NCBI GenBank assembly: GCA_028711115.1 | Contig: JAQTSV010000001.1 | Location: 1,368,928-1,432,927, forward strand | DNA length: 64,000 nt | Direction of reading: 5' to 3' | DNA from: Candidatus Omnitrophota bacterium | Lineage (GTDB): Bacteria; Omnitrophota; Gorgyraeia; Velamenicoccales; JABMQK01 | Shown here: in pieces, positions 1 through 64,000 of the stretch | Layout of the letters: every line of letters begins with the position of its first letter | How positions within the stretch are numbered: position 1 is the first letter of the stretch | The notes under the pieces: model-generated | Seen by the model: the letters and a program-made list of their open reading frames with translations, nothing else | Told to the model about the DNA's origin: nothing | Databases searched by the model: none | Made by a program: the position numbers and the translations under genes

Positions 1-1
1 C

Positions 2-718
2 AATGATCTGCCGAAAGCCGAAGATAAATTCGGCCTTAAAACTCAGGAAACCGGATTTTTCTCTTTGGGGGATCCGCTGCCCGGATTTGACAATTGGCTG
101 CCTTTGGATTTTGCGGATTTATTTAATCTTAAGGAAAAAGAATTTACGGATGTAATGCAGACTCCCCGCGGCCCGTATATATTCCAGCTCAAAGAAAAAC
201 GTCTCGACTATACTCCTAGCTTTGAGGAATTAAAAGGTAAAATCAAGAAAATACTCACCGCAGAGAAAGCCAGAGAACTCGCAAAAACCAAAATGGATAA
301 TTACTATTCGCAGATAACAACAAAAATAAAAGAAAATTCCAATCCGGATTTAATAAAAATTGCGGATAGCCTTTCGCTTCCTGTAAAAGAAACTGATTTA
401 TTCTCCAGATATACAGCCGTGCCGGAAATAGGCGCATTTGAAAATTTCAACGAGGCCGCATGCAATTTAAAAGAAGGGCAAATCAGCGAAATAACAGAAC
501 TCCCTCAGGGTTATTTTGTCGTTATTTTAATCTCACAGCGTAAACCTATAGACGAGGAAAAATTTAAGAAAGAAAAAGAAGCTGTGCAGCAGGAATTATT
601 GCGGGATAAGAAAGCCAAAGTCTTCGACGAATTTTTCGCAAGCATAAGAAGCAGGGCTAACCCAAAAGATTTCATCGGTCCGCAAGAGAAACCGAATTCT
701 CCCACCAAATCTAATTAG
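2..718 (+). CDS. PpiD/SurA-like peptidyl-prolyl isomerase-chaperone, C-terminal part (5' end lies outside the window)
   Basis: The frame is open from base 2. The translation shows the end of a parvulin-like segment (TPRGPYIFQLKEKR) followed by a long helical, Lys/Glu-rich tail as in PpiD-type chaperones. Stop TAG is at 716-718. Confidence 0.5.
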   Translation, partial: NDLPKAEDKFGLKTQETGFFSLGDPLPGFDNWLPLDFADLFNLKEKEFTDVMQTPRGPYIFQLKEKRLDYTPSFEELKGKIKKILTAEKARELAKTKMDNYYSQITTKIKENSNPDLIKIADSLSLPVKETDLFSRYTAVPEIGAFENFNEAACNLKEGQISEITELPQGYFVVILISQRKPIDEEKFKKEKEAVQQELLRDKKAKVFDEFFASIRSRANPKDFIGPQEKPNSPTKSN

Positions 719-1566
719 ACATTCCCCAGATAAACAAACTTAAGTTTTTTCCTGGCAATTTCTTCGGCTTTTTTCAACGTGGCAATTGGCGTGGGCGCTA
801 AATCCATTTTGTAACAAGGAAAATAGCGGGAAAAATGCAGCGGCACGGAATCTCCCAAATTGGTATAAATCCAATCTGTGAGCTTTATAAAATTTTCCTG
901 ACTATCGTTAAGTGTAGGTATGATTAAATTCGTAAGTTCGATATGGCAATGTTTATGGCTTTCCTTTATAACTTCTAAAACAGGTTCTACTCTTCCGCCG
1001 CAGGTATTGATATAAAATTTATCCTCTATGGATTTTATGTCAATATTCATGGCGTCGATGAGCGGCAAAATTTCCTTAAGCGGTTCTAAATTCACATAGC
1101 CATTAGTCACCAAAACGTTCTTAAGGCCTTCCTCCTTGGCCAATTTCGCTGTGTCCAAAACAAATTCATACCAGATAAAAGGTTCGTTATAGGTATAGGC
1201 CACGCCGAAAGAATTAAGCTGCTTCGCGCGCTTTATAATAAATTCCGAGCTTATCTCTTCGGTGGGTGCATTCAAATCTTTGGAGATATTCCAATTCTGA
1301 CAAAAAAGGCAAGAGAGATTACAACCTTTTGTGCCTATGGAAAGAATGAATTCTCCGGGATGAAAATGATAGAGCGGTTTTTTCTCGATAGGATCTAAGG
1401 CGAGAGAAGTTGCCTGTGCATAAATTAACGAATAAAGCTTACCTTTTTGATTTTTCCGCACTCCACACAATCCTAGTTTTCCTTCCAGAATCAAACAATT
1501 GTGCGGGCATAAACGGCACCGGACCTTTGAATTATCCTTGGCCTCATAGAATAAGGCTTCTTTCAT
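715..1566 (-). CDS. amrS: AmmeMemoRadiSam-type radical SAM enzyme (PflA-like activase family)
   Basis: N-terminal CRLCPHNC...GLCGVR, DPIEKKPLYHFHPG and GCNLSCLFCQNW (CX3CX2C) match the signature I recall for the AmmeMemoRadiSam system radical SAM enzymes. Confidence 0.7.
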   Translation of the reverse strand: MKEALFYEAKDNSKVRCRLCPHNCLILEGKLGLCGVRKNQKGKLYSLIYAQATSLALDPIEKKPLYHFHPGEFILSIGTKGCNLSCLFCQNWNISKDLNAPTEEISSEFIIKRAKQLNSFGVAYTYNEPFIWYEFVLDTAKLAKEEGLKNVLVTNGYVNLEPLKEILPLIDAMNIDIKSIEDKFYINTCGGRVEPVLEVIKESHKHCHIELTNLIIPTLNDSQENFIKLTDWIYTNLGDSVPLHFSRYFPCYKMDLAPTPIATLKKAEEIARKKLKFVYLGNV

Positions 1567-1666
1567 AAAAGAGAGATTTTGCGGATTAAAAAATTTGGGT
1601 AAGCCTGGTGCTAAAACAACTGAAGGAAACCAGCTTTAGGGCTTTAAAATGCGCCGGACAAAATAC

Positions 1667-1849
1667 TTATCCTATTTTTATTGAGCTGACCGGGCACTGG
1701 TCTGCTACTTCCTGCAGATCGCAACCAGGGTCAGTAAATTTCTTCACATGCGCAATGCCATCACTCTGGACTTCAAACACGTTGGGGCAATTTTGCTCAC
1801 ATAGACCGCAACCTACACAAGTGGATTCATCCACTGTTACCTTCACCAT
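1667..1849 (-). CDS. fdx: Small single-cluster 4Fe-4S ferredoxin
   Basis: 60 aa with CVGCGLCEQNCP...CP. GGAGG lies 7 nt upstream of the ATG. The gene starts 15 nt downstream of the por stop. Confidence 0.85.
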   Translation of the reverse strand: MVKVTVDESTCVGCGLCEQNCPNVFEVQSDGIAHVKKFTDPGCDLQEVADQCPVSSIKIG

Positions 1850-1863
1850 CTTACTACCTCCGT

Positions 1864-4800
1864 TTATTTGACTTCGTTTTGTTCGCTGCCATAATTTAGC
1901 TGCGACAATTGTTTATATAATCTGAATCTCGCAGCAGCATCTTCCCGCGCTAACTTCATTAATTCCTCTGCTGCCTTGGGATCTGTGCTCTTTAATACTC
2001 TGTATCTATTTTCTCCGTAGGCATACTCTTCAAACGGAACTGTGGGGTCTTTGCTGTCCAACACAAACGGATTCTTGCCTTCGTTCTTTAACGCGGGATT
2101 GAATCTCAACAACGGCCAGTGTCCGCTTGCTACGGCTTTTTTCTGATCGTTAAGCAAAGCACAACCCATATCAATACCGTGGGCAATACAATGCGCGTAA
2201 GCAATGATAATGGACGGGCCGTCATAAGCCTCCGCCTCTACGAATGCGCGTACCAGCTGATTAGGATCAGCCCCTATAGCAACCTTGGCTACATAAATGT
2301 AACCATAACTCATCATCATCATCGCCAAATCTTTTTTCGCGGTCGGCTTTCCGCTGGCGGCAAACTGCGCCACAGCCGCACGCGGCGTAGACTTGGAAGC
2401 CTGCCCGCCGGTATTAGAATAAACCTCTGTGTCCAATACCAGAATGTTTACATTTTTCCCCGACGCCAATACATGATCTAAGCCGCCGTAACCAATATCA
2501 TAAGCCCAGCCATCACCGCCCACTCCCCACACCGACTTCTTTACCAGATAATCCGCCACTGACAAGAGCTCTTTTGCCAAAACGGATTTGACAGGCGGTA
2601 ACATTTTTTTGAGCCTGGCAACGCGCTCACGCTGCAGTTCAATATTTTCCTGTGTAGACTGGTCTGCTGATTTAATCTCCTTTAATAAATCTTTGAGTTT
2701 TTCTAAATTGCTACCGTCATTAATTATTCTGTCCACTAACTCCAGCGCGTACTGACTGAATTTATCCACGGCAAGCCTCATGCCAAAGGCAAACTCTGCC
2801 GCATCCTCAAATAATGAATTGCTCCATGCCGGGCCTCTGCCATCCAGGCGCTTTGTATAAGGTGTGGTGGGTAAATTTCCGCCGTATATTGAGGAACAAC
2901 CTGTGGCATTGGCAATCATCAGCCTGTCGCCAAAAAGCTGCGTGAGAAGTTTTACGTAAGCTGTCTCGCCGCAACCTGCGCAGGCACCGGAATATTCAAA
3001 TAAAGGTTTAACGAGTTGTGAGCCTTTGAGCGTATTCTTATCAAATAATTTGGGATCTGTCTCGGGCAAATCCAAAAAGAACTTATAGTTTCTGGCTTCG
3101 CTTTCACGAATAGGCACCTGCGCAACCATTTTTATCGCTTCCTTGGCTTTCACCGGACAGTTTTCTACGCAAGTCCCGCAACCAGTGCAATCCTCAGGCG
3201 CAACCTGCAATGTAAACTTCATACCTTCACTTGAACCTTTACCTTTTGGTTCTGTGGATTTAAATCCCTGCGGCGCCTTCTCCAGAAATTTGGCATCGTA
3301 CATCTTCATACGAATTGCAGCGTGCGGACAGACCAAAGAACAACGGCCGCACTGAATACAGGTCTCGGGATTCCACAGCGGAATATTAACCGCGATATTG
3401 CGTTTTTCGTATTGGGCTGTGGCTGTTGGCCAGGTTCCGTCTGCCGGCATCTGGGATACCTTAAGACTTGCGCCTTCTCTTTTAATAATCTTACAGGTAA
3501 CATCTTTTACAAATTCGGGAACATCCACTCCTTCCATTCCTGTGCATTTAATCTCTAAAACAGGATTTGTGGGTTTGGGAGGAACTTTTACCTCCTGAAT
3601 GCTGCTCAAGGCTTTGTCCACGGCGCTGATATTCATCTTCACTACATCTTCGCCTTTTCTGCCGTATGTCTTCTTAATTGCGCTCTTGATTTCCTCAATG
3701 GCGATATTTTCATCAATTACTTTTGAAATCTTAAAGAAGGCTGTCTGCATAATGGTATTGATGCGCGCGCCTAAACCTAATCCTTCTGCAATATTTATGG
3801 CATCAATCACATAGAATTTTAATTTCTTGTCGATAATCTGCTTCTGGACCATTCCGGGAAGTTTGGACCAGACTTCGTCTTTATCATAAATTGAAGTCAG
3901 CAAAAATGTCCCGCCATTCATAACGTTTTTGAGCATATCGAACTTGTCCAAAAATGAGAAATTGTGGCAGGCCAGAAAATTTGCAGAAGTAATAAGGTAG
4001 GGGCTGCGGATTATATTCTTGCCGAACCTTAAATGCGATACAGTCACCGCCCCGGCTTTTTTGGAATCGTATTCAAAATAACCCTGCGTGTAATTTTCGG
4101 TTTTCTCAGCAATAATTTTGATGGAATTTTTATTGGCGCTGACAGTACCGTCGGAACCCAAGCCATAAAACATCGCCCGGTAAACGCTGGCTGGTTCGAC
4201 GCTAAAATTATAATCGACCTCAAGGCTCGTATTCATTACGTCATCGATAACGCCGACGGTAAAATGGTTCTTGGGCTTTTTATTCTTAAGATTCTCGAAT
4301 ACTGCCTTTACCATCGCAGGCGTAAATTCTGCAGAACCCAGGCCGTAGCGCCCGCCGATAACCACAGGATAATCTTTGGATTTAAGCCATTTTTCGTGCA
4401 TTGCCTCGCCGATAGCTGTGCGTACATCTTCATATAATGGTTCGCCCAGGCTGCCCGGTTCTTTGGTGCGGTCTAATACAGCAATTCTCTTTACTTTCTT
4501 GGGTAAAACATTAGCAAATGCCTGCACATCAAATGGCCGATACAAACGCACTTTTACTACGCCTAATTTGCTGCCTTTTCTATTTAGGTATTCGACTGTC
4601 TCATGCACAACTTCTCCGCCTGAACCAATAACTACGATAATATCTTCAGCATCAGGTGAACCTACATAATCAAATAATTGATATTTCCTGCCTGTAAGCT
4701 TGGCAAATTTATCCATTTCTTCCTGCACAATCTTAGGACAGACAGCATAATATTTATTTACAGTTTCTCTGCCGATAAAATAGACATCCGGATTTTGCGA

Positions 4801-5454
4801 TGTTCCGCGCAGCACCGGATTATCCGGAGACATTCCTCTGCTGCGGTGCTGTTTGACCAATTCATTGTCAATCATCTCTTTTATATCATCGAAGGTCAGC
4901 TCTTCTATCTTCTGTATCTCGTGAGAAACGCGGAATCCTTCAAAAAAGTGCAGGAATGGTATGCGCGATCTAAGCGTAGCTGCGTGTGAAATAAGGGCAA
5001 GGTCCATTGATTCTTGCACGCTGCCGGAAGCAAGCATAGCCCAGCCGCAGGAACGCACGCCCATTACATCTGAATGATCTCCAAAAATAGACAGGGCCTG
5101 GCAGGCAAGCGAACGCGCGGCAATATGGAAAACAGCAGGCAATAATTCTCCGGAGATTTTGTACATATTGGGAATCATAAGTAAAAGCCCCTGCGAAGCG
5201 GTAAATGTCGTAGTCAGGGCCCCGGAAGTCAAAGAACCGTGCACTGCGCCTGCAGCTCCGGCCTCTGACTGCAGTTCTACAACTTTAGGAACCGTACCCC
5301 AGATATTAACCTCGCCTTTGGCTGACTTGGCATCAGCTATCTCGCCCATAGGCGATGACGGCGTAATAGGATAAATAGCAATTACCTCGTTGGTGGCATG
5401 GGCAACGTGCGCTACTGCACTATTGCCGTCATGAGGCACCATTTCACGTCTCAT
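1864..5454 (-). CDS. nifJ: Pyruvate:ferredoxin (flavodoxin) oxidoreductase, single-polypeptide PFOR
   Basis: 1196 aa with IAIYPITPSS at the N-terminus, twin CxxCxxCxxxCP ferredoxin motifs mid-protein and a GGDGWAYDIGYGGLDH TPP-binding motif. GGAGG lies 5 nt upstream of the ATG at 5454. Confidence 0.95.
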   Translation of the reverse strand: MRREMVPHDGNSAVAHVAHATNEVIAIYPITPSSPMGEIADAKSAKGEVNIWGTVPKVVELQSEAGAAGAVHGSLTSGALTTTFTASQGLLLMIPNMYKISGELLPAVFHIAARSLACQALSIFGDHSDVMGVRSCGWAMLASGSVQESMDLALISHAATLRSRIPFLHFFEGFRVSHEIQKIEELTFDDIKEMIDNELVKQHRSRGMSPDNPVLRGTSQNPDVYFIGRETVNKYYAVCPKIVQEEMDKFAKLTGRKYQLFDYVGSPDAEDIIVVIGSGGEVVHETVEYLNRKGSKLGVVKVRLYRPFDVQAFANVLPKKVKRIAVLDRTKEPGSLGEPLYEDVRTAIGEAMHEKWLKSKDYPVVIGGRYGLGSAEFTPAMVKAVFENLKNKKPKNHFTVGVIDDVMNTSLEVDYNFSVEPASVYRAMFYGLGSDGTVSANKNSIKIIAEKTENYTQGYFEYDSKKAGAVTVSHLRFGKNIIRSPYLITSANFLACHNFSFLDKFDMLKNVMNGGTFLLTSIYDKDEVWSKLPGMVQKQIIDKKLKFYVIDAINIAEGLGLGARINTIMQTAFFKISKVIDENIAIEEIKSAIKKTYGRKGEDVVKMNISAVDKALSSIQEVKVPPKPTNPVLEIKCTGMEGVDVPEFVKDVTCKIIKREGASLKVSQMPADGTWPTATAQYEKRNIAVNIPLWNPETCIQCGRCSLVCPHAAIRMKMYDAKFLEKAPQGFKSTEPKGKGSSEGMKFTLQVAPEDCTGCGTCVENCPVKAKEAIKMVAQVPIRESEARNYKFFLDLPETDPKLFDKNTLKGSQLVKPLFEYSGACAGCGETAYVKLLTQLFGDRLMIANATGCSSIYGGNLPTTPYTKRLDGRGPAWSNSLFEDAAEFAFGMRLAVDKFSQYALELVDRIINDGSNLEKLKDLLKEIKSADQSTQENIELQRERVARLKKMLPPVKSVLAKELLSVADYLVKKSVWGVGGDGWAYDIGYGGLDHVLASGKNVNILVLDTEVYSNTGGQASKSTPRAAVAQFAASGKPTAKKDLAMMMMSYGYIYVAKVAIGADPNQLVRAFVEAEAYDGPSIIIAYAHCIAHGIDMGCALLNDQKKAVASGHWPLLRFNPALKNEGKNPFVLDSKDPTVPFEEYAYGENRYRVLKSTDPKAAEELMKLAREDAAARFRLYKQLSQLNYGSEQNEVK

Positions 5455-5521
5455 AAAAACCTCCGAAATTATATATTTAGTTTATCTAAAAGCTAAGTGG
5501 TAAGAATCGAAACAGGAAAGA

Positions 5522-5550
5522 ATTTTAACACAAAGGAAAGGTCAAGTCAA
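5522..5550 (-). promoter_or_regulatory. Putative sigma70-type promoter of por (-35 TTGACT, 17-nt spacer, -10 TAAAAT)
   Basis: The minus strand reads TTGACTtgacctttcctttgtgtTAAAAT, about 70 nt upstream of the por ATG. Confidence 0.5.
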
Positions 5551-5592
5551 TATATTCGTATACTTTAAAACTTGGGGCTATTTAGCTTTATG

Positions 5593-7578
5593 CTACTTAC
5601 AGGCTTTCGCTGTATTTGAATTATTATTGTTGCGGGGCAGCGACTGGAGGAACCTGGAAATGATATCTTTCTCTCTATCGTTGAGACTCAGGAATTCCAA
5701 CCCCAGTTTATATTGCGTAGGCTCTTCAGACGGACGCTCCATATTCATCACCCAGGCAACACGCGCCTTAGCCAGAAGAGGACTCTTTCTGCTGGGGATA
5801 TCCAAACCTATGTCCAGCCGGCTATTCTCTTTAAAAAGGCTTCTCGATACCAGGCATATGCCGCCCTGTGAAATATCTGTGGTATGGGCTGATTCTGCTT
5901 TTTCCTTGGAAAGGTTGATTTTAACCTTGAGCTTCTGCGCGAATCTCTCGAAACGCCTACTTTCCAAACCGATATACATCCTCTTTATGTTAAAATTAGG
6001 GTAAAAATTGTTGCTGGGATGTATTTTTTCCTTATGCAGAGAAGATAAAATTCCCACATTGGCAAAAATATTTTCTTTCTCTTTTTCTTTAAAATAGTCC
6101 CTGATTCTTGAGCTCAATAAAATGCAGAGTTGCGCGGCTTGCTTTTCTTCGGTTTCGGGAATCACAATGCTAAACTCGCCGTTCTGTGTCTGGTGTAAGA
6201 ATAGCCGGGGCTTTAATTTATCCTGCTGGGAAAATTCATCGCAGGCAGACTTTACAATAGTCTGCAGGTCAGCGATTAATTGTTTCGGCTGAATTTTGAC
6301 TTTATCTTTTAACCCTTGGTAATTCACCATAAGCAAATTTATCAGATAAAACGGGATATTCTTTCTCAATAAACCATTCAAGTCCATTCGCAGCTCTTCC
6401 GGGATTATTTGTTTTGTATACAATAACGGCAAGGTAAAATAAAATTCGCTGCCCACTCCTAGGTGGGATTCAACCCATATCTGACCGCCGTGCCTTTTTA
6501 TCAATTCCCGGCAAATAGAAAGCCCCAATCCTACGCCTTTTTTCTCGGCGCCGGCTTTATTGGAAACCTGTACAAATTTATTAAACAACTTGGGCAAATC
6601 TTCCTGGGAAATTCCGATACCCGTATCCGATACGCCTACTTTAACCATGGTGTCCAAAACGCGCACATCGACTGTTATCTTTCCGTCCTGTTCGGTGAAT
6701 TTTATGGCGTTATTAATCAGATTAACGACAACCTGGCGTATCCTTTCCACGTCGATAAAAACATTAATCTGTTCCTTGGGTATTTTATAAATTATGTTTA
6801 TGCCTTTTTGGCTGGCTAATTTTATAAAGAAATCCGCGGTATCGCTAATGACGCTGTTTAAATTAACTAAAGAATAGCGAAGAGCGAACCTTTCGCTCTC
6901 AAGTCTAGATATATCAAGCAAGTCCTCTATAATCTTTTTAAGGCGCTCTACATTATCTTCTGTTTTGACAAGCAGGTCTTTTTGTTTTTCGTTGATCGGC
7001 CCGGCCAAATTATCCAGAATAAGCCTTACGCCTTCTTTTATGATTGCCAAAGGCGTCCTCAGCTCATGGGAAACGATGGAGACAAACTCGGACTTCATCT
7101 TGTTTATCTCCTGCAATGATTCTATCTTCTTTTCGATATTGACCTTTTCCTTCTCCGTGCGCTCTAACTGCATTCTGCGGGTAATATCCCTGGTGATACC
7201 CATAAGGCCGATAATCTTTCCCTTGTCGTCGTAACGGGGGACCTTGGTTGTGGAAACATAATTATCCACACCATCCGGCCGCGTGGCCCTCTCAATCTTA
7301 TCGATGATGGACTTACCTGTCCTCATCACATAGTTGTCATCTCTGGCCATCAATTTGGCGCGTTCCTTGGAAAAGATATCGAAATCAGTCTTGCCCACGA
7401 CCTGCTCAGGCGTAAGGCCCAAACCTTTTGCGTGGGCTTGATTCACTAAAACAAATCTACCTTTTCTATCCTTAACATAGACCACATCGGGAATATGATC
7501 TATCAAATCCAGGGATAGACGGTATTTGTATCTTAGGTCTTTTGTTCTGATTTTCTTTTTTGCTCTGCTTTTGATCAT
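5593..7578 (-). CDS. Cytoplasmic sensor histidine kinase: PAS - HisKA - HATPase_c - degenerate GGDEF-like - PilZ
   Basis: H-box SHELRTPL. N/G boxes NLINNAIKF, DTGIGI and GVGLGLSIC. A PAS-like N-terminus. QNGEFSIVIPETEEKQA sits in place of GGDEF. The C-terminal PilZ motifs RRFER and DISQGG are present. No TM segment is seen. Confidence 0.8.
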   Translation of the reverse strand: MIKSRAKKKIRTKDLRYKYRLSLDLIDHIPDVVYVKDRKGRFVLVNQAHAKGLGLTPEQVVGKTDFDIFSKERAKLMARDDNYVMRTGKSIIDKIERATRPDGVDNYVSTTKVPRYDDKGKIIGLMGITRDITRRMQLERTEKEKVNIEKKIESLQEINKMKSEFVSIVSHELRTPLAIIKEGVRLILDNLAGPINEKQKDLLVKTEDNVERLKKIIEDLLDISRLESERFALRYSLVNLNSVISDTADFFIKLASQKGINIIYKIPKEQINVFIDVERIRQVVVNLINNAIKFTEQDGKITVDVRVLDTMVKVGVSDTGIGISQEDLPKLFNKFVQVSNKAGAEKKGVGLGLSICRELIKRHGGQIWVESHLGVGSEFYFTLPLLYTKQIIPEELRMDLNGLLRKNIPFYLINLLMVNYQGLKDKVKIQPKQLIADLQTIVKSACDEFSQQDKLKPRLFLHQTQNGEFSIVIPETEEKQAAQLCILLSSRIRDYFKEKEKENIFANVGILSSLHKEKIHPSNNFYPNFNIKRMYIGLESRRFERFAQKLKVKINLSKEKAESAHTTDISQGGICLVSRSLFKENSRLDIGLDIPSRKSPLLAKARVAWVMNMERPSEEPTQYKLGLEFLSLNDREKDIISRFLQSLPRNNNNSNTAKACK

Positions 7579-7607
7579 AAATACTTTTTTTATCTCTAAA
7601 ATAACTG

Positions 7608-7638
7608 CGGGAAATAAATGCGCTGGAGCGACCAGCGC
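7608..7638 (-). terminator. Intrinsic terminator after the fur-family gene
   Basis: Perfect 7-bp stem GCGCTGG/CCAGCGC with a 5-nt loop at 7620-7638, followed on the minus strand by ATTTATTT. Confidence 0.55.
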
Positions 7639-7650
7639 TATATATTGATA

Positions 7651-8100
7651 TTATACCTTATTATTCCTGATATTTCTATTATTCTTTTTCTTTTTTAACT
7701 TACAGAGGTCGCACAGGCCAAAAAATACCAAACGGTGGGATAAGATACGAAATCCCGTAATCTGCATCACCCTGTCGTCTAATTCTTTCATGGGAGGAAT
7801 CTTTATATCGTATATATTCTGGCAGCTGCTGCAGATAAAATGGTAATGGGAATGCGAAACTGCGTCGAACCGGCTAAAACCCGTGCCTAAATTCAGCTCC
7901 CAAATTTGACCTTTCTCTTTTAAAATACGCAGATTCCTGTAAACCGTGCCCAAGCTTAAATTCCTGAATTTTTTCTTAAGTTTACGGTAAATCCAGTCAG
8001 CCGTAGGGTGCGACTTGGAATTAACCAAAACATCCAGGATTTTCTGGCGCTGCTTGGTATTGCGATATGAATCTTTATCTTTATCTTTATTAGTAATCAT
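7651..8100 (-). CDS. Fur-family metalloregulator (PerR/Fur-like)
   Basis: HPTADWIYRKL...LGTVYRNLRIL winged-helix region, a HSHYHF segment, and two CxxC pairs (CSSC, CDLC). Confidence 0.8.
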   Translation of the reverse strand: MITNKDKDKDSYRNTKQRQKILDVLVNSKSHPTADWIYRKLKKKFRNLSLGTVYRNLRILKEKGQIWELNLGTGFSRFDAVSHSHYHFICSSCQNIYDIKIPPMKELDDRVMQITGFRILSHRLVFFGLCDLCKLKKKKNNRNIRNNKV

Positions 8101-8236
8101 TCCTATTATTATTTGTATCCTTAATTGTATAGATATTTACAGGAAAGTCAAGGTTTTTATACGGTGCTTTAGGAAGGTAATCGTTTTGGTCCTACGTACA
8201 GACTGCAGAGACTGTGAAGGGTTTATAGATATGGAT

Positions 8237-8728
8237 TTATTTCAACATTCGCTCTTTATAGTCGGATGGTAGGTCATTTTCTACCGATATCACCTTGCCT
8301 TCCTTGGAAATCAAAATTAAAGTAGGCACGCCGATAATATCGTATTGCATAGATACCATGCCATCTAAATCTAGAAGCACCGGATATTTTATATAATATC
8401 TCTGGGCAAAATTTGCCACCCTTTCTTTTGACTCGGTAATATCAATAGCCAATAATTCGATGCCGGAAGCCAACATATTGGGGTATTCTTTATTTAACAG
8501 GGGTAATTCCTGGCGGCAATACGGACACGATGTAGTCAGAAAGAATAAAACTACTGCCTTGCCCTTAAAGTCGCTGAGCGAAACATTTTTGCCCGACAAG
8601 TTAACCAAGGTAAAACCTGGCGCCTGTTGATTTTCATTTTTATTTTGCATAGAATAAAAAGAAGAAGAATCAAAACATAAAGCCAAAACCAAACATAAAG
8701 CAAAAACTACGGTAATAATCTTTCTCAT
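8237..8728 (-). CDS. TlpA/ResA-like thiol-disulfide oxidoreductase (thioredoxin fold, exported)
   Basis: CPYC active site within FFLTTSCPYCRQE. I place the start at the ATG at 8728 (MRKIITVVFALCL signal peptide), which forms an ATGA overlap with the ccdA stop. The longer ORF in the track would overlap ccdA. Confidence 0.75.
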   Translation of the reverse strand: MRKIITVVFALCLVLALCFDSSSFYSMQNKNENQQAPGFTLVNLSGKNVSLSDFKGKAVVLFFLTTSCPYCRQELPLLNKEYPNMLASGIELLAIDITESKERVANFAQRYYIKYPVLLDLDGMVSMQYDIIGVPTLILISKEGKVISVENDLPSDYKERMLK

Positions 8729-9393
8729 ATAAAATATCCTCCTGCCTGAATCAAAAAATACTCGCCTGCTCCGATTAAAATTAAACCGCAAAACTTTTTT
8801 ATTCTCGTTGCCCAAATGCCTGACTTTGGCAAATTGACAAGAATACTGCTAAACGTCCCTGACAAAATCAGTACAGTGCATAAACCGTAGGCAAAACAGA
8901 ATAATAAAAACACTCCGTACAGTAAATTTTGTTTTGTAGCCACATAGATTAATATCGTAGCCAGAACCGGCACTATACACGGGCCAACAATCAAGCCAGA
9001 AACCAAGCCTAATAAGAAAACTAAGAATATGCTCTTAGGAACAATTTTTGTTGTGTTAAATACAGGCATGGGTATTGTAAATACATCCCATAACACCAAG
9101 CCAAAGAATATGCAGACATTAGCTAAAATAAAATAAGACCAGGGATTGCCAGCCATCTGGCCAAAAACTTTTCCTGTAAGGCTTGCTAATATTCCTAAAA
9201 TAGAATAAGTAGTCGCCACTCCCAAGGCATAAATAAGGCTTAATAAAAATCCTTTGAGGCGGGAGCCGGAAGCCGAGGCACCGATATATCCGACGGTGAT
9301 AGGCACCAACGGATAAACGCAAGGAGTAAAGCTGACTAAAACTCCCGCAAAAAATGCAATAAGAAAATCTAAAGGGCTACCTGCAAGATTCAT
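8725..9393 (-). CDS. ccdA: Cytochrome c biogenesis / thiol:disulfide electron transporter CcdA (DsbD core)
   Basis: Polytopic membrane protein with SFTPCVYPLVPI and GPCIVPVL, the two conserved Cys-Pro motifs of the CcdA/DsbD family. Confidence 0.85.
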   Translation of the reverse strand: MNLAGSPLDFLIAFFAGVLVSFTPCVYPLVPITVGYIGASASGSRLKGFLLSLIYALGVATTYSILGILASLTGKVFGQMAGNPWSYFILANVCIFFGLVLWDVFTIPMPVFNTTKIVPKSIFLVFLLGLVSGLIVGPCIVPVLATILIYVATKQNLLYGVFLLFCFAYGLCTVLILSGTFSSILVNLPKSGIWATRIKKFCGLILIGAGEYFLIQAGGYFI

Positions 9394-9688
9394 TGATCCA
9401 CTCCAGATAATCTTTATTCCCAGAAACTATGTCAATTGCAATTATCTCCGGAACATCATATGGATGTTTTGATTTTATGGCCTTGACTAATTTATCAAAC
9501 AAACTTTTTTTAGTTTTGATTACCAATAATGATTCTTTGGCCTTATCTATTTTCCCCTGCCACCAGAAAAAAGAATCTACTTTGGGTATAATATTTATAC
9601 ACGCGGCCAATTTCTTGGAAAGTAAAAAATCTATCAGCTTCTTTGCTTTAAAAACTCTGGGTATCGTAACTAAAACCATAATATGCAT
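9377..9688 (-). CDS. cutA: Divalent-cation tolerance protein CutA
   Basis: 103 aa with LAACINIIP...SFFWWQGKI...HPYDVPEI, typical of CutA1. It overlaps the ccdA start by 17 nt. Confidence 0.8.
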   Translation of the reverse strand: MHIMVLVTIPRVFKAKKLIDFLLSKKLAACINIIPKVDSFFWWQGKIDKAKESLLVIKTKKSLFDKLVKAIKSKHPYDVPEIIAIDIVSGNKDYLEWINESCR

Positions 9689-9711
9689 ATTTATTTCTTA
9701 AATTTTTATCT

Positions 9712-9948
9712 TCAGGCGATATTAAGCAACGACTCTATCTTTACCCTGTCGAACCCCACGACTATATTTCCGTCGATTACGACTACCGGTACGCCCATCT
9801 GGCCGGTAAGTTTTACCATTTCCTCCAAAGATGCCTTATCAGCGGAAACATCAATATTCTGAAAGCTGACATTCTTCTGCTTCAAGTATTCTTTAACCCT
9901 TATACAATAAGGACATGTTGGCGTAGAGTAAACTTTTACTTGCGCCAT
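9712..9948 (-). CDS. Glutaredoxin-like small redox protein (NrdH/YruB-type)
   Basis: VYSTPTCPYC active site and a GVPVVVIDG motif. I prefer the ATG at 9948, which has GGAGG 5 nt upstream, over the ATG at 9960. Confidence 0.8.
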   Translation of the reverse strand: MAQVKVYSTPTCPYCIRVKEYLKQKNVSFQNIDVSADKASLEEMVKLTGQMGVPVVVIDGNIVVGFDRVKIESLLNIA

Positions 9949-9965
9949 AGCTACCTCCATTTCCT

Positions 9966-10033
9966 CCCCGTACTCACGTGCGGGGTATCCGTTCGATTTT
10001 CTTTCGAAACATTCCCCACGCGTGAGCGTGGGG
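9966..10033. repeat. Pair of inverted GC-rich tetraloop hairpins (REP/BIME-like) with a central weaker palindrome
   Basis: CCCCGTAC-TCAC-GTGCGGGG at 9966-9985 and CCCCACGC-GTGA-GCGTGGGG at 10014-10033 are near reverse-complement copies. gttcga...tcgaaac lies between them. Confidence 0.6.
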
Positions 10034-10067
10034 TACCAATATTTTACTATTTTCTGACTTAGATTTT

Positions 10068-10544
10068 CTAACCCTTAAGTCTCTTAGTTAACTGTGCCAT
10101 ACGCTGCCCGAAGCGCAAACACTCTTTTTCCACTCGCTGATCGGGTTTACCAATCGATACCGGGCCGTAGTGATCACCCTGAGGATCGCCTTGAATAATC
10201 ATACCATGAATAAGCATAGCGTTCAATATATCTAAGACCGTTGTTTCGTTGCCGCCGCCGATATTAGCACTGGAGGAAAAAGCTGCGCCGATTTTGCCGT
10301 CTAATTCACCGTGATGCGAAACGCTGTCATCGAATAACTTCTTTAAAGGTGCTGCCATTGTACCGTAATAGACAGGAGAACCCATGATAATCGCATCTGC
10401 GCCGAGCAAATCCTCTACGCCGGTATCTTTAACATCTTGCAAAACCACATCCAGTTTTTCTTTTTCCACTCCGCTCTTTATCAGTTCCGCCATTTTCTTG
10501 GTATTTCCGCTTTTCGAATAATAAACAATCAACACCTTAGCCAT
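10068..10544 (-). CDS. Flavodoxin-fold FMN protein (WrbA/flavodoxin family)
   Basis: MAKVLIVYYSKSGNTKKMAE and GSPVYYGTMAAPLK motifs. The start is set at the ATG at 10544, which has GGGAGGA 5 nt upstream. Confidence 0.75.
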   Translation of the reverse strand: MAKVLIVYYSKSGNTKKMAELIKSGVEKEKLDVVLQDVKDTGVEDLLGADAIIMGSPVYYGTMAAPLKKLFDDSVSHHGELDGKIGAAFSSSANIGGGNETTVLDILNAMLIHGMIIQGDPQGDHYGPVSIGKPDQRVEKECLRFGQRMAQLTKRLKG

Positions 10545-10593
10545 AAAATCCTCCCGTGTTTGTCTGTGAGAAAATTTCTCAATCAATTTATAA

Positions 10594-11343
10594 TTATTTC
10601 ATTATTACCAGCGACATCTGCCTGCCGCATGATTCTTTTTCTCTGCGATAAGAAAAGAATTTGTCGTTCTGGCAAGAAGTGCAAATTCCTGAATCAAAAA
10701 TATTGTTCTCTGGCACGCCGGACTCTTTTAACTGCCAAGAATTTATTTCTGCCAAATCCAGATATATTTTATCTTTTTCTCTTGTGATGCCTCTTTTAAA
10801 ATAGTTTAAGAATTCTTCTCCCACCTCGTAACAACACTTTCTTATCGCCGGACCAAAAAATACAGCTATATCCCTGGGTTGAGTTTCAAAAACCTGATGC
10901 ATAATGAAAATAGTTTTTTTCACAATGGATTTTTTTGTGCTTTTCCATCCGGCATGCACCAAGGCAATGACATTTTTCTTTTTATCGATAATAAAAACCG
11001 ACAGACAATCCGCCGTAAAAACCGACAATGCGATATCCTTTTCATTTGTGATTACTGCGTCGGTTTCGCTGATCGCCTCGGTATATCTTACTGCCCCTCT
11101 CCCCTTGTCGTCTTTCTTGGCAATATAGACATTATCTGCGTGCACCTGCTGCAGGCAGACAAGCTGTTCCAATTTCAGATTGAGCCGTGATAAAACGCAC
11201 TGGCGGTTATCTTTCATCAGGGATTCCGGCTGATTGACAAATCCCAGATTCAATTCACGGTTTGTAAATATGGCGTTTATATTTTTGGGGGCATTCTGGA
11301 ATTGATAAAAAAGGCCGGACTGTTTAAGAATAGCTCTCTGCAT
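10594..11343 (-). CDS. pgeF: YfiH/PgeF family (DUF152) purine nucleoside phosphorylase / peptidoglycan editing factor
   Basis: VHADNV, FTADCLSVFI and ALVHAGWKS motifs. Confidence 0.8.
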   Translation of the reverse strand: MQRAILKQSGLFYQFQNAPKNINAIFTNRELNLGFVNQPESLMKDNRQCVLSRLNLKLEQLVCLQQVHADNVYIAKKDDKGRGAVRYTEAISETDAVITNEKDIALSVFTADCLSVFIIDKKKNVIALVHAGWKSTKKSIVKKTIFIMHQVFETQPRDIAVFFGPAIRKCCYEVGEEFLNYFKRGITREKDKIYLDLAEINSWQLKESGVPENNIFDSGICTSCQNDKFFSYRREKESCGRQMSLVIMK

Positions 11344-11352
11344 GCAGAAGAA

Positions 11353-11586
11353 TTAACGGTTTGGTATCTCGATGACTTTATCCCTGGAATGCTGTCCGCT
11401 GATAATATTTATGTCGTACTTCTTTACGTTTAAAAATTTACTGAGCAGATTTACGAAAGCAACGTTTGCCTTTCCCTTTTCCGCGGGGCTGGTAACGTAA
11501 ACCCTTAATCCGTTCTTTGTTTCTTTGACCAAATTCTTTTTTGCCTTGGGTATGACCTTGATATTGATTATCGTTGTTTTGTTCAC
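11353..11586 (-). CDS. DUF167 (YggU) family protein
   Basis: 77 aa with PKAKKN...V..PAEKGKAN..FVNLLSKFL pattern. Confidence 0.65.
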   Translation of the reverse strand: MNKTTIINIKVIPKAKKNLVKETKNGLRVYVTSPAEKGKANVAFVNLLSKFLNVKKYDINIISGQHSRDKVIEIPNR

Positions 11587-11595
11587 TCTGTCTTT

Positions 11596-11886
11596 CTACC
11601 GCGCCTGCCTATATGCATCCACAATGCTATATATCCCCAGAACGCAGATTAAAATTAATCCCACAATCAATAAACCAATCCCGCTCCACAATAACTGTAA
11701 AATTACCTGTTGCCTAAACCAAACATAAATCAGCGCTGCGCCTAACACCACAAGCAATAAACTCAAACCCGTAAAAAATATTATGATTAAGCCTTTTACG
11801 ATATGGCCGTTATATAATTGCCCCAATCCGCTGAATACAAAAGATAAAACCGCTGCTGTGCCGGAATGATTTTTTTCGTCTTTCAT
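11596..11886 (-). CDS. Small integral membrane protein (GLGQLYNG motif), function unknown
   Basis: 96 aa with 3 predicted hydrophobic helices. It directly abuts the rmuC stop. Confidence 0.5.
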   Translation of the reverse strand: MKDEKNHSGTAAVLSFVFSGLGQLYNGHIVKGLIIIFFTGLSLLLVVLGAALIYVWFRQQVILQLLWSGIGLLIVGLILICVLGIYSIVDAYRQAR

Positions 11887-12858
11887 TTATTCGACCAATT
11901 TTGTTTGCGTTTGTCCTGAAATCAATTTATCCGAGAATCTGTCCAGCCTCTTCTCCGCTTCTTCGTATTTTGTCTTGGCATTGGAAATGTGTCCGCCTAC
12001 CAAACGAAAATCTTCTTTAAATTTATTTAAATCCACCTGCAACCTAGACAGATGCTCAATAACCTGTTTTGCATTTTTCTCGATAGCCAGACCTTTGAGC
12101 CCGCGCAAAATAACCATTAAATACGGATACAAAGAATGCGGCGACACAGGAATGACTTTTTTATTCAATGCATAGGAATGGATACTTTTCTGATCTTTTT
12201 CCTGGATGTCTTTTAAAATTGACTCATAATAAACATTCTCTGCCGGTATATACATAAGCGCAAAATCGTAAGTCCCTTCGTCGGGCAATATATATTTTAA
12301 TGCGATTTCATCTATCCTGTTCTGCACATCACGCACAAATTGGCGGCGGTTGGTCTTCTTTTCTTCTTCGCTTTGAGACTCCACCATCCTGTTAAAACTT
12401 TCCAAAGGGAACTTGGCATCAATGGCGACTAAATTATTGCCTATTTTTATTACTGCGTCCGCCTTGGTGCCATTTTTAAACGAATACTGAGTACTAAAAA
12501 AATCCTTGGGCATAATTTGAGAGAGCAGATTCTCCAATGAGAATTCTCCTATCCCGCCTCTAAACTTAGGTGCCCGGAATAAATCCTGCAGGCTGGAAAT
12601 ATCCTTAGAAATCTCCAGGACCTGCTTATAGGTTTCTTCCATCCTCACCAAACTCTTTTCTACGTCAGAAATTTTATTTAACCGGTCTGTTACGTCTCTT
12701 TGAGTTTTAAGCAGGGTGTCTGTATTGTCCTTAAGGCGCTCATTTAACTGTTGTGTGATGGCATTAAGCTGGGTATTAAGCTGAAAGGATAATTTGAAGA
12801 CCAAAACCAAAATCAGCGCAAAACCTAAAACAAATAATACTATAGCGGCTGTTAACAT
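11887..12858 (-). CDS. rmuC: DNA recombination protein RmuC
   Basis: N-terminal TM segment plus coiled coil, then the AVIKIGNNLVAIDAKFP and YALMYIPAE motifs of the RmuC nuclease-like domain. Confidence 0.8.
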   Translation of the reverse strand: MLTAAIVLFVLGFALILVLVFKLSFQLNTQLNAITQQLNERLKDNTDTLLKTQRDVTDRLNKISDVEKSLVRMEETYKQVLEISKDISSLQDLFRAPKFRGGIGEFSLENLLSQIMPKDFFSTQYSFKNGTKADAVIKIGNNLVAIDAKFPLESFNRMVESQSEEEKKTNRRQFVRDVQNRIDEIALKYILPDEGTYDFALMYIPAENVYYESILKDIQEKDQKSIHSYALNKKVIPVSPHSLYPYLMVILRGLKGLAIEKNAKQVIEHLSRLQVDLNKFKEDFRLVGGHISNAKTKYEEAEKRLDRFSDKLISGQTQTKLVE

Positions 12859-12914
12859 AATTTTATTATAGCTCTTTTCCGGGTTAGTTTAAATACATTT
12901 AATCAGACTATCGG

Positions 12915-13640
12915 CTAAAGCAGGTATTCTCTCTTTATTCTCTGCAGGCTACGGAAAATGTTTGTCTTAAACTGAGGAGACATCTTTTCGAACTGCTTAA
13001 TCAACTTTGCCGTCTGGTTGCGTTGTGTCTTGCCGGCATTGGGGCACTGACAATGCACAATGGGAAAATTATTCTCTTTGGCAAAACGCTGGCATTCTTT
13101 CTCCTCTAAATAAGCCAGCGGCCTTATAAGTACAATTTTTCCTTTGAATAACTCCTGGCGTGGAGACATTGCGCTTATCTCGCCCTGAAAGATTAAATTT
13201 AACAAAAATGTCTGGACAATGTCATCCTTATGATGTCCTAGAGCTATTTTTCTGCAGCCTAACTTTGCCGCGGTTTCAAAAAGCGCCTTGCGTCTGTTCC
13301 AGGAACACCAGAAACAATTTATCTTGTCGCGGCTGGTATTTTTCAGAATGTCTACTTTCTTAAAATGATAACTGTAGCCGTTATCTTTGAGATATTTTTC
13401 CAAAATTTTCGGATGGATACATTTATAACCCATATCCACATGCGTAACCACCAGCTCATATTTTATGGGCGTGAATGCGCGGCGCTGCTCCAAAATCTTA
13501 AGCAGCGTCATGCTGTCTTTTCCGCCGGAGACAGCCACCAGAATCTTATCCCCGTCCTCAAGCATCTTATAATCCATAATCGCCTTGCCGACTTTTTTGG
13601 AAAGGAAATAAGAAAATCCCTCTGGTTTCTCTTTTTTCAT
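12915..13640 (-). CDS. ttcA: PP-loop ATPase, tRNA 2-thiocytidine synthase TtcA family
   Basis: VAVSGGKDS PP-loop, CFWCSWNRR and HCQCPNAG cysteine motifs. Confidence 0.75.
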   Translation of the reverse strand: MKKEKPEGFSYFLSKKVGKAIMDYKMLEDGDKILVAVSGGKDSMTLLKILEQRRAFTPIKYELVVTHVDMGYKCIHPKILEKYLKDNGYSYHFKKVDILKNTSRDKINCFWCSWNRRKALFETAAKLGCRKIALGHHKDDIVQTFLLNLIFQGEISAMSPRQELFKGKIVLIRPLAYLEEKECQRFAKENNFPIVHCQCPNAGKTQRNQTAKLIKQFEKMSPQFKTNIFRSLQRIKREYLL

Positions 13641-13665
13641 TTGTGTATTAGTCCTGGAAATATTT

Positions 13666-13914
13666 TTATCTATAGCGCAGGGTCTGAATTACCACAAGAC
13701 TGAAGAAAATAATATTTACGATGCTGTATGTTTTAAAAACAATATCCTTCGATGCAAGCGCCGAAGGAAACATTAAAATCAAACAGACAAAAACACCAAA
13801 AGCCCAAAATAGGCTTATGTCTTTTGACGACTTCCTCTTGGCGATTCTTACAATCAAAGGAATATTCCAGAAAGGCATAATTACTGCTGCGATAAGGCCT
13901 ATAATCTTAATCAT
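13666..13914 (-). CDS. PQ-loop / SemiSWEET-like 3-TM membrane protein
   Basis: 82 aa with three hydrophobic helices. [19 protein letters not shown] resembles the PQ-loop motif, with PL in place of PQ. Confidence 0.45.
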
Positions 13915-14849
13915 TTTGACTCCCTGAATTTCTTATAGTCTGCCAAAACGTCTTGGTGGTCAAAGGCGAGTTTAAAGTTTTTAATTTCGTCCAAAGATAT
14001 GATTTTTGCATTCTGGGCATCGTCTCCGGCCTTGGGCCTGCCTTTTGCCTTGGCGACAAACACCGTTGTCACTGTGTGAAAACGCGGATCACGACTGGGG
14101 TCGGAATACGTGTGCATCTGCTCTAAATCATAGATATCCAAACTTGTTTCTTCTTTTGCCTCGCGTATGGCACAGGCCTCTAAAGTTTCTCCGTAATCAA
14201 CAAATCCGCCGGGAATTGCCCAACCGAATGGCGGATTGGAACGTTCAATCAAAACAATACCGCCTTCAACTTCAATAATTATATCCACGGTGATAAACGG
14301 TCCTTGCGATAATTTATTCTGTATGTATTCCACATAACCCAGGGCATATTTTTTGAATTCACTGAATGCCTCGTCGTCGTATAAGACAAAAATAATTTCT
14401 TCTATTGGGTTGGAATCGTATTTGGCATGCCTTAAAACTTCCTGCGCCATAATTTTTGCCGCTGCCTTAAGCGGAAAACCTCCCACCCCGCAACCCAAGG
14501 CAGGAAAGGCAATGGACTTGAGTTTTAATTTCTGGGCAAGCCTTAAAGAATTGGCACAGGACTGGCGGATTTTTGTTTCATCGGTTGCAAAATCCATGCC
14601 CATAGTGGCTGCGTGAATTACATATTTTGCCTTTAAACTTCCTGCACCGGTTTCAACTGCCTCGCCGATTTTTATCGGACCTTTTTTTACTGCTTCATCT
14701 TCAATAACCTTTCCGCCTTTTTTGCGGATTACGCCGGCCACTCCGCCGCCCATAACTAATTTATTGTTTGCGGCATTGACAATGGCACCAACTTCCAATT
14801 CCGTAATGTCGCCTTTTATAATTTTTAGTTCGGTATTTTTTATCTTCAT
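13911..14849 (-). CDS. Macro domain (MacroD-type) fused to a Nudix hydrolase
   Basis: N-terminus has [27 protein letters not shown] and [12 protein letters not shown]-terminus has a Nudix box [24 protein letters not shown]. Confidence 0.85.
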
Positions 14850-16279
14850 TTTTTATTACCTTTACCGGCTATTTTCTTCGCCAAGTCCAAGGCCTGTTGT
14901 TTTGTCTTTACCTTGCCTTCGGCCTGCGACTCTTCAATTTCCTGTAAAATATTTTTAAATAACGGCGAAGGCGCAAGCTTTAATTTCTTTATCAAATCGT
15001 CTCCGTTAATCAAGCGCACAAATTTCTTTTCTTTCTGCCGCCTGAAATATTCCTTAATCAATTCAAATGCTACTTTTTCATGCTTGCGGCGTGATTCCAG
15101 CGACGCCAAAGGGCCCCTGGTGGCTCTTTGATCAGATATGGATAGTAAAAGTATGCTCAGCGCTTCGCTGCCAGCATCGCGAAAATACCTGAATTTCGCG
15201 CGCTCGGTTACATTTTTGTTATCCGCCAGATATCCCGGCCGCAGGTGCCAAAATATCATCGTATCAATGGCGAATTTTTCCTTGGTAGACAATTTTAAGC
15301 GTTCTGAAATCGCGTCGGCAATATCGCGGCCGATTCTTTCGTGGCCGTGGAAACGTGTCTTACCTTCCTTTACCTCAAGCGCCTTGGGCTTACCTATATC
15401 GTGCAATATACAGACCAGTTTTATCAGTTGCCTTCTTTTTCTCTCGCCGCCGATTTTCTCATCAAGATAAGAATTCAGCTCTTTATCCTGTTTTAATTCG
15501 ATAAATAAAATCTCCAGCTGCCTTAAAGTCTCCAGAGAATGTTCCCAGACATCCAAATGGTGGTAGGGACCCTGTTTTATACTGCGCATCAATTCAATCT
15601 GCGGAATTATGCGTGACAAAATTCTCGTCTCATCTAACAATTTAATATACTTCGTGGTCTCGGATGTATCCAGAATCTTAAACAACTCATCGCGCATCCT
15701 TTCTCCGGCGACATCCAGTAATTTGTCTTTGGATTTTTTTGCCAAAGACATAGTCTTTTTTTCAATCTGAAATTTAAATATAGCGGACAGACTGAACACG
15801 CGCAGTATCCTTAAATAATCCTCCTCAAAACTTTTATGCGAAGTAATTTTAATCAGACCTTTTTTCAGATCATCTAGCGCACCGTGATAATCAATCAGCG
15901 ACTTCTTCAGATCTTTTCCTGCAGGCAGCTTCAGCGCCAAGGTGTTAATTGTAAAATCGCGGTGCAATAGATCGTCTTTTAAGTCCTTGCCGCGAAAATC
16001 CGTGAAATCCAGAGTGCAATCCTTATAAATCACACGCGCGCAGCCGTGCTCTTTATCCAAAACCACGAATCCGCTCTTTGTCTGTCTGGCAAATTCCCTG
16101 GCCAGACCAATCGCGTCTTTATCCACGGCAAAATCCAGGTCCAATTTTTCCCTTCTTCTGTCGATAACGCTGTCTCTTAAAAAACCGCCCACAAGATAAA
16201 GCTGATTTTTTCTTTTTTTACTTATGGAAATTATCCTGGAGAGAAAATCCTCTTTTATTATTTCAGTAAGGTATCTCAT
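14846..16279 (-). CDS. cca: tRNA nucleotidyltransferase (CCA-adding)/poly(A) polymerase family with HD domain
   Basis: [10 protein letters not shown]...DLDFAV head domain, RDFTIN motif, and C-terminal LHDIGKP HD motif. Confidence 0.85.
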
Positions 16280-16287
16280 GGAATGTA

Positions 16288-16764
16288 TTACAACCTGTGG
16301 ATTTTTACGGTATCGCCTATCAAATCAAAAATAGCAACGCTGGATTTACCGCTCAGCCAGCCACCGCACTCGCCGGGATTCACAAACCAGGTATGACCGC
16401 GCTTTTCGATACTGTCTTTATGCGTGTGCCCGGAAATTATAATATCGTAATGTGAAAAATCAATTCTTGCTTTGCTGATGTCGTGAGTGAGAAAAATTTT
16501 ACGGCTGAATTTATCCAGCTCCAAAAAATCATTGCTGATTTTTCCCTGCGAGTTTTTGGTTAAGCCCTTTTTTTCGCCGTCGTTATTTCCGAAAACGCCC
16601 AGATATTCGCACTTTAAATTATTTTCCATCATCACTACTGAAAACGGGGCGATATAATCTCCGGCATGTAACACCAAATTCACATTTTTTTTATTAAACA
16701 AGGAAATCGCCTTCTTCAGCTTGGGAATATTGTCGTGGCTATCTGAAATTATTCCTAATATCAT
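16288..16764 (-). CDS. YfcE/MJ0936-family metallophosphoesterase
   Basis: ISDSHDN, HAGD, GNND and GHTH metal-binding motifs in order. Confidence 0.8.
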   Translation of the reverse strand: MILGIISDSHDNIPKLKKAISLFNKKNVNLVLHAGDYIAPFSVVMMENNLKCEYLGVFGNNDGEKKGLTKNSQGKISNDFLELDKFSRKIFLTHDISKARIDFSHYDIIISGHTHKDSIEKRGHTWFVNPGECGGWLSGKSSVAIFDLIGDTVKIHRL

Positions 16765-17174
16765 TTCTCGGGAGGATTAAATATCTCTGAATTATTCAAG
16801 ACTTCCTCTTCCACAAAAATCGGGGATTTTGTCCTTACGGCCAAGGCAATACTGTCTGAAGGGCGGGCATCTATATATTTAACCTGACTATCGCCGGTAT
16901 TTATGACCAGCTTGGCGTGAAATGTATTGTCTAATATTTTATCCACAATTACTTTTTCCAATTTTGCGCCCAGATTATCAATTAAATTCTTGAGCAAATC
17001 GTGAGTCAGCGGCCGCGGAGGATTTACACCGCCCACCTCCATCTTTATGGCCATGGCCTCCAATAATCCGATGATGATAGGCAGTATACGCTGGCCGTTT
17101 TTTTCCTTTAAAACAATTACCTGTTCCTGCCTTTTCTCATCGATGATAATTTTATTTAATTCCATTTCTACCAT
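16761..17174 (-). CDS. Bifunctional nuclease (DUF151/BFN) family protein
   Basis: ILPIIIG...E.A..., RPLTHDL and DARPSDSIALAVR motifs. Confidence 0.75.
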   Translation of the reverse strand: MVEMELNKIIIDEKRQEQVIVLKEKNGQRILPIIIGLLEAMAIKMEVGGVNPPRPLTHDLLKNLIDNLGAKLEKVIVDKILDNTFHAKLVINTGDSQVKYIDARPSDSIALAVRTKSPIFVEEEVLNNSEIFNPPEK

Positions 17175-17657
17175 CTATTTTCTCCCCACAAAAGAATTGT
17201 CGTATTTCTTACCCAGCATGCCTTTCAATTCATTCATAAACTGATTTACGTCTTTAAATTGCCGGTACACCGAGGCAAACCTCACATAGGCCACGTCGTC
17301 TAACTTCGCCAATCTTTCCATAACCAGCTCGCCGATATCTCGCGATTTCACCTCTTTGTCAAACTTTTTGGCTATCTGGCTTTCTACGGCGGTGACGATG
17401 GCCTCCATTTTATCCAGACTAATCGGCCTTTTTTCACAGGCCTTTATAACACCGGAAAGAATTTTCTTCCTGTCAAACTGCTCTCTGCGCCCGTCTTTCT
17501 TAATCACCAATAACGATGTGTTTTCCACATACTCGTGAGTCGTATAGCGCTCTTTGCACTTCAAGCATTCGCGGCGCCTGCGGATAGATTTTCCGTCCCT
17601 GCTCAGGCGCGAATCGATAACCTTATCTTCTTTGTGTGAACAGAAAGGGCACTTCAT
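17175..17657 (-). CDS. nrdR: Transcriptional repressor NrdR
   Basis: MKCPFC...CLKC zinc ribbon, followed by an ATP-cone (VIKKDGRREQFDRKKI). Confidence 0.95.
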   Translation of the reverse strand: MKCPFCSHKEDKVIDSRLSRDGKSIRRRRECLKCKERYTTHEYVENTSLLVIKKDGRREQFDRKKILSGVIKACEKRPISLDKMEAIVTAVESQIAKKFDKEVKSRDIGELVMERLAKLDDVAYVRFASVYRQFKDVNQFMNELKGMLGKKYDNSFVGRK

Positions 17658-17668
17658 TTTAGCAAGGA

Positions 17669-17778
17669 GTAACTGGTAACTCGTAACTAGTAAATCTCAC
17701 TATTAATTCCTTAATGGATAATTTTTATAAAATTGTACTGAAAAAATTACGAATTACTAGTTACTGTTTACGGTTTAC
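17669..17778. repeat. Two inverted arrays of 7-nt-periodic repeats: (GTAACnn)x4 at 17669-17693 and (TTACnnn)x5 at 17747-17778
   Basis: The plus strand reads GTAACTG GTAACTC GTAACTA GTAA, then a 53-nt AT-rich spacer, then TTACGAA TTACTAG TTACTGT TTACGGT TTAC. The 11-bp cores GTAACTAGTAA and TTACTAGTTAC are perfectly complementary. Confidence 0.7.
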
Positions 17779-18248
17779 TTTTTTATCGTTCTTACTTTGA
17801 TGCCTGCTTCCCTGAAGAAATCTCTGGCCATTTTATCGGGATAGCCGTCGGCAACAACTATTTCTTTTATGCCTGCGTTAATCAGCATCTTGGCGCAAAT
17901 AACACAGGGTTGGTTTGTGCAGTAAAGAATACTGTCTTTTACAGAAATCCCATAAAGTGCGGCCTGTAATAAAATATTCTGCTCGGCATGCAGGCCGCGG
18001 CAGAGTTCATGGCGTTCACCGGAGGGAATCTTAAGTTTATCTCTCAGGCATCCAGTTTGGTCGCAATGTTTAATCTTGGAAGGCGTGCCATTGTATCCCG
18101 TGGCCAGAATACGCCTGTCTTTGACAATTATTGCACCGACTTTTCTTCTAAGACAGGTGGATCTGGTGGAGATTAAACGCGCAGTGTCTATAAAATACTC
18201 ATCCCAGGAAGGACGCTGATTTTTTTTATGTTTTTTCATTCTTTCCAT
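17775..18248 (-). CDS. Deoxycytidylate (dCMP) deaminase, ComEB-type
   Basis: [10 protein letters not shown] and [18 protein letters not shown] zinc-binding motifs. Confidence 0.9.
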
Positions 18249-19495
18249 AGCTCCGGATATAAGGGAAATTCTTCGGTTATTTTATCCACCTCTTTAATTA
18301 CTTTACTTACCTCTGAATCCTTATCGTCTGCGCTAAGCACTCTATCAATAAGAGAAGCAATAATTTCCATTTGTTTTACCTTCATGCCTCTGGTAGTGAC
18401 TGCTGGTGTGCCTAAACGCATTCCGCTGGTCACTGCCGGACCCTGTTTATCAAAAGGGATGAGGTTTTTATTGACGGTTATGTGTGCTTTATCCAGCCAT
18501 TGCGCAGCATCTTTACCGGTGATATCTTTACTGCTTAAATCCACCAGCAATAAATGCGTATCTGTACTGCCGGAAACTATCCTGAGGCCTGATTTACTTA
18601 ATGATTGTGCCAGGGCCTTGGCATTTTCCACAACCTGCTTTTGATATATCTTGAACTTCTCGGTCATTGCCTCTTTTAAACTCACAGCCTTGGCTGCGAT
18701 GACATGCATTAAAGGCCCGCCTTGTATGCCGGGAAATATTATGCTGTCAATTTTCTTAGCGTAATCTTTTTTACAGAATATTATTCCGCCGCGCGGGCCG
18801 CGCAGGGTCTTGTGTGTAGTAGTAGTAACAAAATCCGCATAAGGAATGGGAGACGGATGTATCCCCGCTGCCACAAGGCCGGCAATATGGGCCATATCCA
18901 CAAACAAATACGCGCCCACCGAATCCGCTATCTGCCTGAATTTCTTAAAATCAATCGTGCGCGGATATGCGGATGCGCCGGCCAAAATCAGCTTGGGCCT
19001 GTGTTTTTTAGCAAGGTGTTCGATTTCGCTATAATCCAGTGTCTCTGTTTCTTTATCTACTCCGTAATAAACAAAATTATAAAACATGCCGGAGAAATTA
19101 TGCTGCAGGCCGTGCGACAAATGGCCGCCACAGGCCAAGTCCATCGCCAAAACAGTATCGCCCTGTTTCAACACGGCAAAATAAATAGCCATGTTCGCCT
19201 GCGTGCCGGAATGCGGCTGGACATTGGCGTGTTCTGCCTTAAATAATTTCTTTGCCCTTTCGATAGCCAGCGTTTCTGCACCGTCGACATTTGTGCAGCC
19301 GCCGTACCAGCGCGCAGAAGGATAACCTTCTGCATACTTATTGGTCAACACAGAACCCTGCGCCTCCAACACCGCCAGGGAAGTAAAATTCTCGCTGGCA
19401 ATCAGCTCGATATTTTTGTGCTGGCGCAGAATTTCTTTTTTGATAATTTCGAAAATTTCCGGGTCCGAATCCTTAAGATAACTTACGTTACACAC
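18236..19495 (-). CDS. glyA: Serine hydroxymethyltransferase
   Basis: IELIASENF, and the [17 protein letters not shown]-lysine motif. Confidence 0.97.
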
Positions 19496-19931
19496 TTTTT
19501 TCGATCCTTTCTATTTGTTTTATGCGGCGCAGGTGCCTACCGCCTTCAAAGTCGGTATTTAACCACGCCTTAATAATTTCACGGGCTTTTGCTATATTTG
19601 TAAATAGTGCTCCTAATACCAGGATATTGGAATCGTTGTGTCTGCGCGATAATTCGGCAGCTTTTATATTGTAGCACAAAGCTGCGCGGATGCCTTTTAC
19701 TTTATTTGCGGCGATGCAATTGCCGATGCCTGTCTTGCAAATCAGGATTCCCTTATTTACATCCTTGCGCGCCACGGATTTCGCCACACTAAAAGCAATA
19801 AGCGGATAGTCACAGGATTCTTGGCAATCCGTCCCAAAATCCTTAACACTATATTTTTTGCTCTTTAATAATTTCGCAATCTGCTGTTTTAATTTAAAAC
19901 CGCCGTGATCTGAACCAATCGCAATTTTCAT
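19488..19931 (-). CDS. rpiB: Ribose-5-phosphate isomerase B
   Basis: [15 protein letters not shown] and [13 protein letters not shown] motifs. Confidence 0.92.
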
Positions 19932-19960
19932 TTGTGACCTCTTTTATTTATAATTTATTT

Positions 19961-21019
19961 CTAAACTAAATCCACTAACCTGTCAACCGCTGCCTTGATA
20001 TCCAAAAAACTATTCTTATATATATCCATGCCCTTGCCGATGGGATCTTCAATTTCTGATTTGCCCTGATTAAATTTGCTGAATTCTTTCAATAAATACA
20101 GCCTGCTTTTTAAATACGGCTTGTCTTTTAAGATTGTTTCTTCCTGCAGGCGTTCCATAACTAAAATCAAATCGCTCCTTTTGAGCATTTCTTCGTTTAC
20201 GCGCTGGGCAATGTGGCTGGATACGTCAATGCCTTCTTCTTTTAACAATTGTTTGGTCTCAAAAGAAGCGCCTGTGCCTATAGACGCGGATAATCCGGCA
20301 GAAGATACCTCAATATCGCTCCTATTTTTTTCTTTAAGTTTTTTCTCAAACAGCGCCTGCGCCATAACCGAACGGCAGGAATTTCCCGTGCAGACAAACA
20401 AAACTCTTTTCTTTGCAGCCAATTCTTTAATTAATTTATCATCAATAAAACCTTTGCGCAATATTTTAAAAGGCAGGCTGCTGGCATCCACAACCGTGGA
20501 AGGAATTCCCAATCTGACTTTGCCGCCGTCCAAAACCAATTCTATCTTTCCTTTCAGATCCTCCAATACGTCCTCTGCGCTCAGCGGCTCGCGTTTGCCC
20601 GATAAATTTGCCGACGGGCAGACCAGAGGAAAATCTAATTGTTTTAAAATATCCAAAGCCACACGGCAATCAGGCATACGTAATCCCACCGTCGGTTTAT
20701 CTTTTGACTTTAAAATTATTGTCAGAGGCCCGGGCCAGAATCTGTCCGCCAATCTGTAAGCTGCAGGCAGAACATCACAAGCAAAATTATCAATTTCATT
20801 TATATCGCAAATAAGCAGCGTAAAAGGCTTATCCTTAGACCTATTTTTTACTGCATGCAACTTTTCTACGGCCTTTGCATCATTATAATTTGCAGCTAAG
20901 CCGTAAACTGTTTCCGTGGGAAGAGCAACCAGCCCTCCGCTGCTTAAAATATCTATAACCTGATTAATCTGCTCATCGTCCAAAGAATTGTTTTTTATTT
21001 TGATTACGCGCGTCTGCAT
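19961..21019 (-). CDS. Fusion: threonylcarbamoyl-AMP synthase (YrdC/TsaC domain) + low-molecular-weight phosphatase (YwlE-like)
   Basis: N-terminus has LPTETVYGLAANY, KNRSKDKPFTLLI and VCPSANLSG. C-terminus has the VLFVCTGNSCRSVMAQ CX5R P-loop and an EDPIG general-acid motif. Confidence 0.85.
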   Translation of the reverse strand: MQTRVIKIKNNSLDDEQINQVIDILSSGGLVALPTETVYGLAANYNDAKAVEKLHAVKNRSKDKPFTLLICDINEIDNFACDVLPAAYRLADRFWPGPLTIILKSKDKPTVGLRMPDCRVALDILKQLDFPLVCPSANLSGKREPLSAEDVLEDLKGKIELVLDGGKVRLGIPSTVVDASSLPFKILRKGFIDDKLIKELAAKKRVLFVCTGNSCRSVMAQALFEKKLKEKNRSDIEVSSAGLSASIGTGASFETKQLLKEEGIDVSSHIAQRVNEEMLKRSDLILVMERLQEETILKDKPYLKSRLYLLKEFSKFNQGKSEIEDPIGKGMDIYKNSFLDIKAAVDRLVDLV

Positions 21020-21501
21020 TAAATCTTAACTTTTATTTTTTTAATTGCCTTGGCCATTTGTTTTTTGTAGGCGTTTAATTTTGCCTTTATCTTTTTATCT
21101 TCCAAAGCTAAAATCTCTAAGCTAAATATGGCTGCGTTTTTTGCGCCCCAGCTGCCGATGGACATGCAGGCAACCGGAATCCCCGGAGGCATCTGAGCTG
21201 TAGAAAGCAACGAATCCAGTCCTTTCAGCGACTTTGTCTCAATAGGAATGCCTATCACTGGCAAAGTTGTATGCGAAGCTATCACTCCTGCCAGCGCCGC
21301 AGAACCGCCTGCAGCGGCAATAACAACTTTTATGCCTTTATTTTCCAAAGTGCCGACATAAGCTGCCAATTCTTTTGGCGTGCGGTGCGCAGAAAGCACT
21401 TTTATCTCATAGCTTGTTTTAAAATTCTCTAAAATTTCCGCTGTCTGTTTTACTGTTTCTAAATCAGATTTGCTGCCCATAATAATTGCGATCTTAGGCA
21501 T
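21019..21501 (-). CDS. purE: 5-(carboxyamino)imidazole ribonucleotide mutase / AIR carboxylase PurE
   Basis: IIMGSKSD, SAHRTP and AAGGSAALAGV motifs. Confidence 0.93.
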   Translation of the reverse strand: MPKIAIIMGSKSDLETVKQTAEILENFKTSYEIKVLSAHRTPKELAAYVGTLENKGIKVVIAAAGGSAALAGVIASHTTLPVIGIPIETKSLKGLDSLLSTAQMPPGIPVACMSIGSWGAKNAAIFSLEILALEDKKIKAKLNAYKKQMAKAIKKIKVKI

Positions 21502-21509
21502 AAAACCTC

Positions 21510-22781
21510 CTATTCGATAATTGCCTTTGCCCCGATATCTTTACGAAAATGCATGCCTTCAAATTTAATCTTTTCTATTGCCTGGTATGAATTATTTATG
21601 GCATCTCTAATGTCTTTGCCCAATGCGGTCACACCTAAAACCCTGCCGCCGCTGGTTACAATCTTACCGTTATCCGATTTTGTGCCGGCATGAAACACCA
21701 TAACTCCTTTTCTGCCTTTTAAATCATTGAGCCCGGAAATCTCTTTTCCCTTCTGGTATTCGCCGGGATAACCGCCGGAACTTGCCACTATACAGACACA
21801 GCTGTCTTTAGACCAGGAAAGTTTTATCGTATCCAATGCGCCGTCGATTACCGCCTGCATAACTTTTACCAGATCAGTGCGCAGGCGCGGAAGTATTACC
21901 TGAGTTTCCGGATCGCCGAATCTTACATTAAATTCCAGTGTCTTGGGGCCGTCTTTTGTAATCATAATGCCGGCGTAGAGCAAACCTTTATAAGGACAGC
22001 CAATCTTAGACATTTCGTCCACCACAGGTTTTATTATCTTATTTAAAATTTCCTTCATCAATTTAGGGGAAATTACGGGCGCGGGAGAATATGCCCCCAT
22101 TCCGCCGGTATTCGGGCCCTGGTCATTGTCAAAAATACGCTTATGGTCCTGTGAAGAAGCCAGAGGTATAAAATTTATTCCGTCGCAGAAGGCAAGTATG
22201 GATGCCTCTTCGCCTGTTAAACATTCCTCAATTATAACTTGGTTTCCGGCATCGCCGAAAATTTTATTTTCCATAATGGAAGCAACTGCGTCGATGGCTT
22301 CCTGTTCGGTCTTGGCAACGATAACGCCTTTTCCCTGCGCCAGTCCGTCTGCCTTAACGACCAATGGCGCGCCTTTGGCCTTTATATAATCTTTGGCCTG
22401 CTGCGCATCCTCAAAAATTTCACATTGAGCCGTAGGCACGCCAGCCTTCATCATAATTTGTTTGGCAAATACCTTGCTTGCCTCAAGCCGTGCGCCCAGG
22501 GCATTAGGCCCGAAAATCCTCAAACCCTCTTTTTCAAATTCGTCAACAATTCCTCCGGCCAGAGGCGCTTCCGGGCCAACCACCGTCAAATCTATCTGCG
22601 TGTCTTTGACAAAATGCAACAGATTCTTTATGTCGTCTGCAGCGATATCAATACACTGGGCGATTTCTGCAATGCCGGCATTTCCCGGAGCTGCAAAAAT
22701 CTGTTTTACCTGTTTAGACTGAGCCAATTTCCAAACTAAAGTATGCTCTCTTCCTCCTGAACCAACAACGAGTATCTTCAT
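21510..22781 (-). CDS. purD: Phosphoribosylamine-glycine ligase
   Basis: MKILVVGSGGREH, ATP-grasp motifs, and FHAGT...GGRVLGVTA. Confidence 0.95.
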   Translation of the reverse strand: MKILVVGSGGREHTLVWKLAQSKQVKQIFAAPGNAGIAEIAQCIDIAADDIKNLLHFVKDTQIDLTVVGPEAPLAGGIVDEFEKEGLRIFGPNALGARLEASKVFAKQIMMKAGVPTAQCEIFEDAQQAKDYIKAKGAPLVVKADGLAQGKGVIVAKTEQEAIDAVASIMENKIFGDAGNQVIIEECLTGEEASILAFCDGINFIPLASSQDHKRIFDNDQGPNTGGMGAYSPAPVISPKLMKEILNKIIKPVVDEMSKIGCPYKGLLYAGIMITKDGPKTLEFNVRFGDPETQVILPRLRTDLVKVMQAVIDGALDTIKLSWSKDSCVCIVASSGGYPGEYQKGKEISGLNDLKGRKGVMVFHAGTKSDNGKIVTSGGRVLGVTALGKDIRDAINNSYQAIEKIKFEGMHFRKDIGAKAIIE

Positions 22782-23788
22782 TTTACGATGACCTTCTTGT
22801 TTCCTTTTACAACTCTGCCGATTATCCAGGACTGCAAACCAAATTGTGCCAATTGCCTGATTATTTTTTCTGCGGCATTTCTATTTACCACCAAAACCAT
22901 GCCAATCCCCATATTAAAGGTATGGCACATCTCTTTATCCTGTATGTTGCCTCTTATCTGGATTAATCTGAATATCTCCGGTATCGGCCATGAACCGCTG
23001 TCAATCTCAATATTCAGATTCTTGGGAATTATGCGTTTTATTTTATCATAAAAAGCCCCGCCTGTAATATGGGCGATGCCTTTAATATTATTATTGTAGA
23101 GTAGAGATAAAACCGGTTTAACATAAATCCGCGTGGGCTCAAGCAATTCCTTAGACATCTTCTTTAATTCATCCTGCGAGAAAGCTTTTCTTACCAAAGA
23201 AAATCCGTTAGAGTGTAAACCATTTGAGGCCAGGCCCACAACTACATCGCCTGACTTTATGCCGGAGCCGTCAATTATCTTATTTTCTTCCACAACTCCC
23301 ACGCAAAAACCCGCCAGGTCATATTCGCCTTTTTGATACATTCCGGGCATCTCGGCAGTTTCTCCGCCGATTAAGGCGCAGCCTGCCTGTTTGCAGCCTT
23401 CGGAAACGCCTTTTATAATATCCTTAAACACGCTGGATTCTAATTTTGAACAACCTAAATAATCCAGGAAGAATAACGGCTCAGCGCCGCAGCACAAAAT
23501 ATCGTTTACATTCATCGCCACCAGATCAATACCTATTGTATCGTGTTTATTCACCAACACGGCGATTTTTAATTTTGTGCCCACGCCGTCGCTGGAAGAC
23601 ACCAAAACTGGATTCTTATATTTTTGGGCGAGTTTAAAAAAACCTCCGAAACTGCCTATTCCTCTTAATACGCCGGGCCTGTCAGCTGACCTGACAATCT
23701 GTTTGATATCCTCAATCAAGGAATCCGCCTTTTTAATATCCACGCCGGACTGTTTATAGGTCAAAGGTTTTCTCTTCATAATATGCAC
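22778..23788 (-). CDS. purM: Phosphoribosylformylglycinamidine cyclo-ligase (AIR synthetase)
   Basis: YKQSGVDI, DGVGTKLK and LIGGETAEMPG motifs. Confidence 0.95.
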   Translation of the reverse strand: MHIMKRKPLTYKQSGVDIKKADSLIEDIKQIVRSADRPGVLRGIGSFGGFFKLAQKYKNPVLVSSSDGVGTKLKIAVLVNKHDTIGIDLVAMNVNDILCCGAEPLFFLDYLGCSKLESSVFKDIIKGVSEGCKQAGCALIGGETAEMPGMYQKGEYDLAGFCVGVVEENKIIDGSGIKSGDVVVGLASNGLHSNGFSLVRKAFSQDELKKMSKELLEPTRIYVKPVLSLLYNNNIKGIAHITGGAFYDKIKRIIPKNLNIEIDSGSWPIPEIFRLIQIRGNIQDKEMCHTFNMGIGMVLVVNRNAAEKIIRQLAQFGLQSWIIGRVVKGNKKVIVK

Positions 23789-25203
23789 CTTTCTTCCAGA
23801 ATATTTTTACCTGTGTTTTTATCTACGGGGAGCGGATAATCTCCGTTCCAGCAGGCTGTGCAGTAATTCTTTTTGGCTAATTTCACTGAATTTAACATAC
23901 CCTTCAAACTAAGGTAACCTATGCTGTCCACATCCAAAAATTTGGCTATTTCTTTTATATTATATTTATTGGCGATCAATTCTTCCGGCCGCGGAAAATC
24001 TATGCCGTAGAAACAGGGAAATTTATGCGGCGGACAGGCTACGCGCATATGCACTTCTTTTGCGCCGGCCAATCTGAAATTTTTCACGCGTATGCGCGAA
24101 GTTGTGCCGCGCACAATAGAATCATCCACAATTACCACGCGTTTGCCCCTAACCACTTCTTTAAGTATATTGAATTTCACTCTCACTCCCAGGTCGCGGA
24201 TGTGCTGATGCGGCTGGATAAAAGTCCTGCCCACATAATGATTTCTTATGACACCCAGTTCCAAAGGTATTTTTGATGCGTGCGAAAATCCCAAAGCAGC
24301 AGACGTGCCTGAATCAGGAATAGGTATAATAAAATCTGCCTTTACAGGATGTTCCTTTGCCAGAGTCTCGCCTAATTTCTGCCTTACCAGATGCACTGTC
24401 TCGCCGAATACTATGGAATCCGGACGGGAAAAATAAACATGCTCAAATATGCAGTGCGCGCGCAAATCTTTCTGCGCATCAAACTTTATGGACTTAATCC
24501 CTTTTTTGTCTATAATCACGATTTCGCCCGGCTCAATTTCGCGCACAAGTTTTGCCTCGATTAAATCAAAAGCACAAGTCTCAGAAGCCAGGCACCAGTT
24601 GTCTTTTAATTTTCCCAAGCACAGCGGACGAAAACCCAGCGGGTCGCGCACGCCGATCAATTTGTCTTCGGTCATAATCACCAGAGAATACGCGCCTTTG
24701 ATTCTTTTCAAAGCGCTGACTAATTTCTCCAGCATATCTTTTGATTTGGAGCGCGCCATAAGATGAATGATGATTTCGCTGTCACAGCTCGTCTGGAATA
24801 TGGAACCTTTTGCCTCGAGTTCTTTTTTTAAGGAAAAACTATTGATTAAATTTCCGTTATGGCCGATGGCAAAATACCCGCCCAAGTGGTCTACAAACAA
24901 TGGCTGGGCATTTTTTACAGAACTTGAACCTGTGGTGGAATAACGCACATGACCGATTGCCAGATGGCCTTTCAAAGAACGCAATCTCTCCTCGTCAAAT
25001 ACGTCGCAGACCTGGCCCATCGCCCTGTGCATATAAACTTCCTGGCCGTCGCTGGAAACTATCCCGCAGGATTCTTCGCCGCGGTGCTGCAACGCATACA
25101 ATCCCAGATAAGCAATTGAGCTCGCCTCGGGATTTCCGTAAATTCCGAACAGGCCGCAGAATTCTTTCAGGCGCTCGCCATCCTCATAAATTTTCTTTTG
25201 CAT
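23776..25203 (-). CDS. purF: Amidophosphoribosyltransferase (propeptide-containing, Fe-S type)
   Basis: CGLFGIYG follows a 15-residue leader. DDSIVRGTT PRPP motif. C-terminal CTACWNGDYP cluster cysteines. Confidence 0.95.
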   Translation of the reverse strand: MQKKIYEDGERLKEFCGLFGIYGNPEASSIAYLGLYALQHRGEESCGIVSSDGQEVYMHRAMGQVCDVFDEERLRSLKGHLAIGHVRYSTTGSSSVKNAQPLFVDHLGGYFAIGHNGNLINSFSLKKELEAKGSIFQTSCDSEIIIHLMARSKSKDMLEKLVSALKRIKGAYSLVIMTEDKLIGVRDPLGFRPLCLGKLKDNWCLASETCAFDLIEAKLVREIEPGEIVIIDKKGIKSIKFDAQKDLRAHCIFEHVYFSRPDSIVFGETVHLVRQKLGETLAKEHPVKADFIIPIPDSGTSAALGFSHASKIPLELGVIRNHYVGRTFIQPHQHIRDLGVRVKFNILKEVVRGKRVVIVDDSIVRGTTSRIRVKNFRLAGAKEVHMRVACPPHKFPCFYGIDFPRPEELIANKYNIKEIAKFLDVDSIGYLSLKGMLNSVKLAKKNYCTACWNGDYPLPVDKNTGKNILEERCIL

Positions 25204-25966
25204 ATTCTACCCCGTTTCTAAAAATCGCCAATCCGTCGCCTTCTTCTTTTTTATCAAGCCTTGTCCAGTGCGGATGCTGATAAAATGATATATGGCGCTC
25301 AGGATGAGGCATTAAACCTAAGATTCTTCCCGACTCATCGCAGATGCCTGCAATATTTTCTACGGAACCGTTGGGATTTTCGGGATAATCACCCAATCCT
25401 CCGTTTTTATTGCAGTATTGAAAAACAATCTGGTTATTGTTTTTTATCTTCTCCAGAATGTTTTCGTCATTTAAAATAAATTTCCCTTCGCCGTGTGCCA
25501 CCGGAAGATAAATCACCTGCGGCAGATTTTTAGTCCAGATACACTTTCCGCCGGCAATGGATAAATATGTCCATCTGTCCTCGAATTTTGCCGAATCATT
25601 CAAAATGAGCGATGCCTCCTGCTGGAATTTATTATAACCCGGTAATAATCCCGCCTTTACCAGAATCTGAAAACCATTGCAGATGCCAATAATCAGCTTA
25701 CCATCTTTTAGGAATTTCTCTAATTCTTTTTTGAGTTTAAACCGCAGCTCGTTGGCCAGGATTTTTCCCGCGCCCAAATCGTCGCCATAGCTGAAACCTC
25801 CGGGAAACGCCAGAATCTGATAAGAAGATATTTTTTTCTTCCTGCTTACAACTTCATTTATATGCACTAAATCGGCTTCTGCTCCCACTGCCTCAAAAGC
25901 GAATTTGGTCTCTTTGTCGCAGTTTGTTCCTGCCGTGCGCAAAACTAAAACTTTTACCTTTTTCAT
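25184..25966 (-). CDS. purQ: FGAM synthase glutaminase subunit
   Basis: GGFSYGDD, ICNGFQIL (catalytic Cys) and MPHPER motifs. Confidence 0.9.
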   Translation of the reverse strand: MKKVKVLVLRTAGTNCDKETKFAFEAVGAEADLVHINEVVSRKKKISSYQILAFPGGFSYGDDLGAGKILANELRFKLKKELEKFLKDGKLIIGICNGFQILVKAGLLPGYNKFQQEASLILNDSAKFEDRWTYLSIAGGKCIWTKNLPQVIYLPVAHGEGKFILNDENILEKIKNNNQIVFQYCNKNGGLGDYPENPNGSVENIAGICDESGRILGLMPHPERHISFYQHPHWTRLDKKEEGDGLAIFRNGVEYAKENL

Positions 25967-25976
25967 AAATTACAAA

Positions 25977-26633
25977 TCACTGTTTATAGAATTCTTTTAT
26001 TATCCTGACCACTTCTTCGGGTTCGTCCACAAGCTTAAATATATCCAGCTCCGATTTATCGATACAGCCTCTTTCTATGGCCTCGTCCTTAATCCACTGG
26101 ATTAGGCCTTTCCAGTAATCCGAGCCCACCATAACTACGGGAAATTTCTGTATTCTTTCTGTCTGCACGAGGTTTAAGCTTTCGAACAGTTCATCCAGCG
26201 TTCCGTATCCGCCGGGCATAATCACAAATGCCTTGGCGTATTTTACAAACATCACCTTGCGCACAAAGAAATAGCGGAAATCCAGCAGTATGTCTATGTA
26301 ATTATTGGGCTTCTGCTCCGAGGGAATCTGAATGTTGAGGCCCACGGAAATGCCTTTGGCTTTTCTTGCGCCTTTGTTGGCTGCCTCCATAATGCCCGGC
26401 CCGCCGCCGGTAATAATGGCAAAACCTTCCTTTGCCAGAAGCTGGGATGTCTTTTCGGCGATTTTATAATATTTGTCCTGCGGCTTTAATCTGGAAGAGC
26501 CGAATATGGAGACTGCCTTGCCGACTTTTGCCAGCATCTCAAATCCATCCACAAATTCCGACATTATCCGAAACACCCGCCAGGTTTCTTCAGAGGAAAA
26601 ATTATTTCTGTTTAGTTTGATTTTATTTTTCAT
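25977..26633 (-). CDS. LOG / TIGR00730 family nucleotide 5'-monophosphate nucleosidase-like protein
   Basis: VSIFGSSR, ITGGGPGIMEAANKGA and PGGYGTLDELFE motifs. Confidence 0.85.
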   Translation of the reverse strand: MKNKIKLNRNNFSSEETWRVFRIMSEFVDGFEMLAKVGKAVSIFGSSRLKPQDKYYKIAEKTSQLLAKEGFAIITGGGPGIMEAANKGARKAKGISVGLNIQIPSEQKPNNYIDILLDFRYFFVRKVMFVKYAKAFVIMPGGYGTLDELFESLNLVQTERIQKFPVVMVGSDYWKGLIQWIKDEAIERGCIDKSELDIFKLVDEPEEVVRIIKEFYKQ

Positions 26634-26673
26634 TCTCTTGTCTCCTTATTTCACAAATAATTATCTAGATGGT

Positions 26674-27090
26674 TTAATGTTTCTTTGTAGTTTTAGTTTC
26701 TAAAATTTGTCTTATTGTTTGGACTTCTTTATGTAATTCAATAGTAGTTTTTTCAGTTTCGCTCTTTCCTTTAAAATGATCTATTATACCTAGGAAGCAA
26801 AAACTTATTATTAAAGATAAAACAGCCAATAACCACCCTTGTAAAATATCTGGCGAGAATACCTCATTTTTATCTATTTTATCTTTAATTCCTCTTAAAA
26901 ACCAAAAAATACATATCGGAGAAAAGGAAATTAAAATAACAAGTGCCCAAAAAATGGAATTTTTTAAGGAAAAACCTGTTTCCCATTTTAACGCTAAAAT
27001 AATTGCTACTATATATACTAAATATAGAAAAGATAATACAATTTTATTTGAGAGCGTGAGCCTTTTTATAAATTCTATAAATCCTTTCAT
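26674..27090 (-). CDS. Hypothetical membrane protein (AT-rich orphan inside the pur gene string)
   Basis: 138 aa with 3-4 hydrophobic helices and no motif I recognise. A 100-nt sample counted by hand is 28% GC, against about 45-50% in flanking purL. Confidence 0.45.
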   Translation of the reverse strand: MKGFIEFIKRLTLSNKIVLSFLYLVYIVAIILALKWETGFSLKNSIFWALVILISFSPICIFWFLRGIKDKIDKNEVFSPDILQGWLLAVLSLIISFCFLGIIDHFKGKSETEKTTIELHKEVQTIRQILETKTTKKH

Positions 27091-27150
27091 TTCTCCACCT
27101 GTTTTCTATAACCGTTTCTAAATATCTCGAATATTCGCGACGATTCGCGT

Positions 27151-30084
27151 TCAAAACCTCAACGTCTTTTGCCAGCTTTCTTTCAAATTCCAAATATCTT
27201 CGTCAACCACAACTTTGCCATCCAAACCGAAAATCTTTAACTGTTCTTTATCAGTGACACAGCCGATTAAGCCAAAAGGCAACCCCTTAATTAACTTTTC
27301 GAATTCTTTTTGTTTATCTTTTTCTACTTCCACGATAAATCTTGAGTTTGATTCCGAGAATAAAATCAAATCGTCGCGTTTTGGATTTTGGATTTTGGAT
27401 TTTGGATTTGTTTCGGATTTCGGATTTCGGATTTCGGATTTTCCAACTGGTACTTCTCCCAAGAATACTTCCGCGCCCAAACCGCCGGAAAAAGCCATCT
27501 CAGCCAATGCCACAGCTAATCCGCCGTCTGAACAGTCGTGCGAAGAACAAACCAGTTCTGAATTTGTTGCTTTGCTCAATGCCTGCATAATTTTTTTGGC
27601 GTAATTTTTATTAACCTTTGGCACGTTTGCGCCTAAATTTCCCAAAACATCATAATAAATCGAGCCGCCCAATTCATCGCTGGTTTCGCCCAAACAATAA
27701 ATCAAATTTCCTTCTTTTTTAAAATCAGACGAAACTGCTTTTTTTACGTCGCGCATTACGCTGATTGCGGAAATTAAAATTGTCCCGGCAATCGGTATGG
27801 AACGGCCGTGCACCATAAATTCGTTATTTAAACTGTCTTTTCCCGAGATAAACGGCGCGCCGAAATATTTGGAAAAATCATAACAGGCCTGGGCAGCGCG
27901 GACAATTCCGGCGAGCCTATCGGGCTTATCGGGATTTCCCCAGCAAAAATTATCCAATAACGCCACTTCCTCGAGCGAGCCGCCGACTGAAATAATTTGG
28001 CGAAGCGCTTCATCGATGCAGGACGCTGTCATCCAATACGGATCAATCAAACCGTACCTAAAATTTATTCCGCAGGAAATAATTATACCTTTATCCGAAT
28101 TTAAAAGCGGACGCGCGATAGCTGCGTCCTGAGGCCCGTCGTTTGAAACTCCGGCTAACGGCTTTAACACCGAGCCGCCCTGGACTTCGTGGTCGTATTG
28201 GCGGATAATCCACTCTTTGGAACAAATGTTGGGATGCGATAAAACTTTATTTAAAACAGCACCCAGGTCTTTCGCCTCTTTTATTTTCGGCTCTTTGTGT
28301 TCTTTTTTAATCCAAATCGCTTTTTTGGTTATTTTGGGATTTCCTTTGTGCAAAAATTCCATATCCAAATCGCAGACTTTTTTTCTTTGATAAAATAATT
28401 CTAATTTTCCTGTATCGGTAAACTCGCCCAAAACAGTTACGTCCGCATTTTCTAAATCAAAAATCTCTTTTAGCCTTTTCAGATTTTTCTTGGGAACAGA
28501 TAAAACCATTCTCTCCTGCGCCTCAGAAATCCAGATTTCGGTGTAAGTCAGGCCTTTATATTTTAAGGGGACTTTTTCCAAGTCAACTCTTGCGCCCAAT
28601 TCTTCTCCCATTTCGCCCACTGCGCTGGACAAGCCTCCGGCGCCGCAATCTGTAATCGCAGAATATAAATTTTCATCGCGCGCCTTAAGGATTGCCTCGA
28701 GCATTTTCTTCTCGGTGATAGGATTTCCTATCTGCACGGCGCCGCCGGAAATACTCTCCGATTCGTGCGTCAATTCTCCGGATGAAAAAGTCGCGCCGTG
28801 AATTCCGTCCCTGCCGGTTTTTCCGCCTACAACAATAACCAAGTCGCCTGTTTTGGTTTTCTTAAAAGATTTATCCTTGGGCATTATGCCAACGGTGCCG
28901 CAATACACTAAAGGATTTCCCACAAAAGATTCGTCGAATAAAACCGCTCCGTTTACCGTGGGAATTCCCATTTTGTTTCCGTAATCCCTTACTCCGGAGA
29001 CAACGCCTTTCATCACTCTTTTGGGATGAAGTGTGCCTTTGGGAAGTTTTGAATACGGATAATCAATCGGCCCAAAACAAAACACGTCTGTGTTTAATAT
29101 CGGCTTTGAACCCAAACCCGTGCCCATAGGGTCTCTTATCACTCCGCCGATTCCTGTGTTGGCGCCGCCAAAAGGCTCCAACGCCGAGGGATGATTATGA
29201 GTTTCCACCTTAAAACAAACGTTATAATCTTTGTCAAATTTTATCACGCCGGAATTATCCTTAAAAACCGAAACGCACCAGGGCTTGTTTAATTCTTCGG
29301 TTGCTTTGGCTATAGTAGATTTCAAAAGGTTGTTTATTGTTTTCTTTCTGCCATTTTCGCTATATTCAATCAATCCTCTGAATGTCTTATGGTTACAATG
29401 TTCGGACCAGGTCTGGGCGATTGTTTCCAGTTCGCAGTCAGTAGGATTTCTCTCCAGCGAGCGAAAATAATCTTTTATCGCGCGCATTTCCGTAAGATTT
29501 AAAAACAGCTGGCCGTTTTTGCTTATCTTTTCCAATTCCTTGTCATCCGCTCCCAGGATATCAACTTTTACCAGTTTAAATTTATATTCCAAAGGCTTAT
29601 GCTCTGAAAACATATCTTTTATATTAACAATGCGTTCTATTGTCTTATTGTATAAAAGTTTTTCGCAGATTTTATTGAAATCTCCTTGCGAGATATTTCC
29701 TAAAAGAGCGTATTTTTTGGATGTGTGCAATGCCTGGATATTTTTTATCCCTAAATCCCTTATGCCTTTTAAGGCTGATTCTTCGACGGGATCCATAACT
29801 CCGGGGTTGTAGGCGATTTCGACAACTTTCATTTGCGAATCAGAGAAAAAACCGTCTTTGGGTTTGGAAACAATTCTAAACTCTTGCGAAATTTTATCGA
29901 TTAATAATTCACGCGAGATTTTAATGATTTCCTGGCGGGATAATTTTCCCTGAAGATAATATATCTGGACGAAACGAACTTCTTCGACGCAATTTATGCC
30001 TAAGTCTAAGACGCCTTTTTTTACACTCTCCCCGACCGCATCAAAAATACCTTCCCTGTCTTTGACTTCTACCCTGAAGAGCAT
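27151..30084 (-). CDS. purL: FGAM synthase II PurL with N-terminal PurS-like extension (PurS-PurL fusion)
   Basis: 977 aa. The core carries TWSEHCNHKTF, VETHNHPS and GGKTGRDGIHGATFSS. About 180 extra N-terminal residues look like two PurS-like repeats. No separate purS is present in the operon. Confidence 0.9.
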   Translation of the reverse strand: MLFRVEVKDREGIFDAVGESVKKGVLDLGINCVEEVRFVQIYYLQGKLSRQEIIKISRELLIDKISQEFRIVSKPKDGFFSDSQMKVVEIAYNPGVMDPVEESALKGIRDLGIKNIQALHTSKKYALLGNISQGDFNKICEKLLYNKTIERIVNIKDMFSEHKPLEYKFKLVKVDILGADDKELEKISKNGQLFLNLTEMRAIKDYFRSLERNPTDCELETIAQTWSEHCNHKTFRGLIEYSENGRKKTINNLLKSTIAKATEELNKPWCVSVFKDNSGVIKFDKDYNVCFKVETHNHPSALEPFGGANTGIGGVIRDPMGTGLGSKPILNTDVFCFGPIDYPYSKLPKGTLHPKRVMKGVVSGVRDYGNKMGIPTVNGAVLFDESFVGNPLVYCGTVGIMPKDKSFKKTKTGDLVIVVGGKTGRDGIHGATFSSGELTHESESISGGAVQIGNPITEKKMLEAILKARDENLYSAITDCGAGGLSSAVGEMGEELGARVDLEKVPLKYKGLTYTEIWISEAQERMVLSVPKKNLKRLKEIFDLENADVTVLGEFTDTGKLELFYQRKKVCDLDMEFLHKGNPKITKKAIWIKKEHKEPKIKEAKDLGAVLNKVLSHPNICSKEWIIRQYDHEVQGGSVLKPLAGVSNDGPQDAAIARPLLNSDKGIIISCGINFRYGLIDPYWMTASCIDEALRQIISVGGSLEEVALLDNFCWGNPDKPDRLAGIVRAAQACYDFSKYFGAPFISGKDSLNNEFMVHGRSIPIAGTILISAISVMRDVKKAVSSDFKKEGNLIYCLGETSDELGGSIYYDVLGNLGANVPKVNKNYAKKIMQALSKATNSELVCSSHDCSDGGLAVALAEMAFSGGLGAEVFLGEVPVGKSEIRNPKSETNPKSKIQNPKRDDLILFSESNSRFIVEVEKDKQKEFEKLIKGLPFGLIGCVTDKEQLKIFGLDGKVVVDEDIWNLKESWQKTLRF
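27381..27442. repeat. Heptanucleotide tandem repeats inside purL: (GGATTTT)x3-4 then (CGGATTT)x4
   Basis: The plus strand reads ttGGATTTTGGATTTTGGATTTTGGATTTGTTTCGGATTTCGGATTTCGGATTTCGGATTTt. This encodes ...SEIRNPKSETNPKSKIQNPKRDD... in PurL. Confidence 0.9.
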
Positions 30085-30153
30085 AAAACTTGCTTTCTAT
30101 CTGAGGAATATTATTGAATTTTAAGAAAAGAGCTGTTTCTATAGCTAGTGTTA

Positions 30154-30861
30154 TTATATCGAAAATATTCTCTTATACATTTCTTTGTAGGCTTCCTCTA
30201 TATTTCCGAGGTCTCTGCGGAAACGGTCTTTGTCGAGTTTCTCGCCGGTGGAACTGTCCCAGAAACGGCAGGTATCCGGGGAGATTTCATCCGCCAAGAT
30301 AATCTTTCCCTTAAATCTGCCGAACTCCAGCTTAAAGTCCACCAAAGTTACATTTACTTTGGCAAAGAAATCTTTGAGCACTTCGTTTATCTTCAAAGAA
30401 AGCCTAGCTATCTTTTTCATTTCTTTTTCTGTGGCCAATTTTAATGCCTGGATGTGATCATCATTAATCAAAGGGTCGTGCAGGGAATCATTTTTATAAT
30501 GATATTCCAGGACCGGTTTCTCGAGTTTTATGCCTTCTGCCAAACCCAGCATCTTGCTCATTCCTCCGGCGGTAATGTTACGCACGGTGACTTCCACGGG
30601 AATTATCTCCACCTTTTTCACCAGCATCTCCCTGTCGTTTAACAATCTTACGAAATGAATGGGCACGCCGGCATTCTTCAGCAGTTCAAACAATTTTGCG
30701 GAAATCTTGTTATTATAAATACCTTTTTCTAAAATTGTGCCGCGTTTTGTGGCGTCGAATGCCGTGGCGTCGTCTTTAAAATACTGGATTAAAAGATGCG
30801 GTTTTTTTGTGGTGTAAAGAATTTTTGCCTTGCCTTCGTAAATTTTTTCGAGTTTTGTCAT
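30154..30861 (-). CDS. purC: SAICAR synthetase
   Basis: YEGKAKILY and ILADEISPDTCRFWD motifs. Confidence 0.95.
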   Translation of the reverse strand: MTKLEKIYEGKAKILYTTKKPHLLIQYFKDDATAFDATKRGTILEKGIYNNKISAKLFELLKNAGVPIHFVRLLNDREMLVKKVEIIPVEVTVRNITAGGMSKMLGLAEGIKLEKPVLEYHYKNDSLHDPLINDDHIQALKLATEKEMKKIARLSLKINEVLKDFFAKVNVTLVDFKLEFGRFKGKIILADEISPDTCRFWDSSTGEKLDKDRFRRDLGNIEEAYKEMYKRIFSI

Positions 30862-30873
30862 GGCGCGCTCCCT

Positions 30874-32169
30874 CTAATTTATACCGACTTCTTTATAAAT
30901 TTTATCCACGAACCGCGTGTAATAATTGATATCAAAACACGATTCGATTTCGCTGTTGGAAAGATGGCGGCGGACCTTGGAATCGTGCATCAGCACTTCT
31001 TTAAAATCCCTCTTGGTCTGCCAGACAACCATAGAACAGCGCTGCACTATATTGTATGCCTCAGGCCGGGACAGGCCTTTACGCATAAGTTCAAGCAGGA
31101 TCCTTTGCGAAAATATCAAACCATTAGTCTTGGATAAATTCAAAATCATATTATTGGGATAAACCACGAGATTATCCAGAATTTTTATTGCCTCCTGCAA
31201 GGCGTAATCCAAAATTATGGTAGAATCCGGAAGGATTACCCTCTCAACCGACGAGTGGCTTATGTCACGCTCATGCCAGAGATTGACATCATCCAATGCT
31301 GCCTGGGCATTGGCTTTCAAAATGCGCGCAATTCCTGAAATCCTCTCACAGGTAATGGGATTTTTCTTATGCGGCATTGCAGATGAGCCTTTCTGATCCT
31401 TGGAAAAAGATTCCTCGGCTTCTAAAACTTCCGTCTTCTGCAGATGGCGTATCTCTGTGGTAATTTTATCCAGTGTGGCGCTAACCAAAGCAAGAGCGAA
31501 TACATATTGAGCGTGGCGGTCGCGCGGAATCACCTGTGTAGACGAAGTGGAGGCGGCTAAATTCAATTTATCGCAGACATGTTTTTCTACTGCGGGCTCG
31601 ATATGGGCATAAGTGCCTACTGCGCCGGATAATTTACCCACTCTCACCGCTTCACGCGCATCCTCTAACCGTTTTAAATTGCGTTTCATTTCATCATACC
31701 AGAGTGCAAACTTCAAACCAAAGGTAATGGGCTCGGCATGGATTCCGTGTGTGCGGCCCACGCAAATCGTCTTTTTATATTTCTTTGCCTTTTTGGCAAG
31801 AACCTCCAGCAAAGATTTTGCGTCTTCTATAATAATATCTATGGCCTCTACCATCTGTATGGCCAAAGACGTATCCAGAATATCATTGGAAGTCAGGCCC
31901 ATATGCAGGTAACGGGCATCCTGGCCTAAATGCTCGGAGATATTATTGATAAAGGCGACGATGTCGTGTTTTGTCTTTGCTTCTAATTCCTGTATGCGTT
32001 CGATATCAAACTTAGCTTTCTTCTTGATATTAAGGTAGGACTTCTTGGGGATTTTATTCAATTTGGACAGTGCTTCGATTGTGAGTATTTCAATCTGAAG
32101 CATCTTTTCAAATTTATTCTGCTCGCTCCAGATCTTTTCCATCTTGGGCAAAGTGTATCTCGGGATCAT
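30874..32169 (-). CDS. purB: Adenylosuccinate lyase
   Basis: GLTSNDILDT and the SSAMPHKKNP signature. Confidence 0.95.
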   Translation of the reverse strand: MIPRYTLPKMEKIWSEQNKFEKMLQIEILTIEALSKLNKIPKKSYLNIKKKAKFDIERIQELEAKTKHDIVAFINNISEHLGQDARYLHMGLTSNDILDTSLAIQMVEAIDIIIEDAKSLLEVLAKKAKKYKKTICVGRTHGIHAEPITFGLKFALWYDEMKRNLKRLEDAREAVRVGKLSGAVGTYAHIEPAVEKHVCDKLNLAASTSSTQVIPRDRHAQYVFALALVSATLDKITTEIRHLQKTEVLEAEESFSKDQKGSSAMPHKKNPITCERISGIARILKANAQAALDDVNLWHERDISHSSVERVILPDSTIILDYALQEAIKILDNLVVYPNNMILNLSKTNGLIFSQRILLELMRKGLSRPEAYNIVQRCSMVVWQTKRDFKEVLMHDSKVRRHLSNSEIESCFDINYYTRFVDKIYKEVGIN

Positions 32170-32240
32170 ATTTAACCTTCCTTGATTAAGATTATTTGGT
32201 GGGAAATTATCCCTTTTTAAGCCTTCTTTCAGGAAGTCAT

Positions 32241-32269
32241 ACTATAGCAAAAATACCTTATTTCGTCAA
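32241..32269 (-). promoter_or_regulatory. Putative sigma70 promoter of the pur gene string (-35 TTGACG, 17 nt, -10 TATAGT)
   Basis: The minus strand reads TTGACGaaataaggtatttttgcTATAGT, about 70 nt upstream of the purB ATG. An AAGGAAGG RBS is present. Confidence 0.6.
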
Positions 32270-32350
32270 CTTATTTTGCCATTTTTACGCTGATAATAAC
32301 GCATAACTTGCTGAATTATTGCAAATTATTGGATTTTAGGGGTTTAAACC

Positions 32351-32386
32351 AAAAAATCCCCTCAGTTTATAACTTGAGGGGATTTT
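32351..32386 (-). terminator. Intrinsic terminator after the DUF4190 gene
   Basis: The minus strand reads AAAATCCCCTCAAG-ttataaa-CTGAGGGGATTTTTTGG, a GC-rich stem followed by a U-tract. Confidence 0.8.
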
Positions 32387-32412
32387 ACCTGTAAACACCT
32401 TGACTTAAAATA

Positions 32413-32691
32413 CTATTTCGCGTTATTAATTATGCTTTTCGCCAGTTCTATGGCATGAGGCATTATGATTATGGCAAGCAGAGTATAGATAATGCCGAGA
32501 ATAATGCCTGCCATGGCCATCTTCTTGCCTCTCTGAGACTCATCCTGTTTAATCCGCTTCAATGCCAAAATACCGAAAACAACAGCAGTGATGCTGCGTT
32601 CCAGGCCAAACAGCTGGATAAAGGAAAGAATGCCTATGGTAAGACTGGCAATGGCCAATTCATTATAGTAAGAAGATTTTTCCGGTTCCAT
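32413..32691 (-). CDS. DUF4190-like small membrane protein
   Basis: 92 aa with two long hydrophobic segments and the GILALKRIK...G...AMAGIILG pattern. Confidence 0.55.
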   Translation of the reverse strand: MEPEKSSYYNELAIASLTIGILSFIQLFGLERSITAVVFGILALKRIKQDESQRGKKMAMAGIILGIIYTLLAIIIMPHAIELAKSIINNAK

Positions 32692-32712
32692 AATAACTCC
32701 TGTGTTGATATT

Positions 32713-33522
32713 TTATTGCGGCGCGGCTGCAGGTTCTGTTTTCGAAGCCGGAGTTGCTGGCGCTGCCGGTGCCGGTGTTGGCGCTGCCGCTGGTACTGGT
32801 GCTGGCACTGCTGCCGGCTGTTCACTTTTTACTTCTGGTTCGCTCTTTGCCGCCTCTTCACTCTTTGTCTCCGCAGATGGCTTAGGCGTCTTTGCCGAAA
32901 CAAGCCCGGCCACTTCTAAAATCTTTATTCTGTTGAGGAGAATCTTTTCTTTTATGCGCTTTAGTATAACGTCAAAACAACTGGCCAGGTCCGCATTGGC
33001 CCTTTCTGTCTTAAAATTATAGATATTATATGTAGTCTCCTTCTTATATGATTCGATAAAGCCGAAAATAACATCGTTTGTCCTGTTCTTCTTTAATTCC
33101 AGATAAATTTCTGCCTCACTGTAAACCCTTGTGGAAGGCAGTCCGAAAAACGGCAGGACATTCAACCCCGGAATATATGAAATCATTGTGTCGAAAGAAA
33201 CCCAGTTAAACTTTTTGATCTCTCCGCAGATGACAATGCTGTCCTTCTCCAGGGCAGGAAAGTGTATCTCGTCGAATATCCCTTCATCCCGAAGCATCTT
33301 TAAAATTTCGCCGGATACCTTTTCTCTTACGCTGGTCATATAGGAAACATCTTCCTGCGGACGCTTATCTTCCAGAAGGTTAAATCCGATTGTGATGGGA
33401 ATGTCGTTCTCTATTGCGGCCTGTTTTTCGCCCGAGGCGCCTCTGGCTTTTGTATGCAGGCTGGCGCAGCCGCTGAAAGCACCTAACGCCAATACCAATA
33501 TAAATATGGATATTTTTTTCAT
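32713..33522 (-). CDS. Lipoprotein with C-terminal Ala/Pro-rich tail, function unknown
   Basis: Signal peptide with lipobox LGAFSGC. The last ~60 aa are KSE/PAAxP low-complexity sequence, encoded by a locally GC-rich tract. Confidence 0.6.
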   Translation of the reverse strand: MKKISIFILVLALGAFSGCASLHTKARGASGEKQAAIENDIPITIGFNLLEDKRPQEDVSYMTSVREKVSGEILKMLRDEGIFDEIHFPALEKDSIVICGEIKKFNWVSFDTMISYIPGLNVLPFFGLPSTRVYSEAEIYLELKKNRTNDVIFGFIESYKKETTYNIYNFKTERANADLASCFDVILKRIKEKILLNRIKILEVAGLVSAKTPKPSAETKSEEAAKSEPEVKSEQPAAVPAPVPAAAPTPAPAAPATPASKTEPAAAPQ

Positions 33523-33661
33523 TGTCTTAAATAACTTTGCCTAACTAATATACACCAAACCAATTGAACTTACAATAAAAAAATCTGTTACCGGAAAATC
33601 ATCCGCAGAAAAAATTAAACCTTTACATAATGTTTTTGAAATGATATAAAATACGTAACTT

Positions 33662-34720
33662 ATGAGAACATATAATAAATTAATATTGGCTGTACTTATA
33701 ATATTTATCTCCCTGCCATTTTTCTGCGGCTACGCATCGCTGCAGAATAAAACCATAAGCGCCTGGCTGGCATACTGGGATATTAAAAATGGCATGTGGC
33801 AGCTCAAGAATAATTTCTTGGACAAGATAGACGAAGTGGCCCTGTTTTTTTATGCCCTTGATAAAGACGGTAATATCGTAAATATCGCCAAAGACCCCGG
33901 GGAATGCCGTCAGGTAATCGATACTCTGCATCAATTAGGCATAAAAGCCATTCCCGCCGTTACCAATGACGTCATCTACTCCGCCTCGGAAAAGAAAATC
34001 AAGGAGCCGCAGATACTGCACGATATTTTAAGCGATGAAAATTCCAGGCAGAAACATATCCAGCGCCTTATGGAGATAATAAAAGAGACCAATGCCGACG
34101 GCATAGATATAGATTATGAAAATATGTATACGGAAGATAACGAGCTGTTTGCACTGTTTATCAGAGAACTGGCCGATACGCTGCACGGCGAAAATAAAAC
34201 TTTGATTGTCACGGTGCAGCAAAAAATAGAAGACCACCGGAAATCCTGGGCAGGGACCGTCAACTGGCGCCAAATCGCCAAATACGCAGACAGGGTTACG
34301 ATTATGTGTTACAACTATTCCTCCAAAGTAAGCAGGCCCGGGCCCATCTGCCCTGCCTTCTGGCTAATAGATATCATCGAATTCGCAAAGTCGCAGATAC
34401 CTTTGGAGAAAATCAGTATTGCCCTGGGATTTTACGGCTACGACTGGTCAAAGGGTGAAGCAAATACTGTGAATTTCAGGCAGGCCAAAGCCCTGGCTGA
34501 ATCAAACAATACTAAAATAAACTGGGATAAAAAAAGCCAAAGCCCTTATTTTTCCTACTCTAAAGACGGCGCCGGGCACGTAGTATGGTTTGAAAACGAA
34601 CAGAGTATGGCAAAAAAAATACAAATCCTCAGGAAATATAAAATCCAAAGTATCTCCCTCTGGCACATGGGTTTATTAGACCCTGTCTTCTTAGAAGACA
34701 TTACATCATTTTCCAAATAG
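33662..34720 (+). CDS. Glycoside hydrolase family 18-like protein (secreted/anchored)
   Basis: N-terminal hydrophobic anchor. A DGIDIDYE catalytic motif (DxxDxDxE) and a C-terminal SLWHMG. Confidence 0.75.
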   Translation: MRTYNKLILAVLIIFISLPFFCGYASLQNKTISAWLAYWDIKNGMWQLKNNFLDKIDEVALFFYALDKDGNIVNIAKDPGECRQVIDTLHQLGIKAIPAVTNDVIYSASEKKIKEPQILHDILSDENSRQKHIQRLMEIIKETNADGIDIDYENMYTEDNELFALFIRELADTLHGENKTLIVTVQQKIEDHRKSWAGTVNWRQIAKYADRVTIMCYNYSSKVSRPGPICPAFWLIDIIEFAKSQIPLEKISIALGFYGYDWSKGEANTVNFRQAKALAESNNTKINWDKKSQSPYFSYSKDGAGHVVWFENEQSMAKKIQILRKYKIQSISLWHMGLLDPVFLEDITSFSK

Positions 34721-34759
34721 AAATTAAATCAAAATATAACCGGAATTGAAATTCAGGAA

Positions 34760-35203
34760 TTACTTTTTGACAGGAAGAGTTTTGACTGTAGTTTTTTCTT
34801 CATATCGTGGAGAAATAGAAATAACCAAAGAACCGCCGCTGCCTTTGTATGAAAATTTGACGATGCAGATTTCATTGTCTTTCTCAAAACTGAGAAGTGT
34901 ATCTTTGCTTTCAATAACATTCAATATGCGCCAGCCTAAATTGGGCATATTGTCCTTATAAAACTTGACAATCTTATAAGGAAAACTGCTGCCGTAATAT
35001 TCCAATACGCCGATTCTCACCTTACCCGCTTCATAAACAAAGGAATTCAGGGGAAAGAATTTAAATCCCATGGGGACAGGTATATCGTCGAAGCGCGAGA
35101 TGTCCGATTTTCCCAGATCATCTGCCTTGAAATGATAATATCCCGGCGAGGCACAACCGCAGATAAAAACAGATAAAACAATAGCGTAAAATATTTTTTT
35201 CAT
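34760..35203 (-). CDS. Hypothetical lipoprotein
   Basis: MKKIFYAIVLSVFICGC lipobox. No other motif recognised. Confidence 0.55.
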   Translation of the reverse strand: MKKIFYAIVLSVFICGCASPGYYHFKADDLGKSDISRFDDIPVPMGFKFFPLNSFVYEAGKVRIGVLEYYGSSFPYKIVKFYKDNMPNLGWRILNVIESKDTLLSFEKDNEICIVKFSYKGSGGSLVISISPRYEEKTTVKTLPVKK

Positions 35204-35289
35204 CTTGATTTAGATTAACAAGTTACGATTAAAATGTCAATTATTATTTAACTTATGCGGGCGGGAAATTATTCTCTGGGGAATCTCAT

Positions 35290-35529
35290 TTACATTTGCT
35301 GCAATAGCTGCTGGTAAGAACTGTCGAAGAAATTTAAGGAATACTTGAGCATAAGCCAAAGAATGTAGCTTATGGCAATAATTATGGCGGTTATGATGAT
35401 TTTCTTTCTTGTGCTGAAATTGGGATTGAACCAGACCAACGGTAGCATAAACGGCCCCACGCAAAGAAACGCAACCACCAACCCGTAGGTCTTAAAATAC
35501 CACTTAACCTGTGATTTATCGTCTGACAT
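35290..35529 (-). CDS. Hypothetical small membrane protein
   Basis: Two hydrophobic helices. I chose the ATG at 35529 (MSDDKSQVKWYF) over the upstream TTG at 35550. Confidence 0.4.
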   Translation of the reverse strand: MSDDKSQVKWYFKTYGLVVAFLCVGPFMLPLVWFNPNFSTRKKIIITAIIIAISYILWLMLKYSLNFFDSSYQQLLQQM

Positions 35530-35588
35530 TTTCGTAATATCTGCCAACAAATTTCTAGAGGATTAATTGTTGTTTATTCACTGATTCA

Positions 35589-35762
35589 CTATGTTTGTTT
35601 CTTTTCTAATAAATTTATTATTATACTAAGTTTTCTACTTACCGCGCCGATATGGAACCAAATCATAGGTAAAGCAAAAAATGTTCCTATGGCAAAGCCA
35701 ATTAATACTACTATTATTCCAACAACGATTATCCCACCAAATGCATATAATCCAGGATACAT
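35589..35762 (-). CDS. Hypothetical 57-aa two-helix membrane peptide
   Basis: ATG at 35762 is preceded by AGGAGGTGTAAA. The sequence is very hydrophobic. Confidence 0.45.
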   Translation of the reverse strand: MYPGLYAFGGIIVVGIIVVLIGFAIGTFFALPMIWFHIGAVSRKLSIIINLLEKKQT

Positions 35763-35782
35763 TTTACACCTCCTGCGTGAAC

Positions 35783-35816
35783 AAAAAAACAACCCCCTAT
35801 TTAGAGAGTTGCCTTA
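35783..35816 (-). terminator. Intrinsic terminator (13-bp stem, AAAU loop, U-tract) overlapping the stop codon of the 111-aa gene
   Basis: The minus strand reads AAGGCAACUCUCU-AAAU-AGGGGGUUGUUUUUUU. Confidence 0.75.
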
Positions 35817-36149
35817 GCTTTTCATTTCGGCTTTTATTTCTTTGCTAAATTGTATGCCTAAGCTGCTAATCCTGCCGCCTGCCATAACAATAAACAGCAT
35901 AAACAGATAATATAAAAACACATTTACGACTTTTCTCGCCTGCGCATCCAAGGCGATATTTACCACTGTGGGCTGGCTACCATTGGCCACGGAAGTCGTG
36001 GTAATACTTAGACTCTGCATCTGGAATATTTCAGGCGGTTTGCTTACATCTGTAAACACATTATACATGGAAAAAAGGGCAAACACTATGCAGGCCAGCC
36101 CGATAAAAAACAGAACATAACCAAAAATCTTTTCTGCGGATGAATCCAT
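35814..36149 (-). CDS. Hypothetical membrane protein (111 aa)
   Basis: Two TM helices flank a ~40-aa loop. The start lies 30 nt downstream of the FG-GAP gene stop. Confidence 0.45.
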   Translation of the reverse strand: MDSSAEKIFGYVLFFIGLACIVFALFSMYNVFTDVSKPPEIFQMQSLSITTTSVANGSQPTVVNIALDAQARKVVNVFLYYLFMLFIVMAGGRISSLGIQFSKEIKAEMKS

Positions 36150-36178
36150 TTTCCCCTCCTGGAATAAAATGCAATGCC

Positions 36179-37423
36179 TTATTCAGAACCGGCGTTAATG
36201 TTTTCGCTGGTTTTAATGTTTAATTTATCTTCATGAAATAATTTTCCCTCGTTACGCCACCAGCGCAATTCCTGAGATAGCCTTTCGGCACAGGCAACAA
36301 TGTCGAGTTTATTATCCCCATTCAAGTCAGCTAAAAGTATATTATTGGCACTTCTCCACTTCTTTTTCAGTAAAAGCATCTTCCACGGAATATCTTCTTT
36401 TCCGCCGGGATTATGGAACCAGGCCATCCGGCCCGGCTTGCGCCACGAAGTAGCAACTACGCCGACATCTCCATCATTGTCTAAATCCCCGGCCACCACT
36501 TCAAATGCATCATTAAATCCTTTATAAATGATATGCTTGGTCCATGAACCCGATGTGTTTTCATACCAGGCAATTTGGTGGGTATCTCTATCCCCGGATA
36601 AACCATCCTTACCAAAAGCCATAACAATATCCATATCTCCGTCTTTGTCAATATCAAACGGCTGCCCATGAGTGGGATAAAGTGTTTTGCTGTCCACAAT
36701 ATGCTTTTGAAAAGACCTTGCGCCATTACAATTCTCATACCAAACTACCATATGTGCTGAATGTACTGTAGAGAGCAAATCTAAATCTTTATCTCCGTCA
36801 AAGTCAGCCACCCGGATAGTATGATTTCCTGTTTGCTTGCTATCATCAATCGGATGCCTGATCCAATCACGGCCATTTAGAGAAGGAACGTTCTCAAACC
36901 AGGCTAAATAACCCTTATAACCGATAGCAATCACATCCAAATCTCCATCTTTATCCAGGTCAGCCAACGCCACATCGTAGGCATAAGGCATCTCTGGAGT
37001 AATTATGAATTCCTGCCAGGGCTGTCCATCCTGTGGTGTGCCATCATTGCGAAACCAAAGCAGCTCTCCGGGGGTATTATTGACGGCAACTATATCAGGA
37101 TGCCCATCTGAATCTATGTCTCCGATTGCGTGGCGCTCCAGATGGGAGTGCGCTCCGCTATAAGCAATATGTTTCGTAAAAACACCTGTCCCGTCGTTCT
37201 CAAACCAATATAGCGATTTTGGTTTTGTGGTGGCATTGGTACTGGTTAAATCAATATCCCCATCGCCATCCAAATCTGCGGCTGCAATACCAAAAATATA
37301 GTCATAGTTATCTAAAATCAGGTGTTCCGAAAAACGAATCTGATTACGCCCGTTTATGGTTGCGCAACCAGATGCGGTTAATATTAATAATCCGCACAGA
37401 ATTAACCAATAAATTCTCTTCAT
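36179..37423 (-). CDS. FG-GAP/VCBS-repeat beta-propeller lipoprotein
   Basis: Seven DxDxDGxxD Ca-binding-like repeats (DLDGDGDIDL, DIDSDGHPDIV, DLDKDGDLDV, DFDGDKDLDL, DIDKDGDMDIV, DLDNDGDVGVV, DLNGDNKLDIV). Lipobox LTASGC. ATG at 37423 has an AAGGAAG RBS, so the TTG at 37441 is less likely. Confidence 0.8.
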   Translation of the reverse strand: MKRIYWLILCGLLILTASGCATINGRNQIRFSEHLILDNYDYIFGIAAADLDGDGDIDLTSTNATTKPKSLYWFENDGTGVFTKHIAYSGAHSHLERHAIGDIDSDGHPDIVAVNNTPGELLWFRNDGTPQDGQPWQEFIITPEMPYAYDVALADLDKDGDLDVIAIGYKGYLAWFENVPSLNGRDWIRHPIDDSKQTGNHTIRVADFDGDKDLDLLSTVHSAHMVVWYENCNGARSFQKHIVDSKTLYPTHGQPFDIDKDGDMDIVMAFGKDGLSGDRDTHQIAWYENTSGSWTKHIIYKGFNDAFEVVAGDLDNDGDVGVVATSWRKPGRMAWFHNPGGKEDIPWKMLLLKKKWRSANNILLADLNGDNKLDIVACAERLSQELRWWRNEGKLFHEDKLNIKTSENINAGSE

Positions 37424-37438
37424 ATCTCTTCCTTTAAC

Positions 37439-37473
37439 CAAAAAGGCAACCCCTTTTTAGAGAGTTGCCTTAA
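37439..37473 (-). terminator. Terminator-like hairpin, paralogous to the one at 35783-35816
   Basis: The minus strand reads AAGGCAACUCU-CUAAAAA-GGGGUUGCCUUUUUGG, about 15 nt upstream of the FG-GAP gene ATG at 37423. Confidence 0.65.
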
Positions 37474-37569
37474 ATTTACTTTATTTTAACCTGCTTCTAC
37501 TCCTGCGCAACATAAGGTAATGATACTACTTCGGGCTTATTTTGGCAAGGGTTAAAAAAGTAACGGCGA

Positions 37570-37605
37570 ACAAGAAAAAGAAAAGCCACCGATTATCTCG
37601 ATGGC
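37570..37605 (-). terminator. Intrinsic terminator after tRNA-fMet
   Basis: The minus strand reads GCCAUCGA-gauaa-UCGGUGGC followed by UUUUCUUUUUCUU. Confidence 0.7.
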
Positions 37606-37616
37606 TTTATAGAAAT

Positions 37617-37693
<77 letters not shown>

Positions 37694-37701
37694 AAATCAG
37701 A

Positions 37702-37968
37702 CTATTTTTCTTCAGGTATTACTTTATAAATTATTTCGTTTTCTTTGGCTACGTTTAATTCCTGCCTTGCCACTGACTCTGCAAAAACAGGGTCTGTCTC
37801 TAATTTATTCTGTTTCTCCGAGAGGGCTCTGTTTTCGGCCGCCAGCTTCTTCATCTTAAATTTCAACTCTCTGTTTTTCTGAAGCAGGTCCTGATATTTG
37901 GAAAAAACAGAGATAAAACTCAAAGCACCCAACACAACTATAGTGATAAAAATTTTATTATTCTTCAA
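37702..37968 (-). CDS. ftsB: Cell division protein FtsB/DivIC (septum formation initiator)
   Basis: N-terminal TM segment, coiled coil, and a D..F.E..AR.EL....E motif. The eno-ftsB synteny matches that in E. coli. Confidence 0.75.
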   Translation of the reverse strand: MKNNKIFITIVVLGALSFISVFSKYQDLLQKNRELKFKMKKLAAENRALSEKQNKLETDPVFAESVARQELNVAKENEIIYKVIPEEK

Positions 37969-37998
37969 TTTTTTACTCTGGCTTTGCTTTTGTCGTGA

Positions 37999-39336
<1,338 letters not shown>

Positions 39337-39352
39337 TTAATATTAGGACAGT

Positions 39353-39381
39353 ATCATAAGATAAAATCAAAGTCAAGTCAA
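39353..39381 (-). promoter_or_regulatory. Putative eno promoter (-35 TTGACT, 17 nt, -10 TATGAT)
   Basis: The minus strand reads TTGACTtgactttgattttatctTATGAT. Confidence 0.55.
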
Positions 39382-39397
39382 ATTCTCGTAATTAAAA

Positions 39398-39426
39398 TTG
39401 ACTTGGCTTTTTTTATGTGTTATATT
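39398..39426 (+). promoter_or_regulatory. Putative ftsH-like gene promoter (-35 TTGACT, 17 nt, -10 TATATT)
   Basis: The plus strand reads TTGACTtggctttttttatgtgtTATATT, about 80 nt upstream of the ATG at 39509. A GGAGGA RBS is present. Confidence 0.55.
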
Positions 39427-39508
39427 CTTATAGTATTTATTTGTTCTGCAAATTTTTACAGGTTTACGATAACAACAATCAACAATTTCCGGAGGATAAA
39501 AACTTAAA

Positions 39509-41209
39509 ATGAACTGGAAAAAGATAAAATATTTCTTTAAGCTGCACTGGATAAAGATGCTTCTGATAATCTCGGGGCTTGCGCTTATAGTGGGGCTGGT
39601 GATATTGCTGGTGACGGGAATTGAGGCCTGGAACAATGCCGGCAATTTTATGAAGCAATCCCAGCTGGCAGTCATACCGCTGCAGTTATTCCTGCAGTTA
39701 ATCATGTCTATCGTCTTCGGCGTGGTTTATACAATGTTATGGTATTATCTCTTCTTTAAAAAAGGCGGGCGTGGCTTTACGCAGCAAAAGAAAAAAGCGG
39801 TTAAAGGCGAAGAGGTAGAAGTCACCTGGAATGATGTAATCGGTATGGAAGAGGCAAAACAGGAAGCATCCGAAGTGGTAAAATTAATCAAAGACCGCGC
39901 GGATTTGCAGCGTATCGGCGGAAAAATCCTAAGAGGAATACTTATGGTAGGGCCTCCAGGATGCGGAAAGACATACCTGGCCAAGGCCATAGCCACCGAA
40001 TCAAAACTTCCCTTTATTGCTATGTCTGGTTCGGAATTTGTAGAGATGTTTGTGGGTGTGGGCGCGAGCAGAATCCGTTCCCTGTTTAAACAGGCGCGTG
40101 ACCTTGCCACGCTTGAAGGCGGATGCATAATCTTTATCGACGAAATAGACGCCGTGGGAGCGCAGCGCGCTACCGATTCAGGTTTCGGCGGCCAGACTGA
40201 ATTTAATACAACGCTTAACCAGTTGCTCGTAGAAATGGACGGTTTAAAAGACAAGGACACCAATGTCATTATAATCGGAGCCACCAATGCGCCGATGTAT
40301 TTCCTGGACCAGGCGCTTTTGAGACCGGGCAGGTTCGACCGCATAATTAACGTAGGTCTGCCGGGGCTTGAAGACAGAGAAAAATTATTCCAGTATTATT
40401 TAAGTAAAGTAAAATTTGATTCCTCGCTGAATATACCACGCCTGGCACGCAGGGCTGTGCAGAAAAGTCCCGCAGATATTTCTAATATAGTAAGGGAAGC
40501 TGCGCTATTGGCAGTAAGACATGAAAAAGCTACTGTAACTATGAAAGAAATAAATGAAGCCATGGACAGAATAGAACTGGGCGTGAAGCGTAATATAAAA
40601 CTCACTCCCCGCGAAAAAGAAATGACCGCTTATCACGAAGCCGGCCATGCAATTGTGGCCTATCTTCTCAACCCCACCGACGATGTGATGAAGGCGTCGA
40701 TAATCCCCAGGGCGGATACTTTGGGAGTTGTCTATCATGTCCCCAGGGAAGAAATACATAATTATGACCGGGAAAAACTGCTGGCCAATATAAAAGTAAG
40801 CATCGGCAGTTATGTGGCGGAAAAAATAAAATTCGGCACAACCACTTCCGGAGTAGACTCGGATTTCCGCACTGCCCTGTTTTTCGCACACGATATGGTA
40901 TGGCGCTGGGGTATGGGTGACAGCGGACTTCTGGGCAATTACGCAGGCCTGGAGACACGGATTTCCGGCTGGAGCCGTTCGCCGCGGGAATCTGTCATTT
41001 CAGAAAAAGTAAGAGAACAATTAAACGCAGATACACAAAAAATAATGGAACAATGCCTGAAGGAAGTAGAAGAACTCCTGCAAAAAGAAAGGCCGTTACT
41101 TGACCGCTTTGCCCAGGAATTAGTCAAGAAACAAGAGCTCGATTATGACGAAATTGATGCGATATTTAAGGAATTCCATAAATCCCGCCCTGACAGTTCT
41201 GTTAATTAG
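39509..41209 (+). CDS. ftsH: FtsH-family AAA+ zinc metalloprotease (short-loop, non-canonical N-terminus)
   Basis: Walker A GPPGCGKT, Walker B IIFIDEID, SRH region, and HEAGH zinc motif. Two TM helices are separated by only ~15-20 aa. Confidence 0.85.
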   Translation: MNWKKIKYFFKLHWIKMLLIISGLALIVGLVILLVTGIEAWNNAGNFMKQSQLAVIPLQLFLQLIMSIVFGVVYTMLWYYLFFKKGGRGFTQQKKKAVKGEEVEVTWNDVIGMEEAKQEASEVVKLIKDRADLQRIGGKILRGILMVGPPGCGKTYLAKAIATESKLPFIAMSGSEFVEMFVGVGASRIRSLFKQARDLATLEGGCIIFIDEIDAVGAQRATDSGFGGQTEFNTTLNQLLVEMDGLKDKDTNVIIIGATNAPMYFLDQALLRPGRFDRIINVGLPGLEDREKLFQYYLSKVKFDSSLNIPRLARRAVQKSPADISNIVREAALLAVRHEKATVTMKEINEAMDRIELGVKRNIKLTPREKEMTAYHEAGHAIVAYLLNPTDDVMKASIIPRADTLGVVYHVPREEIHNYDREKLLANIKVSIGSYVAEKIKFGTTTSGVDSDFRTALFFAHDMVWRWGMGDSGLLGNYAGLETRISGWSRSPRESVISEKVREQLNADTQKIMEQCLKEVEELLQKERPLLDRFAQELVKKQELDYDEIDAIFKEFHKSRPDSSVN

Positions 41210-42149
41210 TTCGCTGTTTTTGTCGGCTTGCGCGCGCAAACTTCCTCCTCCGGCAAAAACAAACGTAGAAGAAAAATTTCTCGCCAGTTTTAATAAAACC
41301 GCAAAACTCGACTATCCGGTCTATACCACTACCAGAACTGTAGGAAAAACTCTCTGGATATATATTGCCACTGACAAAGATATCTTAACCATCAATTCCT
41401 CCTCTAATAAAGGCGGGGTATTGCCTGAAAAAAATATAAAATTCCTGGACATAACCTGCCAATACGAAAACTCGGCTTTTGACATAAACTACATATTCCT
41501 GAAATACAGCCCGGAAGAAAAGGAAAAAGAAAAAGATTTATTCAAGAAGACCGTGGGCGGCACTACTTTATATCAGGATTTCACCAATGCCACCATAGAA
41601 ATATTGCAGAAAGCTTATTTCTCCATCGGTGATATTATCCGTGACACCGAAAATATGAATTTTTTTGCCATCTGCCTGGCGAATATAAAAAATGGCATAA
41701 AGATAACTTTTGTTATCCACAGGCTGGATATGGAACAATTCCTACTGAATATGCTGCCCTCGGATGAATTCTACAACAGAATGATTCTAAAAGCAGACGG
41801 TAGTAAAGATATCATAAATGATAAATACGGTCTGCATATAGAATATAACGATATTTTACTTGTTGATTTCTTAAGAGAGCAGATAGTAAACAACGCTAAA
41901 GCCAAAATCAACGAAATGGAGAAATACGGCGCTGAAAGAATAAAATCGCTGGATAAATTAGACGACATAATATTAAAGAGTATTTATGAAGTGGTCACAA
42001 AATATAAGTTCAGTGATTTCGATCTGGTAGAAATCCAGGATTTGATAAGCAAAGATAGGCTATCCATAAGCAGGACAAGATTATTATCCAAATTCAGCAA
42101 TCCCTCCCCTGCTTATTCTCTAGAAGACGAAAACCCGACTTCCTTATAA
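41157..42149 (+). CDS. Hypothetical lipoprotein overlapping the 3' end of the ftsH-like gene
   Basis: MRYLRNSINPALTVLLISSLFLSAC lipobox. The gene overlaps ftsH by 53-65 nt in another frame. Confidence 0.55.
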   Translation: MRYLRNSINPALTVLLISSLFLSACARKLPPPAKTNVEEKFLASFNKTAKLDYPVYTTTRTVGKTLWIYIATDKDILTINSSSNKGGVLPEKNIKFLDITCQYENSAFDINYIFLKYSPEEKEKEKDLFKKTVGGTTLYQDFTNATIEILQKAYFSIGDIIRDTENMNFFAICLANIKNGIKITFVIHRLDMEQFLLNMLPSDEFYNRMILKADGSKDIINDKYGLHIEYNDILLVDFLREQIVNNAKAKINEMEKYGAERIKSLDKLDDIILKSIYEVVTKYKFSDFDLVEIQDLISKDRLSISRTRLLSKFSNPSPAYSLEDENPTSL

Positions 42150-42268
42150 TCTTTATCTCACCCAGAATAATTTCTCTAGAAATCCTATTTTTAAATATTG
42201 GAAGAATTTTGTGGATGTGAATGCGGTGAAATATTTTGCTGCGGAATTGACAAGAGATTAATCTGACT

Positions 42269-42874
42269 TTAAATAATTTCTACTTCCCTGCCTGCTATCT
42301 TCAATCTCCCGGAAGCAAACAACTGGATAGCCTTATAATAAAGTTTATGCTCAACTTTATGTATGCGTTCTTCCAATGATTTGAGCGTATCGTCTTTTTT
42401 AACGGGCACTGCCTCCTGCAGAATTATCGGGCCGTGGTCTGTCCTTTCATCGACGAAATGAACCGTAACCCCCGTGACTTTTGCTCCGTAATCAAAGGCA
42501 TCTTTAATTCCATGCGCGCCTTTAAACGACGGCAACAAGGCCGGGTGGATATTTAATATCCTATTTTTATACTCGCTTAAAATATCTTTTCCCACTATGC
42601 GCATAAAACCCGACAAAACTATCAATTGAACCTTTTCTTTCTTGAGATGCTTTATAATTTCTTTCTCGAAACCGCTCTTCGTAGAAAATTTTAATGGCTC
42701 AACTACAACCGTTTTTATGCCGGCTTTTTTTGCCCTTACAAGCGCGTAAGCCGAAGGGTTATCGCTTACAACCAAAGCTATTTTAACCGACTTTAATTTT
42801 TTGCTTTTTATGGCATTGATTATTGCCTGTAGGTTTGTCCCGTTACCCGAACAAAAAACAGAAATTTTTATCAT
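42269..42874 (-). CDS. purN: Phosphoribosylglycinamide formyltransferase
   Basis: SGNGTNLQAII, NIHPALLP and HFVDE..DHGPII motifs. Confidence 0.93.
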   Translation of the reverse strand: MIKISVFCSGNGTNLQAIINAIKSKKLKSVKIALVVSDNPSAYALVRAKKAGIKTVVVEPLKFSTKSGFEKEIIKHLKKEKVQLIVLSGFMRIVGKDILSEYKNRILNIHPALLPSFKGAHGIKDAFDYGAKVTGVTVHFVDERTDHGPIILQEAVPVKKDDTLKSLEERIHKVEHKLYYKAIQLFASGRLKIAGREVEII

Positions 42875-42875
42875 G

Positions 42876-43667
42876 CTAACCTCTCTTTATTATGCATTTT
42901 GTAGGGCATACTTTTAAACACTCACCCATATTCTGGCATTTTGCATAATCAAAAACTGCTAAGTTATTTACAACTTTTATAGCCGAAACCGGGCAGGATT
43001 TTTCGCATTTATGACAGGCAATGCAACCTGCCGGGCAAACATCTAAAACGGCTCTTCCGAAATCAAGCGACGAACAATTTGTATAATATTTTTTATCTAC
43101 CGGCTCAAGGCTGAATAATTTCTTGGGGCAAATTGCAACGCACTTTCCGCAGGACGTGCATTTTGCTTCATCGACCTCCGGCAGCCCTGTTTCCTCATTC
43201 ATATTTATCGCGTCAAAAGGGCATTCTTTAGCGCAGCTTGCCAAACTCAAGCAACCATAGACGCAGGATTTCTGCCCGCCCTGCAGCAAGCTTGCCGCGT
43301 TGCAATCTTTTATGCCATTATATTTAAATTTATCCTTAACTTTATTTCCGCCTCCGCAGTGTAATACTGCAACTGTTTTAACTTTTGTGTGCATATCATG
43401 GCCCAGCAACTTGGCAATTTCTGATTTCTCTCCCAGTTCAGTCACCGGGCATTTATCTACTGTGCACTCGCCATTTATGAGGCCTTCCGCAAAAGCGATG
43501 CAGCCGGCTTTTCCGCAGGCGCCGCAGTTCGCTCCGGCCAAGTGCGCAAATATAGCTTCTACCTTGGGGTCTGTAGTAACGCACAGTTTCTTTGCGGCGA
43601 TAGCCAATCCCACGCCGAAAATTAAACCCAGAATACTTAAAGTTAAAACCGGAATTATTATTTCCAT
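42876..43667 (-). CDS. rnfB: Rnf complex subunit B (polyferredoxin)
   Basis: N-terminal TM segment, CGACGKAGC motif, and several CxxCxxCxxxCP motifs. Confidence 0.9.
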   Translation of the reverse strand: MEIIIPVLTLSILGLIFGVGLAIAAKKLCVTTDPKVEAIFAHLAGANCGACGKAGCIAFAEGLINGECTVDKCPVTELGEKSEIAKLLGHDMHTKVKTVAVLHCGGGNKVKDKFKYNGIKDCNAASLLQGGQKSCVYGCLSLASCAKECPFDAINMNEETGLPEVDEAKCTSCGKCVAICPKKLFSLEPVDKKYYTNCSSLDFGRAVLDVCPAGCIACHKCEKSCPVSAIKVVNNLAVFDYAKCQNMGECLKVCPTKCIIKRG

Positions 43668-43670
43668 AAT

Positions 43671-44279
43671 TTAAAACCTGAAACCTGAAAATCCCATAAA
43701 TGCCAGGCTCATTAAAGACGCAATGACAAACGCCAACGGCACATCCTTAAAACTTCTGGGAACTTCTACTAATTCCAATCTTTCTCTTATCCCCGACATT
43801 AAAAGCATGGCCAGACAATAGCCTACGCCGGCAAATAATCCTTGCACTACTGATAAGGCAAAACTTCCCGGGACAATTTTACTATTTATAAAAAATTCCT
43901 CGCTATTTAACACTGCCACGCCCAACACAGCGCAGTTTACGGTGATTAAAGGCAGGTATATCCCAAAAAACTTATACAAATGCGGGCTGGTCTTTCGTAT
44001 AAACATCTCCACCAGCTGCACAAATGTAGCAATTACCAGAATAAAAGAAATGGTGCGCATATAAGTTATATTAAAAGGTATAAGGATAAAACGGTAAATT
44101 AGCCAGGTAATAATTGAAGACATCGTAGTGACAAACATAACCGCAAAGCCCATGCTCACCGCGGGCCTGGTTTCTTTGGAAACTCCGATAAACGAACAAA
44201 GCCCCAAAAATTTGGAGAGGATAAAGTTATTGATAAAAACCATGCTGATAAAAATCATTACAAACTTACTTACATCCAT
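43671..44279 (-). CDS. rnfA: Rnf complex subunit A
   Basis: NNFILSKFLGLC and the polytopic RnfA/NqrE pattern. Confidence 0.9.
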   Translation of the reverse strand: MDVSKFVMIFISMVFINNFILSKFLGLCSFIGVSKETRPAVSMGFAVMFVTTMSSIITWLIYRFILIPFNITYMRTISFILVIATFVQLVEMFIRKTSPHLYKFFGIYLPLITVNCAVLGVAVLNSEEFFINSKIVPGSFALSVVQGLFAGVGYCLAMLLMSGIRERLELVEVPRSFKDVPLAFVIASLMSLAFMGFSGFRF

Positions 44280-44904
44280 GGCAACCCAATCCTTTTATTT
44301 CCTTCTTATCCTTCTTTTTAAGATGGTAGAAATTCATTATGCCTATCAATATCCCAATGGTAAACAACGCCCCCGGAGCCAAAACCATCATCGTTACCGG
44401 TTCAAAACCTTTAACCAGGGGTATGCCTAAAATTGTGCCGTTACCCAAAAATTCCCGGATGGAGGCGATAATAACCAGCGCTATGGTAAAACCTACGCCC
44501 ATTCCCAAAGCGTCTAATATAGAATATAAAACCGAATTTTTACAGGCAAACGCCTCTGCGCGGCCAAGCACAATGCAATTAACCACAATAAGCGGCACAA
44601 AAATACCCAAAGAGCGGTTCAGCGCCGGAAAATAAGCCTTCATAATCATTTCATTTATGGTAACGAAGGTCGCGATAATTACGATATAACAAGGAATACG
44701 TATCCTATCCGGAATAAAATTCCTTAATGCAGAAATAAAAATATTAGAACCAAGAAGCACAAATGTTGCCGCTACGCCCATGCCTATGGCGTTTACAACC
44801 GTAGTTGAAACCGCAAGCGTAGGACAAAGCCCCAAGACCAGAGCAAACGTGGGGTTTTCTACGGTGATGCCTTTCTTAAACTCATAAAATAATTTCTTTA
44901 TCAT
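44266..44904 (-). CDS. rnfE: Rnf complex subunit E
   Basis: ENPTFALVLGLCPTLAV and GIFVPLIVVNCIVLGRAE motifs. Confidence 0.9.
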   Translation of the reverse strand: MIKKLFYEFKKGITVENPTFALVLGLCPTLAVSTTVVNAIGMGVAATFVLLGSNIFISALRNFIPDRIRIPCYIVIIATFVTINEMIMKAYFPALNRSLGIFVPLIVVNCIVLGRAEAFACKNSVLYSILDALGMGVGFTIALVIIASIREFLGNGTILGIPLVKGFEPVTMMVLAPGALFTIGILIGIMNFYHLKKKDKKEIKGLGCHGCK

Positions 44905-45431
44905 TTTACTTTGGAAAGAAAATCTACGACTTCTTTCTTTACTCCTTCCAATACGGCCCTTGAACTTATTGTCGCTGCGGTAATCGCCTGGACGTCTTTG
45001 CCTAACTCTAATTCTTTTGCATTTTTTCCTTCAAATTGTTTTAAAAACCACGGCCTATCTTCGCCGTAGCGCGATTCGTTTATCTTTGCGCCTAAACCCG
45101 GGGTTTCGCTGTGCGACAAAATCTTAATCCCCTTAATCTCGCCGTTAAAATCAAAACCCACAAGCATTTTTATTGCACCGCCATAACCTCTTGCTTCTAC
45201 TTTGATGATGTAACCTAAAACTTTTGCGCCTTTCTTTGCCAAATAATAGTCTTTACCTTCTATAGTTTTTTGTTCAAATTCGGTTGCACCAATAAACACT
45301 TTATCCAAAGCGTCTTTTTCTTCGTTAATCGATTGCGCTTCGATGCGCGAATGCGTAAATTTATAAGTCGTGCTTAAAACCAGCGATGAGCATAAACATA
45401 TAGTCAATAAAATCAAACCGTAACGGATCAT
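44901..45431 (-). CDS. rnfG: Rnf complex subunit G (FMN-binding)
   Basis: SHSETPGLG and the ITAATISSRAV flavinylation motif. Confidence 0.88.
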   Translation of the reverse strand: MIRYGLILLTICLCSSLVLSTTYKFTHSRIEAQSINEEKDALDKVFIGATEFEQKTIEGKDYYLAKKGAKVLGYIIKVEARGYGGAIKMLVGFDFNGEIKGIKILSHSETPGLGAKINESRYGEDRPWFLKQFEGKNAKELELGKDVQAITAATISSRAVLEGVKKEVVDFLSKVK

Positions 45432-46405
45432 TGTTTTGCCTTTGCTTTCTTCCAGCCGTATTTTTTGGGGCGGCTAAAACGGTCAATCAAAGGAGTTGCG
45501 GCATTCATCATTAAAATCGCGTAAGAAACTCCTTCGGGATAGCCTCCCCATCTTCGGATTACAAAAGTCAACAAGCCGCAGCCTGTGCCGAAAATTATTT
45601 TCCCTTTTTTTGTCAAAGGCGCGGTCACATAATCAGTGGCCATAAAGAATGCGCCTAAAATAGCTCCTCCGGCTAAAATAGAAAACAGAAAGTCTCCTTT
45701 TAGTAAACCGCTGCCAGGAAAAACCCAGCTAAATATTCCCAGGGTCAATATAAAACTAACCGGTATCTGCCAGGATATGTATCTTTTAATAAGAAGATAA
45801 ATCCCTCCCAAAAGCAAAGCGGCTACGCATATTTCTCCGATACAGCCACCGCGGTTACCGATAAATAAATCCCAATAACTCGGCAAGGGATAATTTAATT
45901 TTTCTTTTATTATGCCCAAAGGCGTTGCACTGGTTATAGCGTCAACCTGCCACCTGGGGTTAACCCAGGCAGTCATATATTTCGGCCAGGAGGCCATTAA
46001 AAATGCCCTGCCTACCAAAGCCGGATTAAAGATATTAAAACCCAAGCCGCCGAAAATCTGTTTTCCTATGGCGATGCTAAAGAAACTGCCCACGGCGGCA
46101 ATCCAAAGCGGTACGCCGCTTGATAAATTATATCCCAGGAGTAAACCTGTGATAATGGCGCTTCCGTCTAATATAGTTACTTTCTTTCCTCTGATTTTCT
46201 GAAAAATCCACTCGGTAACCAGGGCGCTTATAACCGAAACGCAAATTATATTAAATGCGTTTATGCCAAAAATATAAATTCCTGCGATACCTGCGGGTAA
46301 AAGCGCAAAAAATGTCGCCCACATCCTTCGCACAATATGGTCGTCAATTTCTATGTGAGGGCCTGACGAAACTACCAGGTTATTTCTTAATTCTGGACTT
46401 GGCAT
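45428..46405 (-). CDS. rnfD: Rnf complex subunit D
   Basis: VVSSGPHI, FNPALVGRAF and DAITSATPL motifs. Confidence 0.9.
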   Translation of the reverse strand: MPSPELRNNLVVSSGPHIEIDDHIVRRMWATFFALLPAGIAGIYIFGINAFNIICVSVISALVTEWIFQKIRGKKVTILDGSAIITGLLLGYNLSSGVPLWIAAVGSFFSIAIGKQIFGGLGFNIFNPALVGRAFLMASWPKYMTAWVNPRWQVDAITSATPLGIIKEKLNYPLPSYWDLFIGNRGGCIGEICVAALLLGGIYLLIKRYISWQIPVSFILTLGIFSWVFPGSGLLKGDFLFSILAGGAILGAFFMATDYVTAPLTKKGKIIFGTGCGLLTFVIRRWGGYPEGVSYAILMMNAATPLIDRFSRPKKYGWKKAKAKQ

Positions 46406-47657
46406 ATTTTATCAAATGCACTAAATCCCTTTTTGCCGGGCATATGTAAGAACACAAACCGCACTCGATACAATCCAAAGCGTCGTAATCTTTAGCAATA
46501 TCCCATCTTTCTTTTTCAGCAGCCATAGTTATAATTGCAGGCATTATGCGCGCAGGGCAGACATCGATACAACGCGCGCAGCGGCAGCAGACGCGGTCTT
46601 CTCTTACAACCAACTCTTCTTTACTGAAGAATACTATGCCGCTCGTAGTTTTAATTACAGGCACATCCAAAGAAAACTGGGCGATGCCCATCATCGGCCC
46701 GCCGAAAACCACTTTTGCCGGCTCTTTTTTAAATCCGCCGCACTCCTGGATTAAATCCCTGACGGTCGTGCCAATCCTTACCAGAAAATTTCCCGGATTT
46801 TCTATACAGCTTCCTGTAACAGAAACTACACGCTCATAAAGCGGTTTATTTTTATCGACTGCCTCATAAATTGCAAAAACCGTTGCCACGTTCTGCACCA
46901 CCACGCCGATATCAAAAGGCAGGCCGCCTGACGGCACTTCTTTATTCAAAATTTCCTTAATCAGCTGTTTTTCTCCGCCTTGCGGATAGTATGTCTTTAA
47001 AATTTTTAATTTAAAACCTGCGGGTAGATGTTTCTTAAATATTTCTACTGCCTCGGGTTTATTATCCTCAATTGCAACAATGCAATTATCAATTCCCAGC
47101 ACCTTTAAAACAATCTTTGCGCCTTCGATAATTTCGTTTGCGTGCTCTACCATCAGACGATGGTCGGTGGTAAGATACGGCTCACACTCAGCGCCGTTTA
47201 AGATAAAGGTATCCACCGGTTTTGAGGGCTTTAACTTTATGTGCGTAGGAAAACCTGCCCCGCCCATACCGACTATGCCTGCGTTAAAAATAATCTCGCG
47301 GATTTTTTCTGCGGAATACGCATCTATTTCTTTTCTGGCGGCAGGTTCATTATAATTTTTTTCATCTCTGCCGTCTGATTCAATGATTACTGCTTTGGCT
47401 CTGCCTAAAACAGGATGCAACCAATCTGTAATAACCGATACTTTTCCGGAGGCTGAAGCGTGCACGGGGCTGAATAAACCAGACTCGGAAGTCGCAATCA
47501 TCTGACCGGTCTTTACCAAATCGTTGGGCTTGACCAAAATTTTATCGCAAGGCCTGCCAAAATGCTGAACCAAAGGAATATAGACTTTGACAGTCAACTT
47601 TGCGTTCTGAATTGCCTTATTTTCTGTTAATTCTTTATGCTCTGCTAATCTGACCAT
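46380..47657 (-). CDS. rnfC: Rnf complex subunit C
   Basis: GMGGAGFPTHIKL, and two CxxCxxCxxxCP motifs at the C-terminus. Confidence 0.9.
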   Translation of the reverse strand: MVRLAEHKELTENKAIQNAKLTVKVYIPLVQHFGRPCDKILVKPNDLVKTGQMIATSESGLFSPVHASASGKVSVITDWLHPVLGRAKAVIIESDGRDEKNYNEPAARKEIDAYSAEKIREIIFNAGIVGMGGAGFPTHIKLKPSKPVDTFILNGAECEPYLTTDHRLMVEHANEIIEGAKIVLKVLGIDNCIVAIEDNKPEAVEIFKKHLPAGFKLKILKTYYPQGGEKQLIKEILNKEVPSGGLPFDIGVVVQNVATVFAIYEAVDKNKPLYERVVSVTGSCIENPGNFLVRIGTTVRDLIQECGGFKKEPAKVVFGGPMMGIAQFSLDVPVIKTTSGIVFFSKEELVVREDRVCCRCARCIDVCPARIMPAIITMAAEKERWDIAKDYDALDCIECGLCSYICPAKRDLVHLIKYAKSRIKK

Positions 47658-48897
47658 TTTTCTTCAACAATCCCACTATACCTACTAAAATAACAAAAAT
47701 TCCCACACCAATCAAAATAGCAAACTGCCCCAGATATTCTGCCAAACTGGAAGTAATAAACATAAAAATCAGGAATGCAAAATGTACCACTATTTCCAGC
47801 GCCGTAAATACCTTACCCCTCATGCTTGTATCTGTCAATTCGTGCACCAGGGTATTTGAGGCAATCATAATCGGCGAAATGCTCAGGCCTAAAACAAAAG
47901 AAAGCGCAGCTGCCAAAGCAAAATTCATAAAATGATAGCTTGTAACAGTAAATGCTATGAGTGAAATCCCTGCAAATACGAGGCTGATAAATATCACCTT
48001 AAAATAAGACGTTCTTCTACCGAATTTTCCATACACCAAAGAGCCAAAAAATAAACCGCATCCTAAAAACACCGCCAATAAACCTAAATCCTTGACCACC
48101 GAGGTAAACACGCGTTGTATAAATACAATTATAATAACATAAACACCGCCCAGAGCTGCCCAGAGTATAAATAAAATATTTAGAATTGTTTTTATGTTTT
48201 CCTGCCTGCTCAAGAAACCGAATACATCTTTTAATTCTTCCACTACAGATGTCTTTATTACCTCTACTATCTCCTTGCCTACTTTTAAAACTTCTTTGGC
48301 CTTAACTTTAATGCCCATCTTTGTGCTCACGAAGAATATTAAAATTCCTGAAATAAGAAAAGTTGAAGCATCCAGATAGAACCCGCCTTTTGCGCCCAGT
48401 ATCTCTACAATAATTCCGCCTATGCCAAAACCCATTGCCGCTGCAATCATACCGGTGGTATTTACCAAAGAATTAGCCATAAGCAGGTCTTCCTTATTTA
48501 CCAAATCAGGGATTATGGACATCTTGGCCGGCACAAAAAATCTGCTCAGGCAGAACACCAGGAAAACCACTATATACAACGGAATCAGAGAGCTGGTATT
48601 CATCAGGAATAAAGGAATGGTAAAAACAAGTACGGCGCGGATTAAGTCGCAGACAAACATAGTCCTGCGCCTGTCCCACCTGTCCACATAAACACCGGCT
48701 AAAGGGCCTATGAGGAATACGGGAATAATGGTAATGGCCATCAATTTAGCGAGCTCAAATGTAGAGCCGGGGGCCCGTTTAAATATAAAGGCGATCAGCG
48801 CCATCTGATTGAGCCGATCGCCAAATTGAGAGATAACCTGACCAATCCAAAGCAGGAAAAAATTCCTATTCCTTATGATCTGCCTGAAATGAGACAT
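47635..48897 (-). CDS. MFS transporter
   Basis: 420 aa with about 12 hydrophobic helices and a DRWDRRR loop motif after TM2. Confidence 0.75.
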   Translation of the reverse strand: MSHFRQIIRNRNFFLLWIGQVISQFGDRLNQMALIAFIFKRAPGSTFELAKLMAITIIPVFLIGPLAGVYVDRWDRRRTMFVCDLIRAVLVFTIPLFLMNTSSLIPLYIVVFLVFCLSRFFVPAKMSIIPDLVNKEDLLMANSLVNTTGMIAAAMGFGIGGIIVEILGAKGGFYLDASTFLISGILIFFVSTKMGIKVKAKEVLKVGKEIVEVIKTSVVEELKDVFGFLSRQENIKTILNILFILWAALGGVYVIIIVFIQRVFTSVVKDLGLLAVFLGCGLFFGSLVYGKFGRRTSYFKVIFISLVFAGISLIAFTVTSYHFMNFALAAALSFVLGLSISPIMIASNTLVHELTDTSMRGKVFTALEIVVHFAFLIFMFITSSLAEYLGQFAILIGVGIFVILVGIVGLLKKNGQISRA

Positions 48898-48920
48898 ATA
48901 ATACCGGATTTTATTTTTAA

Positions 48921-48992
48921 GCTGGCGAGAGGAGTCGAACCTCCGACCTGAGCTTTACGAAAGCCCTGCTCTACCAACTGAGCTACGCCAGC
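48921..48992 (-). tRNA. tRNA-Thr (CGU)
   Basis: The reverse complement is GCTGGCGTAGCTCAGTTGGTAGAGCAGGGCTTTCGTAAAGCTCAGGTCGGAGGTTCGACTCCTCTCGCCAGC. It folds as a 72-nt cloverleaf with anticodon loop TTCGTAA. CCA is not encoded. Confidence 0.9.
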
Positions 48993-49027
48993 AAAATCCA
49001 CAATTCTACGACAAAAACTAGCGATTG

Positions 49028-49056
49028 ATTATATCAGAGACTGGAAATCTGTTCAA
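49028..49056 (-). promoter_or_regulatory. Putative promoter for tRNA-Thr (-35 TTGAAC, 17 nt, -10 TATAAT)
   Basis: The minus strand reads TTGAACagatttccagtctctgaTATAAT, with its -10 hexamer ending 36 nt upstream of the mature tRNA 5' end. Confidence 0.6.
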
Positions 49057-49147
49057 TAAAAATGGTTGCGGCGTTGCTTCTTAGATGGAAATTCGCACTT
49101 TATTACGGCTGGTTGATTATTTTTCTACCTTATAAATTATAAATTTG

Positions 49148-49732
49148 CTACGCGTTACCGATAATAATCATTACCCCTTTTCTTATCATCATAACCGCAA
49201 TGGCGGCTAAAAGAAGACTGGTTACTTTGGAGAGCGCCCGGGTACCGTTCTCGCCCAAAATCTTTATGAGAATATCTGAAGACATAAAAATCAATCCCGC
49301 CAGAACCACATTAGCCACTACCGAAACCAGAGTCGCTGCCATTCCGTATTCGGCGATGAGAATTAAGGAAGTAGTTAAGACTGCCGGCCCCACTATCAAA
49401 GGTATGCCTAAAGGAACAGCGCCTAATTCCTTGGGAGCAACCCGGTGCTGCTTGCCCGGGATTAATATATCCCTTATGGCGATACAAAAAAGGATAAAGC
49501 CTCCTGCAATCATAAAATCGCCTATGGTAATTCCCAATACTTTAAATACCGCTTTACCCAAAAATATAAAAGCCACCGCTAAAATTATTGCCGTTATGGA
49601 AGAATTCAAAATAATTCTTCTCTTATTTATTTTTTTAATCCCTTCAGTAAGCGAGATAAAAATCGGTAATACCCCTATAGCATCTACTGCCACGAATATG
49701 GGGATAAATGCCAAAAGATAGTTATTGTTCAT
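49148..49732 (-). CDS. MarC/UPF0056 family membrane protein
   Basis: 194 aa with six hydrophobic helices and an FIPIFVAVDAIG N-terminus typical of the MarC family. Confidence 0.75.
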   Translation of the reverse strand: MNNNYLLAFIPIFVAVDAIGVLPIFISLTEGIKKINKRRIILNSSITAIILAVAFIFLGKAVFKVLGITIGDFMIAGGFILFCIAIRDILIPGKQHRVAPKELGAVPLGIPLIVGPAVLTTSLILIAEYGMAATLVSVVANVVLAGLIFMSSDILIKILGENGTRALSKVTSLLLAAIAVMMIRKGVMIIIGNA

Positions 49733-49757
49733 ATTTTCTACCTCGTGTTAATGTTTG

Positions 49758-50138
49758 TTAATAAATTTTCATCGGCCATTTAAGCATAAGCTTGGGGAGG
49801 AATATCCAGACTCCCACAATAGCCGAAAAAATACACGCCAATAATACTGCCGCCGAAGCAATATCCTTGAGCATCTTGACAATGGAGTTTATCTTGGCGC
49901 CATGGAATAAATCCACCATGCATTCAAAAGCAGTATTTATCGTCTCCAGAGTCAGAACCAAGGCAATACAGACCAGAACAATCAGGAACTCTATCTTGTC
50001 TAAATGCAGAAAAAAAGACATTGCTATCACAATAAAAGCAATGCCCAGATGAATAATCATGTTGCGTTCATTTCTGCAGACATAATAAAGGCCTTTTGCT
50101 GCATTTATAAAACTCCGGATTAATTTGCGCCTGTGCAT
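49758..50138 (-). CDS. dgkA: Diacylglycerol/undecaprenol kinase (prokaryotic DAGK family)
   Basis: 126 aa with NERN, ETINTAFE..VD and three TM helices. Confidence 0.8.
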   Translation of the reverse strand: MHRRKLIRSFINAAKGLYYVCRNERNMIIHLGIAFIVIAMSFFLHLDKIEFLIVLVCIALVLTLETINTAFECMVDLFHGAKINSIVKMLKDIASAAVLLACIFSAIVGVWIFLPKLMLKWPMKIY

Positions 50139-51044
50139 TTAGACCATCTCCAGCATTCTGTCTATGGCTTTCTTTGCCCTGCGGCGGATTTCATCGGGAA
50201 CCCGCACTTCTTCCCTTAGTTCCTCTAATGCCCACTGGACTTTTTCCTGCGTGGTCCTTTTCATATTCGGACAAACCGCCAGTTCTGTGGCAGGATAAAA
50301 CTTTTTGTCAGGGTTATCTTTTCCCAGACGATAGATAATCCCTGTTTCTGTGCCGATAATAAATTCCTTAGCCGGAGATTCTTTGGCATATTTACACATC
50401 TTTCCCGTAGAAAGCGCCTCATCGGCAAGGGAAATTACCTCCGGAGTGCATTCAGGATGCACGATTACTTTTGCGTGAGGATGTTTCCTTACCGATTTGA
50501 TAATATCTTCGGGAAGTATTTTTACATGCGTGGGGCAATACCCGTCCCAGGAAATAAGCACGCGCCCGGTCTTCTTGGACACAAAATCCGCCAGATATTT
50601 ATCCGGCACAAAAATAATTTCTTCTGAGCTTTTAAGCTTATTTACCACTTCCACTGCGTTTGTGGAAGTGCAGCAGATATCCAGTTCTGCTTTCACGTCT
50701 GCAGAGGTATTCACATAACCTACCACTGCTGCCTTGGGATGGCGCGATTTTAATTCCCGCAAATCCTCGGCCGTTATCATATTCGCCATGGGGCATCCGG
50801 ATTTTATATCCGGCATAATTACTTTTTTGTCCGGGCATAAAATTGAGGCGGTCTCGGCCATAAAATGCACGCCGCAAAAAATAATAACTTCGGCGTCACT
50901 CTTAGCAGCGATACGGCTGAGTTCCAGCGAATCGCCTAAATGGTCGGCAATATCCTGGACTTCCGGCAACTGATAATTATGCACCAGGATTATGGCGTGC
51001 CTGTCTTTTTTGAGTTTGTTTATTTTATCTATTAACTGACTCAT
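50139..51044 (-). CDS. nadA: Quinolinate synthase
   Basis: ILVHNYQ, GVHFMAETA, CPMA and the HPECTPEV pattern. Confidence 0.93.
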   Translation of the reverse strand: MSQLIDKINKLKKDRHAIILVHNYQLPEVQDIADHLGDSLELSRIAAKSDAEVIIFCGVHFMAETASILCPDKKVIMPDIKSGCPMANMITAEDLRELKSRHPKAAVVGYVNTSADVKAELDICCTSTNAVEVVNKLKSSEEIIFVPDKYLADFVSKKTGRVLISWDGYCPTHVKILPEDIIKSVRKHPHAKVIVHPECTPEVISLADEALSTGKMCKYAKESPAKEFIIGTETGIIYRLGKDNPDKKFYPATELAVCPNMKRTTQEKVQWALEELREEVRVPDEIRRRAKKAIDRMLEMV

Positions 51045-51214
51045 AACCTAAAAACCCCTGTTGGATAATTGTTAATTAGGATATTTAATGTATAAGTTAT
51101 ATCAAGAAATAGATGGCTTTGCAAGGTTAAAATAAAACTTAAGTATAGAAACAAAACGGAAAGATTTTAGGAAAATTAATCTTGGTGGACTAAAATAAAG
51201 AAATACCCGGGGTT

Positions 51215-53338
51215 TTATTTCGAGGTAGGAAGTTTGCGGAGAGGCTCTAATTTTGTATTGTCCGTCTTTAATTTATTAATTTCTTTAAACCTTACATTCC
51301 CCATGAGTTCTGCGCGGTTAAAACGGTTAACATCAGTTGATACCCTGAAATGCACAACGCTTCTTACATTAGGTTCTGTGACTTTAGATATGGTTAAGGT
51401 ATGGGTAACATTCGGGTAAAGTATAGGCCGTATGCCTTGCGGCACAGTATAGCTTCCTGTGTTCGGCACTACCACATTTAAATCTTCTGACCATAGTGCA
51501 ACCATTCTTGAGTCGGCATAGGCTGATTCTATATCAAAGAAATTAGCCAAGGCCAATAAGACATTCTTGACGCTGAAATTGCAAGAGATGGGTCTGGTAT
51601 AATTAGGATGCCCTATAACAATTCTTAAGGATTCATTAGGTTCTATGTTGGTAGTCTGCCAGGTAATCGTAGGCGCAAAAGTATTTACAGTCCCTCCTTC
51701 GTGTGGATAAGTAATATTTATTGCCGGTATAAGCCAGAGATTATAACCCTGCCTGATAGTCCTGTCTTGCTGGTTCTGAGATATAGCCACAACTCCCCAC
51801 CACTCTTCATTCATATTCATGTCATCGTAAGCAGGATTAAGCCAGTCAGTCTCGGTGTCGTGGCTCGAAGGTGTGCCGTGACTACTCTTCCACCAGCCGT
51901 CTCTCCAGGAAAACATAATTCCGCCTATGCATACGCCAGGCGTAAAATTGGTGGAAAGATTTGCGCTGATCTCTGTCCACTGCGATGTTAAATAACTTAA
52001 CTGCATCGGCTGATTTTCCTGGCCGCTTCTGCCATCATATACATCACAACCAAACTCACTTATCAATAAAGGCTTGTTACTTAAGGTTTGATAATCACTA
52101 AATGTGTCACCGAATGATTCGCCCCGGTATAACTGCAAAGACCATAAATCCAGGTGCGGTAATGAAACATCGTCAGCATTTATCGTCGGGTCTCCGATAT
52201 CCCAAACTTCCTGGTCTGCATTGGCTGTGGTTACAGGATGATAATTTGCTCCTTCCAAAAGGTGGGCTTCTTCTGCGCACTCATCTACCAAGCTGTACCA
52301 ATCGTTGGGCGAAACTCCATTATCCTCGAGTATTCTGTTTACCTCATTTCCCAGACACCACATAAGTATCGCCGGATGATTTTTCCAGTGGCCAACCATA
52401 TCTAAGAAACATCTCTTGATATTTTGGCGCACCACAGGATTTCCAAAGTCAACTATCTGGTTCTGTCCATATACCGCATCCACAGGAAATCCCATAATCA
52501 AATAAATGCCCTGCTGATTTAAGCTGTCTAAAAATGCTCTTTGCGTAGGGCGCTTGTGGTAAGTCCTGACCACATTTGCCCTCATACTGTCTATAAGAGG
52601 CATATCCGGAGTATAATTCTCAGGATACAAAGACCAATCATAACCAGATCCAATTTCTCCCACGGGCGTAAATTCGGCTGAGACGCCTCTTACTGTAAAG
52701 GCGCTGCCATTAACTAATAATTGCCGGCCGTTCACCGCTACCTGCGTAGGAGTATATCCAGAAATAGGGATTTCCCACCTTACATAATCCACATAAAAAG
52801 TTGCGGCGCATTCTGCAGTAATCATAAAGGGCGAATATATCTGGGTTAAATTTGCATTAAATGCGCTGATGGGGATGGTGATTTCCTGCCATTCATTTAA
52901 TCCATTCCAGCCATAATTTGCAATGTAGCGTGTGCGCACCGGCCCATTTGGGCCTGTTTCCTTAAGCTCTACTTTCAAATTTACCGGGGTTTTAACAAAG
53001 AATCTTAACTGGCCCTGGCTATAATTAGAAAAATTTAAGGGACAAGGTTGGCCTCCGTCCTGCACATCAAAAAAGATTCCCCAACCAGCCCAATTTCCGC
53101 TTATTGTCTGAATACAGGAAACTCTTTCCGGCGCTTCCTGGTCTGAAATTGTATTGAAACTGCCTGCGCCCCCCTGCCATGTCCAGAGAACAGACTGATG
53201 CGGAATTCCTGCATCATTAAAAACATTAAATATGTCCGCCCAGCAAAAATTCGGCCCAAGACATACATCCATTAATAAAAAGATAAAAAAACTGGCAATA
53301 AAGATAAAAACTATATTTTGTCTTTTGTAAAACTTCAT
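51215..53338 (-). CDS. Secreted clan GH-A glycoside hydrolase/transglycosylase with N-terminal CBM-like domain; catalytic motifs resemble GH72
   Basis: Signal/anchor at the N-terminus. aa ~40-190 look like a beta-sandwich (FYVDYVRWE). The TIM-barrel region carries WCLGNEVN (E332, nt 52343-52345) and LLISEFGCD (E428, nt 52055-52057). Confidence 0.65.
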   Translation of the reverse strand: MKFYKRQNIVFIFIASFFIFLLMDVCLGPNFCWADIFNVFNDAGIPHQSVLWTWQGGAGSFNTISDQEAPERVSCIQTISGNWAGWGIFFDVQDGGQPCPLNFSNYSQGQLRFFVKTPVNLKVELKETGPNGPVRTRYIANYGWNGLNEWQEITIPISAFNANLTQIYSPFMITAECAATFYVDYVRWEIPISGYTPTQVAVNGRQLLVNGSAFTVRGVSAEFTPVGEIGSGYDWSLYPENYTPDMPLIDSMRANVVRTYHKRPTQRAFLDSLNQQGIYLIMGFPVDAVYGQNQIVDFGNPVVRQNIKRCFLDMVGHWKNHPAILMWCLGNEVNRILEDNGVSPNDWYSLVDECAEEAHLLEGANYHPVTTANADQEVWDIGDPTINADDVSLPHLDLWSLQLYRGESFGDTFSDYQTLSNKPLLISEFGCDVYDGRSGQENQPMQLSYLTSQWTEISANLSTNFTPGVCIGGIMFSWRDGWWKSSHGTPSSHDTETDWLNPAYDDMNMNEEWWGVVAISQNQQDRTIRQGYNLWLIPAINITYPHEGGTVNTFAPTITWQTTNIEPNESLRIVIGHPNYTRPISCNFSVKNVLLALANFFDIESAYADSRMVALWSEDLNVVVPNTGSYTVPQGIRPILYPNVTHTLTISKVTEPNVRSVVHFRVSTDVNRFNRAELMGNVRFKEINKLKTDNTKLEPLRKLPTSK

Positions 53339-53456
53339 TGCATTCTCCTTAAAATTTTGGGATTAAATTGAAGCCTTGGTAAAGCTATTTTGAGGAAAGT
53401 ATACACTATAAAAGAGGATTTTTCAAGGAAGGGACAACGATTTTAAAAACTGTTAA

Positions 53457-54575
53457 CTACAGAGTTTTAAATGACTTCTGTATTATTCCGCCGCCTAAAA
53501 CTATGCCTTTATCGTAGAAAACCGCGGATTGGCCGGGAGCAACTGCCCTTTGCGGCTTGAGAAATTCTACTTTGAGTTGATTTTTATTCAAAGGAATAAT
53601 GCGGCAGGAAGCTGATTTGTGATTATACCTGATTTTTACCTGTGCAGACATAGATTTCTTGGGAAAATCCATACCTATAAAGCTTAAATCTGCGGCAATC
53701 AATCCGCCTGAATAAAGCTCGTCTTCCCGGCCAACTATAATGGTATTTTTACGCGCATCAATCTTTATAACATAAGCACGATATCCCAAGGCAATACCCA
53801 AACCTTCCCGCTGGCCAATAGTATAAAAACAAATACCTTTGTGTTTACCTATAATATTACCTTGTGTATCTATTATTGGCCCTGGCTTTAATGTTTTCCC
53901 GTCTAATCTTTGCCTGATAAAATCTCGGTAATCATTATTCGGAACAAAACAGATTTCCTGACTGCCGGGCTTATCAGCCACGCGCAGTTTGTTTTCTCGG
54001 GCGATTTTTCTTACCTCGGCCTTGGTTAAATTCCCCAGCGGAAACAGAATCCCGCCCATTTTGTCTTTTGGCATACGAAACAGAAAATACGTTTGGTCCT
54101 TTTTGGCATCTTTTGCGGCTTTCAAGAAAAATCGCCCACTCCTATCTTTTGCCATCTTCGCATAATGCCCGGTCGCCAAATAATCGCAATTTAATTCCTT
54201 TGCCTTTTTCATAAGCGCGCCGAATTTAAGGTATTGATTGCAGCGCACGCAGGGATTTGGCGTTCTGCCGCTCAAATATTCTTTGACGAATTCGTCTATG
54301 ACTTTTTCTTTGAGTAATTTTCCAAATGAAAGCGTATAGTGTGGGATTTCCAACTGCTCCGCCACTCTTTTTGCGTCTTCAATCCCAGAAATGCTGCAGC
54401 AACTCGGCCGTTTTGTTTTCGAATCTTCCAAACCAAAGCACATCGTCACGCCAATAACGTCGTATCCCTGTTTTTTCAACAGGAACGCCGCCACAGAGGA
54501 ATCCACTCCTCCGCTCATCGCCACCAAAACACGTTTGTTAGTCTTTTTGGTAAGATTAAAATCTTGTTTGAACAT
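53457..54575 (-). CDS. mnmA: tRNA 2-thiouridine(34) synthase
   Basis: VAMSGGVDSSV PP-loop, NPCVRCN and DQTYFL motifs. Confidence 0.95.
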   Translation of the reverse strand: MFKQDFNLTKKTNKRVLVAMSGGVDSSVAAFLLKKQGYDVIGVTMCFGLEDSKTKRPSCCSISGIEDAKRVAEQLEIPHYTLSFGKLLKEKVIDEFVKEYLSGRTPNPCVRCNQYLKFGALMKKAKELNCDYLATGHYAKMAKDRSGRFFLKAAKDAKKDQTYFLFRMPKDKMGGILFPLGNLTKAEVRKIARENKLRVADKPGSQEICFVPNNDYRDFIRQRLDGKTLKPGPIIDTQGNIIGKHKGICFYTIGQREGLGIALGYRAYVIKIDARKNTIIVGREDELYSGGLIAADLSFIGMDFPKKSMSAQVKIRYNHKSASCRIIPLNKNQLKVEFLKPQRAVAPGQSAVFYDKGIVLGGGIIQKSFKTL

Positions 54576-54600
54576 AATTTAGAATTAAATAAGAATATTC

Positions 54601-56979
54601 CTAAAGATCGTCAAAAAGATCAGTATCTAACTTACCCGCTAAGACGCTATAAGGATAATCATAGCGATTAATATTACTCCCAATTACAACAACTCCTCTA
54701 ACCTCATCTTTACCTTCCTGCTGTAAAATTGTGGCAATAATATTATTCCTAAGCTCTTTATCTTCTGTCGTATAAAGATACCCTACAATTGAGTACCTTC
54801 TTCTTGGAGGCCCTGATAAAAAATTTACCCAATTATGCGGTTTCTCTGTTCTACCCTTTAGTATTCTTTTCCGCAATATCTCCAAGGCCTTAATGAATTT
54901 TTCTTGGTCTTCCTTTGTAGAATTCAGAAGTATATACGAAGTTTCCAACCAATTCTGGGGTTTTCGTCTATGTATTTGGATTAAGATATCTTTCCACCAA
55001 GTAGTCATACTTAATTCAGGTTGTGCAATGCTAACGCCTTCGCTTTTTCCAATAAAGAATGGGTTTAACTCAAAAGACTTTCCTGTCATGTTTAATGCAA
55101 TATCGCCCTTATATTCGCTCTCTCCAATATTAAAACCGTTATCCAAATAAAAACTAAGTAAATCCATTTCATCACCTTCATAGCGGAAATGATCTTCAAT
55201 CTCTCTCCTCCTTGCAAAATAATGAATCTTTTCTGCTTCTAAAGGCAAAAGTTCAAAAATCAACTCGATATCAGTTAGACTAATTGAAGGAGCTAGCTGA
55301 CCGATGGTTTTTTTCGTAACACCTGCGGCAATCATTTTTCCCTTCAAATTACTACTTATACTACCTAACTGAGATAAAGTAATTCCCAATGGAATGTAAT
55401 AATGAATATTTGTAGAATCAATCCTATTTTCTTCACCTCGCTTGTTCTTAAACACATGAACTTGTTTATTCCCTTCCAGTAGCGTATTAAACCGATGAGC
55501 TTGCTCGGAAGGCTCTTCAATAAGAGTTTTTAAAGTTTCAAACAATCGATCTGGCGCTCCCCGTTTCGCCGGCTTTGTCACTCTTCCAGATTTTGCCTCA
55601 ATAATAAGTGCAAAAGTATCAATAATAACAGTCAGATCATTTTCATATGGTATTTTACTCCCGTCATCGATCCACTGGCTCCCTCGACAAATTTGTGCTG
55701 TTGGGAAATTCAACCTGAACAATCGCTCTATTTCATCTTCAAGATATTTGGATTTAATTTCATTGTTGTATTTGTTAAGCAAATTTTCATCCTGAGAAAT
55801 TAAATACTCGAAGATTTCCATTACTATATGAGGGAAACTCCCCCAGATTGCGGTGTAAAAGTGATCTTCCCCTAAATCAATGAAAGGCCTAATATGGATA
55901 GGATTATCAAGAATAAGATACTCCATATTTGAATCCTTGAGATCTCCAAACTTGTATGATAGCTTGGCTAAAATATTTCTTATGTTACCTCTTTTGCTTT
56001 CATCCTTATACAATGAAACAACGTCATCCAAACTAAACGTATATATTTTGTCTAAACTGAGATCAGCATGACATATTAACAATGATAACAATTTTTTAAG
56101 ATTCTTCCCACACTTATTCCACATTTCTTCAATCTGCTGATCATCCATTTTTATCACATGTGGGAAGGCCTCTCTATAAGCTTCAAGCATTTCCTTACAA
56201 TTTCCTTTTTTGGCAAACGAACGTAATTTACTAATATGTTCATTCATTAGATCTTCGGTGCGACACGCCAACGAAAATAGAATATTAACTATTCTCTCTA
56301 TTTCCACGCCATACAAAATTTCAAAATCAGTCTTAATCATGGAAGCTAGATCGGACACTACTTTTTTTATTTGCTGAGGATATGCCCAATTACGCACAGC
56401 TATAGTATGCTCCATCATACTCACTCTGAGAGTAAATGCATGAAGATCTTCATCGCTTGTAATTTCTTCGGGAATATCTAAAAATCTCATTTGCATAAGC
56501 TGGCCTATATCTTTCAGGTCATTTTTTAAGCGTTCTGCATCATCAAGAAGAGGTTTAGGGGAAATGACTCTATGTTGAAAAAGCGAGAACGCTTGTAATA
56601 ATTCGATACAGTGTTGATATATTTCCAATTTTCCTTCAGCTTCTGGATCGGTACCCTCAGGATGTGACATAAAATAGAATACACAAAAAGATAGGATATA
56701 AAGAGCATCGTAATCTTCAAACCACTTTTTAAGCAAAGGATATTTTAATGAAAAATCCTCCTTTGCTTTCTTACCAATTTTTCTTATAGCATCAATACGA
56801 ACTTCTCTGGAGATTTCGTCTCGAAAAAGTTTGGGCATCTCAAAGAATTTCATTTTTACAGGTTCCCATGGCTTTATTTTATCCCTTCTCCTCTCAAGAA
56901 TAGCCCTACGTCTCTTTCTAGCATCGCGTTTCCGGCGAAGCTTCATCTTCCTTTTCTGATCTCTTGTAATTTTACTCAT
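54601..56979 (-). CDS. Uncharacterised 792-aa protein with central NERD-like PD-(D/E)xK nuclease motif and Lys/Arg-rich N-terminus
   Basis: A single uninterrupted ORF. aa 8-34 read QKRKMKLRRKRDARKRRRAILERRRDK. aa ~411-465 read KYLEDEIERLF...YENDLTVIIDTFALIIEAKSGRV (nt 55585-55749). The rest is unrecognised. Confidence 0.5.
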   Translation of the reverse strand: MSKITRDQKRKMKLRRKRDARKRRRAILERRRDKIKPWEPVKMKFFEMPKLFRDEISREVRIDAIRKIGKKAKEDFSLKYPLLKKWFEDYDALYILSFCVFYFMSHPEGTDPEAEGKLEIYQHCIELLQAFSLFQHRVISPKPLLDDAERLKNDLKDIGQLMQMRFLDIPEEITSDEDLHAFTLRVSMMEHTIAVRNWAYPQQIKKVVSDLASMIKTDFEILYGVEIERIVNILFSLACRTEDLMNEHISKLRSFAKKGNCKEMLEAYREAFPHVIKMDDQQIEEMWNKCGKNLKKLLSLLICHADLSLDKIYTFSLDDVVSLYKDESKRGNIRNILAKLSYKFGDLKDSNMEYLILDNPIHIRPFIDLGEDHFYTAIWGSFPHIVMEIFEYLISQDENLLNKYNNEIKSKYLEDEIERLFRLNFPTAQICRGSQWIDDGSKIPYENDLTVIIDTFALIIEAKSGRVTKPAKRGAPDRLFETLKTLIEEPSEQAHRFNTLLEGNKQVHVFKNKRGEENRIDSTNIHYYIPLGITLSQLGSISSNLKGKMIAAGVTKKTIGQLAPSISLTDIELIFELLPLEAEKIHYFARRREIEDHFRYEGDEMDLLSFYLDNGFNIGESEYKGDIALNMTGKSFELNPFFIGKSEGVSIAQPELSMTTWWKDILIQIHRRKPQNWLETSYILLNSTKEDQEKFIKALEILRKRILKGRTEKPHNWVNFLSGPPRRRYSIVGYLYTTEDKELRNNIIATILQQEGKDEVRGVVVIGSNINRYDYPYSVLAGKLDTDLFDDL

Positions 56980-57110
56980 AATAAATCGTTTAATGCCAAT
57001 TTTGCAGTTTAATTATTGTTGTCTTTGGGGATATGTTTCTTGGGATGTTTAACTTTGAAACAACCCCTCATTAATCTCACAATTATTACTAATTATAAAA
57101 CTGTAAACTT

Positions 57111-59951
<2,841 letters not shown>

Positions 59952-59955
<4 letters not shown>

Positions 59956-60743
59956 TTTATAAAATCTTTTATTAGTTCATTAAATTTATCTGCGCTGGTT
60001 AAAAAAGGCAGATGCCCGCAATTTTCAAATAATTCGACTCTGGAATTTCTAATCTCTTTACCAAGATAATTTTGCGATTCAACGGGACAAATCGGATCGT
60101 CTGAGCCGGAAATTATTAAAACCGGTTGGTTTATTTTCTTTAATCCGTTCCTTAAATCATCTTTTTCGATAATATTAAGGAATTCTCCAAGCGCTTCTTT
60201 TTTGGGCCAGATTTTTCTTTTGGAAATCGCGTCCCAAATTTCTCTAAAACCATTCTGTCCGCGTTCCTGGTTTGTAAATAGCCAGCGCATAAATATGCAA
60301 AGGATTTCAGGATAATTATCCGCGATAAAACTTCTTAATTTTTCTACATCTTTTTCTGATAAGCCGAATTCGTAATCGGCTGACTTTACAAATTTGGCGT
60401 TTGTGCCGATTAAAACAATTTTATGGGTTAACTGTGGGTAATTAAGCGTGAACTTTAACGCTATAAATCCGCCGAAAGAATGCCCAATCAAATTAATCTT
60501 ATCCAATTTCAATTTTTCAAAGATAAAATGCAAATCTTTTACTGAATCTATCTCTTTTTTATATCCGGAATTTCCGTGACCCGGCAAATCCAAAGTAATG
60601 ATTTTATATCCTTTAAAATTATCTATTTGTTTGGACCAAACCTTTGAATCAAACGACCAGCCGTGGATAAATACAAGCATTTTGCCTTTACCTTTTTCTT
60701 CATAAAACCAATTTATCCCCGACGGAGTTTCTATATGAGGCAT
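59952..60743 (-). CDS. bioH: Alpha/beta hydrolase, pimeloyl-ACP methyl ester esterase (BioH-type role)
   Basis: FIHGW oxyanion region, the GHSFGG nucleophile elbow, a C-terminal GHLPF, and its position between bioF and bioC. Confidence 0.75.
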
Positions 60744-61903
60744 AATTCTTTTGCCACCTTTTTGATTTTGGCCAAAGCAAATTCCAAATCTTTTTTTGTA
60801 TGTGTTGCCATTAAAGTTATTCTAAGGCGCGCCAAACCTTGCGGGACTGTAGGCGGCCTGATACCCTGGACAAAGATTCTTTCTTTAAATAACTTTTTGC
60901 TGAATTCCATAGTTAGTTTGGCATCGCCGATTATTAAAGGAATGATTGGCGTTTCATCGTCCGTCACGCTAAATCCCAGGAATTTTAATCCATTCTTAAA
61001 AAAGGAAATGTTTTTCTTAAGTTTAATCCTTAAATTCTTACTGCTTTGCACAATCTCTAATGCTTTTATATTGGCTGCAATAACAGCCGGAGGCAGTGCT
61101 GTGGTATAAATAAATGCGCGGCTTTTATTTATCAAGTATTCAATTAAATCTTTACTGCCACAAACATAAGCTCCGAATCCGCCAAAGGCCTTGCTCAATG
61201 TCCCCATCTGGATTATGTTTTCTTTTTCATTTTCCAAACCAAGATATTCCAAAGCGCCTCTTCCATTTTTACCCAAAACGCCTGTTGCGTGCGCTTCATC
61301 AATCATTAAAAGGCAGTTATATTTTTTAGATAAATTTATCAAATCTTTTAACGCGGCAATATCGCCGTCCATACTGAATACTGAATCAGTAACGATAAGT
61401 TTTTTGTTAAAATTCTCTGATTTCTTAATTAATTCCTCCAAAGTAAAACTATCCTTGTGCGGATAACGCCTGAGTTCTGTGCGGCTTAAAATAATTGCGT
61501 CAATTATTGAAGCATGATTTAATTTATCGCAGAAAACCACGTCGCCCCGACCTACCAGAGCACTTATAATCCCTAAATTTGCCGTATAGCCAGAATTAAA
61601 AACTAAAGCGGATTCGGTTTTTTTGAATTTAGCGATTTTCTCTTCCAATTCCTTATGTAAAATCATATTGCCGCAAACCAGGCGCGACGCGCCGGAGCCG
61701 CAGCCGTATTTTTTTATTGCTGAAATTGATGCCTTCTTTATCCTTTTATCGTTTGCTAGCCCTAAATAATTATTCGAACATAAATTAAGTACTCTTTTCC
61801 CGTCGACAACAAACCATGAATCCTGTTGCGATTCAAGAGTCTTAAGCTGACGCCTGAGCCTTTTTTCTTCTAAATCCAAAAGTTCTTTTTTGAAATCAAA
61901 CAT
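60731..61903 (-). CDS. bioF: 8-amino-7-oxononanoate synthase
   Basis: SNNYLGL, DEAHATGV and GTLSKAFG (PLP lysine) motifs. Confidence 0.92.
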   Translation of the reverse strand: MFDFKKELLDLEEKRLRRQLKTLESQQDSWFVVDGKRVLNLCSNNYLGLANDKRIKKASISAIKKYGCGSGASRLVCGNMILHKELEEKIAKFKKTESALVFNSGYTANLGIISALVGRGDVVFCDKLNHASIIDAIILSRTELRRYPHKDSFTLEELIKKSENFNKKLIVTDSVFSMDGDIAALKDLINLSKKYNCLLMIDEAHATGVLGKNGRGALEYLGLENEKENIIQMGTLSKAFGGFGAYVCGSKDLIEYLINKSRAFIYTTALPPAVIAANIKALEIVQSSKNLRIKLKKNISFFKNGLKFLGFSVTDDETPIIPLIIGDAKLTMEFSKKLFKERIFVQGIRPPTVPQGLARLRITLMATHTKKDLEFALAKIKKVAKELCLI

Positions 61904-61908
61904 ATAAA

Positions 61909-62886
61909 TTAAACCTTTAATCCTAAATTGGAAATCATCTGCAGGTCTTGGTGCGGGGAGCTTCCTTTTGTGGTCAGGTAATCTCCGATAATAATCGCAT
62001 CTGCCCCGGCAAAAAATATCAAAGATTGTAACTGGCCTAGATTGCTCTGTCTGCCACCACAGATCCTTATCTGTTTTGCAGGAAGAATTAAACGGAATAT
62101 GGAGATAAATTTTAATAATTCCAATGGCGAAGGAATTTTATTATTTTCAAAACGCGTGCCCGGTACAGGATTTAGAAAATTCAAAGGGATACAATCAACA
62201 TCCAGCTTTTTTAAATAAAAGGCGAGTTCTATGCGTTCCCTATCGGTTTCGCCCAGGCCGATAATCCCGCCGCAGCAGATTTCAATACCAACTTCTTTTA
62301 AGATTTCCAAAGTCTTTAATCTATCTTTAAACGAATGCGTTGAGCATACCTTGTGAAAATTACTCTCGGCGGTTTCTATGTTGTGGTTATATCTATCCAA
62401 ACCTGCATCTTTTAGTAATTTTGCATTTTCCTTATTTAATTTACCCAAAGACGCATCCATTTTAAGATGCGGGAATTTATTTTTAATCAATCGTATTGCT
62501 TTGCAGATTTCCTTCAACTCTTCTTCATTTACGGAACATCCGCTTGTGACAATGCAAAAGCGGTGCGTTTTATTGACGACCGCTTTTTCTGCGTGTTTTA
62601 AAATCTCCTCGGCATTTATAAGAGGATAGGTCTTTGCCTTTGTTTTGCTATGCGCTGATTGGGCGCAAAATGCGCAATTTTCCGGGCAGCTGCCGCTTTT
62701 GGCGTTTGTAAGAGCGCATAAATCCACGCTGTCGCTTCTAAATTTCTCTTTTACGCTATTAGCTGCCATAAATAACCTGAATAAATCTTCGTATTCGGTT
62801 ATTCCTGCCAAAGCCAGGGATTCGTCAAAAGACAGGTCTTTTTCCTGTAAAACCTTTTCTTCTATTTTTTCTATAATCTTCTGCAT
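61909..62886 (-). CDS. bioB: Biotin synthase
   Basis: CPENCAFCAQS radical-SAM motif and YNHNIET. The start is set at the ATG at 62886 (AAGGAA RBS), because the ORF-track start at 62910 is a TTG that would lie about 14 nt downstream of the inferred TSS. Confidence 0.92.
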   Translation of the reverse strand: MQKIIEKIEEKVLQEKDLSFDESLALAGITEYEDLFRLFMAANSVKEKFRSDSVDLCALTNAKSGSCPENCAFCAQSAHSKTKAKTYPLINAEEILKHAEKAVVNKTHRFCIVTSGCSVNEEELKEICKAIRLIKNKFPHLKMDASLGKLNKENAKLLKDAGLDRYNHNIETAESNFHKVCSTHSFKDRLKTLEILKEVGIEICCGGIIGLGETDRERIELAFYLKKLDVDCIPLNFLNPVPGTRFENNKIPSPLELLKFISIFRLILPAKQIRICGGRQSNLGQLQSLIFFAGADAIIIGDYLTTKGSSPHQDLQMISNLGLKV

Positions 62887-62915
62887 CTTATTGTTTCCTT
62901 GCCAGTTCAAACAAA

Positions 62916-62945
62916 AAGCCCTTTTAAGTTATTATAAAAGGGCTT
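62916..62945 (-). terminator. birA intrinsic terminator (11-bp stem) overlapping the bio promoter -10
   Basis: The minus strand reads AAGCCCUUUUA-uaauaacu-UAAAAGGGCUU followed by UUUGUUU. Confidence 0.6.
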
Positions 62946-62958
62946 GGCTTATTGTCAA
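62931..62958 (-). promoter_or_regulatory. bio operon promoter (-35 TTGACA, 16 nt, -10 TATAAT)
   Basis: The minus strand reads TTGACAataagccaagcccttt TATAAT. The -35 lies inside one arm of the operator. Confidence 0.7.
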
Positions 62959-62985
62959 CTAAATTATTGTTTGTCAGTTGACAAT
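62951..62985. promoter_or_regulatory. BirA operator (bioO): 9-bp perfect inverted repeat ATTGTCAAC-N17-GTTGACAAT
   Basis: The arms are at 62951-62959 and 62977-62985. The TGTnAAC...GTTnACA architecture is typical of BirA sites. The site lies between birA and bioB. Confidence 0.8.
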
Positions 62986-62990
62986 AAAGG

Positions 62991-63947
62991 TTATCTGACT
63001 TTCAATATGTCTCCGGCTGTTATCCTTTCTATATGACCTGAATCTTTCTTTAATAATAAAGCGCCTTGCTCGTCGATATCCAGCGCCTGGCCTTCGATAT
63101 ATTCTTTGCGAAAGTGCACTCTTATCCTGTGGCCTAGAGTGGCGGAAAGTTTTTTCCACTTCTCAATAATAGTTTTAAATCCTTCTTTCTGAAATAAAAT
63201 ATATTCCCTTTCCAGTTGTTTCAAAATTTCTCTGGCTAATTCAATCCTGGAAATGCGTTCTCCTGACTGTTCCTTAAGCGAAGTAGATTTAACTGGCAAC
63301 AATGACTCTGAAGTATTTACATTTATGCCTATGCCGATAACAACGAACCTAACCATATCCGTATCAGCATTCATCTCCGTTAATATCCCCCCGACTTTTT
63401 TATTATCTATAATTAAGTCGTTGGGCCATTTTATAAAACACTCCAATCCGGTTATCTGTCTTATCGCCTGGCATACAGCTACGGCGCTAAGCAGTGTTAA
63501 TTTGGGGCATTCATTGGGCGAAATCTTTGGTCTTAAAATTAGCGAAAAATAGATACCTTTATTTTTAGGCGATGACCAGAATCTGCTTAATCTGCCCCTG
63601 CCTTTATATTGGCCCTCCGCAAATACAACTACGCCTTCTTTGCAGCCCTTTATAGCCAAATCCATAGCTATATCCATACTCGACGGAACCATATCATAGT
63701 GATAGATTTCCCGTCCCATAATTTTTGTATTGAGGCCCGGGGAGATTTCTTCGGGCAGTAACTGATCTGGGATAGATACCAATTCGTAGCCTAAATGAGG
63801 GACAGCGATAATTTCGTAACCTTCCTGCCTTAATTCCTGGACATGCTTCCAGATAGCGGAGCGGCTTATATCAAGCTGCCTGCTGATTTCTTCGCCAGAA
63901 ACATAAGCAGTGGCGTTACGCAGTAAAGCTAAAATCTTTTTGTTCAT
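62991..63947 (-). CDS. birA: Bifunctional biotin-protein ligase / bio operon repressor (class II BirA with N-terminal HTH)
   Basis: N-terminus has SGEEISRQLDISRSAIWKHV as an HTH. The GRGRLSRFWSS biotin-binding loop and KWPNDL are present. Confidence 0.93.
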   Translation of the reverse strand: MNKKILALLRNATAYVSGEEISRQLDISRSAIWKHVQELRQEGYEIIAVPHLGYELVSIPDQLLPEEISPGLNTKIMGREIYHYDMVPSSMDIAMDLAIKGCKEGVVVFAEGQYKGRGRLSRFWSSPKNKGIYFSLILRPKISPNECPKLTLLSAVAVCQAIRQITGLECFIKWPNDLIIDNKKVGGILTEMNADTDMVRFVVIGIGINVNTSESLLPVKSTSLKEQSGERISRIELAREILKQLEREYILFQKEGFKTIIEKWKKLSATLGHRIRVHFRKEYIEGQALDIDEQGALLLKKDSGHIERITAGDILKVR

Positions 63948-64000
63948 TTATCTTTATTATACAATGGCGACATGGAGCGTAATTTTACAACTATCTGGGG

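Follow-up and report, generated by a model that had tools for sequence, protein, structure and literature searches.

The locus raises the question of whether a soluble histidine kinase that ends in a PilZ domain might take c-di-GMP as a direct input. The stretch of DNA analysed here (the window) comprises 64,000 nt from Candidatus Omnitrophota bacterium GCA_028711115.1 (contig JAQTSV010000001.1, positions 1,368,928-1,432,927 of the forward strand). The features that matter to the question, in coordinates of the window, are the following:

1864..5454, minus strand: pyruvate:ferredoxin oxidoreductase gene, immediately downstream of the kinase (Pfam POR_N, POR, EKR, TPP_enzyme_C)
5593..7578, minus strand: soluble PAS-HisKA-HATPase_c-(relic GGDEF)-PilZ histidine kinase, complete gene (ORF list and translation)
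5644..5961, minus strand: PilZ domain, residues 540-645 (Pfam PilZ, PF07238, E 2.5e-13)
5971..6399, minus strand: predicted relic GGDEF-like domain, residues ~394-536 (AF2, Foldseek and family profile, without a Pfam match)
6424..6753, minus strand: HATPase_c catalytic ATP-binding domain, residues 276-385 (Pfam HATPase_c E 5.3e-31)
6892..7098, minus strand: HisKA dimerisation/phospho-acceptor domain, residues 161-229 (Pfam HisKA E 3.1e-16)
7174..7500, minus strand: PAS sensor domain, residues 27-135 (Pfam PAS_4 E 1.3e-21)
7651..8100, minus strand: Fur-family regulator gene, immediately upstream of the kinase (Pfam FUR E 2.7e-31)

The kinase ORF starts with ATG and encodes 661 aa, and a protein identical to the kinase (P0001) is present in an NCBI Candidatus Omnitrophica MAG. 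Its family comprises at least 120 full-length clusters, all of which carry the same domain set, and all members with a taxon name are Omnitrophota. The PAS, HisKA, HATPase_c and PilZ domains all exceed their Pfam thresholds. The Kyte-Doolittle mean over 19 residues peaks at 1.04 and therefore no transmembrane helix is expected. An order of PAS, HisKA, HATPase_c, degenerate GGDEF and PilZ and a lack of transmembrane helices had both been proposed in a preliminary description of this DNA; the former is borne out by profile and fold evidence and the latter by hydropathy. The description had also placed the motifs correctly, i.e. SHELRTPL (which holds H171), QNGEF (nt 6186-6172), RRFER (nt 5958-5944) and DISQGG (nt 5877-5860). 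A fused receiver, the hallmark of a hybrid histidine kinase, is absent from the protein as judged by the lack of a Pfam Response_reg match.

The PAS domain is the best-conserved part of the kinase family with a mean identity of 75%. All 40 aligned relatives keep H171 of HisKA and its HExxT motif (E172, T175), and they likewise keep N286, N290, D318, G320, G322, G348, G350 and G352 of the intact N, G1 and G2 boxes of HATPase_c. The HExxT motif is associated with phosphatase activity. Judged by these residues, the kinase core is catalytically complete, HExxT included. Our favoured reading, in which we place somewhat more trust than doubt, is that of a cytoplasmic, presumably dimeric, bifunctional kinase/phosphatase with two inputs, i.e. 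a signal perceived at the N-terminal PAS domain and c-di-GMP bound at the C-terminal PilZ domain.

The likely substrate of such a kinase would be a CheY-like single-domain response regulator. Within the 64-kb window, tblastn found no significant match to the receivers of CheY, Spo0F, PhoB and NtrC or to the real partner regulators from orthologue loci, a receiver domain was likewise missing from the 51 window ORFs scanned with Pfam, and no pilus genes were found. Orthologue loci were sampled by exact-protein look-ups; a full-length alignment search was dominated by the generic kinase motif NAIKFTE and gave near-full-length matches in two loci only (L007 and L008). A CheY-like single-domain regulator is encoded at most three genes downstream of the kinase in six of the ten sampled orthologue loci, directly adjacent in five, and these partner regulators, of which the ~122-aa product of L087 9004-9375 is an example, keep all phospho-acceptor residues of CheY. 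The regulator is followed in five of the ten loci by a pilus/type II secretion-like cluster (GspE/PilB-GspF/PilC), which pilin and PilM genes join where the locus reaches far enough. Thus, the absence of an adjacent response regulator noted in the preliminary description holds true for the window and its closest relatives, but not as a property of the family. Given the regulators encoded near the kinase in six of ten orthologue loci, a dedicated partner is probably encoded elsewhere in the genome and a truly partnerless kinase is unlikely.

In the window, the slot where many orthologues carry the partner regulator is filled by the pyruvate:ferredoxin oxidoreductase gene. Upstream, the adjacency of Fur and kinase is common to the two closest relatives (L004 and L005) and is also found in L091-L093; in the clade of the window, the kinase lies beside a Fur/peroxiredoxin/DsbD cluster. 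The regulator-linked members of the family fall outside this clade. Originally, the family probably controlled a type IV pilus-like machine in response to c-di-GMP, as a CheY-like regulator and a GspE/PilB-GspF/PilC cluster lie downstream of the kinase in five of the ten sampled orthologue loci. In the source genome and its closest relatives the kinase gene would then have moved beside the redox cluster, with its partner regulator encoded elsewhere. As the window holds neither regulator nor pilus genes and its clade stands apart, the pilus link may not apply to the protein of the window itself. A promoter-like TTGACT-17-TAAAAT was seen at 5550-5522 on the basis of the consensus alone; near the kinase gene, promoter and terminator matches of this kind are no commoner than in shuffled sequence. 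The pilus ATPases that neighbour the orthologues (Pfam 'MshEN') were also considered as c-di-GMP receptors and rejected because they match the published 24-residue motif poorly, the best with two substitutions and without the leading Arg.

The surroundings of the orthologues bear on a different role for the PilZ domain, which might bind c-di-GMP without altering catalysis and localise or sequester the kinase, or dock it to e.g. a pilus ATPase. The family is often encoded beside such an ATPase, and PilB, PilZ and FimX have been described as forming a complex at type IV pili (PMC8389850). However, the kinase is soluble and, in the source genome, is not encoded near pilus genes. Moreover, its C-terminal module begins only ~8 residues past the ATP-binding domain, a spacing that favours a direct mechanical effect over docking. 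We consider docking rather unlikely, although it survives best among the alternatives.

The PilZ domain scored 50.7 bits against a Pfam cut-off of 22.5. Its RxxxR motif (R541/R545 in RRFER, residues 541-545) lies N-terminal to the barrel, and the D/NxSxxG motif (D568, S570 and G573 in DISQGG, residues 568-573) is situated 22 residues past R545. Among the 40 aligned relatives, R541, R545, S570 and G573 are kept in all, while D568 is kept in 39 and replaced by N in one. These residues are fixed while the domain as a whole is only 39% identical across the family, which indicates selection on the ligand site. In the AF2 model, the PilZ part has a pLDDT mostly above 90 and forms the six-stranded beta-barrel. 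Its Foldseek matches were c-di-GMP-bound Alg44, 4xrn (a P. aeruginosa PilZ protein), YcgR, MapZ, MrkH and BcsA at E 4e-7 to 1e-4; the first four of these had E 4e-7 to 1e-5 and a TM-score on the target of 0.65-0.78. The earlier claim of a PilZ domain with both c-di-GMP motifs intact thus stood up to profile search and family alignment. As the motifs are strictly conserved in 40 of 40 relatives, direct c-di-GMP input to the kinase via PilZ is plausible on sequence grounds.

To our knowledge, PilZ domains that do not bind c-di-GMP lack RxxxR and/or D/NxSxxG. With all motif residues conserved in every one of the 40 members, it appears very unlikely that this PilZ domain fails to bind c-di-GMP in vivo, serving as a structural or interaction domain or binding another nucleotide, with regulation through PAS only. 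Non-binding PilZ domains do exist, and Pkn1 of M. xanthus is a predicted non-binder (PMC8316039). Further, Omnitrophota genomes are reduced (PMC10066038), and tblastn with the GGDEF domain of PleD detected no diguanylate cyclase gene either in the window or across ~248 kb of Omnitrophota DNA, a sample too small for a conclusion. On the other hand, GGDEF domains and other pilZ genes have been reported in the phylum (10.1101/2023.11.21.568195).

The ~140 aa between kinase core and PilZ, the GGDEF-like stretch of the preliminary description, had no Pfam match even at E<=1, and the GGDEF assignment failed at this level, but it gained support from the AlphaFold model with Foldseek and from a profile bridge to a kinase-GGDEF fusion. 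The AF2 model of the linker (pLDDT 79.5) had its best Foldseek matches among GGDEF domains, namely those of DosC, TM1788, GcbC, WspR and LapD (probability 0.97-1.0, E 0.02-0.1, TM 0.42-0.54). The fold match is modest, with no match below E 1e-3 and a TM-score of at most 0.54. Weak Pfam GGDEF matches were obtained in five of 32 family members (best E 0.0038). When the family profile of the linker was compared with 1.84 billion representatives, the sole clear match outside the family was the GGDEF domain of P0165, a MASE3-PAS-HisKA-HATPase_c-GGDEF kinase (hhalign probability 92.9%, E 3.7e-7). This bridge and the consistent GGDEF top matches argue for a GGDEF ancestry of the linker. The 276-aa C-terminal fragment, used by itself as query, retrieved no homologue although the database contains the identical protein at full length, a result that reflects a limit of word seeding and is not evidence.

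Little of a working cyclase seems to be left in this domain. The signature reads QNGEF (residues 465-469) and is not conserved in the family, where positions 465, 466 and 469 vary and G467 alone is conserved. The invariant N419 occupies the place of the first metal-binding Asp of the DxD motif in a by-eye register of strand beta1. No RxxD I-site was found, as the positions of PleD R359 and D362 align to R458 (usually Q in the relatives) and to a gap; the hhalign of linker and PleD alone is insignificant (4.3%) and was used for the residue register only, in which it agrees with the alignment by eye. The mapping onto PleD and the family alignment also revealed neither a GG pair nor conserved guanine-binding N/D positions. 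By model and alignment, the linker appears to be a relic GGDEF domain from which the I-site, the metal-binding Asp (as placed by eye) and the GG(D/E)EF active site have been lost.

The least probable of the alternatives weighed is that this linker is an active ligand-binding or enzymatic domain, binding e.g. GTP, ATP or c-di-GMP as some degenerate GGDEF domains do, and as such the real regulatory element, or that it is not derived from GGDEF at all. Something in it is under selection, given that N419 and F505 never vary and G467 and Y495 hardly do, but the conserved residues lie mostly in the hydrophobic core or in turns. Degenerate GGDEF receptors are known, e.g. SgmT (PMC3509222), and a review of PilZ describes inactivated GGDEF domains as widespread c-di-GMP binders (10.1101/814665), yet the linker lacks the I-site, the GG pair and the conserved guanine-binding positions. 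The moderate fold match would leave room for another origin, against which the P0165 bridge and the consistent GGDEF matches can be set. A degenerate receiver, as in a hybrid kinase, is rejected by the beta-alpha-alpha-beta-beta-alpha-beta order instead of (beta-alpha)5, the missing Response_reg match and the GGDEF fold matches, and a PilZN/YcgR-N-type partner domain by the alpha/beta fold and the absence of PF07317 and PF12945 matches.

With the linker read as a relic GGDEF domain, a mechanism for c-di-GMP input can be proposed. A strand at residues ~529-538 (model residues 142-151) runs straight into RxxxR and is also predicted (142-148) in the linker-only model. Secondary-structure strings of the monomer models, from which the geometry was read, suggest that this strand pairs with the GGDEF-like sheet, which would place RxxxR at the seam between relic GGDEF and PilZ. 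Binding of c-di-GMP at this seam might turn the PilZ barrel relative to the domain before it, by analogy to the two-domain PilZ receptors YcgR and PlzD. Because the relic GGDEF domain starts so shortly after the ATP-binding domain, such a movement would act on the latter, restricting or freeing it and shifting the kinase/phosphatase balance. Extended to its full length, the proposal would make the family one more case, with a distinct mechanism, of c-di-GMP control of a two-component kinase: PilZ, hinged on a fossil GGDEF domain, would act as a clamp on the ATP-binding domain and flip the enzyme between kinase and phosphatase toward a CheY-like regulator. This regulator would govern attachment by type IV pili in Omnitrophota, which are ultra-small and perhaps depend on hosts, and the relic would record a path from a c-di-GMP-making to a reading-only kinase. 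We offer this full version only tentatively and consider it doubtful as a whole. Type IVa pili are near-universal in Omnitrophota (PMC10066038).

Direct control of histidine kinases by c-di-GMP is known from a handful of cases, each with a different binding site. In Caulobacter, c-di-GMP is bound by the catalytic ATP-binding domain of CckA and by a pseudo-receiver in ShkA. Precedents for c-di-GMP-binding kinases are also found in RavS of Xanthomonas, which binds the ligand at its PAS domain (PMC6707612), and in SgmT. In CckA, ShkA and RavS, kinase/phosphatase activity or phosphotransfer is directly controlled by c-di-GMP, and we propose the same for the Omnitrophota kinase, although none of the three uses PilZ or belongs to its sequence family; c-di-GMP-regulated histidine kinases are a functional class and not a sequence family, and the Omnitrophota protein shows only the intact binding domain. 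SgmT of Myxococcus xanthus, with its GAF-kinase-REC-degenerate GGDEF architecture (PMC3509222), resembles it in being an orphan histidine kinase whose C-terminal GGDEF domain has no catalytic activity; SgmT is a c-di-GMP receptor and is tied to type IV pilus-dependent behaviour. However, SgmT binds c-di-GMP at the I-site of its GGDEF domain and carries a fused receiver, whereas the Omnitrophota kinase lacks both and has a separate PilZ domain.

PilZ is the commonest dedicated c-di-GMP receptor domain, but the searchable literature yielded no study in which it serves as the control site of a histidine kinase. Published fusions join PilZ to REC, GGDEF, EAL, HD-GYP, MCP and CheC (10.1101/814665), a list from which HisKA/HATPase_c is absent, and no characterised fusion of this kind was found in the searchable literature either. 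Like the Omnitrophota kinase, these combine PilZ with a two-component or c-di-GMP signalling domain, as do PixA of M. xanthus, a PilZ-REC protein (PMC8316039), and existing PilZ-GGDEF combinations (PMC5932348). The kinase family is conserved throughout a phylum of very small, uncultured bacteria, which presumably attach to host or prey cells by their type IV pili. If our reading is true, it would provide a compact soluble model for how PilZ passes ligand binding to an enzyme, a first handle on pilus regulation in Omnitrophota and a case in which a synthase domain has degenerated to a structural adaptor; if not, it would be one more uncharacterised multi-domain sensor kinase.

In its C-terminal part the protein resembles YcgR, PlzD/VCA0042, MrkH and MotI, where RxxxR likewise lies in the segment that connects a canonical PilZ barrel to the partner domain on its N-terminal side. 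Here, by contrast, the partner would be the relic GGDEF domain and not a PilZN-type barrel (no PilZN or PilZNR match), and the PilZ module is appended to a kinase instead of forming a stand-alone effector. P0165 shares the PAS-kinase core, to which a likewise degenerate GGDEF domain (…TGEL…) is joined directly, but this protein is membrane-bound via MASE3, lacks PilZ, and its GGDEF domain is still recognised by Pfam (E 7.5e-12).

The kinase gene is an uninterrupted ORF of 661 codons with an ATG start on the minus strand (5593..7578). The architecture proposed in the preliminary description was borne out by Pfam, with all four assigned domains well above gathering scores:

residues 27-135, PAS_4 (Pfam E 1.3e-21)
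residues 161-229, HisKA (Pfam E 3.1e-16)
residues 276-385, HATPase_c (Pfam E 5.3e-31)
residues 540-645, PilZ (Pfam E 2.5e-13, 50.7 bits vs a cut-off of 22.5)

The architecture is confirmed, and the interpretation is supported in part: the predicted c-di-GMP-related function is plausible. NCBIfam returned generic sensor-kinase models only, each far under its equivalog cut-off. The motifs QNGEF (residues 465-469, nt 6186-6172), RRFER (residues 541-545), and DISQGG (residues 568-573) lie exactly where they had been described, and the protein should be soluble, since its highest 19-residue Kyte-Doolittle mean is only 1.04, in keeping with the claimed lack of TM helices. In the kinase core, H171 and the neighbouring E172/T175 (HExxT motif), the N-box residues N286 and N290, and those of G1 (D318, G320, G322) and G2 (G348, G350, G352) are invariant in 40/40 relatives. 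The HExxT motif is associated with phosphatase activity in HisKA kinases. PAS is the best-conserved part of the family (75% identity), which argues for the recognition of a specific ligand or partner.

The PilZ domain was described as having both binding motifs intact, and this holds beyond the Pfam match. A two-domain model (residues 388-661; pLDDT 83.8, mostly >90 in the PilZ part) gave 38 PDB matches at E<=1e-3, led by c-di-GMP-bound PilZ structures (Alg44 4rt0, 4xrn, YcgR, MapZ, MrkH, BcsA), with a TM on target of up to 0.78 (4xrn). Mean identity of the domain to the window protein is only 39% across 40 aligned relatives, yet the motif residues are kept in all of them: R541, R545, S570, and G573 are invariant, and residue 568 is D in 39 and N, which the motif permits, in one. 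Such conservation is the pattern that purifying selection on a putative ligand site predicts. No cyclase was found in the window or in the ~248 kb of Omnitrophota DNA examined; GGDEF domains and small pilZ genes have been reported in Omnitrophota (preprint 10.1101/2023.11.21.568195).

The linker between HATPase_c and PilZ (residues ~390-535) has no Pfam match even at E<=1. Three lines of evidence, namely fold, weak sequence matches, and a profile bridge, point to a strongly decayed GGDEF domain. When residues 388-536 were modelled in AlphaFold2 from 32 family sequences (pLDDT 79.5, pTM 0.76), the order was alpha-beta-alpha-alpha-beta-beta-alpha-beta-beta, and the model's best Foldseek PDB matches came nearly all from GGDEF domains (DosC, T. 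maritima TM1788, a Geobacter GGDEF, GcbC, WspR, SiaD, LapD), plus a class III adenylyl cyclase, with probabilities of 0.97-1.0 but E of 0.02-0.1 and TM of 0.42-0.54 over ~100 residues. Pfam GGDEF matched weakly in 5/32 family members (best E 0.0038), and the family profile matched the signature region of a PDB diguanylate cyclase at E 0.9. An exhaustive HMM search of 1.84 billion representative proteins with the linker profile gave only 46 matches at E<=1e-3; 14 were ~650-aa proteins matched at ~385-540, and the remainder were mostly shorter, with HATPase_c, with or without PilZ, in four of five checked. One clear match fell outside the family: P0165, an 819-aa MASE3-PAS-HisKA-HATPase_c-GGDEF kinase without PilZ, was matched exactly at its Pfam GGDEF domain (Pfam E 7.5e-12; hhalign probability 92.9%, E 3.7e-7). 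This domain passes Pfam yet is itself degenerate (…KDTGEL…), and P0165 resembles a kinase-GGDEF fusion partway through its decay. Three other matches (P0161, P0162, P0166) were low-complexity or unrelated multi-stretch ones.

The hhalign alignment to PleD (reference sequence checked against 1w25) was not significant on its own and was therefore used for residue register only; in it, Q465-N466-G467-E468-F469 align to G368-G369-E370-E371-F372. Signature positions 465, 466, and 469 vary among the 40 relatives and only G467 is conserved, and in this register the family does not keep R and D at the equivalents of the PleD RxxD I-site. With beta1 read by eye against the GGDEF consensus, outside the hhalign-aligned region, the first Asp of DxD corresponds to an invariant Asn, N419. 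As signature, DxD Asp, and I-site positions are not kept, "degenerate GGDEF-like" was the right description and the linker is probably a relic; judged by these residues, it can neither act as a cyclase nor bind c-di-GMP through an I-site.

The relic begins ~8 residues past the ATP-binding domain, and RxxxR directly follows a strand at model residues 142-151 that is also present in the linker-only model. This strand would pair with the GGDEF-like sheet, placing RxxxR at the seam of the two C-terminal domains. In two-domain PilZ receptors such as YcgR and PlzD, the barrel turns relative to its N-terminal neighbour when c-di-GMP binds at the RxxxR between the domains. A similar barrel movement upon binding would reach the ATP-binding domain by way of the relic GGDEF and alter the ratio of kinase to phosphatase activity towards a CheY-like regulator. 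The chief alternative is that c-di-GMP binding controls localisation or docking and not catalysis, as reported for SgmT (PMC3509222).

The kinase is identical to a protein in the Candidatus Omnitrophica MAG GCA_028716625.1 and belongs to a family of at least 120 clusters (49-60% identity, 622-685 aa), all with PAS/HisKA/HATPase_c/PilZ; all named members among the matches listed are Omnitrophota/Omnitrophica. The architecture is thus already in public databases, annotated just as "ATP-binding protein" or "PAS domain-containing protein". A word-seeded search with the 276-aa C-terminal fragment gave no matches though the identical full-length protein and at least 119 relatives are in the database, and negatives of this search are untrustworthy for short or divergent queries.

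The reported lack of an adjacent response regulator stands for the 64-kb window, where no receiver domain was detected by tblastn with four classical receivers or the orthologues' partner regulators, nor in Pfam scans of 51 ORFs; PFOR, not a regulator, lies downstream of the kinase. It does not extend to the family and is a local feature, since at six of ten orthologue loci sampled (L001, L002, L003, L006, L087, L088) the kinase gene has a single-domain receiver of ~122 aa downstream of it; L004, L005, L089, and L090 have no adjacent receiver. These receivers are highly alike and retain every CheY phospho-acceptor residue. The receiver adjoins the kinase gene in 5/6, one CHASE-PAS kinase gene intervening at L088, and a T2SSE (PilB/GspE-type) ATPase and T2SSF then follow in 5/6; N_methyl pilins were called in L002, L003, L006, and L087, and PilM in L002, L006, and L087 (L088 ends within T2SSF). 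At L088 (7001-15135), a second kinase (CHASE-PAS, 1091 aa), three tandem single-domain receiver genes, and the pilus ATPase come in that order after the PilZ kinase, which suggests a multi-kinase, multi-regulator relay ahead of the pilus genes. The neighbouring pilus ATPases matched Pfam MshEN but fitted the published c-di-GMP-binding motif poorly, and were therefore not counted as receptors. A neighbour-joining tree puts the window kinase in a clade of its own with P0002 and P0003, its closest relatives (57-60% identical). Regulator-linked members are spread over most of the tree. This distribution agrees with a kinase-regulator-pilus unit as the ancestral state, the gene having been relocated out of it in the window's clade.

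Histidine kinases responsive to c-di-GMP are already established. CckA reportedly binds c-di-GMP at its ATP-binding domain and ShkA is said to do so at a pseudo-receiver. RavS uses its PAS domain (PMC6707612). In SgmT, c-di-GMP binds a degenerate GGDEF at its I-site (PMC3509222), in contrast to the linker here, where RxxD is not conserved. PilZ fusions in a review comprise REC, GGDEF, EAL, HD-GYP, MCP, and CheC, with histidine kinases not among them (10.1101/814665), and full-text literature searches found no characterised kinase-PilZ protein. Type IVa pili are described as near-universal in Omnitrophota and tied to host attachment (PMC10066038); c-di-GMP, PilZ, two-component, and histidine kinase are absent as terms from the main text of that paper.

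Directly upstream of the kinase lies a compact redox/metal-stress cluster (7651-10586, minus strand):

10068-10586, minus, flavodoxin
9712-9960, minus, glutaredoxin-like
9377-9688, minus, CutA1
8725-9393, minus, DsbD_TM
8237-8815, minus, AhpC/TSA peroxiredoxin
7651-8100, minus, Fur-family regulator

A Fur gene directly precedes the kinase in the window and both closest relatives, and is itself preceded by DsbD and the peroxiredoxin in the window and L004 (order DsbD-AhpC-Fur-kinase; Fur-kinase in L005). This shared neighbourhood could reflect common ancestry or a functional link, e.g. a redox-sensing PAS with a PerR-like Fur. The interval from the end of fur to the start of the kinase gene contains a terminator-like inverted repeat, 7 bp and G+C-rich (7620-7638, GCGCTGG-TCGCT-CCAGCGC), followed by a T-rich tail; such matches are not enriched vs shuffled sequence.

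Five window ORFs had no Pfam match at E<=1e-5, the first being the largest unannotated gene:

54601-56979, minus, 792 aa
41145-42149, plus, 334 aa
32713-33522, minus, 269 aa
34760-35203, minus, 147 aa
26674-27090, minus, 138 aa

At the edge of the window, an ORF (65-718, plus) encodes a Rotamase_2 peptidyl-prolyl isomerase; a preprint places a conserved Rotamase_2 isomerase in the type II secretion-like locus preceding Omnitrophota giant genes (10.1101/2023.11.21.568195). Several genes are fused, perhaps a sign of fusion events in a reduced genome:

13911-14849, minus, Macro+NUDIX
19961-21019, minus, Sua5/YrdC+low-molecular-weight phosphotyrosine phosphatase
27151-30084, minus, PurS+PurL
57111-59180, minus, dethiobiotin synthetase (AAA_26)+BioA-type aminotransferase

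Further, three proteins might be related to the proposed Omnitrophota lifestyle of surface attachment and cell-wall degradation:

33662-34720, plus, GH18 chitinase-like protein
36179-37441, minus, FG-GAP repeat protein
51215-53338, minus, GH2-like glycosidase

Follow-up and report, generated by a model that had tools for sequence, protein, structure and literature searches.

The fungal Gas/Gel enzymes of family GH72 transfer cleaved beta-1,3-glucan to another glucan and not to water. Families GH157 and GH158 were founded on activity towards CM-curdlan (PMC6442616), and GH157 comprises endo-beta-1,3-glucanases (PMC10229575), as does GH81 (PMC9609564). GH158 contains endo- and processive beta-1,3-glucanases such as BuGH158 (6pal) and GH158(Pro) (9oro and related). 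The latter shares about 30% identity with characterised GH158 members, and its residues Glu143 and Glu229 are experimentally supported as catalytic (PMC13195107). In GH158 a C-terminal Ig-like domain packs on alpha7 and alpha8 and one of its loops helps to form the active-site cleft (PMC7157763).

The window analysed here, a stretch of 64,000 nucleotides from a Candidatus Omnitrophota bacterium, contains an open reading frame on the minus strand whose product had been described, from its letters, as a bacterial protein with the motif set of GH72 and thus as either remotely related to GH72 or representative of a new family in clan GH-A. We favour, at a probability of roughly 0.55, the reading that it is a secreted retaining beta-glucanase of clan GH-A with beta-1,3-glucan as substrate, which belongs to a discrete family-level clade and not to GH72.

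Domain layout and predicted catalytic residues

The features of the gene are compiled in Table 1. All strings quoted in the initial annotation (FTVRGVSAEF, PLIDSMRANVVRTYH, QQGIYLIMGF, LMWCLGNEVN and LLISEFGCD) were found in the translation. An identical protein, derived from a MAG, is held at NCBI under the name 'glycoside hydrolase family 2 TIM barrel-domain containing protein [Candidatus Omnitrophica]'. By direct reading of the sequence, its N-terminus consists of a basic n-region (MKFYKRQ), a 15-residue hydrophobic core and a CWA/D site. In the AlphaFold2 model aa 2-27 form a helix, and the Ala-Asp of the CWA/D junction was invariant in the N-domain alignment of the family. This N-terminal signal or anchor, together with the T9SS sorting, Ig-like and PKD domains present in homologs, suggests that the protein is secreted or anchored in the envelope. 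The order initially proposed, a signal or anchor followed by a beta-sandwich-like N-domain and a TIM barrel, was corroborated by the n-region and the CWA/D site as well as by the AlphaFold2 model, in which an all-beta N-domain (aa 36-189) precedes a (beta/alpha)8 barrel, with pLDDT values above 90 for residues 36-535.

Table 1. Features of the gene and of its product within the window (nucleotide positions of the window; aa, residues of the protein)
Feature	Position	Strand	Basis or remark
Complete ORF	51215..53338	minus	707 aa, ATG start, intact
Probable Sec signal peptide or N-terminal membrane anchor, aa 1-34	53237..53338	minus	Sequence reading, helix model, junction conservation
CBM-like all-beta module, aa 35-192	52763..53236	minus	pLDDT >90, all-beta secondary structure
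(beta/alpha)8 catalytic barrel, clan GH-A, aa 197-535	51734..52750	minus	Pfam GH2_C and GH72 matches, model, Foldseek
N331-E332 Asn-Glu pair, predicted general acid/base	52343..52348	minus	Directly after beta4, conservation, alignment
E428, predicted catalytic nucleophile, ISEFG	52055..52057	minus	End of beta7, invariant, alignment
Family signature after beta8, aa 476-515	51794..51913	minus	FSWRDGWWK-(27 aa insert)-NMNEEWWG
Lineage-specific C-terminal region, aa 536-707	51218..51733	minus	pLDDT <60, no Pfam family

Because Foldseek searches with the full-length model were swamped by multi-domain GH2 proteins, the barrel was predicted again on its own (pLDDT 95.8, pTM 0.94). With this model Foldseek retrieved GH157, GH2, GH72 and GH158. 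DSSP of the barrel model placed beta4 at aa 324-329, immediately before N331-E332, and beta7 at aa 424-429, including E428. E332, the last residue of LGNE in the direct translation (nt 52343-52345), lies 96 residues before E428. Both glutamates were invariant in the 66 homologs and N331 was kept in at least 90% of the sequences. The pair aligns with Glu143/Glu229 of GH158(Pro) and with the catalytic pair of GH157, in which E224 of LaGH157 corresponds to E428. Model and alignment hence agree in showing what characterises clan GH-A, namely a barrel with an Asn-preceded Glu after beta4 and a second Glu ending beta7, and we are highly confident that the protein is a retaining glycanase of this clan with E332/E428 as its catalytic pair. 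A chance match of the motifs was rejected since they are invariant across hundreds of homologs. Two tyrosines also have counterparts in GH158(Pro): the nearly invariant Y260 aligns with Trp77 of its -2 subsite, while Y434 sits about at the position of its +1 subsite tryptophan.

The beta8 region carries a signature of the clade's own, W.D.WWK-(27 aa)-NEEWWG, in which D480 and E512 are invariant and whose insert contains HDT..DW.N..Y.D. A motif census of this signature gave 170/213 and 164/213 in the family versus 0/75 among GH158-like sequences, which read FSWGFKVESTATWFGMF in the beta8 region. GH157 possesses a shorter equivalent, ADGWWK-(13 aa)-PEEWFG. The motif D.WWK...EEW.G is common to the family studied here and GH157 only.

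The single beta-sandwich in front of the barrel weakly resembles Exop_C (Pfam matches in six members, best E 1.2e-5) and CBM30; its best PDB match, the CBM30 of CelJ (1wmx/2c24), is of marginal significance at E 0.025. Within the family this module is mobile, being C-terminal in some homologs and duplicated in others, and it also occurs on a GH53-dockerin protein (P0085; GH53 is a galactanase family). The CBM30 matched is a binder of cellulose and mixed-linkage glucan. The presence of the module on the GH53-dockerin protein and the marginal CBM30 match count against beta-1,3-glucan as the substrate.

Behind the barrel, the model contains a beta-rich part (aa 540-666) at low confidence (pLDDT <60) and a basic tail (aa 665-707) that is probably disordered. 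The statement that the C-terminal part, then given as about 190 aa, is unassigned holds for about 170 aa: there was no Pfam match, and a single homolog (P0002, E 6e-35, aa 538-668) shares the region. In comparison with the Ig-like domain of GH158, what is observed in the query is a beta-rich region at this low confidence; in other family members the barrel is followed by FlgD_ig or Big domains.

Extent of the clade and gene neighbourhoods

At E <= 1e-30 the family comprises 1,591 clusters at 50% identity, distributed over Omnitrophota, Elusimicrobiota, Hadarchaeota, Gemmatimonadota and other phyla. The barrel HMM scored family members at 190-495 bits, GH158-like proteins at no more than 97 bits and GH157 proteins at 67-81 bits. 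The proteins form a discrete clade lying between GH157, GH158, GH2 and GH72, with full membership in none of them. That this clade is distinct from the four at the level of a family is likely. Our literature searches found neither a description of the clade or a newly founded family covering it, nor anything relevant on GH72 in its phyla or on LaGH157.

The genes surrounding the ORF (nadA, mnmA, Rnf and biotin genes) are housekeeping genes, and the neighbourhoods of the query and of the homologs nearest to it, when inspected for functional clues, yielded only genes of this kind. More distant members were more informative. In four loci (L057, L060, L062 and L065), all of one related Elusimicrobia-type lineage, a GH81 and a GH157 gene flank a family member, all three being co-directional. 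The GH81 gene product matches Glyco_hydro81C (E 3e-61) and bears a T9SS secretion tail; the GH157 gene is bona fide (E 6e-44 to LaGH157). The family member in the middle has no N-domain and shares 28-30% identity with the query; therefore a transfer of function applies at the family level and does not imply orthology. Upstream of family members, at a distance of a few kb, four Hadarchaeota MAGs carry a GH94 phosphorylase gene; NCBIfam models assigned it to neither the cellobiose nor the laminaribiose phosphorylase subtype.

From the relatives, at 16-28% identity, and from these neighbourhoods we infer substrate and linkage: the candidate substrate class is probably beta-1,3-glucan, which would include laminarin, fungal or algal wall glucan and curdlan-like polymers. 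An enzyme flanked by two endo-1,3-glucanases could equally play a complementary part, through beta-1,6 debranching, exo-action or cleavage of mixed linkages. As a counterpoint, GH2, a family of quite different exo-specificities, outscored GH157 and GH72 in sequence searches.

Relation to GH72, GH2, GH157 and GH158

The suggested kinship with GH72 is detectable. Pfam PF03198 matched aa 200-476 at E 2.1e-6 and 27.7 bits, above its gathering score of 25.9, and the initial annotation's refuting case, no GH72 similarity above background, did not apply because 56 of the 66 family members match this profile (best E 1.1e-13), which GH158(Pro)-like proteins never do. The barrel superposed on Gas2 and Gel4 with a TM of 0.62 over about 370 columns, the two glutamates are 96 aa apart versus 99 aa in Gas2 (PDB entry 5fih gives E176 in its title), and the profile alignment to Gas2 runs until three residues beyond the position of E275, which we take to be the Gas2 nucleophile. 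On these grounds a bacterial beta-1,3-glucanosyltransferase of the GH72 type might be envisaged, which splits a glucan, passes the newly formed reducing end on to a second glucan and so remodels it. We regard this as very improbable. GH72 is the most distant of the four detectable relatives: against the family profile Gel4 and Gas2 reached about 57 bits compared with 100, 74 and 65 bits for GH158, GH2 and GH157, the superposition on Gas2, proposed as a check, remained below that on LaGH157 (TM 0.74), and GH2_C outscored PF03198 in 66/66 members. True GH72 membership was thus rejected, GH72 being closest neither by profile nor by structure. Moreover, no X8/CBM43 domain was detected at E <= 10 in the 707-aa protein, and its basic, hydrophilic C-terminus contains no hydrophobic GPI signal. 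Family members reside in degradative-looking clusters (GH81 and GH157 hydrolases with secretion tails) or near the GH94 phosphorylase, and among the loci examined none was found in a glucan-synthesis locus. What is shared with Gas2 and Gel4 is the clan GH-A barrel, the motifs N..R.Y, GNE and SE[FY]G, the nearly equal spacing of the glutamates and plausibly the substrate class; what differs is that identity amounts to 16%, that the family is prokaryotic and that its genomic context points to degradation instead of wall remodelling. The motif set itself, read at first as a hallmark of GH72, is common to a GH2/GH72/GH157/GH158 subgroup of clan GH-A. Hence, of the two options offered, a distant GH72 relative is disfavoured by the lowest score of the four families, whereas a separate clan GH-A family gains support. 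The picture of a fungal family in bacteria is unnecessary, since the families most closely related are bacterial ones of beta-1,3-glucanases. By conventional Pfam scoring, GH2 would come out first. PF02836 (GH2_C) was the best match (E 2.6e-12, 46.9 bits, cut-off 21), the best single-sequence PDB matches were GH2 proteins (6ld0, E 2.3e-11; 6u7i, E 5.9e-11), GH2 glucuronidases led the Foldseek list of the full-length model, and the NCBI name refers to a GH2 TIM barrel. Likewise, a beta-sandwich before the barrel and conserved segments similar to N..R.[ST]HYP and K[DN]HP..[IV].W..[GA]NE are found in GH2 glucuronidases and galactosidases. The protein could accordingly be taken for a divergent exo-glycosidase resembling beta-galactosidases, beta-glucuronidases or beta-mannosidases, with the N-terminal beta-sandwich as sugar-binding domain, which we think quite improbable. 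The PF02836 match covers only profile positions 1-224 of 302. Neither the GH2 sugar-binding domain PF02837 nor the Ig-like domain PF00703 was detected at E <= 10, and NCBIfam GH2 models scored 12-31 bits versus cut-offs of 544-2000; for these reasons true GH2 membership was rejected. In the full-length superpositions the rmsd was 10-18 A and the TM about 0.3; therefore only the barrel superposes on GH2. GH157 and GH158 are closer under structure and profile comparison: with the barrel alone GH157 outranked every GH2 chain (TM 0.60-0.66), and under the family profile GH158 outranked the GH2 glucuronidases (about 74 bits). The part of the barrel following the nucleophile, its last third, matches GH157 and not GH2.

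This leaves the two bacterial families as the most serious competitors of a separate clade. An ordinary laminarinase, very divergent within GH157 or GH158 and requiring no new family, would fit the internal diversity of GH158, in which GH158(Pro) is itself remote from the characterised members; the query shares 28% identity with GH158(Pro) over 163 aa (beta2 to beta7), and GH158(Pro) reached 100.5 bits against the family profile (E 8e-28; BuGH158 58 bits). The segments KDHPAxLMWxLGNE and TEFG recur in GH158, and many members of the family are likewise composed of a barrel and a C-terminal Ig-like domain. One intermediate sequence (P0086) reached 122 bits on the family HMM. Structurally, the LaGH157 chains 9fz9/9g4n/9g5g were the best matches of the barrel (rmsd 3.6 A, about 358 columns), including complexes with laminaritriose and laminaribiose; the family HMM aligned LaGH157 over the whole barrel (65 bits), and GH157 has the beta8 motif too. 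Nevertheless, we consider membership in either family unlikely. The GH158 alignment ends at the nucleophile and leaves the remaining third of the barrel unaligned, the barrel superposed on GH158 with a TM of 0.57, the beta7-beta8 region reads FSWGxKxExTxTWFGMF in GH158, none of the 75 GH158-type sequences showed the clade's signature, and a match to Pfam GH72 is usual in the family. As to GH157, LaGH157 was absent from the phmmer matches of the query at E <= 10, while the genuine GH157 protein L065:9169-11109 detected it at 6e-44. The GH157 proteins adjoining family members are a different paralog type, with 81 versus 250-290 bits on the family HMM. For the post-nucleophile third, a profile search revealed the link to GH157, whereas a single-sequence PDB search gave only a spurious match to a GH1 N-terminus. 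Structure-based identity to GH157 and GH158 was 19-20%, about the under-20% level treated as 'not assignable' by the CAZy authors (PMC6442616). In this comparison the sequence of a GH157 ortholog was rebuilt from three frameshifted ORFs; homolog searches starting from PDB-derived GH157 and GH158 fragments returned only short or partial proteins. With GH157 (LaGH157 of Labilibaculum antarcticum; BcellWH2_01931) the family shares the NE acid/base, the [ST]EFG nucleophile, the adjacency of the genes in four loci and a public label that for both is merely 'GH2 catalytic/TIM-barrel domain'. It differs in overall sequence (19% identity), in the acid/base context (LGNEVN versus VINEPQ), in the N-terminal CBM-like module, which LaGH157 lacks, and in an insert of 27 instead of 13 residues. 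RDGWWK...NEEWWG here and ADGWWK...PEEWFG there denote resemblance, not membership. A more far-reaching proposal, which we hold to be doubtful, is that the clade, whose members come nearly all from uncultured bacteria and archaea, constitutes a new CAZy-level clan GH-A family from whose position the GH157/GH158/GH72/GH2 subgroup is rooted, with an activity novel for those families, for instance as a complement to GH81 and GH157 that debranches or modifies beta-1,3-glucan, or as a prokaryotic glucanosyltransferase that would be the bacterial counterpart, and possibly the source in evolution, of the wall-remodelling enzymes of fungal GH72.

Proposed mode of action and significance of the clade

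For the favoured secreted beta-1,3-glucanase of a family-level clade, the following course may be envisaged. The Sec signal peptide or anchor would export the enzyme, and the CBM-like beta-sandwich may help to direct it to the polysaccharide. [quoted passage not shown] For N331 a hydrogen bond to the substrate is anticipated, in analogy to N136 of BuGH158 (PMC7157763), and Y404, invariant just past beta6, is probably located beside the nucleophile. Beta-1,3-glucan would be cut endo-wise in the predicted open cleft, presumably with hydrolysis and not transglycosylation as the outcome.

Pfam-based pipelines could label the clade, about 1,600 cluster representatives, as GH2 or as bacterial GH72, both of which would be misleading; as the public name is 'GH2 TIM-barrel domain', mislabelling in metagenome surveys is possible. 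CAZy would gain a well-defined candidate family with clear predicted catalytic residues and a diagnostic motif, which helps to relate the barrels of GH157, GH158, GH72 and GH2 to each other. Established ideas are not overturned by this; the clade is a new branch within a well-understood clan of enzymes. Laminarin and fungal and algal glucans are major carbon pools, and a discrete family with a likely link to beta-1,3-glucan would sharpen inferences on carbon cycling for Omnitrophota, Elusimicrobiota, Hadarchaeota, Gemmatimonadota and other uncultured lineages.

The ORF and its predicted catalytic barrel

The query ORF (51215-53338, minus strand) is uninterrupted and encodes a protein of 707 aa, in whose translation all motif strings quoted in the initial annotation were found. 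Direct translation also confirmed the glutamate pair proposed there: E332, the predicted acid/base, closes LGNE (nt 52343-52345) and E428, the predicted nucleophile, lies in ISEFG (nt 52055-52057), 96 residues separating the two. An identical protein is already public, under the generic and rather misleading title 'MAG: glycoside hydrolase family 2 TIM barrel-domain containing protein [Candidatus Omnitrophica]'. The gene is flanked by nadA and mnmA and, further out, by Rnf genes, biotin genes and an MFS transporter, all of them housekeeping; its closest homologs are likewise stand-alone genes amid housekeeping genes.

Regions of the query protein and other ORFs of the window
Feature	Position	Strand	Description
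Probable Sec signal peptide or anchor	aa 1-34		basic n-region, hydrophobic helix, CWA/D junction
N-domain	aa 35-192		all-beta module
Barrel	aa 197-535		(beta/alpha)8 barrel
C-terminal region	aa 536-707		beta-rich, poorly modelled, with basic tail
Histidine kinase	5593-7578	-	unusual fusion of PAS, HisKA and HATPase_c with a C-terminal PilZ (c-di-GMP-binding) domain
GH18 (chitinase-like) ORF	33662-34720	+	352 aa; PF00704, E 3.5e-31
792-aa ORF	54601-56979	-	immediately upstream of mnmA; extremely basic N-terminus, KRKMKLRRKRDARKRRRAILERRRDK; no Pfam family at E <= 1e-5
689-aa ORF	57111-59180	-	apparent fusion of a BioD-like dethiobiotin synthetase N-terminus and a BioA-type aminotransferase; followed by putative bioC-like (methyltransferase) and bioH-like (hydrolase) ORFs

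Modelling of the full-length query by AlphaFold2 with a 66-sequence alignment gave pLDDT values >90 for residues 36-535; the barrel modelled alone reached a pLDDT of 95.8 and a pTM of 0.94. Strand beta4 (aa 324-329) is followed by N331-E332, Y404 comes after beta6, and E428 stands at the end of beta7 (aa 424-429). Invariant among the 66 homologs are D245, P322, L325, W327, G330, E332, W399, Y404, E428, G430, G472, D480, E512 and G515, which, together with the barrel positions, form the canonical clan GH-A (4/7) retaining layout. Very probably, the query is exported and catalytically competent: a retaining glycanase of clan GH-A in which E332 and E428 form the predicted catalytic pair.

The Ala-Asp of the CWA/D junction is invariant throughout the N-domain alignment. 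The N-domain is a mobile module: it stands at the C-terminus of some proteins, is present twice in others and is joined to a GH53-dockerin protein in the homolog P0085. It weakly matches Exop_C (best E 1.2e-5) and CBM30 of CelJ (E 0.025) and behaves like a carbohydrate-binding module. The C-terminal region, already called unassigned in the initial annotation, matched no Pfam family and is common to the query and one protein only, P0002.

Relationship to GH2, GH72, GH157 and GH158

The initial annotation had likened the query to the fungal GH72 family. This likeness is real: the Pfam model PF03198 matched the query above background (aa 200-476, E 2.1e-6, 27.7 bits against a gathering score of 25.9) and also 56 of 66 family members (best E 1.1e-13). 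As the closest relationship, however, GH72 did not hold. GH2_C (PF02836) scored higher, with 46.9 bits, and matched all 66 members. In PDB searches, the ranking of relatives shifted from the single-sequence query to the family profile. The query alone found GH2 glucuronidases/galactosidases best (E ~1e-11), then GH158 (1e-4) and GH72 (6e-3); the profile placed the GH158 enzyme of PDB 9oro, GH158(Pro), on top (100.5 bits, E 8e-28), followed by GH2 (~74 bits), the Labilibaculum antarcticum GH157 LaGH157 (9fz9/9g4n; 65), another GH158, BuGH158 (58), and the GH72 enzymes Gel4/Gas2 (~57). LaGH157 was the best structural match of the barrel-only model (TM 0.74, rmsd 3.6 Å, 19% identity); GH2 gave TM values of 0.60-0.66, GH158(Pro) 0.57, and GH72, the comparison suggested by the initial annotation, 0.62, below LaGH157.

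The catalytic Glu143/Glu229 of GH158(Pro) align with E332/E428. Its tryptophan at subsite -2, Trp77, corresponds to Y260, a nearly invariant residue in the family's N..R.Y motif. At subsite +1, GH158(Pro) has Trp236, seven residues past the nucleophile; family members carry a conserved aromatic residue six residues past theirs (Y434; W in the consensus) (residue roles: PMC13195107). The alignment with GH158 ends at the nucleophile, and GH157 is the sole match to the remaining third of the barrel. In the family, a GH158-like core is therefore joined to a beta8 region of GH157 type. This region reads FYYADGWWKGGEKSDHSLNQPEEWFGFWG in LaGH157, FSWRDGWWK-(27 aa)-NEEWWGVV in the query and FSWGFKVESTATWFGMF in GH158-type sequences; the conserved 27-residue insert, HDT..DW.N..Y.D.NMNEEWWG, is the family's own.

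By these sequence and structure comparisons, the query is a full member of none of the four families. A divergent protein that CAZy would file under GH157 or GH158 is an unlikely reading: for all the correspondence of residues and fold, LaGH157 was not detected at E <= 10 by the query alone, while a genuine GH157 adjoining family members detects it at 6e-44, and the similarity to GH158 is limited to part of the barrel, with unlike beta8 motifs. A GH2-like exo-glycosidase, to which the single-sequence hits and GH2_C would lead, is still less probable. The sugar-binding and Ig domains of GH2 were not found in the query by Pfam, NCBIfam GH2 models gave 12-31 bits at cut-offs of 544-2000, and full-length Foldseek superposition on GH2 was confined to the barrel (rmsd 10-18 Å). 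Least probable is a GH72-type transglycosylase, as the query is most weakly related to GH72 and shows neither an X8 domain nor a GPI feature.

A barrel-only HMM built here scored family members at 190-495 bits across the full model, GH158(Pro)-like sequences at <=97 and GH157 at 67-81; P0086 alone was intermediate (122 bits). The signatures D.WW[KR] and EEW[WFYC]G occurred in 170 and 164 of 213 full-length family barrels, respectively, and each in none of 75 GH158-like sequences, many of them partial. By the under-20% identity yardstick of the CAZy authors, the clade would count as 'non-classified' or 'distant' (PMC6442616). We assign a probability of about 0.7 to the clade being a family-level lineage apart from GH2, GH72, GH157 and GH158.

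Gene neighbourhoods and proposed substrate

In four loci of Elusimicrobia-type MAGs (L057, L060, L062, L065), a co-directional array terminates with GH81 - family member - GH157, the GH81 gene (Glyco_hydro81C, E 3e-61) encoding a T9SS sorting tail. GH81 is an endo-beta-1,3-glucanase family; thus, the family member is flanked by genes of two endo-beta-1,3-glucanase families. Four Hadarchaeota MAGs have a GH94 gene, for a phosphorylase of disaccharides or oligosaccharides, upstream of one family member or a pair of them. Either association is consistent with the depolymerisation of beta-glucan outside the cell, and that with GH81/GH157 specifically points to beta-1,3-glucan. Beta-1,3-glucans are substrates of GH157, GH158 and GH72 alike. 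GH157 and GH158 are bacterial families established on CM-curdlan activity (PMC6442616), and enzymes characterised later were endo- or processive beta-1,3-glucanases (PMC7157763, PMC10229575, PMC13195107). Since the members in the GH81/GH157 and GH94 loci share only 28-45% identity with the query, the neighbourhood evidence is valid at the family level. For the query itself, beta-1,3-glucan is a moderately likely substrate. Given the degradative look of the gene contexts, the enzyme more probably hydrolyses its substrate than transfers glycans in the manner of GH72.

In L065 (305-3466) and L062 (214-3419), four conserved ORFs of ~200-260 aa each without Pfam family, followed by an fn3/purple-acid-phosphatase-N-like protein, precede the cluster in synteny between the two MAGs; these extra ORFs may be uncharacterised components of an Elusimicrobia beta-1,3-glucan utilisation system. 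At 3405-4832 of L002, on a 122-kb metagenomic contig, frameshifts divide a close ortholog of the crystallised LaGH157 (~97% identity in the segment compared) into three ORFs; the frameshifts are probably assembly or sequencing errors and not the mark of a pseudogene. In the window, the GH18 ORF retains the DGIDIDYE catalytic motif intact, and its N-terminus is a hydrophobic signal or anchor. It is ~17 kb away from the query gene and shares no operon with it; the combination with a putative beta-1,3-glucanase would be in keeping with an attack on fungal-type walls of chitin and glucan.

Spread and significance of the clade

An exhaustive search with the profile, covering 1.84 billion representatives, retrieved 1,591 proteins at E <= 1e-30 (the top 150 each >360 bits), 4,944 at 1e-10 and 13,215 at 1e-3, the latter two sets necessarily taking in GH2, GH158 and other relatives. 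GTDB species representatives contain at least 552 relatives, of which the best 80 all come from MAGs of Omnitrophota, Elusimicrobiota, Clostridia, Hadarchaeota (archaea), Gemmatimonadota, Eisenbacteria, Myxococcota, Planctomycetia, Spirochaetes and one Bacteroidota genome. Architectures comprise the barrel alone or with an Ig-like or FlgD_ig domain or a T9SS tail, tandem double barrels and giant multidomain proteins. Within giant proteins of 2,600-3,500 aa (P0171, P0210, P0216, P0289), several stretches each matched the family barrel. Separately, giant genes of Omnitrophota have been reported and implicated in cell-wall degradation (bioRxiv 10.1101/2023.11.21.568195). Arrays of 2-3 paralogs are common, with divergent tandem copies, e.g., at L084 10001-13966 (Hadarchaeales) and L086 5864-11458 (a metagenomic lineage), which suggests sub-functionalisation inside the family.

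The query represents a well-known type of enzyme, and specialists would find the clade no great surprise. The novelty lies in recognising that these uncharacterised proteins form a large, coherent clade, which has a diagnostic motif, a position between the four CAZy families and a link to beta-1,3-glucanase genes. Its recognition helps CAZyme annotation of uncultured phyla and provides a good target for biochemical characterisation.
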